From assembly GCA_030704615.1 (NCBI GenBank), contig CM060732.1:65162001-65226000 (forward strand): a stretch of DNA of 64,000 nt, written 5' to 3'. This stretch comes from Takakia lepidozioides (Eukaryota > Plantae > Bryophyta). The notes under the pieces were generated by a model, which did no database searches, was not told the origin of the DNA, and saw only the letters and a list, made by a program, of their open reading frames with translations. A program made the position numbers and the translations under genes. This document shows positions 1-64,000 of the stretch, one piece after another; the first letter of the stretch is position 1; each line of letters opens with the position of its first letter.

Positions 1-766
1 CCTCATGCGAGTGAAAGCCTCCCTCAAGCTCTCGGTCGGCTTCCGTTGGAACTCTTGCAAGCTCCGCAACTTCTCTGTCCTCACCCCTTGTAGTTCCCTC
101 TCACTCTTCGAGGAACTCCACAACAGGGTTGAAGGCAGGCACGGGTACTAGTGCTGGTGCGGTAGTGGCTTGGGTGGACGTCGTAGCTACGGTACCACCA
201 GTCCCTACTAGTCCCACTGCTGCTTGCTGAAGCTGCCGGTGCAGCGGCAGGTGTAGCCACTGCCCTCGTGACTCTAGTGCCCCTAGTGATGGAGACATAG
301 TCGGGTGACCAATACATCCTCCACTCCTCGATCTCAACCTCATGCCCCCGCCTGAACTCATAGTAATCATCCATAGGCGGCCCCTCAAGATGCTGAAACA
401 GCCCCTTCTATGCCATGAAAGGCGTAAATAGTTGTGGATTGCGCATTTGCTGCAAATCACACCAACTATCAAACTCTTGGATAAAATCATCCAACTCGAT
501 GGTGCCCACCGCCCCAGAGTACCTTCGTGGCCCCTTGTAGCTCCATACATCTCCTCCATTGTGTCCCACAACAATGGCAAGGAAACAACTTTCACCGCCG
601 GTATGAGTCCTCCAGATTCACAATCCGAATCAGAACCTTCCGTAGGAGACACAGGAGGTGAAGATGGCCTAAACCGCATACCTCGTCTCGTGTACCCACT
701 AGTATCGCTAGTGCTCGAACCGGCACTGTCCCCAGCAACTAGTGGCACCTCCGTGTTGACACTCAA
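1..766 (-). pseudogene. Frameshifted Gag N-terminus of the Gypsy-type element
   Basis: ORF pieces 101-766 and 81-374 match 53222-53781. The peptides PAFNPVVEFLEE and, further on, LQEFQRKPTESLREAFTRMR are shared with ORF 53784-55358. Confidence 0.8.
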
Positions 767-1479
767 CCGGTCATGAACATGTCCCTAACCCCCTCTCCAC
801 AAGGTAACCGGGTTAGAGAACCTGTTGCGGCTTATGGTTTGGAATACTGAGTTCCTAACATAGCCTACACCTGTACCTTCATCCACCGCAAGCACTCCTA
901 TGGTTGGCTGGTCATCACCTCCAACCTCACCACAGGAGAAACAATGATGGTCTGGTTGGTCATCACCCTAGCCTCACCATCGACAACATGCTCTAGGACT
1001 GGTCGGTGATCAAATCCGGACCAATCACCTATAAAAAGAAGCGCCCACACAAAACTAGCATGGTGCACAGTCAAGCATGCAGGTATGGAGGGGATCCAAA
1101 CACAAGAAATCATAACGACAACTCCCCCATACCAAAAACAACTCCACGGTGTTGCTCCTGCAAGGACACCCCAGCCCAAACCCGGACTGACTTTTTGCCT
1201 CCACCTACGGAAAGGTCTTGGCCTAATGAGAGGGTGGAAACTACGAGGAAGAGAAGCTAAAGCAATGCCTAACCCCAGCATGCCCTCATCCCAACACTCT
1301 TCCTCTCCTCTCTTCCCTCACTTGCATGACCATGGGAACATCATGAAGATACTCCTCAAACCCTCCACGAGCTTCAAAATTCGGCCTTCAAGACCACATG
1401 CCAGTCCTTAGGCAGTCCACCAGTGCCTCCACGAGTCAGCATAGGCCGTCCACAGGTCAACACGGGCCACCACAGACCA

Positions 1480-1860
1480 GCACAGGCCCACACAGCTCAC
1501 TGGTCACAGCCATCACAGCCCCACACAGGCCACGGCCTGTCACAGCCCTACACAGGTCACAGGGTCACAGCCCGTCACAGCCCCAAAGGCCACAGCCTGT
1601 CACAGCCTATCACAGCCCATCACAACCCCAAAGGCCACAGGCACCGCCTGTCACAACCCTACAAAGGTCACAGGGTCACAGCCCCAAAGGCCACAGCCCC
1701 TCACAGCCCCTCACAGCCCCACAGGCCACAAGGCACAGCCTGTCCCAGCCCGCCACAGCCCCACAGGCCACATGGCATAGCCTGTCACAACCCTACACAG
1801 GTCACAGGGGTCATAGCCCCAAAGGCCACAGCCCCTCACAGCCCCTCACAGCCCCACATG
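1480..1860. repeat. Degenerate tandem array of ~8-10 nt TCACAGCC units in the element 5' non-coding region
   Basis: Dozens of tcacagcc/ccacaggc units; the counterpart at ~51790-52460 is longer. Confidence 0.9.
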
Positions 1861-2359
1861 CCACTCATGACAGTTTAGCCATTTCTCCAAGGGGTTTAGT
1901 CATGCCAAGCTAGGGTTTGTGTCTCTTGGACTCTAGGCTTCTTTGCACCGAGCTATGGCGGCTGTGAAGAAATCAGCAAGGTATTCTTGCTCTTTCGGCT
2001 CCCACACACCACCAATAGTAGCCCTAAGCCATGAGGAAGATGGTTGCCACAAACCAAGCCTTCTTTCTCACTTAGACTCCCCAAACACGCCACTAAACTC
2101 AATGACAAACAACCAAGCCTTGCTGGTTTCCAGCCCTTGTGAGCACTCATTCAAGCGTTTTCCTTGGCCATAGCATCTGTCTTAGAGCCTATTCCAGCCC
2201 CCTACACCAGCCACTTCAAGAGCCATGCTCTATCTAGGCTTGAGGTTGAAACCCCACCTCACATATGCCCTACAAGTGCTTTTCTTTCACCCAAGTGGGA
2301 ACCAGCCCTAGCCCTTCCATTCTAGCTCTCTAAAGCTTGAAAACAAAAGCCCAATGGAC

Positions 2360-2720
2360 TGAAGGCATGCTCCACACATGCCCCACTCTCACCACAAGAG
2401 AATCAGCCCCTTTGCTTCCTTTCTTGCACCCACCAACCTGAAAATACAAGCTTCAGCGGGCTGAAAGCATGCTCCACACATGCCTTACAGGGAAACCAGC
2501 CCCTTCCTTCCTTTCTTGCACTTCCAAACTTGAAAGTACAAGCCTTCAACAGGCCGAAAGCATGCTCCACACATGCATTGCCCTCACATAAGGGAAGTCA
2601 GCTCTTCCCTCTTCCTTGCTTGCCCTCCAAGCATGAAGATGGAAGCTTCAATGAGCTGAATACATGCTCCACACATGCAACCTTTTCACATAAGAGGTAT
2701 CAGCCCCCTATCTTAGCTCC
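2360..2720. repeat. ~100-bp tandem repeats with core CATGCTCCACACATG in the element 5' region
   Basis: Core at ~2366, 2468, 2561 and 2663; mirrored at ~50975-51290. Confidence 0.8.
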
Positions 2721-4059
2721 TTGGCTCCTTGATGCTCTCTAAGACAAGACTAAGCACTCCACAGCCTTTGCCAAGCTCCTGAAACCCTAAGGCTTACATT
2801 TCTAGCCACAAGACACTCCTCTTGTTGTGCAAGAGCTCTTCTTCCAAGCTCTGAAACCCTAGGTGCACATTCCATGGCCTTGCCGCACCTCTTAGCTCCT
2901 GTTCCAGCCCTGCTCTTGCCATAACAAGAGCCCCCTCAATGCTGAAGCTCGAGATTGAAACCCACTCTCAACATACTCCACAAAGTGCACTGATTTGCCC
3001 CAAGCCAAATCAGCTCTTTCGCTTGGTCTTGCAATCCTTCACACAATGAAAGCTCGCATTCCCAAGTCCAGTTCTCAGCTTTGCCACCAAAGCCACTATA
3101 ACCTGCTCTTGACTGGTCCTCTTCCCAATCGTGCTTGCTCATGCATGTACATAATCTGAAACCATCAAGGTGCTCTGGAATTACCTGCAGTATGGTGCTT
3201 TCATCTCTGAAGCTAAAGATCGAATGCCAAGGTCTACCACCTCGTAACCCACATCGCCTCCGCTTCTAACAACCAAGAGCTCCACGGTGCTCCTTGCATA
3301 ACAACCTGGTTTCTCTCATTCTCAAGCAAAAACCACAAATGCTACAACTAACTCGTATCTGGCACTCACAGATACGAGCTCATCTTTCTCGAGTGATAAA
3401 GAAAAAGAATACAAGCACAAGCTCTTGCGAGCTCACAAAGCTGAAGCATAAACTCATGCATATATAAACTCATCACTCAAATACAAGTCAAGCCAAGTGC
3501 ACCCCACGCCATGGGGAATCCACACTACGGCGCCATAGCTAGGCGCGGTGAGGCTCAACTCGAGAAAGATGAGCCTTCCACGCTTGCCGTGAAGATAACC
3601 ACTCCAAGGCCTAAATCTGCCTTGACCCTTGGATTGACACTTGGGCCAATCCCAAATGTCAATAATGTAAAAGCTAGCTATTTCCTAGCTAGTTTCACAC
3701 TAGTGGTAAAATAACTTGACAAGCATATGGCTTGAAAATGGAATAAAAAATATAAATCATGTGCAGGCGAAACGCAATTTTCCGTCTCTACGACACGTAG
3801 CTCTGTTCAATACTAGAATGACCTATTGAATCAACTTGGTTCAAGCTCATATTTGGTCCACATGTGCATAAGTATGTTTAGATCACATATGCAAAGTTGC
3901 AACCCACACGAGCAACAAGAAAAATATTTACATCAATCAATTAATCGGATGTATAATATCTACAATGCCCCTCTACGCGATCCCTGTCTCAAAGAAACCC
4001 TATTTCTATCATACACATTCCACTCACGCTGTAATCGGAGGTCCCAATCATCCCGGGAG

Positions 4060-6925
4060 AACTCATATGATGCAAATAGTTCGCTGCCAGCCCTAATAGT
4101 CCTACTAGCACATGTCATCACAAACATGTGCATCCCCTCACAGTATACCGATTCCTCCGCAGCGAAGGCTATACTTGCCAAGGCCCAACGTCAGGTTCAA
4201 GGGCCTTTGAAAGTGGTCGTTGCTAGCCCAATGTTGTTGATGAGGGAGGAGGAGACGAGGAGGGCCAATGAAGTGGCCGAGATAGTGAAGCGCCTCGAAG
4301 TAGTCAAGCCGGGTGAGGGCTTCTACCCTGCTACGCATTTTCGGGGGGGGGGGGGGGGAGGAGGAGATATGGGCCGGTTTGGAGCGGCCTAGCCAATCAG
4401 CGACGCCACCCCCTGAGCCTGAGCGGTCAGCAAAGAAAGGCTTGGACTACGGGGCGCCGCCGCCGGCTATGCTCCACATCTGGAATCTATTTCCAGTGGT
4501 GCTCCGGGAGGGGATAACGCGGGCACATCCGGCAACGGGGACTCCTGCCACATCGGGTGACACCGGGGGCGAGTCGGACAAGCTTGCAAAGGTACAGCTG
4601 TCGCACCTTATTCCATGTTTTGTCCTTTCCTTTGCATGCATGATTTTCTTTGTTGTTTGTTTCTTTTTTTGAATTTGGGGGGTTATTTGTCTTCAGGAGG
4701 CAGCAACATGGTTGGCCTCATTGGTGCAGTCCGGTGGGGTTGCCAATGAGGGAGAGCACGTGGTGTTCATGAAGGACCCGAACACCAAAGGTAAGAAGAA
4801 GAGGACTCGACCTCCCGAGATCCCTTTTACCGAGGAGAGGGAGAGAAGGGAGAGGGAGAAGGAGAGAGAGGAAGTAGCGGGGAAGGGGAATGAGATGGTC
4901 GTGGAGAAGGGGAAGGAAAAGAAGAAGAAGAAGTTCCATGGAGAGGAAGGGTTGAGTGTGCATGCGGGGGAGGGCAGTGGGGTAACAAAGGAGCAGGGGA
5001 AGGAGGCTACAAAGAAGGGAGAGGGTGGGAAGAAGAACATGGCCTTGGCGATAGAGGACGTGGAGTTGGCAAAGATCGTGGTGCCACCGGTGGAGGTGAA
5101 TCGCCATGGTGACCCCTGCGGTGCGTTCTGGGAGATTATGAAGAAGCCAGCCTTCGAACTCGCAATGAGGTGGTTCCCTTTGCACATTGAGTGAACTGAT
5201 CAGCACTTTGGCGCGAAGCGGGCGTATGCCCGTGAGTTAGATCGCCGGTTTCCGGGCAATTGGAGTGACACAAGGGTGATAGAGATGGTGGGGCGAAACT
5301 GAAGGACAGGAGGTACCGTGCCAGACAGATCATTCAGAGGGCAATGGAAAAGGGGGCCATACCCAAACCACCTTATGGAATTACACAGGTTGGCAAATCC
5401 TGAATCATTTCACCTTCCATTTGTCGCATGTGCATTAATGAGGTGGATTCGATGCAACGTATGTGTGTAATTCGCTAATTGTTGGGGAGGGGGGGGCATA
5501 GGTATCGTGGGATGCACTCATTGCGGGAGAGAATTATGTGGTAAACAAGGTCAAATTTGAGCGGGCACGCGAAGCAACAACAGTCCGCCTTGATAAACAC
5601 GAAAATCCAAGGGTTTTATCTTGCGATTTGTAAGTTGTACTTCCCTATGTATTTTATTATGTCTTCTTTCTGGCTCCATCATCGTGAAGAACTGACTATA
5701 ATTTGTGGCATGTGTAGCAACGCGCGTTTGAGAGGAAGCCATCTCCGGTAGAGTACAACTACGACAAGGAGCATAGTTGGCAATCCCTCATGAAGAACAT
5801 GGCCAACACGGAGGGGATGAGTGCACTACAAGGCACTAGTATGGATGAGGTTGGGGGTCATGGCCAGGGATTGGATGAGAGCTCTATGGGACTTAGGGGA
5901 ACGCCGCCTCTTTTAGGTGCTCTGGCAAAGGGCGCGGAGTCATCAGGCTGATCGGATAGCTCTGAGTCCTCCACTGAGGATGAGGATGAGGATGACTAGT
6001 CCTAGTCTATGTAGGTCCCAGGGTCAGCCTACTGAACCTTTGTGAGCTTTTCAACTCATTTCCTGTAAATATATTTCCATATTTCCATTTTCCATCTTAT
6101 TCATGTGTTGCACCGTCCTCACCCTCGATTCATGCTTGCTCAATTGTGTACCTGCTAAATCAGAGAAATGGAAGTTGTAAGGTCTCCCATCCCCCAAAAC
6201 AAAACCAGGCAAAAAACAAAAACCACCCCCCATTCACCCCCAAAATCAACCCCCAACCCCCCCTACCAGGCTGGCCTCGCGACTGTAGGACGTCGGAATT
6301 GATGACGTGTTTATTTGGCGGGGGTCGCAAGCCGCGACGGCCGGGCGTCGCAAATCCCTTTTGCAGGCAGCAACGCCCGACACCCCCTGCGACGTGTTTT
6401 TTTTGCCATGGCGTCGCGGAGCCCACCACCCTGTCTGCGCCACGTGTTTTCATTTTTTGATTGAATATAAAGAAAGCGACGCCAGAGTGTCGTGGAACCC
6501 GACTCCTGCTCCCGTTGTTTTTTTTTTTTTGCCACGCCCAATAATCGCTTGCAGCGATGCACTGGCGTCGCTTGGCGTACGACCCGGCTTACGCCACGTG
6601 TTTTTGGGTTTTAGGATGGGACTCCCGGGCAGGTTAGAAAAAAAAAAGGGATGCGACGCCGCGCCGTCACCCCCACCAATGCCATCGGCTGGAGGGTAGC
6701 GACGGCAAGACGTCGCTTGCAGGAGGCCCCTGCCATTGGCGTGGACGGCCTGAAAAGCGGCGTCCAGCAGTCGCGGGAGTTGGGGCGGGGGCTCGCGACC
6801 CCCATACGTCGCATTTTTGCGACGTTTTTTTTTTTAGACTGCCGGGCGTCGCAAATTCGGCGCTTGCCCCGTGCCTGAAATGGGCGTTTTCCTGACGCCG
6901 CGACGTGGCCCGGGCGTTACAAGTG
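4060..6925 (+). mobile_element. Putative CACTA/EnSpm-like DNA transposon remnant: decayed spliced ORF plus right end with subterminal repeats
   Basis: Broken Lys/Glu-rich ORFs at 4313-5340 with a GT..AG intron at ~4592-4696. Dense GCGACGCC/GGCGTCGC motifs in both orientations at 6270-6910, ending ...TTACAAGTG (reverse complement CACTTGTAA). The left terminus was not found. Confidence 0.4.
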
Positions 6926-6929
6926 CCCC

Positions 6930-8838
6930 CCTGTTGGTCTCCCTATACCTTCTCACCAACCAAATCTGCAAGCCATCATCACTGATCCACCATCCTGACA
7001 TTACACTTAATCGTCAATGTTGTATCATCCTTACCGCTGCAAATCCATATACATAAAGTTCGATCTCACATAGGCATAACATGTAGTGACATAGCAGACC
7101 ATCTGACTCAACTTGGTGTCATTCAGCTAATCAGCAACCCCTCAACCAGCCCTATCCACTGGTCGCACCCGTGATACCGGTTTTGGCCCATATTAACAAG
7201 GGCTAGATTCCCGACCATAGCATCCATACGGACCCTGCACACACACAAACTACACATACATGAATCCTGCACCTACAGAATTTTCTACATATCTAAGTGG
7301 GTCTCGTCCCCGCACCTGCTACATGGTATGTCCAATCATTTTTGGCCATCCCCCAGGGTTACTGATGCACAAATCAAACAAACTCTGAAATTTCGGTATG
7401 GTCAATACATGGGCAATCAACGATGGAACTTGTTCTGGCCATTATCCCTTAAACGCTTAATAGACCCGAAACGGGTCGACGCAGGGCCCACTTAAACGGA
7501 AATTGCGTTTTCAGATTTGCTTCAAATTATATGAAATTAATGCCATCGAGTGGCCCCTGCCGTGCACTACCAGGGAATGGGAATTTCGAGTTAAAGCAAA
7601 GTTATCTCATCGCGCAATCAAGGGGGTCAGGAATTGATGAAGGTAATTATGTCTTTTTCATGTGAAGATTTGTTCACACTTGTGTATGAGAGAGTTATAA
7701 GTAAGGATCTGATCAGGTTTGACCAAGTGGCAGCACTTGATGTGTTGGCCAAATTGGATGGTTTTTGGCTTGTTGGATGAGGGATCCCAAGAGGATGAAT
7801 CCTGCCAAATCTCGCCTCAATTGGAGTTGATCTTGTCACTCAAATATTTAAAAAACTGCTAAAAAATGCTATGTTTCTCCAATAGGTGGTCCCACATTCA
7901 ACGGTGCCGCTGTCTGGATCTGGGGCTGATTGCCCTGCAAATTGGCAGGTGGGTGCAGGACCAAAATATGCACATAATGTGCAGTCAATTTAAAAAAAAT
8001 AAAATCAATTTTGTAAAAAGTTGCACCATTTTTTCACTGCATGGTTTTTTGTTTTCTTTCTAAAAGTCAAACTAGGGCCCTGAGCGTTTAGGGGTATACC
8101 CTAATAAACACTGCATGTTATGTTCATCCCAAAATCCCCAAATAGACACATGGCCACATTTACTTCTCCACTGCAACCACCCCATAATTCATGGGTTGCG
8201 GGTAACTAGACATAATCAAGGGGTTAGACAACTCCACAAAATTCTCACTTCACATTCGAAATCCAGATGGTTTAACCTCATCAATGCAAGCACGTTCCAA
8301 GGTCGCCACCGGACCACACTATACCTCCATGACTACTGCTGTGTGTATGCTCCCAAGGGCACCCGTGCCTTTGCTTGGCAAAGCTATGCCCATATATTTT
8401 GCTAGTCTAAGGACTTCATGCATTGGCATTGCTGCCGACGTGACCGCTTCTCTCAAAATATTTTTTTGGAATTCGCATTCTGCCATGATTCAATGAAATC
8501 GTGATCAGTCAACTATGTACAAACACGAAAAATATGACCTAATCATACATGCCCTCCGTGAGCGAGGCTGGAACACGACACCTCTGACCGTCATCATTGC
8601 GGGTGTCAAGGGCAAGTTTGAAAGATAATCTCAACCTACCCACCAAATACACCTCTACTACAAGCCTTGCACTTCACAGCTATTACATCACTCACATCCC
8701 AAATCCCCAATAAATGTAAGATTGAAAGTGGTCAGCTAGCCATGGTGTGACATATTACGGTGTTGATAGAGCCCACCTCTGAAAGGGGCAGTACCCGCAC
8801 GGGAAGAGGCTCTTATTTACGCTAGCTTCGGTTGGGTT
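6930..8838 (+). mobile_element. 3' fragment of an RLE-type (Dualen/RandI-like) non-LTR retrotransposon, interrupted by a MITE
   Basis: Reads ..QIKQTLKFRYGQYMGN..FWP|LYPNKHCMLC..DTWPHLLLHC..RHN (CxxC..HxxxxC finger then RHN), then KYDLIIHALRERGW..IIAGVKG. The 3' UTR at 8770-8835 matches the reverse complement of 14010-14080. Confidence 0.7.
7446..8094. mobile_element. MITE-like non-autonomous DNA transposon (~650 bp)
   Basis: Imperfect TIRs CCCTTAAACGCTTA / TGAGCGTTTAGGGG with flanking TAT (or TA) duplication. Excising it restores the LINE reading frame FWPLYPNKHC. Confidence 0.75.
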
Positions 8839-8862
8839 ATATATATATATATATATATATAT
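8839..8862. repeat. (AT)n microsatellite at the 3' end of the RLE-type element
   Basis: Direct reading. Confidence 0.9.
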
Positions 8863-11658
8863 GAGTTGCGCTATATTAAACTTTGATTTAAATTTATAAA
8901 ATCTATCTCTTACCTACATAAATGGCATGGCCTAAGTGTGTGCCACTCGCCTTGTTTGTATATCTACTAAGAAAAGTCGACGGGAATGCCCCCACCAGGG
9001 CATTCACGGGTAGTCGGTAGTGCCCTCGGGCAGCCGCCCTGGGCCGGGTACCTCCCGCCCAAGAATGCCCGTGGCAGAGGGCATTCCCCAATGTGCCACC
9101 CGATTTGCCCACTTGTCGCCTGCACTGTGTGCCGAAGCTCGTAATGGAAGGTGGTACTGCACTGGAAGATCTTACACGTGGCGTTATATAGGCACTCAGT
9201 TCCGGAAGATAGACCTTCCATTCCGTGAAATGGAATGTGTTCTTGAGATACATGCACTTGGCTTCCGGTCCGGAAGGCCACATCCTGGTAGGGTATTCCC
9301 TCACGGACGGTGTGGTCAAAATACGAAGGGTGATATGCCAAAGGGTTACGAGTACGTTGAATCGACCAACACCAAAGAACTTACCTCCGTCTGACTGTCA
9401 AAACCACTCAAGATCCGAGTGCGCACTTGGCCATTTGCTCACCAGATACCAAGGCCTGGGATCCAGGAGCTTTGAAATTGTTACTATAGGCTTGCTGGAT
9501 ACCAGGCTGGTGTCCCCAAAACCATTCTCGCGGAACTGCTCCACATTTTCAAGTCAAGGGCTCCATATAATATAAGTGATTATTGAACCCTTCCGTTTTC
9601 GGAAGCTGTGCCTTAAATGAAATCAAGTCTATGCATGAAACATATTTCATCTATCTGCCCTTTTGTCATCCATGACCTCCTCTTTTCATCCATCAGACGA
9701 CTTGCAGCGATGACAGAAGGATGATTTTCGGATGCGAGGAGCTCTCATACATCCATAGTCGGCGGGGGTCTTCCACAGCACACGAAGGTTGGGCTGGCAG
9801 ATATCGAGATCCTCGACAGCATCTCGCGGAGTAGATCGTGGCGGTCCAATGTGAAAGACGGAGAGGTTGTGTAAAGGTGACGTACGTAGAGCGGAACAAA
9901 TCGAAGGCAAGTGAAGAGAGTGCGTTCCTCCGGCGATCCGAGACGAGCGGAGCTTCAACCGATCGCTCCTCACCGCCGCCTTCGCTTTTAAGATAAGTTC
10001 GGTTCCTGAGGAGGAAAGAAAGATGGACGACGTGGACAGAGAGAGGGGTCATGAATCAATTGAACATGTGTTGAGCCAATTCTGATTCTTTAGGGACACA
10101 ACAAATTGCAAGAGAAAAGTTTTTCTCAGGTTTGATGGATGGAACCTTTCTTCTTCGAGGGAATTCAAGTGTTGGGGAGTAAGTGCATCGTAATCACGGA
10201 GTTACGCTCTACAAGTGGCCGGATAGTGGAAGTGACCATTTCGGAGAGCGTCAGAGGGGCGTCAGCTTAGCTAGAAACACGAGAGGACAGACGCTCACTC
10301 CGTTGCTCATTGCGTAACAGAATATTGTAGGGAGGCACAGTGGAGGTGGACATTACGCTTTGAGAGAGATATATTCAAGCTGAATTGCTGTAAATGAAGC
10401 TACTCTCTCCTCTCTCTCTCTCCACTTTCTCGGTCGTATTTATGCGAACTTCACGTCTTCTCATAGTAATCACCAGTTCTTCATTGAGTAGGTAAACATT
10501 CAAGTCATCACTGGAATATTCTCTCGTATTCGAGTTCCCTGTGTCCTCCATAACACCAATTCACCTCTCACTTTCCCTCCCCTCCTTCATTCTTCGCAAA
10601 TTCGCAACTTCATCTCCTCACGTTATTAAGTCTCTGCTTCCCCTTACGTATCGAGTGGATCATCTAGTTCTCAGGCCCCTAATTATTCCGCTCGTTGTAG
10701 ACATCAAGGCGTAATTGTTCTTGCCTTATCTTGGGATTTGTAAGGTTGCTCGTTGCTTCATCATCACCCAGACAGTCCATTAACAACATTCGCTGTGGTT
10801 GTGAGGACACACAGATGCTTTCACATGTTCGCAGTGCTCTAGGGACACGAACTCTCATTGAGTCAAGAGAGAGAGCTTTGTGCGGAGGAGGTGTGACACC
10901 TTGTTTCAGTCAAGCTACAGCAGAATGACGAGGGCTCCAGCTGGAGCGTGTTAGCTGCCACTCCTTGCAAACGGTCCGAGATGATTTGGCAGGTCTGTCT
11001 TCGGTGCCTTTTTGTGAACCTGCGTGTCTCCTGATTTACCACTGACGAACGACAATGCATTAAGTATGATACCAGTCACAGTCGCCGTGGTAGAGGTTCA
11101 TGTCAAGAGAAATTACCGTAGTATATTCCCCAAACTCCTGAACTTTAAGATTACCCGTGATCTTATGGCATCTGGCCAGTGTTACCTGACTTTCACACGT
11201 TTTCATTTTGCAACAGTTTATTCTTCTTATAGGTATGTGAAGATTTTCCCCTAATTTGTTGCTGGAGACTCCAGCCCATCCTGAGGTTTATGTCCTTCCG
11301 TGGGTGGAAGTCCGGCCGTTCTGTTGCTACACTTCCAGAAATATTGCAATTGCGAAATGAGAAGTTTCAATTTGTGTTCAGGGGAATTCTAGACCTGGTG
11401 TATGTACCTCCTTGTGATTCTTTCAGGCTTGGTTAGTCCATTTCTCCTTCTGGTTTCATAGGTGGTTGGCTTCACTCAGAAACGTTGACCAGACTCGGGC
11501 AAAGAAGATGATGGATTCATATGGAATTCGGAAGGACACTGACATGCACAAAGCAAACAAGATGGATATCCACCAATCAATATCGCATTTATCGTTTAAG
11601 CGGTCTGGCACCCTTTATGTCTTTATCTGTTGGATTCCAGGAGCCTATTAATTGAGAA

Positions 11659-14600
11659 ATGGATACAAACAAGGGAGGGTATGAAGAAGTGCCTCACCAC
11701 CATCTATCCCAAATCAGCCTGCTGCTTTCATATGCCAGCAAGGGGAATGTAACAGAGGTGAAACGGTTGCTGGATGAGGGTGCCTCTATTAACACTCCCG
11801 ATTACGATGGACGAACCGCACTGCATTTGGCAGCCAGTGAAGGCCATGTACCTGTGGTTGAACAGCTGCTGGAGCGTGGCGCTTTCATCAACCCTATTGA
11901 CCGTTGGGATGACACGGTAATTCCTTCTTCCTTGAACACCTCCATTGCTTTTGCAGTACTATGCCTCCTCTTAAAACTAGTAATCTGGTTTCTGATGTCC
12001 TGCAAAACTGAGTGGGCATGTGGTGTATATACAGCTGCAAGGATGATAAGGACAGGTCTTCCACCTCCAGGAACCTGATCATCTCACAGAGAATAGTCAA
12101 TATTTCCTGGACACAAATTTTTTTGTCTGTTTGCATTCTTGGTGATTATCACAGGCATAAGGCTAAAAGTTGAACAAGCTCTCTCTGCCTGCTAATCTTT
12201 GGCCACAAATTAGTTTCAGGGTTCATTGGTTCCTATTTCACTAGGAGGGTTCTGGAAATTCTTTCATGGCCTCTGGACTTCCACTAAGTATGTTTGCTGG
12301 TGCAGCCATTAGCTGATGCAAGGAAATACAATAAATCCAAGGTCTCAAAGGTACTAGAGATGCAAGGTGGGGTAGTTGAGGTATTGTCCCTGTCTCTTGA
12401 CCTTCTTCCACCTTCTCAGTTGCTCTTAAGGAATTCATGCACCTGTTCTTTGAACGCAGTTGTGAAGGTATTGTTGTGGTGCAGTCACCAACAAACTGTA
12501 GCTTCCCTTGATATCTGCTGTTTGGTTATTTCATAGTTTGGTCGATTGCTCTTTGAGCACTCTGCTATATCTTAGTCTGTCCATCAATGTTTCAGTCATC
12601 ACCTCTTACATATTTCTTACTCTATGCCGAATTATGTAACAATGGACTTTGTTTTGGAGTTGTCATTGTCTGTAGTGTGGTTGAAGATTATCTAACCACA
12701 AAGGGTACTATTGTTCAGGATAACAAGAAGCATGGACCTCGTTATGAGATCGACCCCTATTCTCAGTATGAAATTGATCCTTCTGAGCTGGAACCAGTAG
12801 ATCATCTTCCTTCTCTTGGCAAGGCAAGTTTCCTTTTCTCACTAGCCTCAACAATCCTTTGTAAGAACAAAAGTGTTCTCAGGGATGCAGTCCTGTGTGC
12901 ATTTATCTCTAAAGGCATAATGGCACCAGGAGAATTGACAGTCTTATGCTCTAGGAGGGGAAAGGTTCCACTGGACCTCGATGATATGTACCCGCTGGCA
13001 GACCTCTTTGTCTCTTGCGAGGACATGCTCTCTTCTTCTCCCCTTTTTGTTTTCTCTTCTATTATTCATCTCGCAACTGGAGACTAGTAGACAAGTGTAT
13101 CACAGAAGATATTTGTCCTGCATATGATATTGAAGGTCATGGACAGAAAAGAGCAGAGCCTTGGAAGCCAAGCAGGACCTTGACAGTCACCCAAATGTGT
13201 CTAAAACGACAATGACAATTCTAGCCAATCTGAAGAGTCGGGCTTATCAACCCACTTTTATATACATTGCCAGCCAACATTGTGCGATTGCGAAATAACC
13301 AAGCTTAGCGTCTGTGAATGCACTGAGCTGAATTTTATCTTGATCAAAACCCAGATCGGCAGGCTACTCCGAGGGTGAAAGTATTACTTATATAAGCTAG
13401 TAATTTCCCAATCACCCCGCAGTTCAAGCCCTACACATACCATTCTCATGCACAAACTTAGGTCAATTCCACATCTACACTAACAAAGACACATTCATAC
13501 TTGTACTTGAAATATAGAAACACAGATCATAAGCACACTTTTTTCAAAACCCTTCATTTCCAATTGCAGACTGCCACAGGGGAAGTCCGTGTCATGAATT
13601 GGCGAGGTACGAAAGTGGCAGCAAAGACAGTAAACAAACCCCTTGCAGCGGACCCGGAGCTATTGTAAGTGTTTTGAGGAGCCCAATGCAGTCTTGCTCA
13701 GATAAGGTCTGATTCTGTGAGTGATGTCATTCTTACTGTGTGTCTGGAATTGGTGATGTCATGTGTCAAGGGACACCTCTTTATCATTTAGGAACTACAG
13801 GAACTACTGAAGTATATAACCACAAATTTTGCTGCTTTAGCACAGAAAATACTAGTGTGCTTCTAGTACAACCATCAACCCCTGAGCAGCATGACACAGT
13901 CAGAGCCTTTGTGTTGACCTTTCAATCCATCTTAAGGCCTGAAGTATTCTGCTTCTCCGTCTCAGCAATGATCGCTGTGAGCGTGTGTTCTGTCAAGAGA
14001 GAGAGACAGCAACAACCGAAGTTAGTGTAAATAAAGCCTCTTCCCCTTGCGGGTATTGCCCTCTTTCAGGGGTGGGCTCTCTCTGTATATAAAGTGGGGG
14101 TCTGCTGCCTACAGAGCGACAGCTTGCCCGCTTGCCCGCTTTCTATCTTGCGTTTGTTGAGGATGAGTGCGGTGAGGGAACTGATGGCGGTGAGGTGGAG
14201 AGTATGGAGGTAAGGTGTGGTTGATGTGTGGGTTAGGCCAAGGTTTTGTTTCAGACTGCAAATATTTTGGCAATGCACCCGGCCACGGGTGCCTGCAGTA
14301 ATGATAGTGAGAGGGGTGGGTGCCCAGCCACCTTGTCTAAGGGCCAAGATAAGTGGGGCGTATTTCTCACATTTGTTAGGAGTAGCTTGATCTGAGTAGC
14401 GGTCATGACAAAAGGTAAAATCAATTGTATGTATTGTGAGAGAGGAGCATGGTCCAGGTGGTGGTGAAGAGAGAGTAAGTCCTTGTACCAATAGTATGTC
14501 AGGGCATAGGCGTGCTAGGTGTGTTCTCTCAAGTACTGTGTCAACTTGTTTTCCAGGGATACGAATGGAGTTGTATTTGTTCATTGTGGTGATGAGTGAA

Positions 14601-17600
14601 ACAGAAGTACATGTACAGTAACTCAGGTTTCAATAGGGGTTCTCGAATTTGTATTTGACCCGTTTATAGGAAAATGGAAATCTAGCTTCTGATGAGAGGT
14701 GCATGTGGTGGTGGGGTCGGCCAAACAGTAATAAGTTCCAGTCTGAGCTGGTGCTGCTAGAACAGCTGCGCCATCCTAACATTGTACAGTTCCTGGGGGC
14801 AGTCACCAAGAGCCAGCCCCATGTGATTGTCACTGAATATCTCCCAAGGGTAAACCTCTTCTCCATAGCAATCAGTGGCTCTCTCTCTCTCTTCGCACGT
14901 TATAAAGTACCATTTCATTTCATTTCATTTCTGTCTGCGCATGCTTGGCACTGAAATTTAAACTCAGGGCGTGGAATCTACCTTTGAACAATAAAGATGC
15001 AGAGAGGAAAGGGAGATTGTCAATGCCCGATGTGTGGGTGAAAACAATATCCATTTTCTGATACAATGTCCAGGGTATTCTCATTCAGGAACATTATGAA
15101 CATAGTCGCTGCACCTCTGTTCACCAACTTTCAAGGCTGAGCCTAAAGCTCTGGCCCTGTTGGGGGTCTAACTGCTCGGCAGATCACACACAGCAGATTG
15201 ATGCTTGTGTGAAGGGCTTTCTAGAGGAAATCTTGAAAGCCCGAATAAATCGTTTACATCAAAGTAAGTCCCATTACTGGAGAAAGCCCCTCAAAATGGT
15301 AGTGTCTGTGCCCATGGGGCCTATGGTCTATGGCCACAAGGATATGGCAAACAATGCCTTAAAAGTACAGTCCCTCTGTGCATGAGGCACCCTGTCTCCA
15401 AGCAACCATTGGGATCTTCCAGGTGGTGTTTTGGTTTCCTCTTGTAGTTCTACTTCATGGCCCCCTTTCGACTTAATAAATAAATTTCTTCCGTTTTTCT
15501 CGACCTCACCCTGTTGATATTTTTATTTCTTTCTTTAATGCTTTATCTAACACACCCAAAAAATGCTCTAGAATATGGAAGTTGTTTGTTGTCACCTTCT
15601 AGAGAAGGATCATGTAGACATGTCAAGAGCTCATGTTTTTGTCTGTGTCCAAACATATATCTTGCACAAGAAGATAGATTGTACTCATAAGACGTTGTTT
15701 GCCGTAGCCTTGTGGCCATTGACCCCGCGCCCAGTTTGAGCGGGAACAAAAGGGACAGAACCTACCTCTGTCAGGGGCTGACGTTGGTAGTAAGACTTAC
15801 CTCCATATAAAGAATTAATCCGGGTTTTCCAGACACACAAGCATCAATCTGCTGTGTGTGATTTGCCCAAAAACTAGGCCTGAGGAGGGCCTGAGCTTGC
15901 TCAGCCTCGAGACTTTCAAAGTTGGTAAACAGGGGTACAGGCACAATTGATTTGAAGAGAGCGTCTCTTCGGTGAGAGAACCCCGGACAGTGTATCAGAA
16001 AATGAATACTGTCTTCAGATTGCCCACACAATGGGCAATTGCACTCTCCCTTTCCTCTCTGCTTCTGTTTGCTGTTCAAAGGTAGGCTTCCTGCCCTGAG
16101 TTTAAATTTCAGTCTAGTGCCGAGAGTGGGTAGACCCTTGAGGTCATCCAAGATGTCCTCCCCCACGTCACAGACTGGAAACAAGTTCAGGGAAGTTTTC
16201 TGCCTAACTTCATTTTCATCAGACAATCTTATGGCAACAGACATGGCTGAGGACACTACAGCCTCTACGTCAGATTTATCCAGCAGGGTCAAGACTTGCG
16301 GATCCAGGTCCAGGTCCTTGAGGATCTCTTCTACTCTCTTCTGCCAGGACTTAGCCTGTTTGACAGGGCGGTCCTGTTTCCAAGATATAGAGTCGATTAA
16401 CTTAGGATATCTGGTGTTGGGCATATGTTGCAGCTGACCCCACCATCTGACCTTGAATTCATCTCGTCGGGAGCTTAAGGACGGAATGCCAAACTCACCC
16501 CGAACAGCCACATTGGCTGTTTTGGAGCATGCTGACATACACTCCTTAAGCACCCCCACTTGAATGGATTCTAGAGACTTAGCCTGGTTGGAGTTATCAA
16601 CCCATATAGCAGATCCGTACTCCAAGGCAGGTCTAATAACGCGACAAAGCATGGTTTTCTTAACCTCAGAGTTGACCCCTCTGCAGTGGAAAAAGATAGA
16701 AAAAGAGAGGCAGGTATAACCTAGACTTTTGCTTACGATAGCCTTGCATTCATAGACCAGGCCAGGGCAGAAAAGGAGAAACAAGCGGGGACAGGAAGGG
16801 GAGGAGCAGATGGGTGCCACCACCATCGCTGAAGGCTCCCTCCAGTGCGGCTATCGTTAGAAATGAAGTTGAGTCTGGCCTCTGTATTTCTGAAGAGAAG
16901 CTCTTAACCATACCAGCGCCCTAGAATTCAAACCCAAGAGAAGGGTCACAGCTTTCAGCATTCTCTTGAGGTTCTTGAAGAAACAATCTTTTTGGTGGGC
17001 CAGACAAACCCATCACCATCCATCAGGAACTGTATGCTATCCTGTGCACAGATCCATTCCACAGGTGTTCCTGTTTACCCAGCTGGGTTGCCTCAATAAG
17101 GGAGGCAGGCAGCAGAGATGTACACACACAGCAAATCCCGTCCTTTTAGAGAATGGTACATGTATTCCCACCCTCAGGCTTCTTGCCACAGAATGCACTT
17201 TTTCTCATTATCTCATTCATTGGTATGCTATTTCTTCCTGCCAAGCTATCTTGTCATGTTGTAATCTTTTGAGGTGGATTCACAGGGTGATCTACATGGT
17301 ATACTCTCAAAGGGTTGCATCGATGCTAAAAGTGCTGTGGGGTTCGCTCTGGATATTGCTCGGTAGGATGCTCTTCCTTCTTCATTGGGACAAAAAACCA
17401 TTCATCTTTGCCAATGTAGTCCTTAACCGGGATTACTCATAGAGCCATATGAGCTTCAGATTTCCATTCCACTCATTCCTGGGTCCTTTCAACTTCCTCA
17501 TGTTCAATACACTATATATTCCTCGAGAGACATGGTCATTCCAGAGGAGAACACCTCTCTTTGGACCCTCTAGTGCTGTTTTCACAACATGTCTCTTGTG

Positions 17601-20600
17601 TGTGTGTGTGTGTGTCTCTCTCTCTCTCTCTCTCTCTCAAGTACCATTTCATTTCATTTCATGTCATTTCTCTCTCTTTGAGCTTTCCGCAGACATTATA
17701 AAGTACCATTTCATTTCATTTCGCTTGCTTCTCTCGCCTGTTCTGCCCAATCTGGGCCTTGTGGCTACGGTACATTCGCCCTCACTGCTTGACTCATTCT
17801 ACTTTTGCAAAGACTAAGACAATCTCCAGGCATGCTTTACATGTTTTACACAGCTGTAAAGTTCTCTACATGAGTGAACCTATGGACTACTAGCACGTTA
17901 GCATGTAGCATGAGTGATCTCTTTGATATGTGCCAACTTTGGTCAGGAAAGATGGTCACCAACAAGTGATATTTGTGCAGAGGCCTAAACTATCTTCACG
18001 AACACAAAGAGCCTATTGTACATCGCAATCTCACACCACGGTAAGTATACACTCAAGATCTCAAATCTTTAAATCCCAATGTATGCCCCTATGTAGAGAA
18101 TACACTAGACTGATTGTTGGACATTCTTGCCTGCTTCCGCACGTAGTGAAGTTTGAGTGGAACACAAAGGGACAGAAACTACCTTTGTCAGGGGCTGACG
18201 CCGGTAGTATGACTTACCTTGGAAGAAACAATTGCTCCGGGTTTTCCAGATATCCTCTAGAAATCCCTTTACACAAGCATCAACCTGATGTGTGTGCTTT
18301 GCCCAATAACTAGGCCCCAAAAGGGCCTGGCTTTTGGCTCAACCTCGAGATTTTCAAAGTTGGTAAACAGAGGTACAGGCACAATACCCTTGATAGATTT
18401 GAAGAGAGCGTCTCTCTGGTGAGAGAACCTCGGCCAATGAATCAGAAAATGAATGTTGTCTTCAGGTTGCCCACACAACGGGCAATTGCACTCTCCCTTT
18501 CCTCTCTGCTTCTGTTTGCTGTTCAAAGGTAGGCTTCCCACCCCGAGTTTAAATTTCAGTCTGGTGCCAAGAGTGGGTAGACCCTTGAGGTCATCCATGA
18601 TGTCCTCCCCCATGTCACGGACTGGAAACAATTGCTCCGGGTTTTCCAGATATCCTCTAGAAATCCCTTCACACAAGCATCAATCTGCTGTGTGTGATTT
18701 GCCCAAAAACTAGGCCTCAGGAGGGCCTGGGCTTTTGGCTCAGCCTCGAGACTTTCAAAGTTGGTAAACAGGGGTACAGGCACAATTCCCTTAATAGATT
18801 TGAAGAGAGCGTCTCTTTGGTGAGAGAACCCTGGACAGTGTATCAGAAAATGAATACTGTCTTCAGATTGCCCACACAACGGGCAATTGCACTCTCCCTT
18901 TCCTCTCTGCTTCTGTTTGCTGTTCAAAGGTTGGCTTCCTGCCCTGAGTTTAAATTTCAGTCTAGTGCCGAGAGTGGGTAGACCCTTGAGGTCATCCAAG
19001 ATGTCCTCCCCCATGTCACAGACTGGAAACAAGTTCAGGGAAGTTTTCTGCTTAACTTCATTTTCATCAGACAATTTCCTGGCAACAGACATGGCTTTGG
19101 ACACTACAGCCTCTAAGTCAGATTTATCCAGCAGGGTCAAGACTTGCGGTTCCAGGTCCAGGTCCTTGAGAATCTCTTCTACTCTCTTCTGCCAGGACTT
19201 AGCCTGTTTGACAGGGCGGTCCTGTTTCCAAGATATAGAGTCGATTAACTTAGGATATCTGGTGTTGGACATATGTTGCAGCTGACCCCACCATCTGACC
19301 TTGAATTCATCTCGTCGGGAGCTTAAGGACGGAATGCCAAACTCACCCAGAACAGCCACATTGGCTGTTTTGGAGCAAGCTGACATACACTCCTTAAGCA
19401 CCCCCACTTGAATGGATTCTGGAGACTTAGCCTGGTTGGAGTTATCAACCCATATTGCAGATCCGTACTCCAAGGCAGGTCTAATAACGCGACAAAGCAT
19501 GGTTTTCTTAACCTGGACGGGCCCTAAACGAAACAGTGCGAAAGAAGTCCAGCGGGAAGTGGAGAACAGGTATAACCATGCATGCGCCAGCTTGGCCTTT
19601 GTGGAAACAACCTCTAGACTCCAGATCAACCTCGAGACGAGTACTTATAACTTGCCAACAGCATTGAGGAGCGTGATGCCACGGTAGTTCCCCGGTTCTT
19701 CTCTGTCACCCTTCTTGTATAGATTGACGATGACCCCCTGTCGCCAGCGAAAGGGGATCATTTCAGTCTTCCAGATAAGGTTAAAGAGGAGAACTAGGGC
19801 CTCTATCATGGGATCGCCACCGTGCTTGATAAGCTCGTTGACAATACCATCAGGTCCACCAGCTTTATATCCGTTTAAATGTTCAATTGCTTCCACAATC
19901 TCAGAAGAACTAATGGGAGCGTTATAAGCCATTGAAATATACTCCAGTTCATCAGGGCTGTTTTGAATCATAGGAACAGTTTTTCCAACTGTGTCCCTCC
20001 ATTCAGCAGAAGACCCCTCACTGTTAGACCTAGAAGTTCTGCCAAGGATACTGTAGTGAGTTTCAAAGGTTTTGACAATGTCAACCGATGAAGTCACCAC
20101 TGCACCTTTAGTAGTCTTCAGCGCTTGTACTTGCTGACTTCTTGTCATTACCACCATGGTGGTTTGAGTTTATTTCACTGTATAACTTATCCCAGTATAA
20201 TTTCTTCTGAGACCTAACACGCTGATTGATATCTTTACGGAGCTGGTAGTACCTCGCCCACAATTCTCTGTTTGTTTTCAAATTGCAGCACTCTTTATAG
20301 AGGGCTCGTCTCTCAGCTATCTTGAGTTTAATCTCATTGGTCCACCAATTAACAGCACTACCGCAGACAATTAGTTTCCTCCCAATGATCTTGTCAGCCA
20401 CAGAGGAAACGAAACTCTCCCAAGAGTCCACTGCTCTTTCGACTTCATTTCTTGCGTTGTCAGAGCGAGACTGAAGTTCTCTTGCTCAGGGAGAGAGATT
20501 GTACTCATAAGACGTTGTTTGCCGTAGCCTTGTGGCCATTGACCCCGCGCCCAGTTTGAGCGGGAACAAAAGGAACAGAACCTACCTCTGTCAGGGGCTG

Positions 20601-23600
20601 ACGTTGGTAGTAAGACTCACCTTCATATATAGAATTAATCCGGGTTTTCCAGATATCCTCTAGAAATCCCTTCACACAAGCATTAATCTGCTGTGTGTGA
20701 TTTGCCCAAAAACTAGGCCTCAGGAGGGCCTGGGCTTTTGGCTCAGCCTCGAGACTTTCAAAGTGTTGGTAAACAGGGGTACAGGCACAATTCCCTTGAT
20801 AGAGTTGAAGAGAGCGTCTCTTTGGTGAGAGAACCCCGGACAGTGTATCAGAAAATGAATACTGTCTTCAGATTGCCCCCACAATGGGCAATTGCACTCT
20901 CCCTTTCCTCTCTGCTTCTGTTGCTGTTCAAAGGTAGGCTTCCTGCCCTGAGTTTAAATTTCAGTCTAGTGCCGAGAGTGGGTAGACCCTGGAGGTCATC
21001 CAAGATGTCCTCCCCCATGTCACTGACTGGAAACAAGTTCAGGGAAGTTTTCTGCCTAACTTCATTTTCATCAGACAATCTCATTGCAACAGACATGGCT
21101 TTGGACACTACAGCCTCTAAGTCAGATTTATCCAGCAGGGTCAAGACTTGCGGATCCAGGTCCAGGTCCTTGAGAATCTCTTCTACTCTCTTCTGCCAGG
21201 GTCTCCCTGTCCTCTAGGAAGCCTATTGACATTGGGTGGACTTGAAACGGGAGTACATTAATGTCTCTGTGACTAAATGCCGGCCTTGTGACCTCATGTT
21301 CTTGTTTGTTTCGACCTGAAGCGCTTTGCTTCAGGTAAGGTAGTGCATTGGATTTAGTTGGAAAGCTTGGGGCCTTTCCCTCTTTAGCCTACACGGGCCA
21401 TTCCCTGCAACTCCCTGGAGTGTGATCTCTGAATGGTAACAAGCGGACTCCTACCGCTTGGGGGCAGCCCCTCCGCCCAAATTGGGCAGTCGTATGCTCT
21501 GTCTAGCATACTCGGCACTTGGGCTCGGGTTGGTTCCTGTGCTTAAAACTAATGATATTCATATCTGTGCTGGGCAAGAAACATGGGAAACGTCGGATAA
21601 ACTGGTTGGAGATGTCATTGGTTATAAATGGGCAGGTAAGATGTGTACTCTCAAGGCAGCCTCTGCCAAACGTGGTCAAAAAGGGGTCGGATTCTTTGTC
21701 CGTGATTTCTTGTTTGACAATTGTGAAATTATCAACAAGGGTTTGAGGTACAAGCATAGTATCTGGCTAAAACTGAATTTGAAGGGCGGCATGAGTACAA
21801 AGGACCTCTTTGTTGGTTGTGTTTACATGCCCACAGAGGGGACCCTTAGTGCTGACGCAGTCAAGGCCTTCGAAGATGTAAAGCTGGACTGTGCTTCGTT
21901 CCTTGCCAAAGGTCAGGTGGTACTATTGGGGGACTTCAATGCCCGGGTGGGCAAAGGGATCCATCAGGACGATATCATTGGACCTTTTGGTGAGGACGAG
22001 CTGAATTCTAATGGCAGACGGTTAATTAACTGTCTAGAAGAGCTTCAGCTTTTGACCTTGAATAACAGGACAAGAGGTGACCAAGTGCAGTGGACTCGTG
22101 AGAAATCCCAAACTGGGGAACGTTCCATTGTGGACTATATCATAATGGACAAAATTTTGTTCCCCCAGTGTGCCAATGTGTTGATCGACAGAACTGATAT
22201 TGGTACCCTCTGACCACTTCCTGGTTTGGACTGAGATCAAAAGGTGTTTTCCCACCACCAAGAGATCTGTGAAACGTTCGATTCGGAAGTGGCGCATGGA
22301 AAAATTCCACAATGAGGAGGTCAAGGCTGAGTACGTCCAGGCCTTGCAAGAGGCTCTCCCTCATTTTGTCCAATCACTCCAAGAACTTCAGTCACGCTTT
22401 GTTAACGCAAGAAATGAAGTTGAAAGAGCAGTGGACTCTTGGGAGAGTTTTGTTCCTCCGTGGCTGACAAGATCATTGGGAGGAAACTAATTGTCTGCGG
22501 TAGAGCAGTTAATTGGTGGACTAATGAGATTAAACTCAAGATAGCTGAGAGACGAGCCCTCTATAAAGAGTGCTGCAATTTGAAAACCAACAGAGAATTG
22601 TGAGCGAGGTACTACCAGCTCCGTAAAGATATCAATCAACTTGTTAGGTCTCAGAAGAAATTATACTGGGACAAGTTATACAGTGAAATAAACTCAAACC
22701 ACCATGGTGGTAATGACAAGAAATTCTGGTTGGCCCTTCAACGTTTGTACAAGCCGAAAAACGGTCAGCAAGTACAACCGCTGAAGACTACTAAAGGTGC
22801 AGTGGTGACTTCATCGGTTGACATTGTCAAAACCTTTGAAACTCACTACAGTATCCTTGGCAGAACTTCTAGGTCTAACAGTGAGGGGTCTTCTGCTGAA
22901 TGGAGGGACACAGTTGGAAAAACTGTTCCTATGATTCAAAACAGCCCTGATGAACTGGAGTATATTTCAATGGCTTATAATGCTCCCATTAGTTCTTCTG
23001 AGATTGTGGAAGCAATTGAACATTTAAATGGATATAAAGCTGGTGGACCTGATGGTATTGTCAACGAGCTTATCAAGCACGGTGGCGATCCCATGATAGA
23101 GGCCCTAGTTCTCCTCTTTAACCTTATCTGGAAGACTGAAATGATCCCCTTTCGCTGGCGACAGGGGGTCATTGTCAATCTATATAAGAAGGGTGACAGA
23201 GAAGAACCGGGGAACTACCGTGGCATCACGCTCCTCAATGCTGTTGGCAAGACATTCTGCAGAGTTATAAGTACTCGTCTCGAGGTTGATCTGGAGTCTA
23301 GAGGTTGTTTCCACGAAGGCCAAGCTGGCTTTCGGCGAAACAGGGGCTGTGTGGATCATATCTTCACTCTAAGCCAGATTATCCAGGGAAGGAAAAAAGA
23401 AGGGAAACCCACTTATGTCTTTTTCCTGGATGTCAAAAAGGCTTATGACACAGTGTGGAGAGATGGCCTATGGTTCCGCCTCTGGTCTTGTGGGATCAAG
23501 GGAAAGATGTGGAGAGTTGTCCACAACTTGTATGCTCACACCAAAAGCTGTGTCACTGTTAACAGACAGAAGTCCAACTTCTTTGACATAGACCAAGGTG

Positions 23601-26600
23601 TAGCTCAAGGATGTACTCTCCCCTCTGCTCTTCAATGTTTTCATCAATCAACTCCTCGAGGATGTGGAAAGTGAGGGATTTGGGTTAAGGGTGGGTGATA
23701 CCACCATACCAGCCCTTATGTTTGCGGATGACTTCGCAGGCATAGGGGAGACTCCAACCAATCTCCAGGAATTGATTGATTGCGCGAAGAGATACTTTGA
23801 TCTTTGGGGGCTAGAGGCTAATGTCAGCAAATGTGCAGTGGTAGCATTCAACGACAGAGGAGAGGGAGGAAGTGATCTTAAGTGGCAGTGGGGTAGTCAA
23901 GAGATCCCGGTCCTCCCTTCCTACACTTACCTGGGCGTTGAGTTCTCCTCCAATTGTAATTGGGATGCACATATCCGGAAAGTTGTTCAAACTGACAAGG
24001 GCAAAGCTCTGGGGCTCACTAAATTTTTCCACTGCAGAGGGGTCAACTCTGAGGTTAAGAAAACCATGCTTTGTCGCGTTATTAGACCTGCCTTGGAGTA
24101 CGGATCTGCTATATGGGTTGATAACTCCAACCAGGCTAAGTCTCTAGAATCCATTCAAGTGGGGGTGCTTAAGGAGTGTATGTCAGCATGCTCCAAAACA
24201 GCCAATGTGGCAGTTCGGGGTGAGTTTGGCATTCCGTCCTTAAGCTCCCGACGAGATGAATTCAAGGTCAGATGGTGGGGTCAGCTGCAACATATGCCCA
24301 ACACCAGATATCCTAAGTTAATCGACTCTATATCTTGGAAACAGGACCGCCCTGTCAAACAGGCTAAGTCCTGGCAGAAGAGAGTAGAAGAGATCCTCAA
24401 GGACCTGGACCTGGATCCGCAAGTCTTGACCCTGCTGGATAAATCTGACTTAGAGGCTGTAGTGTCCTCAGCCATGTCTGTTGCCATGAGATTGTCTGAT
24501 GAAAATGAAGTTAGGCAGAAAACTTCCTGAACTTGTTTCCAGTCTGTGACATGGGGGAGGACATCTTGGATGACCTCAAGGGTCTACCCACTCTCGGCAC
24601 TAGACTGAAATTTAAACTCAGGGCAGGAAGCCTACCTTTGAACAGCAAACAGAAGCAGAGAGGAAAGGGAGAGTGCAATTGCCCGTTGTGTGGGCAATCT
24701 GAAGACAGTATTCATTTTCTGATACACTGTCCGGGGTTCTCTCACCAAAGAGACGCTCTCTTCAAATCTATTAAGGGTATTGTGCCTGTACCCCTGTTTA
24801 CCAACTTTGAAAGTCTCGAGGCTGAGCCAAAAGCCCAGGCCCTCCTGAGGCCTAGTTTTTGGGCAAATCACACACAGCAGATTGATGCTTGTGTGAAGGG
24901 ATTTCTAGAGGATATCTGGAAAACCCGGATTAATTCTATATATGGAGGTAAGTCTTACTATCAACGTCAGCCCCTGACAGAGGTAGGTTCTGTCCCTTTT
25001 GTTCCCGCTCAAACTGGGCGCGGGGTCAATGGCCACAAGGCTACGGCAAACAACGTCTTATGAGTACAATCTCTTCTGCCAGGACTTAGCCTGTTTGACA
25101 GGGCGGTCCTGTTTCCAAGATATAGAGTCGATTAACTTAGGATATCTGGTGTTGGGCATATGTTACAGCTGACCCCACCATCTGACCTTGAATTCATCTC
25201 GTCAGGAGCTTAAGGATGGAATGCCAAACTCACCCCGAACAGCCACATTGGCTGTTTTGGAGCAAGCTGGCATACACTCCTTAAGCACCCCCACTTGAAT
25301 GGATTCTGGAGACTTAGCCTGGTTGGAGTTATCAACCCATATAGCAGATCCGTACTCCAAGGCAGGTCTAATAACGCGACAAAGCATGGTTTTCTTGACC
25401 TCAGAGTTGACCCCTCTGCAGTGGAAAAATTTAGTGAGCCCCAGAGCTTTGCCCTTGCCAGTTTGAACAACTTTCCGGATATGTGCATCCCAATTACAAT
25501 TGGAGGAAAACTCAATGCCCAGGTAAGTGTGGGAAGGGAGGACCGGGATCTCTTAGCTACCCCACTGCCACTTAAGATCACTTCCTCCCTCTCCTTTGTC
25601 GTTGAATGCTACCACTGCACATTTGCTGACATTAGCCTCTAGCCCCCAAAGATCAAAGTATCTCTTCGCGCAATCATTTCTTGTCATTACCACCATGGTG
25701 GTTTGAGTTTATTTCACTGTATAACTTATCCCAGTATAATTTCTTCTGAGACCTAACAAGCTGATTGATATCTTTACGGAGCTGGTAGTACCTCGCCCAC
25801 AATTCTCTGTTGGTTTCCAAATTGCAGCACTCTTTATAGAGGGCTCGTCTCTCAGCTATCTTGAGTTTGATCTCATTGGTCCACCAATTAACAGCTCTAC
25901 CGCAGACAATTAGTTTCCTCCCAATGATCTTGTCAGCCACGGAGGAAACAAAACTCTCCCAAGAGTCCACTGTTCTTTCGACTTCATTTCTTGCGTTGTC
26001 AGAGCGAGACTGAAGTTCTTGGAGTGATTGGACAAAGTGAGGGAGAGCCTCTTGCAAGGCCTGGACGTACTCAGCCTTGACCTCCTCATTATGGAATTTT
26101 TCTATGAGCCACTTCCAAATCGAACGTTTCACAGATCTCAGTCCAGCTTTACATCTTCGAAGGCTTTGTCTGCGTCAGCACTAAGGGTCCCCTCTGTGGG
26201 CATGTAAACACAACCCACAAAGAGGTCCTTCGTACTCATGCCGCCCTTCAGATTCAGTTTTAGCCAGATACTATGCTCGTACCTCAAACCCTTGCTGATA
26301 ATTTCACAATTATCAAACAAGAAATCACGGACAAAGAATCCAACCCCTTTTTGACCGCGTTTGGCAGAGGCTGCCTTGAGAGTACACATCCTACCTGCCC
26401 ATTTATAACCATTGACATCTCCAACCAGTTTATCCGACGTTTCCCATGTTTCTTGCCCAGCACAGATATGAATATCATTAGTCCGAAGGACTTGTCCCAC
26501 TTCGAGTTGTTTCCTTTGGTTAGTAAGCCCTGAGAAGTTGAAAGTGGCCAGCCGCAAGCCAGCCCTTTGCATGTGAATTGTTTGTCGTCTAGGTAGCTTG

Positions 26601-27826
26601 TGATTGCTCCTGGACGGCCAACCGTTCTGCAAAGGGGGGACAGTTACCCCATGTGTAGATTTTGCTCGTCTTGTGTAAACTTTGAGAATTGGTAAACCAT
26701 TCAGGGTACCAAATCCTTCAGTTACACGACGCACAGGCTCCGCACACTTAGGGGTATATTGTCCGTCAGACTGCTTGGGGACAATTACCCCGTGTGTAGA
26801 TTTTGCTCGTCTTGTGTAGACTTTGAGGATTGGTAAACCATTTAGAGTACCAAATCCTTCAGTTACACGCCGTTCAGGCTCTGCACACTTAGGGACAGAT
26901 TGTCCATCTGACGGCTTGGGGACAATTACCCCGTGTATAGAATTTGTTCATCTTGTGTAAACCTTGAGGATTGGTAAACCATTCAGAGTACCAAATCCTT
27001 CAGATTCAGGACGTTCAGGTTCTGTACACTTAGGGGCATCTTGTCCTTCTGGCTGTTTGGATTCAACCTCATTCAGAGCATCAAACCGATTAGAAACTCT
27101 CAAGTTGAAGTCCTTGCCCTTGGTTGTCTTCCTAGAGCGCCCCATTGAATCACCAATGTCTAAGACCGCTCTCCAGCCAGTCAAGGGACGAACTTCTTTG
27201 AGATTGAATTGATGTGGGACTCTATTAGAAGCACTTTTGGTCATTGCAACCTTCAACGTACCCCTGTTATCAAGTCTCGAGATGGAACCATTAGCCATGA
27301 AATCCAAGCCTAAGCTAGAGCATGTAGTTTTAAAGGACACATCGTCCATCCTGGGATTCACCCCAAAAACTACACATGAAGCCCTAGATTTGGCATAAGT
27401 AACCAATTCCCAGGAATCACCCTGGGGAGTGTTGATGTTGATAGGAGCTAAAATTTTGATTGATCTCGCAGGCTATAAGTTTAAGCACAGGAACCAACCC
27501 GAGCCCAAGTGCCGAGTATGCTATACAGAGCATACGACTGCCCAATTTGGGCGGAGGGGCTGCCCCCAAGCGGTAGGGGTCCGCTTGTTACCATTCAGAG
27601 ATCACACTCCAGGGAGTTGCAGGGAATGGCCCGTGTAGGCATATTCTAAAGAGGGAAAGGCCCCAAGCTTTCCAACTAAATCCAATGCACTACCTTACCT
27701 GGAGCAAAGCGCTTCAGGTCGAAACAAACAAGGACACGAGGTCACAAGGCCGGCATTTAGTCACAGAGACATTAATGTACTCCCGTATCAAGTCCACCCA
27801 ATGGCAATAGGCTTCCTAGAGGACAG

Positions 27827-27903
<77 letters not shown>

Positions 27904-28286
27904 CTCATAAGACGTTGTTTGCCGTAGCCTTGTGGCCATTGACCCCGCGCCCAGTTTGAGCGGGAACAAAAGGGACAGAACCTACCTCTGTCAGGGGCTG
28001 ACGTTGGTAGTAAGACTTACCTTCATATATAGAATTAATCCGGGTTTTCCAGATATCCTCTAGAAATCCCTTCACACAAGCATCAATCTGCTGTGTGTGA
28101 TTTGCCCAAAAACTAGGCCTCAGGAGGGCCTGGGCTTTTGGCTCAGCCTCGAGACTTTCAAAGTTGGTAAACAGGGGTACAGGCACAATTCCCTTGATAG
28201 ATTTGAAGAGAGGGTCTCTTTGGTGAGAGAACCCCGGACAGTGTATCAGAAAATGAATACTGTCTTCAGATTGCCCACACAACGGG

Positions 28287-28327
<41 letters not shown>

Positions 28328-29854
28328 TAAGGGACTGTGAGAAAAAGTTGGGGGAGGGTGGGTGGGCTATAAAGGGCTGGGTTCAGAGACCTGGAATAGG
28401 AGCTAACTGCAAGTGGATCAAGCTGTGGATTATCTTTGCTCTTTCTCACTGCTCTTGTCTTGAACTAAAATAGTCTAACAGGTTTGAGTTTTCTTGTTGT
28501 ATGAGCTAAGAATCCTCTTTCCCATTCATGGTCCAGAAATATGCTGCTGAATGAAGCAGGTCAGCTGAAAATTGCTGTCCTTGCATTTGAAGTATGCAAA
28601 CTACTTCCAGGGACATCCAACAGTGGAGTTGAGCTCTACCGCACTGGTGAAGTAGGCTCATGTAAGTTCTATCCTTCCAAGTGAATGGTCCACATTTAAT
28701 TTGGTTGTCCATGCTTGGTTTGCATGTGTTTTGGATGACTTGGTGAACTCATTTATAGAGTTTGTTCTCTCCAGTCATATCTCACAGCAGTAGTTGGACA
28801 TCAGTGGACGAAGGCTCATCAACTGTAGCTCTGAGTGACAGGCAAGAGTCAAACAACTGAGCCAGTGGATAATGCATGAAATAGAAGACTTGTATATACC
28901 ATTGCAGGCAACCATTTACTCCCATCATACAAGGCAGGGACTGTAGCTACTGGCTTAAAGTGCTCACCTAGGAACCAGGATCAGAAGGGGAACTGGGTGG
29001 ATCTTGTTAGATCTGTGCAGGTGGCAAACCTCCTTTCGGCTTAAAGAGGATGTTGTTCATGTCACTCAGAATACATTTTGTATGAAATTTATGAGGATGA
29101 GATGGATGAAAAAACAGACGAGTACATGGCCCCAGAGGTATATCGGAAAGAGGCATTTGATAAAAGCGTGGATGTGTTCTCCTTCGGGCTTATTGTGTAT
29201 GAGGTTTGTCCCCGTGCCAATCTGAAGAACTTGCATCTCTGTGCATAGTCATGTCATCACGTAAATGATTTTTCAAAGAAATGTGATGCTGTGAGTGCTT
29301 AGAGAGAGGAAAGAAGAAGTGGATGTATTTCTCTCATTTCACTGAAAACGGAAGGGTGCAACTTTTGTTGTTCACCACCCATAAACCAGAGCTAAGGGCT
29401 TAAAACCAAACTTCTGACCTTGATTATGAAAATCAAATAATCAAACAGCAAACCACCATTTTCTTCACCGACGAGAGATGTGGGATTGTAACTAAAATAA
29501 AATATTGGGAATGTGTTAATTGCAAGATGCTTTTTCCATTGATGTGTGGTCTCTCCCCTGGTGGGTTGAAACAACAAAATAGTCTCTTCTCCACCAACAT
29601 GTTGAGCTGTCTGTTTGCGCTCCCAAAGCAGAATCCAACTTGTGCAGAGATTCATCCCAATTCTTGGAATGCCAAAATGTAATACTGCAGTTTCTTCAAG
29701 CCAGCAATTTTGTATTGCAGATGTTTGAGGGTTTTGAGAACTATGAAGGTCTGACACCACAGACAATCGCCAAGAAGAGGGCATACGAGGATATGCGGCC
29801 ACCCTTCACAATCAAGGCCTACCCTACTGGCATGGATCAGTGAGTACCAATTAG

Positions 29855-29888
<34 letters not shown>

Positions 29889-32800
29889 GGGGTCAATGGC
29901 CACAAGGCTACGGCAAACAACGTCTTATGAGTACAATCTCTCTCTCTCTCTCTTCCTGGTGGGAATAGAATCTAGAACCATTGCAGTCATCTTTTCTTCT
30001 TCTATTGCCCTCTATACTATGAGATCCATGGGAGATTCCACTGTCTATTCTGCGGAAACCAATCTCTCACTGAAGTCTTCCACTATGAGGAGGGTTTTTT
30101 GTTTCCTCTCTCATGTTTTCTTCCATTTTGTCCCATAAGCTGTATGTCCGCGGACGTTATAAAGCACCATTTCGTTTCATTTCATTTTATTTCTAAGCAA
30201 TGCTCACATCCTAGGTGCAGAGTTCGCATGTGTGTCACTTCAAACCGAGGCCCTCTTCCGGCATACAATCTTCTTCATAGGTTACAAGCCCTTCCACCCA
30301 AGGGACTCGTGGCAAGAGCCCTCGCAACATCTATTAGGCTCAAACTGCAGGTTTCAAGCACTCCTGCTATGCTCGCGTGGACAGTTTTTTTTAGCGCAAT
30401 GGACTCTCTATTGCTTCACTATTGCCAGAGAATCCAGAAGGGTTGGAAATCACATCCAAACAGGATCGCGACAGACTCATTAGAAGGGAGCTTATGGAAC
30501 TACATGTCAGGAGAACTTGGAAGCTACCAAATCTCACAACAAAGCTCCATTTATATCGAGAGACATTCTTGGTTCTCAGAGATGATAGAATCTTGCGGCC
30601 CAATTACCTTTCGCCACCTTTATCTCCTTCCTGAGTGCAATAAACCATCACAGCTAGTAATCTGGCTATGGATCACAAGTCCCCTTGGATCTCCTACTCA
30701 CTGAATTGAGGAATATCACTGCACTCAGGGCATTGGGGCGGTTTCAGGGTGGGCTCCCACACTCTACGGATAGAGACTGGCAGATGGGAAAACCTGGAAC
30801 GGGAGGACCGCCTATGTCCAGTTTGCACAGGGCGCAATCGGGAAATTGAAACTGAAGAACACTTCTTCTTCTATTGCCCTCTATACTACAAGATTCGTGG
30901 GAGATTCCACTGTCTAATCTGCGGAACTCAAACTCTCACTGAAGTGTTCCACTATGAGGATCGCAAAAGCTTGGCAGCTTACCTGCACGAGGCCTTCACC
31001 TTTAGACAATCCCTCGAGCAATAGTTTTAATTTTGGCTCTGGTTCTGTTTCCTCTCTCATGATTCCATTCAAGTGGGGGGTGCTTAAGGAGTGCATGTCA
31101 GCATGCTTCAAAACAGCCAATGTGGCTGTGCGGGGTGAATTTGGCATCCCTCCCTTAAGCTCCCGATGAGATGAATTCAACGTCAGATGGTGGGGCCAGT
31201 TGCAACATACGACTAATATCAGATATCCTAAGTTAATTGACTCTATATCTTGGAAGCAGGATTGCCCCATCAAATAGGCTAAGTCCTTGCGGAAGAGAGT
31301 AGAAGAGATTCTCAAGGATCTTAACCTAAGTCTGCAAGCCTTGACCCTGCTCGATAAATCTGACTTAGAGGCTGCAGTGTCCAAAGCCATGTCTGTTGCC
31401 AGGAAATTGTCTGATGAAAATGAAGTTAGGCAGGAAACTTCCCTGAACTTGTTTCCAGTCTGTGACGTGGGAGAGGCCATCGTGGATGACGTCAAGGTTT
31501 TACCCACCCTCGGCACTAGACTGAAATTTAAACTCAGGGCGGAAGCCTACCTTTGAACAGCAAACAGAAGCAGAGAGGAAAGGGGGATTGCGAATGCCCG
31601 TTGGATGGGCAACCTGAAGACAATATTCACTTTCTGATTCATTGTCCTGGGTACTCTCACCAGAGAGACGTCCTCTTCAAATCCATCAAGGAAATTTGCC
31701 TGTACCTCTGTTTGCTAACTTTGAAAGTCTCGAGGCTGAGCCAAAAGCCCAGGCCCTTTTGGGGCCTAGTTATTGGGCAAACCACACGTAGCAGATTGAT
31801 GCTTGTGTAAAGAGATTTCTGAGGATACCTGGAAGACTCGGATCAATTGTCTGTTCCAAGGTAAGTCATACTACCGGTGTCAGCCCCTGACAAAGGTAGC
31901 TTCTTTCCCTTTGTGTTCCGCTCAAACTGAGCACGGGGTCAATGGCCACAAGGCTACGGCAAACAACATCTTGTGAGTACTTGGCAGCTTACCTGCACGA
32001 GGCCTTCACCCTTAGACAATCACTCAAGCAATAGTTTTATTTTTGGCGCTGGTTTTGTTTCCTCCCTCATGTTTTCTTCCATTCTGTCCCATAAGCTCTA
32101 TGGGCTTTCCGCGGACGTTATAAAGCACCATTTCATTTCATTCATTTCTCTCTTTGAACAATAAACAGATGCAGAGAGGGAAAGGAGATTGTAGTGTGGC
32201 AGCCTGAAGACAATATCCATTTTTTGATACTTTGTCCAGGACATTCTCACCAGAGAGTGACTCTCTTCAGGAACATCAAGAATATTGTCCCTGCACCTCT
32301 GTTTGCCGACTTGGAAAATCTTGAGACTAAGCCTAAAGCCATGGCCCTGGTGGGATTTAATTGCTGGGCAGATCACACGCTTGTGTGAAGGGCTTTCTGG
32401 AAACTCCGAACGAATTGTCCCAAGCTATGTCCCTCTACCTGAGTGAGCCTCTCACAAAGGTAGTGTTTTGTTCCGCCAAAACTGGGCGCAGAGTGGATGG
32501 CCACAAGGCTATGGCAAACAACGTCTTATAAGTACATTCTACCTCTCTCTTTGTCCCACCCAAAGTTCCGCTCAACCTGGGCGCGGGGTCAATGGCCACA
32601 AGGCTACGGCAAACAACGTCTTATGAGTACATTCTTTGTCCCACCAAAATGGGTACATTCTCTGCCTGTCTTCTGACAACATCCAATTTAGCAAACAACA
32701 GTGTAGATTCTCATTCTTGAGCTTATGAGGCTTTTTCCACAACCACCTAGCATCGTGCATGAACACTAGTCTGTGATGGGTTGGCTTAGCAAGGAGATGC

Positions 32801-33211
32801 TTGGACAAGCTTCAAGTTTGAAAGTCTGTAAACCCAACTTTACATGGTGTCAATTATTGTGATCAAATTGCATTGTTCTTTGTAAACCTAGTGATCGTCA
32901 ATGTTGAAAAAATTGCAATCGAGCTACAATCTACAATAGTGAGTTGCAACAAGAGCTGACTTAAATAAGAGGGACAGACTGTGGGGGAAGAGGGACATGG
33001 GGGGAGATGCTTAGTTCAGCTGTTCATTTCCATATTTGGTTCTGTGCCAAGCTAACTTTTGTATGATAACTTGTTGGATACACTCAGGTTGATACAGGAA
33101 TGTTGGGACAAGGACCCAGCAAAAAGGCCATCTTTTTCTGAGATAATCAGACGTCTGGAGGATGTGTTGCCCATATCTGAGGTTGGACGATGTCAATGCT
33201 CTATCCTGTAG
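11659..33211 (+). CDS. ILK: Ankyrin-repeat Raf-like / integrin-linked protein kinase (ILK family), probable pseudokinase
   Basis: Exons joined in frame: 11659-11916, 12306-12380, 12719-12823 (GC donor), 13570-13664, 14729-14849, 17286-17362, 17981-18040, 28537-28661, 29118-29203, 29721-29839, 33088-33211. Motifs: DYDGRTALHLAASEGH, DRWDDTPLADA, WRGTKVAAK, LRHPNIVQFLGAV, FALDIARGLNYLH, HRNLTPRN, YMAPE, DVFSFG, CWDKDPAKRPSF. Confidence 0.92.
14010..14600 (-). mobile_element. 3' end of RLE-type non-LTR retrotransposon (PD-(D/E)xK endonuclease-like domain) in kinase intron 4
   Basis: ORF 14066-14584 reads PDILLV..IDFTFCHD..KYAPLILALRQGGW..ITAGTRG. Same C-terminus (NKRKIESGQ) and 3' UTR as the 6930-8838 copy. 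Confidence 0.7.
14953..15370 (+). mobile_element. Old degenerate 3' fragment of the (CT)n-associated LINE family
   Basis: Diverged match to 24605-25066 (ctgaaatttaaactcaggg ... ggccacaaggatatggcaaacaa). Confidence 0.8.
15675..16692 (-). mobile_element. 5'-truncated LINE copy (post-RT region, C-terminal zinc finger, 3' end)
   Basis: Near-identical reverse complement of 24025-25070; ORF 15771-16826. Confidence 0.92.
17597..17725 (+). repeat. (TG)n(CT)n microsatellite with two tiny 3' ends of the (CATTT)n-tailed LINE
   Basis: AAGTACCATTTCATTTC at ~17639 and ~17700, also seen at ~14903, ~30160 and ~32120. Confidence 0.75.
18145..20480 (-). mobile_element. Tandem truncated and internally deleted LINE copies
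   Basis: ORFs 18269-18676, 18556-19629, 19645-20157 and 20108-20431 match parts of the + copy at 21201-25069. The RT core is removed at ~19514-19586. Confidence 0.9.
21201..25069 (+). mobile_element. Near full-length APE-RT-zinc-finger LINE (RTEX-like; clade is inference), frameshifted, N-terminal region deleted, 14-bp TSD
   Basis: APE motifs QETW, GDFNARVG, VDYI, SDH. RT motifs KAGGPDG, NYRGITLL, QAGFR, FLDVKKAYD, GVAQG, FADD, YLG. C-terminal CPLC..HFLIHC. TSD TCTCTTCTGCCAGG. Confidence 0.95.
26640..27060 (-). repeat. ~120-bp (40-codon) tandem repeats in the LINE N-terminal coding region
   Basis: The GFGTLNGLPILKVYTR unit occurs three times (~26680, ~26820, ~26960). Confidence 0.85.
27832..27898. 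repeat. (GA)n microsatellite between head-to-tail LINE copies
   Basis: Direct reading; a second (GA)n lies at 28289-28325. Confidence 0.95.
27899..28288 (-). mobile_element. 5'-truncated LINE 3' end flanked on both sides by (GA)n
   Basis: ORF 27905-28282 matches the LINE C-terminus. Confidence 0.92.
29886..29952 (+). mobile_element. ~50-bp extreme 3' end of the LINE embedded in (CT)n
   Basis: (CT)n-GCGGGGTCAATGGCCACAAGG...GAGTACAAT-(CT)n. Confidence 0.9.
29955..31060 (+). mobile_element. Fragments of a second LINE family (RTEX-like C-terminal zinc finger, (CATTT)n tail)
   Basis: ORF 30749-31024 reads GSHTLRIETGRW..RLCPVC..ETEEHFFFYCPLY. A degenerate duplicate at ~29980-30185 ends ATAAAGCACCATTTC; another 3' end is at 31981-32145. 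Confidence 0.75.
31062..32640 (+). mobile_element. Stack of older truncated copies of both LINE families in the last kinase intron
   Basis: Family 1 at 31062-31980, 32152-32540 and 32560-32635; family 2 3' end at 31981-32145. Confidence 0.85.
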
Positions 33212-34512
33212 AGACTAGAGACTTTTTTTGCGCGGTATTACGATGATCCATGTGAACAGGGGTGGGGTTTTAAGGTCGGCCCCACGTTTCAAAATGTAGG
33301 GTGTATTGTATGTTTGGCCTTTGGGGGTGAAGGGTCACTATTGTAAATGAATTACCTATTTTTAAGTTATTTTCTCTGTGACCTTCCAAGGTTGTGGTAT
33401 TATTATAGCTGTTCTTATTATGTAGGGCAGTTTTTTTGGATCACCCTTATTTATGCAGGCCCTTCGCCATGAAGGGCATCCCAATTAACACAACCCATTC
33501 AATGAAGGGTACTTGTCTTATTTGAAGGGTGAATCAACCCTTGATTCACAGGGAGGTTCTGACTTGTGACTCTGAGCACACCTGAATCTCAGAGTGCTAA
33601 GGGGAATAGAAAGACAATTGCTGGAAGGTGCAGAAAACACAAGTATTAACTCTTTCCCACATCTTCTAGATTTAGAGGCAGTTTCTCTGAAAAGCAGATC
33701 TCTACTTGGAGTTCCAAAGAACCTTAATTCTCCGTAATTCTCCTTCAGTATTTCTGCTGAGAATCAAACACTTTTATTTGGGGTTGTAGACACCAGACAC
33801 CAGGGGTGGAAATTTGATATCGTTCATGATGAATGGCGAATAACAGTGTGCCTTCCAAGGTATGTCACCCAGGACATGAAGATTGCTTCAAACTTCAACA
33901 TGTAGTGGCTCCTCCAAGGGGCCATACCCCTACAAAAAGATTGCTGTTCAATGTTCAACTACAACTATGTACAACTGTGTCTCGTGTTGACTAGGACAAC
34001 CATCCACAAACGACAATGTAGGTCACCTCCATATGATCAATAGGGTAGTTATGTGCATGCTAATCATTCTTCACCGCTTCACTGATAGAGCACAGCAAAC
34101 ACAATGCATTGTTTACGATTTAAAGTATCACATCCCAATGCCCTTTGTACATGTAATCACATGGGAAGTGGGTGGGTCTAAACAGACAAACAGAGTTCTG
34201 TAAAAGACAACCCGACAGATGAATAAAATGGTTTGCAAGTCAGACCCAGTTCTCAAGGTATGACACGATCGCTCTGCTCACTTGTGCATGCCGATGATGC
34301 ACATCAGATATAAGATTCTCCCACACACTAAGGGAGTCTGCAAACCTTGACCCAAGCACATGAAACACAAACCATCATATAAACTTTCCACCATTGTAAA
34401 ACCTTGTCTTGAAAAAACATGACAAAGCTCAACATTCTTGATCCCAATCAAAGTAGTTGAACGGGAGAGATCCACAAAACATCCAATGACAGGGCATGAT
34501 CTGTGTTAGGAC

Positions 34513-36936
34513 CTATGCCATGTAGCTAATGGGAGCCAGTGTCTCTTGCAAAGGGCTCAACTGCTCTTCCACACGTTTCTGCGCCTTCAGACGAAGCTGC
34601 ACCAGCTGCTTCTTCCGCTCGTAGAACACCTTAGACTTGGCTTTCCGCTTTTCCTCCAACTCCTGCACAAGTGCATGAACCCACACGTAAATGCACACAT
34701 CAACAGTCACAAAGGAGTGAGTGGACGTGCCATATATGCACATCATTTTGGATGTTCCTATGCCCATGAACCTGGTCTGGTGCATTCAAAACCAGCTGTC
34801 CAATTGCTCATATGCTGCAGCTAACAAGACCTTCCAAGACACAAAGGCACGAACACAAGTAAGAACTGTACTAAGTCACAGAGACTCGTAAGCTGTTGCT
34901 TCGTCCTGATGTAGGTCTACTCTTCTTGCTTCTTAGCTTGTTTAGGAGACCTTAGCTATTCCAGTTGTTCTTATCTTGCACAGCATGTAGTTCAGCAGTG
35001 ACAACATCATAGATCTCCTAAACAAATGGAAACTGGAAACAAAGATACCCATGGTTCCCCGGGTACTCATTCAGCCACAGGCAGACTTTCAAGAAAAGGA
35101 CAAAGGACACAACAATAACTCATACCTTAATGGTGTCATAGTGGTGCCAGCCAACCTCGGTAGACAAGCGTCCAAGCAAACAGAACTTATGCCCTGGTTG
35201 TAACCTCAAAACCCTGTATGCATAAAACCCCACCAAAATACCTAACATGAGGCCCAAAACCTCATGTGCACAAACCTGTGGATATCAATGTGAGAGCATT
35301 TGAGAGGTCGCCCGATGATATTGAACAAACCCAGTGTTTGGTGGGAGAAAGCTTTCTACAGGATAAAACCTTTAACTCTTAAGACAAGCCACTAGAAGTA
35401 CTCTTGCTTGGACGAAAAAAGCAGACAGTCACTGAGAGTGAGTATTGACTTGTCAACCGCTCACTTGAGAGCATCTGGTATCACCATCCTCTTCATCTTG
35501 TCATAGGGTGCAGGAACCCCTTCAAAGGCCTTCAAGCGCTCCAATGCAGCAGCCCCACGCTTTGTCATGTGTGGGACCATCCTGCCACCAGGAAATAAAA
35601 GAATTCAGCAAGCAGATCATCTGATATCCTGCTGGAATGCTACTGCAAGGGGCCGAAGATAAACCAGTAGCATTTGTCACAGGGCATCACTTCTTTTGAC
35701 CACATTCACAGAGCTAGTATATGTACAAACATACGAACTGACTAGAAACCCCCCTACAGAGTTAGCCATACTTGGCTTAGCTTACACCATATTCACATAC
35801 ACTGTTGTGATACAGTTGCTCGCAATAAATATGCTAAAACTGACACAAAAGCAAAACAAACAACACCAAACCTTTACAATCAATAGGGCTGCAACAAACA
35901 TTTTCCAAAAACAATAGAGTACCAAAGCATTTAGGTCTGGTAATGCATATTGAGTGGTCAACAAGCTCTTCCATTTAGCATGTTAAGTGCCAGGGTGAAA
36001 CAAATATAGTGTTTCAAAATAACTAGAAGTGGTTTACTCAGCCAGATTGAGAGAACTTGTGCAATCATCATATTTTCAACGTAGTAGAGCAGATGACATA
36101 GTTCTCACTTATTAAGACACCAGTTGCAGCTATGCAAACCAAAGATGCAAAGCAAAACTGCGCCGTGAAGTCATCCTTGACTCCAGCGTCTTCCATGCTT
36201 ACCAGCACTGAATTGCTGCCAGACCAAGCCTCTAGGGTTTAGAAATCCCTGATCTTGGATGTTTTCCGAGAACACTCAATGTGTTGCGGGGATTTCATTC
36301 TAAAAACTCACCCGCGAAGAGTCCTCCATAGAATACGGGAAGGTGAGCGAAAGTGGATAGGACCCTTGCTAGGCTTGGTGTTCATCCTCTTTCTTAGAAA
36401 TCGCAGATACTTCATTTTCTGTCGGACAAGTCCCCCTGACAAGCAAATCTCCTCGCACCGAACAACAACCTGTGGGACAAATAAACATGATCACATACAT
36501 TTCCCTTCTCATTTCCTGTCCGACAATGCCCTCGTAGAACAAACCATACGCTTGGGTGCAGTCGCCTCAAGGGTGAAGTCCATTGCGAAATCGACCGTCT
36601 TGGAGCTAATTGCCAGAGTTTCTATCTGAAAACCGAAATTTCCACGGCTCTCACGCGCAGCCGATGAAAACAGTTTTCAGCCAGACAATGTGATGCACTC
36701 ATTAGACGTCACTATTCGTACATTTGTAGCCTGACCATCCCGGCACAGAGGAGGGAAGAAAACGAAATAAAATTCGAGGCCCTGCGATTTACAGCACACT
36801 CCAGCCAAAAGAGAGAACTTACCACGCGCTGGCCATTCAAAAGCTCCTTGGCCAGGATGGAGGCCAGACGGCCTAGCATGTGGTGGCGCGCATCGACGAC
36901 CACCACCTTCGCACACAGGCCCGACCCCGACACCAT
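34513..36936 (-). CDS. RPL13A: 60S ribosomal protein L13a (uL13)
   Basis: Exons 36936-36823, 36469-36312, 35581-35465, 35213-35126 and 34662-34513, all GT-AG. Peptides [89 protein letters not shown]. Confidence 0.97.
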
Positions 36937-36989
36937 GGCTAGCAGCTCGCAACGCCCTCCAAGCTCCAGGCTATGGCGGTGTGCATGCA

Positions 36990-37020
36990 GCGCGAAAGAG
37001 AGACCCTATCAAACCCTAGC
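36990..37020 (-). promoter_or_regulatory. Telo-box and pyrimidine-rich (TOP/TCT-like) start region of RPL13A in a divergent promoter
   Basis: AAACCCTA at 37011-37018 next to TCTCTCTTTC on the minus strand. Telo-boxes are typical of plant ribosomal-protein promoters. Confidence 0.6.
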
Positions 37021-37951
37021 CGCTCTTCAATGGCCCTGGCTTCGGTCCTAACCTAGTTTTGGACCACGAACCTGAGCCTGAATATCAGGCTCGGAACTCC
37101 CCAACCACTCGGCGCCCGCCCTGGATTCGCTGCTAGATCCGCCTGCCGGTTCAGCAGGTCACCCGGTGTCGTCGATGAACAGACTAATTTATGAGTACGC
37201 TTTGCATCCCTTTTATATATCATTCATCCATCCTCCCCGCCATAGCTATCTCTGGAGCTGACGGCGCAGACATGGTGCTTAGGGTTATGGCCGACACCCT
37301 CATCATCTCCATCGTCTCTCTCATGCCTCGCTAGATTCTTTCATATTTACGCTGTTTGCTTTTACAAAATTCGAGTACGGTTAAGTATTGGTCTTCCCGA
37401 CTTCAAGTTCAGCTTTCTTTCTCTCTTTTCAGATTTTCAAATATCTGAGCTGAGCTGGGCTTGGTTATACAGGTCTCCTGGCTGTTACGGATTTTTCCCT
37501 CTTGCGAGTTTCTTTTTTTCATTTCGAAGCCCACAGTTGTACATACTTTCTCCTATGCTGACGAAACTGTGTCTGTCGCCTCTCCCCTGGGTAGTCTCTG
37601 CTGCCTGCGCACTCATATATTAGATTCGAAAACTACTGTTAGTAGTTTTGTCTCTGTAGCCTTTCGAGTTCTCGAGGGGTTCTAGTGCCCTCGAGGAGTT
37701 ACAAGTTGCGCACTTATCTCTCGAGACTCTTCTGTCTGCCACACTTTTCTCACTAAATCTCGGGTCTCCCTGTGTATTTAAAGGACTCAGCCTCACGCCG
37801 GTCTCCTCTTCTTTCGCTAGGTGTTTGTCTCTGTAGCTCGTTTGTGTCTTCTATCTCTTTGAGAGGGTCTTGTACCACCTGTGGTTTGCCAACAGTACAG
37901 TTCTTTCTTATCTTGAAGCTCCCCCTTTTTTCTGTTTCGGACGGATCGTAG

Positions 37952-40114
37952 ATGGATCCTTATGGGCCCCCTCGTAAGAGGCCAAGACCTGAGATGACAT
38001 CGAATGGAGGTAATGGGACTAACGGAGCGGGGAGTCAACCTAACGCAGACCTTGAATGTAAGGTTCTCTCTTTTTTTTATCCAAGTTTGTGCGCTTTTCT
38101 GCTTTCGACGTATCTTCACAGCCTTTGCAGTAACGTCTATGTTGAGCGTATTCGCAGTTGGTTCGTTGTATTCCCTCTCGCTCCCTGTGTCTGTGTGAAG
38201 GAAGTGCTACCACTCTGTTACACTCTGCACATCGCAACACAATAGGAGGAGAGCGTGCTTTTGGTTATTTTATATTGTCGAGCCCACACTTGTCTTTCCC
38301 TCCTTCACTTTTTTTTGGAACCAATCTCCTGGAGCTTTCCAGAGTATCGTGCTGTGCATAATTTCTTTTATTCATATCAAGCATGAGCGTGAGAGCAAGG
38401 TAACGAACATTAGTGTCACACTGAGTATGATACAGGCTAAGAACGGACTCGCCCAGAATGTACGTCAACTGCACGCTCTTGTCTTCTCTGGTCCCTCACT
38501 CAGTTGTCTTGTGTATGTCTTTTGGCTGCACATCTACTTTCGTATGCTTTTTGTATCCATCTGAGTGCGTGGGTGTCCAAAACAACTATCTGCTGTCCTT
38601 TAACTTGCAATGGCAGGATTAATGGAAAGGACTTTCAGGCAATCTAGAGTTGTCCCTGTACGAAATAACGAATAGATCGAGAATCTGGGTTTAACATACC
38701 GTCCATGATTCCTTGGTTTGAAGGGGGATGTTATGGTTATGGCATCGGCACTATCTGAATGGTAGGTGGGTGTTGGGGTTGGCAATGTGTAGACAAACCA
38801 GACCTTGGAGGCTCAGGCACCCGAACTAAGCCCTGTACCAAGTTCTTCAGGTACCTTATTTTCTATTTCGCATAATGGTACGAGTGTCTCACATGTTGGA
38901 TGCTACGTCGTAAGGACAAGTTGACTGGTTTTATGTTTTATCATGATAGAAATCCGGATGGTGTCAAGTCCTCTGTTTTATTCATAAATTAATGTAGGCG
39001 TGAGCATGATGTTTAGCAGTTTTCAAAGTTTGGAAGTATACTCTTCAGTCTGTATCTGAAGTTTAGGAAAGCATGTGCCACGTTTTTACTGACTTCAAGC
39101 TATAAGTAGCAAGTATTTCTTGATCTGAACTTCCTGTTGCTTGGAAGAATGGAGAGAAGTTCCTGTAGTAAAGCTTGAACTCTTGAGATTTCCCTCTTCC
39201 TAGACCAGACCTGATGTTGATGTTGTGTGTGCAGCACATCTGGGTGCCCCTATGGTGAAGGCTGCCACTTTCTGCATTACGTACCTGGAGGTGTGGCAGG
39301 CATGGGGGGTTTGGCACCCCTGGCCAATGTGGGAAGCATGGGCGGCACAGGTGCACGGAAGGTTGTGGGTGGGTTAGGACCAGATGACCAGGGGGCCAAC
39401 CTGGGAGGCTTCAAAACCCGGCTCTGCAACCGATTTGACACAGCTGAGGGCTGTCGCTTTGGTGACAAATGTCACTTTGCCCATGGTGAGAAGGAGCTTC
39501 GGAAATCACACAGTTCAGGCTTACCCCCACTTGACAGGGACACTTACTCTTCTTTTGATTACTCCAGGGCGCCAGGTCCTGCTTCTTCAGTGTCCTACCG
39601 AGGAGGTATGTATGGCTCAGAAGCAGGCCGGTTTGGAGGAGCAGTCCGGGAACGTGATGTTGGCGGTGGCAGTCGCTTTGGTGGTTCATCTTCGTACCGT
39701 GAGCCAACACCCCCTGGCATGGCTGCAGCTGCTTCGTTTGGGGCCTCATCCACTGCCAAGATCAGTATCGAAGCCTCGCTGGCAGGTGCAATCATTGGCA
39801 AGGGAGGCATTAATGCAAAGCAGATTTGCCGGCTCACAGGGGCAAAGCTCTCCATCAGGGAGCACGAGTCAGATCCAACACTGCGGAATGTGGAGATGGA
39901 AGGGTCGTTTGAGCAGATCAAGCAAGCTAGCCAAATGGTCCGCCAGGTGTTGATGCAGCGGGACAATGTACCTGCCCGCCCCAGTGGTGGTTTTGGCTCT
40001 CACAACTTCAAAACTAAACTGTGTGAGAATTACTCGCAAGGGACCTGTACATTTGGCGAGCGCTGCCACTTTGCTCATGGTGCAGCCGAACTGAGGGATG
40101 CGCTGCGCTCTTGA
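37952..40114 (+). CDS. CCCH zinc finger / KH-domain RNA-binding protein (KHZ / C3H36-C3H52-like)
   Basis: Exons 37952-38057, 38802-38850 and 39235-40114. Three C-x7/8-C-x5-C-x3-H fingers (TKPCTKFFSTSGCPYGEGCHFLH; KTRLCNRF..CHFAH; KTKLCENY..CHFAH) and a KH GxxG loop (AIIGKGG). Confidence 0.95.
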
Positions 40115-42651
40115 GAGGACCTCTGCCTGCATGCCGGCCAGGTAATGGTACGGGTCAAATGGGGGGGAGTCTGCAGGTTGCTGTGTCCTGTCCTTGTCTC
40201 ATTAACCCACGCTGGCAAATGTAGCAAGGAGGGAATGAAATTTCGGGAATCTCACATTCACAGAAATGGGAAACCTCTGAAAGGAACAGCAAACTGGATT
40301 CCCAGATTTCACCAGTGAGAAGGAGAATGAAGAAATGGCGTTTATGGGGACAGTTAGAGTCCAGTAGATGTAGCCAAGATAAGTTAAGTCACCCACAAGC
40401 TTTGATAAGGGTCTGTAGAGGAGTATCGGGTCTGTCGAAGAGATTCTGGCATTGGTCAAAGAAGGGTCAACTTCACCGAATTTTAAGGCTCTTAAGGCTT
40501 CATTTAATTTTGGGCTGCGTAAGATTTAACGTCACATGTGTTTTGAAGGTTGTTTGGCAACTTGTTCAATAATTTTCTAAAGTGTTGCACAACTTATCTT
40601 TTATGGAATTCATCAAGTTGACGTATATCAAGAACTTCACTGAGCTGTGTAATTGGAAGAATACCGTGGAGATACACAATTGAGCCTGAAAAAGCGGGGC
40701 GGGCCGGAAGGAGGGGGGGTTTGTTTCCTGCAAACATGATGTCATCTTGGGTACTGATCTTAAGATTTGTGGCCATTTAGTATGTGGTTCACGCTTTTGT
40801 TCCCTTTAACAGTCATAGTTGAAGCCCTTACCTTAAAACCAATGAAGGAGAGACAGACTGGATATTGATTTTCAAAGAGGGACCAAGGATGAAGATATTG
40901 TAAGGGTCCTTTTTGTAGATCACCAGTGTAGAACAAATAATAGGAAGCCTTTGGACTCCTTGCTTGTGTGGGTTTATGAACACATGAGGTCGTACCGTGG
41001 ACATGGAAGACGCTGAGCTCAGCAAGGAGACTGGTAAGGTTCAAATCCTGAATTGTTGTTGTCAAGACATCCCCAGGACCAGTAAAGCTCCCTTCTAACA
41101 TCTGTGGAGAGTTTGAAACTGGGGAGCAGATACTCGTGTTGCACAAGTTGGTTATGGTTAAAAAGACCAGTGGAGAGTCTAAATCACAAGTAGAAAACAG
41201 TGAAGCAGTCTTAGTGTTTAGTCTTTGGGTTCCATATCCAAAGCACCTAAACCACCTCCCTTGAATGGGCAGAAAAGATAAAGAGTCGGTATAATTTTCT
41301 TGAGAAAAATGTAAGAGAATGAGAAAATTTTAGTAGTCTTGCTTTGTGTCATGATAAAATGCCGGAATCCTTCTTCCCCATTGGCTGGGAGAGTTGGCTT
41401 CTCAGGAAGCCTGGTTGCCACATGGAGGATTTGTGGATGTTGGCATGAGGCTGAGACATGGTAAGAGTAGACACGTTTTGTACTTTTTAAGTCCTTATGG
41501 TGGTATTGGGCTTACTTCTGGAAAGTGAAGAGTTCGGCCCCTACAGGTGAGTGGCTGTCAATTACCACTAGTGTTTGCAAATGCACATAGTAAGACGCCA
41601 GGTCCCTTTATTGTTTTATGTTTTTATTATGAGAGTTTTGAAGTAAAGTTGGAACTTACTTCTACGAAGACTTTAGTGAAGAGGTTCTTAACATGCTTCT
41701 CGTAGTGAGTCACATTCAAATGAAGAGATCAACAAATCACTAAGGCAGTTAATTTGTTTTGCAATTTTCAACCTGCAGCTCACATATCCAATTCACTTAC
41801 AATCTGCAACTGACTAAGATTGGAGAAATTTGTACATTGATTATCTAGATAAGGATAACTCCAGAAAGTATATAAACTAAACTAATCTTGGACCTATGGG
41901 GTATTCTTTTGTTGGGAGCCTACTCAATAATTTGATCGGTTAGGAAAGGATAGTAGTTACCACTTAGGAGATTCAGTTGTATAGAATTGAGGTGTCTAGA
42001 CATCTTCCTAGTGCCTTACCCTCAGAGTATAGAAGATTGGGTCATAGTGATGGTGATATTCTTCATACTGAAGCTGCAAAGACAAAGACATCTCAGCAAA
42101 GCTTCATCCCAAGGCGAGTTTTTCCTTATCTTCAGCAGGCACCATCGAGGTGGTTAAAAGTGTTGGGTTTGGTTTGAGCTGATGGTACAAGCATGGAAGG
42201 GATGTAGTCCAGATGGTTTTGTAGTTTCTACCCAAGCATTTGCAGGAGGATGATGTAACTTCTATCATATTAGGTACTGACTTTTTGGTGTCCATATTTC
42301 GCTAATGTGTTTACTTCCATTGGTTGAGGAGTCTTCATCCTTGTCAGAATGTAGTCAATGATTCATGTCAGTTGACCATAGGAGGAAATCGCACTCCAGC
42401 TGTCCTTACACTTACACCAACAGTAAATATGGAATAATCAAACCAATGAGTTCGTGTTTGAACAAGAGAAATGGCACTTGTGTGAAAAGTTGTAACTGTC
42501 AATTATCATAAGGGGTCTAGGGAAGAATGTTGTTACAATATATGTGCTGTAGCTCAAGCCTATCTCACATTGGGCACTTTTTAAGGGGCACTTTTTTCGT
42601 GTAAAAAGTGAATATGATAGTCAAATGTGAAGGTTTAGGTGTCATCTTGGG

Positions 42652-42980
42652 ATAGATGGGTTGAAACCAATTTGGGTCTAGCTAGTTTTTTTTGTCAGAA
42701 GAACGTTGTTGGGTTAGTGATTGTATCTAAAACCAACAAACATCATTCAACTCGCCAAGAGAAGGGTTATTGTTTTCAAAGTGTAGGTAAACCACTGATC
42801 ATTTGGTGGCCCTGCCCCTTTGCGTAGATGGTTGAAACTTGAAACCAATTTGGGGCTAGCTAGTTTTTTATCTTGACAGAAGTACGTTGTTGGGTTAGTG
42901 ATTGTATCTAAAACCAACAACATCATTCAACTCGCCAAGAGAAGGGTTATTGTTTTCAAAGTGTAAACCACTGATCATCT
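42652..42980. repeat. Local tandem duplication of ~150 bp
   Basis: gaaaccaatttggg...aaaccactgatcat occurs at ~42663-42802 and ~42841-42979. Confidence 0.88.
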
Positions 42981-43599
42981 TAACCCTTAATTTCCCAAGC
43001 GACCTGAATCGGGTCACTCTGAATTTCCACTTCCACCTAATTTCAGCGGATCTCCTCTGATGGGGCCCACTCCTGAAGCTTTATGACAAAGGACTTGTCT
43101 TGAATATGATGCAAAAAGAAAAATTAAGAAAAAAAACAAAAGCTACCACCTACAGAAAATATCTGAGGTAACTATGTCAGATTTTGGCCTTGTATAGGGC
43201 TTGTTGACTGCTGACGCGCGGGTAAACAGGCCCAAATTTTAAAATCAATAAAGTTAGCCAAAATTTTTAAAAAAACAAATTGTAAAAAACCACTTCACCT
43301 TGTGGTGTGTGAGCATTACATACACACATCCACCGTTGGGTTTTAGAAATTTTGTAGAAAAAAACGACTTTCATTTGGAGGCACATTTTTCCTTGTCAAT
43401 TTTTAGATTTTAACCCCTTTGTAATTACATACAAAGCAACCATAGGAGAAAAAATCTGCTGGACCTGCAATTTAGAGGGGTTGTGGCCATTCCAGGATTT
43501 GTAAATGGTGGGTCTTGGGGCAAGCAAAATTATCTTTACTAATATAAGTGATGCTATTGGAGTGAGCCCCTTAAAAAGGTACGTAGCATCTATGTCCTT

Positions 43600-43687
43600 T
43601 TGTTCCTCACAAAACTGGACACGAGGTCGATGGCCACAAGGCTATGGCACTGAGCAAACAATGCCTTACGAGTACATTCTCTCTTTA
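43600..43687 (+). mobile_element. Degenerate 3' end of the (CT)n-associated LINE
   Basis: gatggccacaaggctatggca...gagtacattctctct. Confidence 0.7.
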
Positions 43688-44259
43688 TCTGTTAGACTAT
43701 AGGCTGGCAATCATAGGCTCAACATCTCCATCAATTATATCCATTCAGCCAGTTCCAGAAGCTTCAAACAGTTCAAGACGTTATCTTCTTTTTTTTGGGC
43801 AGTCTAGGCAGGCTCAAAAAAATTGACGACGACGAAACATGGCGACGAAATGTGGCTACAAAATATGGTGATGATGACATGGCACTGCAAGGATGCCATA
43901 TTCCTGCTTTGCACTAAACTAGTCTCTGACCTTCAGTCGTCACTAGAATAATCACTAGGACTACGCGTCGCTCCGCACTACTAGTGACGACTTCAAAGAA
44001 CATGTTCATTTTGATTGGAAATACATGTTATTCAAAAAACAATAGGAACAATGGAAGAACTTAATGCAGCGTGTGATTTGACTTTCGTCCGATTCAGGCG
44101 GCGTCCACATCTTAAGCTTTGTTGAGGAGAAAAAGACATTGAAACAACCGACTCTTCATCCGGGAAATTCATTCTGACTTGACTTGTGAGTCGCAGATTG
44201 AGTGGTTTCGTCGCAACCGCGAGTCGGGTTCGAAAATCAGCGGTTTACTACTACTAACT

Positions 44260-46000
44260 AGTGCAGGCGATCACCTGCCGCTGCACACGCTTTGGCACTC
44301 CACTGCGCATTGAACGCCTTCTTTTGTGCTCTCTCCTATTGTCATGCTCGTTTCTGATCCGCTGCCTCTTGTCGCTCAGCTACTCGTTCTGCCTTGGTAG
44401 CTACTCGCTCTTCTTTCTTGCATTCACGTGCTTGGATTGTTGTTTCTTTGAGACTTGCCTTCTATTCTAGTGCAGCCAAATACGTGTCTGAGGTCATCAT
44501 AATCGACTTGGAGTAGTCTATGATTGGTTCATTTAATTCGTTTCTCACCCTTCTGTGCTTGCCTATAGGTGCTTCAGGGAGAGTCAGGAAGCGGGATATG
44601 GTGGTTGGACGTCTGCCTAAGACCTGGGTCTGCACCCGGTCTGCACCATGGCACAGTCTTTGTCCTCATCCACCTGCCTTGACTCATGGCTTGACGGGAA
44701 TTCAGGTCCACTCCCACCTTGGTCTGCCTACCCCTGTTCATCGTCACCGCACTCCATCTCCACGAGTAGTGATGATGGTCCTCATGGGTCTCAGGTACAA
44801 TGTTGCCAAGAATCTCCTCCACATGCAATGCACCAAGTATGTGCTCGGCCTCTTCTGTTGTATTGTTCTCTTCGACTGTGGCTTGTGAGTCTTATGTTGC
44901 TGGTCGTGGTAGTGGTCTTCTAGTGGTCTGCTCTTCTTGTTCAAGCTGCGTGAAGGCCATACTATTTAGGGCCCATCTTTCTGTCCATCGCAGATGCATT
45001 CAGGAGCTAGATTCATGTAGCCCAGAACCCCTTCGGTATATTCTATCGTGTGAGTGTCATCTTCAAAGCTAGGCTCACGTCCTACTACTGCGCCAAGTCC
45101 TCTTTCTGTGGCCCCTTTCCTTTGTGAGCCATACTCCAAATACCCCTATACTTTCTGAATGAGATTTTAAACATTTTGAACACAATTACGTCAAGTGGCT
45201 GAAGTGCATGTGAGGTGTGAGACAGGAGTGTGATAAGATCTAGACCTACCGATCTTGCTTGTCTAACCATGTCCATAGTGACATGTGAATTATGGCCGTC
45301 AAGGATCATTAACAAGTGTCAGTTTGTCGCAGTAATTTCATTGCCCATGGCTTTGTTGATTCAATGAAATGATAAATCCACTTACTAAACCTTACTAAAC
45401 AATATGTTTGTCATCCATGCTTTCTTCTGCACTTCCATTGCTGCTCCTAATTTGCATCTTGCAATGTAGTTCTTGCTTAATCGTTTTTTCTTGAATATAC
45501 AAAAATTAGGAATGTGACCAGGTCCTGCTGCATTCATGCAGGTTAAAACGCTGAGCCGTTCTCGCTGATCTGGAGTAATCGAGTGTACAGCTCTTGTCCC
45601 TGTTTTGGCAAGCACCACAACACCACCATTCCTTCCAGCCTGGCAGCTCGATTCATCCCAGTTCCAAATTCTGAAGGCGTCATAGTTATACTTCTTGTAG
45701 TTAGTGTAGAAAGATTTAACATTCGCAAGGAAAAGCCCTCCCTATCTCTAGCCCTTGAGACACCCTCAAGCTCAGATATGGATGCCTCCTCCTGCACCAT
45801 GTAATCCAACCCCAGCCCGAGATTCCTTGCTTATAAAATGGTCTCATTCATTCCTGAGTTATTTCAGCAAGGCTTCAGCCGTAACTGAGTGAGTGTAAGA
45901 GGATGTCCGATCTCCTGCATTCTTTCTATGTACTTGACCAGCTCCGATTCTTCAGCAGCATCCAGTGTGCCTTTGGTACCCCTACGTGGTGTGGTTGTCA
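44260..46000 (-). pseudogene. pogo/Fot1-type (HTH-CENPB + DDE_1) transposase relic
   Basis: EESELVKYIERMQEIGHPLT (HTH); IWNWDES; ERLSVLTCMNAAG; LILDGHNSH; SHTSHALQPLDV. Frameshifts and stops throughout. Confidence 0.8.
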
Positions 46001-46874
46001 TACCATACACATGATTTCTCAAGCTTGATACAGGTATACCAAAGGATCACTTGGCAGCTGCTCGCAAGTGCTCTCCACGATCAACTGCTGCCATGGCCCC
46101 AACAAGTGCCTCATCCGACCAATTCCCGTTTTTCCGAACCCTTGGTCCAGCTCTCTTGGGGCGGCCACCCCGATTCCGAGCCTATGGAGGTGTAGTGTTG
46201 TCATCAAAGTTGGGTCGTCCACGTTCAGCCACTGGTCATTGATCTTGGTCCCGCATGTTAGTATCTCCCGATGTAGTATCCTCCAAACCTTGTCCAGCAT
46301 TGAATTGTACACTGGCCCAAGGATCTTGCCCCACTGAAAATTTGGATCATTGTCATCACTAGCTAGTCAAACTGCCCTCATGTGAATGCCTATCATTGTA
46401 AATGTCTCTCTCTTGCCCTGAATCGCTGGAATGACTGTCAATATGTGAATCGTCCTCTACCTCAATTTCAGGTAGCAACCTGAATGCCTGAGAAGGCCTA
46501 AAATCGAAATCCATGACCACAAGTAGAAATTGAGTAGCACGGGCTACGCATGTGTGTTATAAAAGTGCAGTGTACAATAATTTACGCTTGAGAGATGTTT
46601 GCTATAACTTAGTGTTCAAGTCACCAAGTAAGTTAGTTATATTTTGGGTGACCATAAGTTGGGTCTACTGCACATACTGCATAGGAAGTTATGTACCGCC
46701 ACTTTTGATATTCATATCCATTGACCACTTGCATCACAAATTTTGAAATTCATATGAGGCCCTGTTTGTTGTATTGCTAATCCAACGATATAATTCTCTC
46801 CTCGCTATACCTTTTGTATGAGTCATAATGCTTAAATGCACACTTTTGGGTGTTTCTACCTTAGTTTTTGACCT

Positions 46875-47210
46875 TCAGGGGAGCAGGAGTACTGGGAACA
46901 CGAACACAAAGGGAGCAAGAGCAATAACAGGGGAGCGGCAAAGCAATAATACAGGGGAGCAGAAGCAGTAATAGGGAGCAATATCAGGGGATCACGAATT
47001 CTGGGGAAGGAGCATAGGGGAGCAGTGGAGCAGTAAATACAGGGAACGGAAGCAGTAACAGGAGCAATATGAGATGAGCACAAACATAAAGAAGGGAGTA
47101 CAATAACAGGGGAGCGGCGAAATAGTACCAGAGGGGTGTGGAAGCAATAAATAACATGGAGCGGTATATATGTGGGAACAGAGGAGCAACGATTGGGAAC
47201 AGGGCAACAA
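46875..47210. repeat. Degenerate ~20-bp minisatellite (CAGGGGAGCAGAAGCAGTAA-like)
   Basis: About 15 diverged units. Confidence 0.75.
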
Positions 47211-47299
47211 CTTCAAGGACTTAGAATTGTTTTTTGAAGATACACGAATTTTATATTAACTTCTTCACATCATTGAACATACCAATTCATGAACAACAC

Positions 47300-47360
47300 C
47301 TTGGTTGAGGTTTGAACCCACATTCTGGCATATCAATCACTGCACTCAACCACCCATCAA
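47300..47360 (-). repeat. Degenerate tRNA-like/SINE head
   Basis: Minus strand GGGTGGTTGAGT...GGGTTCAAACCTC gives A/B-box-like spacing, but no full cloverleaf. Confidence 0.3.
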
Positions 47361-49619
47361 TTCCTTGCCTCTATCCAAAAGTTTAAAATACAATTAGCAC
47401 AAGGGCAAGGTTAAGGGGTTGGGGATTTGACTTTTGCCCCACCAAGGGCATCTCCGTCTCCTATGAGCCCCCTTGCGAGCCCCAACGACCGTACCTGTAG
47501 GCTTGCACGCACACATTCAACTCTCATCCTATGTTTAGTGTTTTCTCCCACTAGGAGGAATTAAACCGAAGGTTGCAGAAAAGGTTCTTAGTTCTACGAC
47601 TCCGAAGGTATATTCGAGTTGGGAACCAAAATATACCTATATGGATCAATATATTAATATATGTGGTTATATATGGTGATATATATGATATTCATGATTT
47701 TTGTTGTGGAGAACTTAGCAAGCTAGTAGGCCGGCAATACTTCATAAACGTTTTTTTTAATAAAAAAATGGCTTTGCAAATATGTTTGTGGTGCTTACAA
47801 AGACCCGTGCTAAAATAATTCATTTGAGGATACATTGGATTTTGTAATATGTATTCTAGTTACTAGAATCAATTTTCCGACCATTAGAATAATTGCCAGA
47901 TAATGTTGGTGGGGAGGAAGCCACCTAGACTTGGATTTTTGCACTCTATCTACATCCAAGCCCAATCTTTTGTCACTGCTTATGTGAAAAATAGTCGCTT
48001 GGGGAAGCTTAGAAGATATTATGCTTCTCACAACAAGAGTAGTAAGTGCAAGATGATGAAGTGGCTCTTACGCTGATTTCAGCCGGAGTCTTCTCTTCTG
48101 AGCCCAAGCTAATCATTCACAACTTGTGTGTCTTGTGGAATTGGCTTCGTTGTAAGTGATCAGCAAATTGTGCCTTTGCAGTTAATGGTTTTTTGTCGTT
48201 TTCCATGGGGAGGCAATTGTCCTTTAGGGTCAAAAGACCATAAATTACGTTTGCTTCAACAAAAGTACACAATATTATTATTATTATTATTATTATTGTC
48301 CAACTTCCATGGGCTGTTTATATTTGTAATGTTCCAAGGTTTCGGATAGGGTTATGAGAAAACGATGTATTAGTTCCGTAGGAGCTCCTTGGTGGAATTA
48401 CAATCAGCTAGTTTGTTGTGACTTTACATTATCAAGAATTATATGTTTTTTTAATATGTCTATTTCTATAGACACTGCCAAACCATTTCATGGACCTGAA
48501 TCATCAATGGTGTCTTTGGCCATCTACATACATTTGAGTCATTGTCTGAGCATGGTGCAAATGTCTAACTGAGTGGGCCATCTAATAACATAAGATAGTA
48601 TGCCAACAGAGAATAGAACATCATTGAGAGGTTTGATACTTCCAATCTTAATATATTTGTTATTGTAATTGTCTAGAAATGAGAATGTTTCTCTATGACC
48701 TTCTCCTTTGTTATTGTCAATTCACAAATCTGGGCACATCCTCGTTTCATGTTAGTCCAACTTTTCAAATGCTTTGCCATAGTTCTGTAAATTTGATAGG
48801 GGAGCAAGATTTTTATAAAATTTACGGAAGTTGAACAATATGTAAGAACCTAAGATTGAGCGTTGATCGGGAAGACCCCTGTATATAAAATTTAATATAA
48901 CACCCCTTGAAATTTGTTTTGAAGTACATTTATACATGAGTATGTTGTTGACACCAAAATGATGTCTTTGACATTTGGATTTCATATCAATGAGAGGAAG
49001 TGCTTGGACAAAACACTCTAGATTGGCTAAACCTCATTTCAACCTAGTTTTGGATCAAGACCTCCCCATAGTTGTTATGTGTATTTGATGTTATAATGTC
49101 TTATGGAAAAAACAAACCAAAACAAGAATATTTAGAAACAAGATCCGGTTCCCATTCAAATATCATGCAAATAACATATACATCTGTTTGCTTGATGACC
49201 CATAGAGATATGACGACATTATGAATAATCAATGGTGCCCACAAAGAAAATGATGACAAACTAATTGACATCCAACCTAACATTTAAGAACTAATCCCCA
49301 TCAACGTACAATGTACATTTCTAAGAGGTACACAATGGAGGATGTAATCGTACATTAAAGTGCACTTGGGTATGTTTGTGTCCAAGTAGTCCTTGTCATA
49401 CCAAATTTTATAAAACCAGATCAGTAAAAAGAGCAAAGTTTTGAGGGCTCATATGTTGTTGACACCCAATGACCCTGCAAGAAGTTGGCTTATTTGCTAA
49501 ACATCCTGACGATATTGGAAAAGCTCTGTGGCGCTGATACCGATCCAACCAAAAATCTCACATTCACAATCATATCAAACAGATGCCACAATGTTTTTTT
49601 GGCGGACAATGCAAACAAG

Positions 49620-49690
49620 CTATATATATATATACATACAATATATATATATACATACAATATATATATATACATACAATATATATAATA
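49620..49690. repeat. (AT)n-based minisatellite (ATATATATACATACA)n
   Basis: Direct reading. Confidence 0.9.
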
Positions 49691-51789
49691 TGGATAAGAT
49701 GTCGACCAAGAAATAAATGACTTATTTATAATAACCAATATGCCTTGAAAGTAGAGGTTGTGGACAACCAAAAAGTCATTGGCCAAGGTGTTTTAGATAT
49801 GTTTAATTAATGCACTTTGGGTGATAACATGAAGCTACTATAAGTTTTAACTTAATAATTATAAAGAACATCCAACAGTATAGAGATTTCTACCTTCAAA
49901 TTTGTTTTTATATGGATTCACATAGTTTCTTAAGTGTCAAGTTATTTTACCACTAGTGTGAAACTAGCTAGGAAATAGCTAGCTTTTACATATTGACATT
50001 GGGATTGGCCCAAGTGTCAATCCAGGGGTCAAGGCAGATTTAGGCCCTAGAGTGGTTATCTTCACGGCAAGCGCGGGAGGCTCATCTTTCTCGAGTTGAG
50101 CCTCACCGCGCCTAGCTATGGCGCCGTAGTGTGGATTCCCCATGGCATGGGGTGCACTTGGCTTGACTTGTATTTGAGTGATGAGTTTATATATGCATGA
50201 GTTTATGTTTCAGCTTTGTGAGCTCGCATGAGCTTGTGCTTGTATTCCTCTACTTTATCACTCGAGAAAGATGAGCTCGTATCTGTGAGTGCCAAATACG
50301 AGTTAGTTGTAGCACTTGTGGTTTTTGCTTGAGAATGAGAGAAACCAGGTTGTTATGCAAGGAGCACCGTGGAGCTCTTGGTTGTTAGAAGCGGAGGCGA
50401 TGTGGGTTACGAGGTGGTAGACCTTGGCATTCGATCTTCAGCTTCAGAGATGAAAGCACCATACTGCAGGTAATTCCAGAGCACCTTGATGGTTTCAGAT
50501 TGTGTACATGCATGAGCAAGCACGATTGAGAAGAGGACTAGTCAAGAGCAGGTTATAGTGGCTTTGGTGGCAAAGCTGATAACTGGACTTGGGAATGCGA
50601 GCTTTCATTGTGTGAAGGATTGCAAGACCAAGCGAAAGGGCTGATTTGGCTTGGGGCAAATCAGTGCACTTTGTGGAGTATGTTGAGAGTGGGTTTCAAT
50701 CTCGAGCTTCAGCATTGGAGGGCTCTTGTCATGGCAAGAGCAGGGCTGGAACAGGAGCTAAGAGGTGCGGCAAGACAATGGAATGTGCACCTAGGGTTTC
50801 AGAGCTTGGAAGAAGAACTCTTGCACCACAAGAGGAGTGTCTTGTGGCTGGAAATGTAAGCCTTAGGGTTTCAGGAGCTTGGCAAAGGCTGTGGAGTGCT
50901 TAGTCTTGTCTTAGAGAGCATCAAGGAGCCAAGGAGCCAAGATAGGGGGCTGATACCTCTTGTGTGAAGAGGTTGCATGTGTGGAGCATGTATTCAGCTC
51001 ATTGAAGCTTCCATCTTCAAGCTTGGAGGGCAAGCAAATAAGAGGTAAGGGCTGACTTCCTTTATGTGAGGGCAATGCATGTGTGGAGCATGCTTTCGGC
51101 CTGTTGAAGGCTTGTACTTTCAAGTTTGGGAGTGCAAGAAAGGAAGGAAGGGGCTGGTTTTCCTTGTAGGGCATGTGTGGAGCATGCTTCCAGCCCGCTG
51201 AAGCTTGTATTTTCAGGTTGGTGGGTGCAAGAAAGGAAGCAAAGGGGCTGATTCTCTGTGGTGAGAGTGGGGCAAGTGTGGAGCATGCCTTCAGTCCATT
51301 GGGCTTCTGTTTTCAAGCTTTGAGAACTAGAAGAGAAGGTAAGGGGCTGATCTGCTCTTATGTGACAGTCCGACACTTGTAGAGCGTGTTCTTAGTTGGG
51401 GTTTCAACCTCAAGCCTAGATAGAGCATGGCTCTTGAAGTGGCAGATGTAGGGGGCTGGAATAGGCTCTAAAACAAATGTTATGGCCAAGGAAAACGCTT
51501 GAATGAGTGCTCACAAGGACTGGAAACCAGTAAGGCTTGGTTGTTTGCCATTGAGTTTAGTGGTGTGTTTGGGGAGTCTAAGTGAGAAAGAATGCTTGGT
51601 TTGTGGCAACCATCTTCCTCATGGCTTAGGGCTACTATTGGTGTGTGTGGAGCCGAAAGAGCAAGAATACCTTGCTGATTTCTTCACAGCCGCCATAGCT
51701 CGGTGCAAAGAAGCCTAGAGTCCAAGAGACACAAACCCTAGCTTGGCATGGCTAAACCCCTTGGAGAAATGGCTAAACTTGCATGAGTG

Positions 51790-52460
51790 GCCATGGATGG
51801 GGCTGTGACGGGCTTTGACGGGTTGTGACAAGCTGTGGCAGGCTGGGATAGGCTGTGCCCTGTGGCCTGTAGGGCTGTGAGGGGCTGTGACAGGCTGTGA
51901 CAGGTTGTGCCCTATGGCCTGTGGGGCTGTGATGGGCTGTGTCAGGCTATGCCCTCTGGCCTGTGGGGCTGTGATGGGCTGTGACGGGCTGTGCCCTGTG
52001 CCTTGTGACCCCTATGACCTGTGACAGGCTGTGGCTGTGACCCTTGTGACTTGTGTAGGGCTGTGACAGGCTGTGCCCTGTGGCCTGTGGGGCTGTGACG
52101 GGCTGTAACAGGCTATCACAGGCTGTGGCCTTTGGGGGGGCTGTGACCTCTGACCTATGTAGGGCTGTGACGGGCTGTGACAGGTGGCCTTTGGGCTGTG
52201 ACCCCTGTGACCTGTGTAGGGCTGTGACAGGCTGTGCTGTGGCCTGGGCTGTGACGGGCTATGACAGGTTGTGGCCTTTGGGGTTGTGACCCCTCTGACC
52301 TGTGTAGGGCTGTGAGGGGCTGTGATAGGCTGTGCCCTATGGGCTGTAGGGCTGTGACAGGCTGTGGCCTTTGGGGCTGTGACCCCTGTGACCTGTTGTG
52401 GGCTGTGAGGGGCTATGACAGGCTGTGACCTGTGGCTTTTGGGGCTGTGACGGCTGTGAC
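51790..52460. repeat. GGCTGTGA-type degenerate tandem array in the element leader
   Basis: Direct reading; reverse complement of the 1480-1860 array. Confidence 0.9.
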
Positions 52461-53221
52461 CAGTGATGTATGTGTGGGCCTGTGTTGGTCTGTGGTGGCC
52501 CGTGTTGATCTGTGGACGGCCTGTGCTGACTCGTGGAGGCACTGGTGGACTGCCTAAGGACTGGCATGTCTTGAAGGCCGAATTTTTGAAGCTCGTGGAG
52601 GGCGGTTTGAGGAGTATTTTCATGATATTTCCCATGGTCATGCAAGTGAGGGAAGAGAGAGAGAAAAGAGTGTTGGGATGAGGGCATGTTGGGGTTAGGC
52701 ATTGCTTTAGCTTCTCTTCCTCGTAGTTTTCCACCCTCTCATTAGGCCAAGACCTTTCCGTAGGTGGAGGCAAGAGTCAGTCCGGGTTTGGGCTGGGGTA
52801 TCCTTGCAGGAGCAACACCATGGAGTTGTTTTGGTATGGGGGAGTTGTCGTTCTGATTTCTTGTGTTTGGATCCCCTCCATACCTGCATGCTTGACTGTG
52901 CGCCATGTTAGTTTGTTGTGGGGCGCTTGTTTTATAGGTGATTGGTCGGATTTAATCACCGGCCAGTCCTAGAGCATGGTCGATGATGAGGCTGGGGTGA
53001 TGACCAGTCAGACCATCATTGTTTCTCCTGTGGTGAGGTTGGAGGTGATGACCAGCCAACCATAGGAGTGCTTGCGGTGGATGCAGGTGCAGGTGTAGGC
53101 TGTGTTAGGAACCTAGTATTCCAAACCATAAGCCACAACAGGTTCTCTACCCAGTTACATTGTGGAGAGGGGGTTAGGGACATGTTCATGACCGGTTGAG
53201 TGACAGTTTGTCAACACGGAG

Positions 53222-55358
53222 GTGCCACTAGTTGTTGGGGACAGTGCCGGTTCGAGCACTAGCAATACTAGTGGGTACACGAGACGAGGTGTGCGGTTTA
53301 GGCCACCTTCACCTCTTGTGTCTTCTACGGAAGGTTCTGATTCGGATTGTGAATCAGGAGGACTCACACGGCGGTGCAAAGTTGTTTCCTTGCCATTGTT
53401 GTGGGACACAATGGAGGAGATCTATGGAGCTACCAAGGGGCCACGAAGGTACTCTGGGGCAGTGGGCACCATCGAGTTGGATGATTTTATCCAAGAGTTT
53501 GATAGTTGGTGTGATTTGCAGCAAATGCGCAATCCACAACTATTTACGCCTTTCATGGCATGGAGGGGGCTGTTTCAGCACCTTGAGGGCCGCCTATGGA
53601 TGATTACCATGAGTTCAGGCGGGGGCATGAGGTTGAGATCGAGGAGTGGAGGATGTACTGGTCACCCGACTATGTCTCCATCACTAGGGGCACTAGAGCC
53701 ACGAGGGCAGTGGCTACACCAGCGCTGCACCGGCAGCTTCAGCAAGCAGCAGTGGGACTAGTGGGACTGGTGATACCGTAGTTATGACGTCCACCCAAGC
53801 TACTGATGCACCAGCACCAGTGGCGATGCCTGCCTTCAACCCTGTTGTGGAGTTCTTCGAAGAGTTAAAAGAGAACTACCAAGGGGTGAGGACAAAGAAG
53901 TTGCAGAGCTTGCAAGAGTTCCAACGGAAGCCGATTGAGAGCTTGAGGGAGGCTTTCACTCGCATGAGGCGCTTGATAAATGTAACCCAAGGGGTTATGG
54001 AAGCTCAGGCAGTCCAATTCTGGTATGGGATATTGGACAAGGAGCTGAGGAGAAGGGTGCGGGATGCAACTCTCCTACAAGCGGGCCCAACCACCTTAGC
54101 AAATGTGTTTTTGCTGGCAGAGCGGATAGAGCTCAACATGGTGGAGGAACAAATGGTCATGGTGGGATTTGCTAAGGAGACACCACGGGGTAGTGGTGCT
54201 CCTAGCCAACCACTACCTCAACATGCTCAAAGCAACAAGGGGGCTCAGGTGAAGCTCAGGGAAGGGCAGAGAGAGGACCTCAGATGCAAGGGTCTCCCTT
54301 CATTTGCAGGCCAACAACGGGCGGATGTGGTGTGTTGGACATGTGGAGGACCCCACGTCAAGAAGGATTGTCCAGAGGGAGGCAAAGGGCCAGCACATGC
54401 ACAGCCTGCACAGTTGAAGTGTGGGCATTGTGGCAAGCACGGGCATGGAGAGGCCCAGTGTTATGGTTTGCATCCTGAGTTGTGCCCAAGCCAGTTCCAA
54501 GGGAACAATGGTGGCCGAGGGCGAGGTGGAGCAGCCCAAAGAGGACGAGGTGGCCAGGCACGGGGTGTAGGCCAAGGGAAAGCTCAACATGGCCAAGGAC
54601 GTAGAGGTCAGGGTGTTGACCAAGGCATGGGCAACCGGCTTCAGCAGCTAAAGCAGAGGCTCGCTGCCATGGCTACAGCTCAGGTGGTACCGGCTCCAAG
54701 GCCGGATGGTCCACCTCCTGCTCCTGAGGGAGAAGATATGGGAGGCATGGGATTCATGTGCGGAGCAGCACTACCACTAGTGCAGGTGGAATCTGCTACA
54801 GCCATGACTCGAGGAGCAGCACGAGTTTCTGAGCCACAAGGTGTAGAGGTGGAGTTGGATCCACAGCGTGGGGAGACAAGCCATCAGGCTAGGCTCCCTC
54901 AGTCATTCACATTGGCGGAGACGGTGTCGACGCCATCCATGACACCTAGTTCTCGCCCAACTGTTACCGAGGCGGAGGTTACTACGCGATTGGGGAGAGC
55001 TACACGGGTAGCACCACTACCTAGTGTTGCCAAGGCTACGGCAGCTAGTGTGCTGCTGGGAGCGGCCATATCTGTGTGTCAGGCTCCATTGTTCTTGGCT
55101 ACCATGATTGCGACGCCGGGGGTAAGACCAGCTAAGGTGTTCAGGCTGGCAGCTACACTCTATGAGAGTGGGGAGGTTACTTCATCTTCTGTGGAGATAA
55201 TGGGAGGTGTAGTATCGGAGGGATCCTCGGATTTGAGGGTCAAGACTGCCACGGCGGCGCCATGGCAAGCTGCAGCTACCAGGTTGATGGAGCTGCCAGC
55301 TAGGCCAGCCATTGAGCGCGCCATGGTGACACATGGAGTTGTCATGTTAGACAACTAG
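53222..55358 (+). pseudogene. gag: Gag with two zinc knuckles and an RGG-rich tract (frameshifted N-terminus)
   Basis: FQRKPIESLREAFTRM (retrotransposon gag core); CWTCGGPHVKKDC; CGHCGKHGHGEAQC; GGRGRGG repeats. Confidence 0.85.
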
Positions 55359-55373
55359 GATGGTATTTTCTGT

Positions 55374-55790
55374 TTGAGTGGACCGGCAAGCAAGAGGTAC
55401 CGGCCACTGCGGGTCTTGTTGGACTCGGGAGCTCAGCCATTGATGCTGGGCAGAGCTGCAATTGCAGGCTTGGGCCTCACGGAGGTGGATATGGAGCCTT
55501 GTCCTTTCCAGATACAGACGTCTCTAGGAGGATCGGAGCAGGCTCGGGGCATGACACGGCGTGAGTTGGCTATCAGACTACAGCCAGATCACCCTACAGA
55601 TGGCTCAGTGATGCAAACCAAGGCCATTGTGACAGATGTGGTCTCATACGATGTCTTGGTTGGTGGAGCAGTGTTGTACCCCATGGGCTTCACCCTGGAT
55701 TTTTGGGAGGAGTCAGCTTCCTATAGGCCTGGATGGCAGTCAGGGGAGGGTCGGCGTGTGCAGCTCCCTGTGACGTTCATAGGAGGAGTT
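55374..55790 (+). pseudogene. Retropepsin-type aspartic protease
   Basis: VLLDSGAQ catalytic motif and YDVLVG(G) motif, in frame with Gag across a single TAG. Confidence 0.85.
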
Positions 55791-56127
55791 GCGGTTGCCC
55801 AGCGAGGCAAGATACTGACACTAACAGCATTCACAGCGGCGGTGAGTTGGCCTGGAAAGTTGCTTGAGGGCAACGCTCATTCAGAGGATGTGCCACCTCC
55901 GGGAGAGCAGGATGACATGTATGGTATGGCGGAGTTGCCTACCATGGTTGCTCAGACTCCATTGTGGGGCACGAGCAAGGATTTGCAGCGGGATGCTGAT
56001 CGACGGGTGCAACAAGCCTGGGTAGAGGCTTTTGTACCGTCAGGAGAGGAGAAGAGTGCGGGGATTGCACCAGGACCACCTTTGTTGTCTCTATTGGACA
56101 CCACACCTATTGTGTGGCAGTATCCGG

Positions 56128-57090
56128 ATTTGTCTTCTGGACTTGTTTGGCGGGATCAGCACCGGATTGGCTGCTGTGTTACAGGCAGGTGTACGAGTTC
56201 GGCGTTACCTATATGTGGAGAGGGATGAGACTGCACGACGTGTTTCACTTTGCCATGTTGCTCAGTTGGTGCAGCGACACCCTGAGTTGTTGCCGGTGTC
56301 TGCAGTTCGTGGATATCAGCAGGCCTTGTCAGTAGACATTTCGTTGTTGGGGGCGCAGGATTTGGAGCGGGTTGGCTCCATTGATTTGGTAGGGGTAGGT
56401 TGGCCCTGCCAAGGGCATTCATCAGCCGGGCATGGCAATGGATTGTGAGACTCGAGGTCGGGTCTATTTTGAGAGATGGTGCGGATTTTGCGCCACTTGC
56501 AGCTTCATCAAGCTATATCTCCCGCATACATCTTGGAGAATGTGCCACTGATGGGCGATTCTCAGGCTAGGGTGATGGCCAGTGTGCATCAAGTCCGGTC
56601 ATGGCTTGGGTCAGCAGTGTTGCTAGATGCAGCTACAGTGGGGTCACGGGCTCATCGTCCACGGCTATGGTGGACTAACTTGATGCCACCCGCACTGCTC
56701 AAGCGTGCATTTGATGGGGTGCAGCGGCCAGCACATCTCACAGTGGATAGCATTCTGGACACAGGGAGGCAGTCTCAGCGTGTGAGACACGATGACCGTT
56801 CGCCTTTAGCAGTGGTCAACAAGGTGGGTCAACCACGAGCAGCATTACCTACACTGCTCAGCTTCCCAGGATCGCATGTTTTCCGGGATAGTGGACCTGG
56901 CCTCATGTGGGATGCTCAGTTGCAACAGTTAGTGGAGCCTAATGCTGACGAGCGTGAGCGGGCAATGGGTTTTACCACTGGTACCACGGCGGTGTCATCT
57001 CTTTCTGAGGCATCACGTCGTCAGGTGTTGGGACAAGCAATGGATCTCAATTGCTTAACTTGGATTATCAGCTTGGCTATGGCTGAGCAA
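56128..57090 (+). pseudogene. C5 cytosine DNA methyltransferase domain (DNMT3-like) within the retroelement polyprotein; two in-frame stops
   Basis: Motif I LLDLFGGI, II YVERD, III DI, IV GWPCQG, V D.RSGLF, VI ILENV, VIII AHRPRLWWTN, IX ERERAMGF, X RRQVLGQAM, in canonical order across ORFs 56032-56448 and 56476-57339 (same frame). Confidence 0.9.
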
Positions 57091-57419
57091 CGCAGAGTGC
57101 GGAGTACACTTCCCTCGATGGTCTCTCTGCCTACCGAGACGGTACAGGCAGTGAGTGGGGGCGAGCATGTGAGGACCACGGGGTGTAGGCATCCATGGCA
57201 CACGTGGGAGGTGCTCGAGGTTCAGAGGGAGTTGGCAGGTGGCGGTGTGATGGATGAGGCTGGGGATTTTTCTCAGGTTGAGGAAGTCCTCGAGGATGAT
57301 GAGATGATGGGGCAAGGCAAGATGAGGCCTTGTCATTGACTGAGCGGGTAGGGAGTACTGCTCAAGAGGTTGCAACATAGCAACCACTGGATGTGTCCTC
57401 TACCTCTAAGCCCATTGGA

Positions 57420-57672
57420 CTTAAGGTTGTAGTTACGGAAGACAATTGGGAGCCTGACATTGGACCCATTGTCACCGAAGGAGAGAGACGACATACACGG
57501 CGGTTCCTGAGGGCTTACAAGAATTGTTTTTCCTTCAGTTTGAAGGACTTGGGAGCACTGAAGGGTCAAGAGATCCATATTGAGTTGGCCACTGACACGC
57601 CAATCTTTCGGAGACCCTATAGATACAGTGACATGGAGAGGTCTTTGATTCAGATGAGGACTCAAGATCTCT
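57420..57672 (+). pseudogene. Pre-RT/N-terminal RT stub; remainder of RT and RNase H missing
   Basis: FSFSLKDLG..IHIELATDTPIFRRPYRYSDMERSLI is the typical Gypsy RT lead-in. No YxDD or RNase H motif occurs before the integrase. Confidence 0.75.
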
Positions 57673-57700
57673 GGGAGGTCAGGTTGGACCTACAACAGGG

Positions 57701-58967
57701 ATGACTGTAGACGGAGTGTCTGAGGACCCTGAGGCTAGTGATGAGCCAGGTGGTACTAGAGATATACATGAGGATTCGGCTGTGTTGGACTACCTCCGTA
57801 CTGGAGACATGGCAGCCACTGTGACTGCCAAGGAGAGGGATCGGATCCTGCAACGAGCCAAGAGGTTCAAGTGGGAGGGGATACACCTGCTCCGAGTATG
57901 GGAGGATGGTCGGGTGAGGATTGTGCCTCACCCCACACAGCGTGCACGGTTAGTGCGGCATGCCCATGAGGAGTTGGGGCATTTTGGAGTGCGACACACT
58001 CACAGTTTACTGCAGGGGCAGTATTGGTGGCGTGGTATGCATACAGAGGTGCAACAGTTCGTGGCTAGATGCATGGTGTGTAATAGGGTGCGTGCTCATT
58101 CAACGCCCCTACACGATAGTTGCATCCTTTATTAATCATGGGATTGGGCTACAAGTGGAGTCTTGACTTCGCAGGACCATTGTCACTGACTATGCGCCTC
58201 CACAGATATGTGTTGGTGATGGTGGAGCACTTCTCCAAGTGGATTGAGTTGGTTCCATTGCCTGACAAGGCTAGTGAGGGGCTGCGTATGCATTCTTGGA
58301 TCGTGTGCTTAGCCGATTCGGTGCTCCAGCTGAGGTACTCATGGACCAAGGGAGACAGTTCTTGGGGGAGTTTCAGGCTTTGTGTGATAAAGCCTTGATA
58401 GACCACCGCACCACTTCTCGGGATCATCCTAAGGCCGATGGCTTGGCAGAGAGAGTTGTTCAGACGGTGAAGAGGGGTTTGCGCAAGTATGGCTTGCAGA
58501 AGGGACACCTAGGAGATTGGGATCTTCAGGTTCCTTAGTTAGCCATGGGCTACAGGTTCAGCAAACAAGCATCACTTGCCTCCTTCTCACCATATTTCCT
58601 TCTCTTTGGCCAAGAGCCGGATTTGCCTACAGCCATTCGTAGGGACACTGCTCAAGTCCTTAACCTTGACGATCCGGACGTGTGGGTATGTGCATGTGAT
58701 CAGCGCACAGAGTTGTTCAAGAAAGTCATGCCCATGGCTTTTGAGAACCTTGCCATTGCACAGCACCGTGATACGTTGAGGTATGCCACTATACGTGGTG
58801 GAGGATATCGTCTTGGGGTTCGAAGGTTTAGCCCTGGTGACTATGTTTATTTGCAGCAGACTACTCCTACGACTCTGGATGTTACTGCAGGGCATGTTAT
58901 TCTGAGGGTTTGAGAGGTGTTGCCCTCAAGGGTCCTGATCTTGGAGGGTCGGGATGGCATGACTTGG
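57701..58967 (+). pseudogene. Integrase (H2C2 zinc-binding + rve core), frameshifted
   Basis: HAHEELGHFG..YWWRGM..CMVC; WSLDFAGP; EHFSKW; DQGRQF; HPKADGLAERVVQTVKRGL; FSPYFLLFG; FSPGDYVYL. Confidence 0.9.
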
Positions 58968-59569
58968 GTACAGCAGATTTTAGACGAGGCAAGCCTCAAG
59001 AAAATGAAGATGAGGGAGGAGGCAGCAGCTATTAGAGCCCGTCAGGTTCGTAGATTTGTCTTGGATTCAGCTGAGGAAAGTGGGGGAGAAGATGCAGAAG
59101 ATTCCCAGGAGGTGAGGTGGACAGTCCCCCAAGAGGACGGGATTTTTGAGAGGCATAGTGGAACTGATGCATCACAGAGCTCGGAGGATGATGGGGATGA
59201 GGGGGATGAGGAAGAAGGTGGGGCAAGTTCCTTGGAGGGTGTAGGAGAGTAGTGCCCATTCCGGCTATGACAGTTAGAACACACTTGTATAGACGTGGCT
59301 TGCCACAAAATTTGCAATAAAATGTTGCATTTCAAGTCCACTGGTACCACATTCCAACTTCACATGACCCTATTTCCGTGCCTCCTAACCCTATTTCTGT
59401 GGACTCACAATGGTCTGCTCATGTTTTTTTTTTATCCGCTCATGCTCATGCCGCTCATGAAATAGCAGCCCCCTCTGAGATCAATAGCCCTTTGTATGAC
59501 AAACTTGGGAAGGTGCGGTGGACTTGTGAAGAGGTAGTGAGTAGGTGCAATTGCACTAGAATTTGGGCC

Positions 59570-59772
59570 CGAGAGTGACTGCTTACAGATCAGGCCCTTC
59601 ATTATAGTTAGAGGAGAGAATAACCACTTTCAAACTCACCACACCATGAGGCGCCGAGCACAAGGCTCATGGGACACCCCCCAAAGGAAAGGGGGAGAAG
59701 ATCATACTACACTAGTAGGATTTGACCCTAAAATCACTTGGGTGGCACTTAGTGCTATCCAACTAAGCTACC
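59570..59772 (-). mobile_element. tRNA-derived SINE-like relic
   Basis: Minus-strand head GTAGCTTAGTTGG...GGGTCAAATCC (A/B box-like). The body at 59577-59680 matches 61313-61402 in inverted orientation. Confidence 0.5.
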
Positions 59773-61279
59773 TATTGGTGGTAATTAATTTTGGACGGGA
59801 GATAATGAGCTATTGAAGGTTTCTAGAGTGTTTCAAACTCGCATCAGTGCCTTCTATGTCCATCTCCATTGATCCAATTCTCTTTAATATCAAAATCATC
59901 ATATCACCATGATATGAACTACTGTGGATAATCTAGATGAAATATTTATGGAGAAATTCAAATTAACATTAAATATCCAACGCAATTTAACAAAACGGAA
60001 CATCCAATTTGTGATATATATCCATGTATCTAGGATGAAAGTTTTGTCAGTCTTGTTTATACATTTTCATCATACTTCGGATGAAATGTGCCTCTTGGAC
60101 CACGTGGAAGGGTGCCTCTTGGACCACATCTCTTCTCATATCACCTTTATAACTTATAATTGTGCATAGGGCCTATGCAATCCAACCACTCGAAGTAACA
60201 GGCTTCTGGGGACTCATGAAGCTTGTAAAATCATATTATTAGCCACAAGTGAAGGAAAAATATTTTGCTCTAGATCAAGCCATAAAACATATCATGCAAT
60301 CGACCTTGACAAATATGAATATGAGGAATTCCATAGAGGATTTTATTTTACTATGAATCCTTTCAAGCAGTTGGGAGAACATCAAGTTATCTTTTGCCCA
60401 AGAATTTTTAAGTGTGCCCCTCCATCCTTGTTTCAGTTGTTGGGTCATTTTTATTCTGCAAGTTGTAAGGTTTTTGTGGAAAATGAGATGTTTGTTAAAA
60501 TTTCTTCTCTTTTATTGTATACCCTTTTTGAAGACAAACTAAATACCTATGATGGTGGATTTATCTTGAAGAAGATATGGGCTTGAAAATTTTCAGCTTT
60601 TAGGTCATTAAAATGGTGAACCTTTGTGTTCCACAACTAATAGATGGTTAATAGGAAGTCGTGAAAAAAAACTTAGATGATCCACTACACTATGTTGATC
60701 GCCTCCAAAGGTATACATTTACATTTTTCTTTGCAATGTCAATGTACTAACATTTAAGTAATTTTAACGTGCACCGTGCAAGGGGTTTTGAGAATTAAAA
60801 TATAATTCTTGATAGGAAGAAAAAACTTTATAAAAATATCCTAGAACATGCCTATTCTTGTAATACTCGTTAGACCCTTAAGATGTTAGGTCTCGCATAA
60901 TTTAGAACATAAAGGCCAAAACATATTTTCTAATGTGGAACAGATCAAATGGGAGGCACGTTGTGACTTTATATATGGTCTTCCTGATTTATGTTATTTA
61001 CCATTGTTTTTGAGTCACTATTAATGGAGCCCCGGTGACTCAAACATCTACTCAAAGGAGCAAGTTGGTTAAGTTACTATACCTACATCCATGATAATAA
61101 GATGGTACGTTCAAAATAGTAAATATTGTTCTAGCTTACTTATATTATATCTGTATTGTATTGTATTCAAACGATATTATGGTTAGATATATGTGTTGTG
61201 AAGTGTATTGAAACTGAAAGAACGATATTAATATACTTCTCATTACATTTCGTTATAAGCTATGAAAATGAAATAAACA

Positions 61280-61432
61280 TAGAGTTGTAAGTTTAAGCCC
61301 ATCCCTTGGGCCGTGTCCCTAGAGCCTTGTGCTCGGCGCCTCATGGTGAGGTTATTTTCTCCTCTCACTATAATTAAGGGGCCTGATTTGTCAGCGGTCG
61401 CTCCAGGCTATTTACAAACAAAAAATAAAAAA
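61280..61432 (+). mobile_element. Second copy of the SINE-like element with A-rich tail
   Basis: GAGCCTTGTGCTCGGCGCCTCATGGTG core shared with 59640-59670; ends ACAAACAAAAAATAAAAAA. Confidence 0.5.
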
Positions 61433-64000
61433 CCCCATCTGGTGTATTTTATTCTTGCTAAAGTTGAAATGTAATCAACTGTTGTCGAGTCTTGAGGGTT
61501 GTTCTTTTCTCCATCCTTAAAACCTTAAACCACAAGGTTTTGAGTGATGATTTTTCAATGACATTTGGTTGATTTAATTTTCAAAAAAATGGGATTGGCA
61601 CACACCATTGAGTTATTTAAGAGTTATAAAAGAATATATAAATTAATATTCTAAAATACCGTTTTTTTTCCTCAAAGAAAATTTGGATTCATCATTTGTC
61701 TACACGACATCATGTACGAGTAGTTTTAGCCACCATTACTACATCCTTCCAATAAATTTGAAAACTTCACAAGAGTTTTCAAAGTAAATATTGTACACAT
61801 GATGTCCAATTATGGTTCATAATTTTTCAAGTTGAGACCTCAATCTAGAGCTATAGTACGAGTTTTTTTATGCTTAAGTCTATGGCCCTTTATTCTACTC
61901 CATCAATCCATGAAATGGCTTTGATGGTTCACACAACAATATTATTTGTAGGTGGATGTATTTTTTACAAACATGAACATTAACCACGGCCATTATGCTA
62001 TGCAATGGTACTTCTTAGCATTTCACGCAATTGATATATACACTCACTATTAGAAGTATGTGAGCAATCGATTTGGACAATCTGATTGTGGTTTGTTAAC
62101 ATTGTTAATTTGGCACAAGGGATTTTTTCATGGTTATAATGAATAAACAACATCGACATTGAATTCAAATGCTAGTTCCAAATGGACATTGCTCAAGTTA
62201 ATTAGAATAAAGAAGACCTAATGGATCATGTTAATAGTGGATTGATTAGAGGACCACAAACTATAAGCTAGTTGTCATCAAACAATATTACAGGAAGTAA
62301 TCCTCAAAATTGTCTACAAAAATGTTGAAAGAATTGAACAGTCTCAATGAATATTTTATTTGTGTTGTAAGAATTTATAATGGTGGCTAATCTTTATCAT
62401 TAGGTAGTCTACATTCGTTAATTTATTTCATGACACTCTAAAGTTGACGTCAATTTGTGATAACAGAGTCATACCGAAGAAGAAACTTTTGTCTTGTATT
62501 GACAATTGGAGGAAAATAATACCATGATACATTTGCACCATGGACAACAAATTTTGAGAAGGGCTTTATCTCAATGGGACTTGCATAAAGTGAAGCCCCA
62601 AAACACTTATAATACTACAATCAGTTCCTGATGGAAAAGGTTTGACTCACCTCACCATGATATATACTAATTTAAACAACGCATGTATGTTTGATTATCT
62701 GCCATTGAGATTTATCATTATGTATCGTTATTTACATTATGACTTCATGCTTGCACAAAGCAATTTTGATATATTCAATATTGAGTTGTTGTAATCGTTT
62801 GGAAGTTCTTGAAGTGGTAAGACTTATTGTAGATGTAATTTTTCAAATCCATAGATGAGTACAATGATTGTTAATTTTTTCAAAAAGCTCCATCCATATT
62901 TTTGTTGTTGTCTCCACTGTTGGCCTCCTAAACAGACCCAAATGTTTAAGTAAGAATTATTTACATGTTGCCTAGATATATAAAGAGACAAGGTTGACCA
63001 AAGTACAATAACTAAGAGTCTCTTCTCCTTGTGGTACCACTATAGACCTTAGACATCAATGAGCGTTTGGATGTGACAATGTCAAAGTTGAATATTGTGA
63101 TAAATATATAATTGTCTCAACATGGACAATGGATGACTTAGTGGCCAGGGCACAAGATTGCTTTACAAGTGATCATGGGTTGAAAGCAATATAGTTATAT
63201 GTCAGTATCATCTATATTTGTAGTCACTCCAATAACATGAAAAAGGACCATTTGTTCAACTGGTCACTTAGTGTGTAAATACTTATGGGCTTTTTGCAAG
63301 TGTAGTTTGCGGGAAAATTAGACAACCTTGCCTCGGTTTGGGCCTTTAGAAGATGTTCATTTTCCAAATGGAAGGTATTTTGGATCAAAGAGACCCACAT
63401 TCTTTCACACTTGTTTCGGTAGCAAAAGTGTTTCTTTAAAAAATATAGTTTTTTATTTTCTTTAATGGCCAACAACCCATTAATTTTGAAGGGATAACAT
63501 GTTAGCATTGAGGACCTAGGCTAAATAATTACTTCAAATTTGCAAGGTAATGAAACAATAGTGCAATGTTTTGTGGATGCAATCATTTACAGTTTGTGAG
63601 GTCTGATTAGCATGGGTAGCCATATCTTATAGCCCCATCATTAACGATCTTTAACTAAGAGCCTGATTAAAAACAATTTTTGTATGTAACATATACTATA
63701 TGGAAAAAAATCGATATTCTATAATCATATCATTAAGTACCTGTCATTCTGTAAACTATTTGAAACTTGACATATTTATTTTTGTAATTAGACAAAAAAC
63801 GTCTAGGTCGTTGAATGTTTTGTTTGTCAGTTTATTCAAAGTAGCTCGACAATCTAACAATTTTTGTAATATGATATATCACTATCTTACTATGGAACCT
63901 TATCTATCATGATATGCTTTTTCGGGGAGACAATATTTCAGTATTATCTTTTAACATTCGTAAAATTATTTTTGTGTTACAATTATATCTCATTGTCATA

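Follow-up and report, generated by a model that had tools for sequence, protein, structure and literature searches.

The window (the stretch of 64,000 nucleotides analysed here) contains a decayed, inactive member of a family of Ty3/Gypsy-type retrotransposons. The elements of this family encode a DNMT3-like C5 cytosine methyltransferase (DNMT) of their own. In this family, which is abundant in land plants, the DNMT ends a reading frame that also holds Gag and the protease (PR), and a conserved in-frame stop codon follows before reverse transcriptase (RT), RNase H (RH), integrase (INT) and a PHD finger. The reading that we consider probable is a single Gag-PR-DNMT frame, a leaky stop and then RT-RH-INT-PHD, such that output of the DNMT would match that of the capsid and the enzyme would probably methylate the cDNA newly made by the element itself.

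A DNMT3-like domain in a decayed Gypsy copy

The sequence-only reading had proposed a DNMT3-like domain from its motifs, and all the motifs that it named were found in one frame (Table 1). Motifs I, IV (PC), VI (ENV), VIII (RxR) and X are canonical and stand in the non-permuted order of C5 methyltransferases. The PF00145 search that the same reading had suggested gave a match at E = 3.3e-11 and 43.6 bits (cut-off 22). When PDB sequences were ranked against the window domain, DNMT3A came first (2.8e-10), followed by DNMT3B (4.7e-7), a DRM-type enzyme (4onj; 1e-3) and M.HhaI (3.5e-3), and a 67-row family profile returned the same order with wider gaps (6e-26, 4e-23, 9e-15 and 2e-10, respectively). 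The model of the window copy was poor in its C-terminal half/target-recognition region (pLDDT 65.6, 19-row alignment) and had DNMT3A as its best fold match; the model of the intact relative L002 reached a pLDDT of 96 and matched DNMT3A-DNA complexes at TM 0.73 (query) and 0.81 (target). By sequence and profile ranks and by fold matches the window domain is nearer to DNMT3 than to DRM, DNMT2 or bacterial enzymes, and its identity as a DNMT3-like C5 methyltransferase is confirmed.

Table 1. Features of the element, its methyltransferase motifs and its sister copy in the window
Feature	Positions	Strand	Basis
Sister copy, 5' part (end, leader, gag start)	1-3721	-	blastn, ~90% identity; inverted repeats I1, I6, I17, I19
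Element 5' end (TGTCA start) and long 5' region	49935-53410	+	sister-copy homology begins at 49935
gag, two zinc knuckles (54333, 54420)	53411-55355	+	tblastn against Marchantia Mp4g09160 residues 1-876
Aspartic protease, LLDSGA at 55416	55359-55790	+	homology to Mp4g09160; motif
DNMT3-like C5 cytosine methyltransferase	56128-57090	+	Pfam, PDB, fold; frame break at 5' edge
LLDLFGGI	56134-56157	+	DNMT motif by translation
GWPCQG	56398-56415	+	DNMT motif by translation
ENV	56536-56544	+	DNMT motif by translation
AHRPRLWWTN	56650-56679	+	DNMT motif by translation
ERERAMGF	56950-56973	+	DNMT motif by translation
LGQAM	57028-57042	+	DNMT motif by translation
Conserved stop and 3' context TAG CAA CCA (CAR-YYA), candidate readthrough signal	57378-57386	+	family comparison
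RT lead-in, ends at internal deletion	57387-57678	+	alignment to intact L025 ORF2
Integrase (H2C2 zinc finger, core)	57761-58967	+	PF17921 E 3.6e-16; PF00665 partial

The placement of the domain between the protease and the RT lead-in, as first proposed, was confirmed in the window: a linker of about 130 codons separates protease and DNMT, and the RT lead-in lies 3' of the latter. Tandem repeats occupy about 51780-52480 within the long 5' region. No Pfam match was obtained for the window protease, and its relatives give weak matches to Asp_protease_2; the N-terminus of the Marchantia Gag matched Retrotrans_gag clusters in the Atlas and was weak in Pfam. The sister copy extends past the window edge.

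The window copy carries many lesions. Frameshifts are present near the start of gag, a stop at 55356 precedes the protease at a place that is open in the relatives, the two TGA stops noted earlier in the DNMT were located at 56446 and 56470, and the integrase is frameshifted and cut before the PHD finger and the 3' repeats. Compared with the second ORF of L025, the window lacks any counterpart of residues ~104-556 (RT core and RNase H, about 450 codons) and of everything beyond residue 956 (PHD).

Four public sequencing runs, three labelled with the same organism and one from a plant metagenome, were mapped to the element with a likeness threshold of 82%. For run X1, 63,942 contigs were placed along 6.5 kb, and all 30 bins were covered in three of the four runs, a depth that does not equal copy number. 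At the TGA stops a different letter made up 99.4% (56446) and 99.9% (56470) of the X1 depth, in 85 and 71 contigs, respectively. Loose ends accumulate at 56129, 57678 and 58967, with 57678 seen in three of the four runs. The stops and deletions are therefore lesions of the window copy, and the family is multi-copy. This bears out the earlier proposal that the lesions arose by decay after insertion, other copies having another letter at both stops in more than 99% of the X1 depth. Similarly, since about three quarters of the X1 depth near 57311 differs in length from the window copy, the frame shift there is not the state of the family. In the same-species runs, sites all along the DNMT domain are represented by dozens of variant contigs (40 of the 635 difference rows are listed).

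Between 53000 and 59500, the differences between the window and other copies in run X1 are mostly transitions with A/T in the window (188/317), a bias that decay of methylated cytosines following insertion would produce. CpG depletion is 0.48 in the element and 0.46 in the window, and no self-methylation signature was found in CpG and CHG depletion.

Relatives, element ends and phylogeny

A search with the domain returned 292 proteins of similar length (120 of these listed) and 62 longer ones; among the matches listed were proteins from Marchantia polymorpha, M. paleacea, Calypogeia fissa, Riccia sorocarpa, Sphagnum troendelagicum and S. fallax, with up to 75% identity. For the relatives from Marchantia, Calypogeia, Sphagnum and Klebsormidium taken together, identity ranged from 36 to 75%. 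The single ORF of Mp4g09160 (1278 aa) aligns to the window from gag through the protease to beyond the DNMT. It is one of six Marchantia Gag-PR-DNMT ORFs of 1248-1281 aa (the others are Mp8g17980, MpVg00370, MpVg00540, Mp5g06330 and Mp5g06860), all of which terminate at a matching place, about 78 residues past the DNMT domain at the protein level. Two of the intact ORFs, both of 1281 aa, are on the Marchantia V chromosome (P0425/P0426 = MpVg00370, MpVg00540).

In a scan of metagenomes, 317 relatives were confirmed and 80 loci obtained. Where flanks were available the order was always Gag-PR-DNMT-RT-RH-INT-PHD; these loci were retrieved through the DNMT, and the rate of DNMT-less relatives is therefore not readable from them. 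The Gag-PR-RT-RH-INT order is seen in the intact relatives L025, L081 and P0491, and the DNMT3-like domain lies intronless inside the Gypsy coding region of the relatives. A profile search gave 612 clusters at E <=1e-30, a figure inflated by flanks within the profile. No family locus was found in the viral contigs searched. In the prokaryote genomes searched there was one locus, L081; this is a retrotransposon contig included in a bacterial genome that was assembled from a metagenome, where it is most likely a contaminant.

These relatives bear on three claims of the earlier reading, and all three stand: that a Gypsy-type element encodes its own DNMT3-like domain (relatives hold it at the same place in intact frames), that the domain belonged to the active element (its position is the same in liverwort, moss and algal elements, and the Marchantia frames are intact), and that this is a land-plant branch of the kind of element described by de Mendoza et al. 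in 2018 (liverwort and moss copies share a clade with the K. nitens protein). The observations that it had named as contrary, namely family members lacking the domain, an adjoining poly(A) and a missing PF00145 match, were not made; no poly(A) was seen by eye beside the window DNMT.

Split repeats of the form A1…polypurine tract-B1-A2-B2 were identified in L050, L066, L054, L061 and L052 (of 25 loci, many of them cut short). Like the window element, the relatives start with TGTCA, and they end with GACA. Among the eight insertions with both ends visible, exact 4-bp target duplications were found for five separate insertions (L050 = L066, L034, L054, L061 and L023), one mismatch was present in L018, and L052 and L068 were ambiguous. 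The TG…CA ends, polypurine tract and 4-6 bp duplication of Ty3/Gypsy elements are thus found in the relatives, and the window copy keeps the 5' TG end only. Instead of two plain LTRs with a tRNA primer site, the relatives have split repeats, and no TGG primer site was seen by eye right behind A1 in L050 and L054. From their TG…CA ends and 4-bp duplications, the relatives insert by an integrase-type mechanism. The window copy presumably had the split-repeat structure as well and lost its 3' end.

The joint between B1 and A2 consists of CA, two bases and TG and resembles a two-LTR circle junction (L050:14498-15066, L034:10230-10805). Some copies terminate at B1 with a 4-bp duplication of their own (L023, end at 14612). 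Two other classes were considered and rejected. A DIRS or tyrosine-recombinase element does not fit the rve and H2C2 integrase, and there was no recombinase match. Troyka, considered for the odd ends, is described with CG…CG ends and 3-bp duplications and from animals only (PMC12440569), which do not fit.

A DNMT tree was built from 293 rows covering 85-90% of the domain, drawn from 406 proteins and 18 picked loci; the DNMT trees hold element-borne rows without host DNMT3. The tree divides by layout into clade A (98 rows, SH-like support 0.986) and clade B (195 rows): no clade-A row has RT upstream of the DNMT and no clade-B row has RT downstream of it. Clade A contains Klebsormidium nitens GAQ93235.1 and Closterium proteins, and the window DNMT is sister to liverwort and moss copies, which makes a bryophyte host likely. 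In a 55-row maximum-likelihood tree, whose root is arbitrary and was set in clade B, 40 rows including K. nitens fell into the first clade (UFBoot 89; 38 of the 40 at 99), which supports common descent with the K. nitens element, and the stop-type group (window, liverworts and Sphagnum) had a UFBoot of 99. Most clade-A elements were also grouped by the RT and integrase trees (0.96 and 0.99), with one or two long branches outside.

The proteins of clade B (P0157-P0282), a large sister clade, have the layout RT-RH-DNMT-INT-PHD, with the DNMT between RNase H and integrase. The species names obtained for it are those of two chlorophytes, Monoraphidium neglectum and Cymbomonas tetramitiformis. In the same metagenomes an A2 family was found with overlapping gag and PR-DNMT-RT-RH-INT-PHD frames (L054:8228-8351), an overlap that suggests frameshifting. 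In motif IV, WECQ takes the place of WPCQ in 17/98 clade-A rows (A2 loci and Closterium) and in 99/195 clade-B rows.

The catalytic Cys is present in 93 of the 98 clade-A rows and the motif VI Glu in 97, and both are present in all 195 clade-B rows. The dN/dS of the DNMT was 0.13 for L024/L025 (dS 0.27), 0.10 for L054/L053 (dS 1.0) and 0.06-0.10 for the window against Sphagnum-type copies, where dS is saturated; there is purifying selection on the DNMT between lineages. In young Sphagnum-type copies the DNMT value was 0.39-1.05 versus 0.19-0.36 for RT (L002, whose RT stretch is disturbed, was left out), which would fit decay after insertion and also a constraint weaker than that on RT. We consider it likely that the family's DNMT is catalytically active.

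The stop codon between the methyltransferase and the reverse transcriptase

A single plain ORF for PR-DNMT-RT-RH-INT, as the earlier reading envisaged, was not supported: this subfamily closes its Gag-PR ORF with the DNMT, and a conserved in-frame stop follows. A layout with DNMT, RT and RNase H in one ORF was found only in sister groups, the A2 loci and Closterium P0414. The TAG at 57378 is a conserved feature of the family and not another product of decay.

For 58 of 81 surveyed loci the DNMT end and the RT lead-in were at most 600 bases apart, and these were sorted by hand into 35 stop-type and 23 A2 junctions; with the window added there were 36 stop-type junctions. A stop followed by CAR-YY was present in 34 of the 36 (29 TAG and 5 TAA), the two exceptions being frameshifted copies, and the full CARYYA in 6 of the 36. 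The conserved stop after the DNMT is absent in A2 loci, and the stop with CAR-YY was absent from 23/23 A2-group junctions. As background, CARYYA followed 2 of the 768 TAGs on the + strand of the window. The Sphagnum-type family supplies 28 of the 34 CAR-YY rows, and the independent lineages number about five. The hexamer differs by lineage (CAACCA in the window, CAGTTA, CAACTA, CAATCA, and CAACCC in the Sphagnum-type family, where the sixth base is C or T in 27/28 and the form mostly CAR-YYC). Because the second codon after the stop encodes Pro, Leu or Ser depending on the lineage and the YY pattern is unchanged, the constraint is on the RNA.

The DNMT and RT are in the same frame at 26/34 metagenome stop-type loci. 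Two open frames with one stop between them are found in L025 (1369 + 1047 aa, TAG CAG TTA) and in L081 (1162 + 1047 aa, TAG CAA TCA), and the first Met of the second ORF is residue 116 in both. UAG and CAR-YYA with an in-frame downstream ORF, the type I arrangement, was found in the window, L024, L025, L045 and L081. In the four runs no difference reached 8% of the depth at 57376-57387, and the neighbouring positions 57375 and 57388 differ in more than 60%. The z-scores for RNA structure 3' of the stop were -0.94 (window), -1.00 (L002) and -2.73 (L025), and no structure shared by the three is claimed.

CAR YYA after UAG is described as the readthrough signal of TMV, with about 10% readthrough in vivo (PMC2754532), and the family has the same stop and CAR-YY(A) with the polymerase in frame behind. 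From this pattern readthrough at the conserved stop is likely. The stop lies after protease and DNMT and not between gag and protease. In SIRE1, it is the envelope that is reportedly reached by readthrough. Because the stop behind the DNMT is likely leaky, the DNMT would be produced at Gag stoichiometry, far above the replication enzymes.

Possible role of the methyltransferase and relation to known elements

In the mechanism that we propose, a single RNA would be translated to Gag-PR-DNMT and occasional readthrough of the stop would add RT-RH-INT-PHD. The protease would then free the domains inside the particle, which would hold about as many DNMT molecules as capsid subunits; this release and packaging we regard as reasonably likely. 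The simplest substrate of the DNMT would be the new cDNA, inside or beside the particle, and we put the cDNA as the main substrate at about even odds. The PHD finger on the integrase may read chromatin at the target, and the new copy would arrive pre-marked, either mimicking host DNA or damping its own expression. DNMT3 catalytic domains are slow and act as oligomers, and a large output may therefore be needed. Against this proposal, LTR elements in these genomes presumably manage, for the most part, to transpose with no DNMT, and the yeast result for K. nitens given below also counts against it. New cDNA as a substrate was proposed for Pol-fused DNMTs by de Mendoza et al. (PMC5890265).

With the same layout, the abundant DNMT might instead act mainly in trans, on host chromatin or other copies, or bind nucleic acid without methylating. 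An output at Gag level exceeds the apparent need of one cDNA, Glu takes the place of Pro before the catalytic Cys in the WECQ rows of clade A described above, and no methylation was obtained in yeast with the K. nitens domain, a result that its authors call inconclusive (PMC5890265). However, the canonical PC is kept in the window copy and the stop-type clade, the fusion to Gag favours action in cis, and the host DNMT3b of P. patens is reported to account for 95% of CHH methylation (PMC6453930), which leaves little room for a role in trans there. We consider action in trans or mere binding unlikely.

RT-RH-INT-PHD might also be expressed without readthrough, through splicing across the stop, reinitiation or an internal promoter. 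Three gene models (P0126 and P0128 from Marchantia and P0159 from Sphagnum fallax) join DNMT to RT with the junction omitted, but they omit different stretches, as ab initio predictions would. For reinitiation there is an ATG two codons after the hexamer start, just past the stop, in the Sphagnum-type family, whereas an early Met is absent after the stop in the window, L025, L045 and L081. The junction of Candida Tca2 is reported to have directed weak promoter activity and no readthrough in yeast (PMC2194720). Against all three routes, the CAR-YY pattern has no role in splicing, reinitiation or an internal promoter, and one contig of run X12, which is RNA only by our guess, crosses the junction unspliced (a weak point, X12 missing part of the DNMT). 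These routes are, in our estimate, even less probable than action in trans, and readthrough is preferred. Finally, a one-off capture, in which a host DNMT3 retrocopy or nested insertion is confined to the window copy and to which the frame breaks on both sides of its DNMT might point, is refuted by the presence of this domain at an unchanged position in elements of liverworts, mosses and algae, by DNMT, RT and integrase trees that group largely the same elements, by the multi-copy domain seen as variant contigs in the same-species runs, and by an identity of about 22-24% to DNMT3A but 60-75% to element copies.

The nearest known system is KnitGypsy-Dnmt3, a Gypsy element of Klebsormidium nitens with a DNMT3 (de Mendoza et al. 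2018, PMC5890265), and on sequence grounds the window family belongs to its lineage and extends it to land plants. Both are Gypsy elements with a DNMT3-like domain that is intronless and non-rearranged, with DIRS-like repeats and with purifying selection, and the split repeats together with an ordinary DDE integrase in the relatives of the window element fit the 'DIRS-like' repeats described for KnitGypsy-Dnmt3. Unlike that element, the present one has a land-plant host, and its Gag-PR ORF closes with the DNMT and is followed by a conserved stop, whereas the DNMT of KnitGypsy-Dnmt3 is described as part of a Pol ORF that also holds RT and RNase H; in this subfamily these are in the same frame and split by the stop. 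The K. nitens protein GAQ93235.1 (Gag knuckle-PR-DNMT, 36% identical) is partial and ends 12 residues past the DNMT. It is presumably a copy of KnitGypsy-Dnmt3, and the K. nitens layout may be nearer to the stop-type family than the text of the paper says.

EpiLTRs and DAM-LTRs (bioRxiv 10.64898/2026.05.21.726589) and SymbioDIRS-Dnmt3/SymbioLINE-Dnmt are also described as retrotransposons with methyltransferases and chromatin readers, but they belong to other enzyme clades (DAM, DNMT4-sister) or element classes, and the EpiLTR DNMT is placed at the 3' end of pol, unlike the Gag-PR-fused DNMT found here. The host PpDNMT3b (Yaari et al. 2019, PMC6453930) is likewise a non-rearranged DNMT3-type domain in bryophytes, but it is a cellular gene and not element-borne. 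The accessible text of the 2026 preprint names 'streptophytes (Gypsy-DNMT3)' without Marchantia, bryophytes or land plants, that of PMC12344493 likewise says 'streptophytes' and names no land plants, and the main text of Neumann 2019 contains neither 'methyltransferase' nor 'PHD'. Our literature search found no description from bryophytes or other land plants; the supplements of the 2018, 2025 MBE and 2026 works may list copies. As far as checked, the land-plant range with intact Marchantia ORFs, the capsid-fused position of the DNMT ahead of a TMV-type stop, and the division of the DNMT between two positions across green algae are new.

Taken together, Gypsy elements with split repeats that form an old clade of the green lineage might have captured a DNMT3 once and shifted its position (RH-DNMT-INT in chlorophytes, PR-DNMT-RT in streptophytes), and the land-plant branch might have added the TMV-type leaky stop, giving particles with a capsid-level de novo methyltransferase that would mark new copies, and perhaps host DNA, in bryophytes including Marchantia. 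We offer this combined scenario tentatively and as a less than likely one. The role of retrotransposon-borne DNA methyltransferases has been open since 2018, partly as the hosts are hard to work with, and since methylation mutants exist in the genetic model Marchantia polymorpha, its intact Gag-PR-DNMT frames bring this role within reach of a test. The stop junction predicts Gag-level enzyme output, which is not stated in the descriptions of these elements found so far. Bryophyte DNMT inventories and gene models include element-borne DNMT3s filed as hypothetical genes, and LTR finders may misread split repeats.

Elsewhere in the window, a cluster of nested, partly inverted, near-identical fragments with GA microsatellites occupies 15700-32600; judged by their motifs (endonuclease- and RT-like frames), these are probably LINE fragments. 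By motif, the exons at 11656-13087 presumably belong to an ankyrin-repeat protein kinase. A host KH/CCCH zinc-finger gene lies at 39221-40114, and its nearest Atlas clusters are from Streptophyta.
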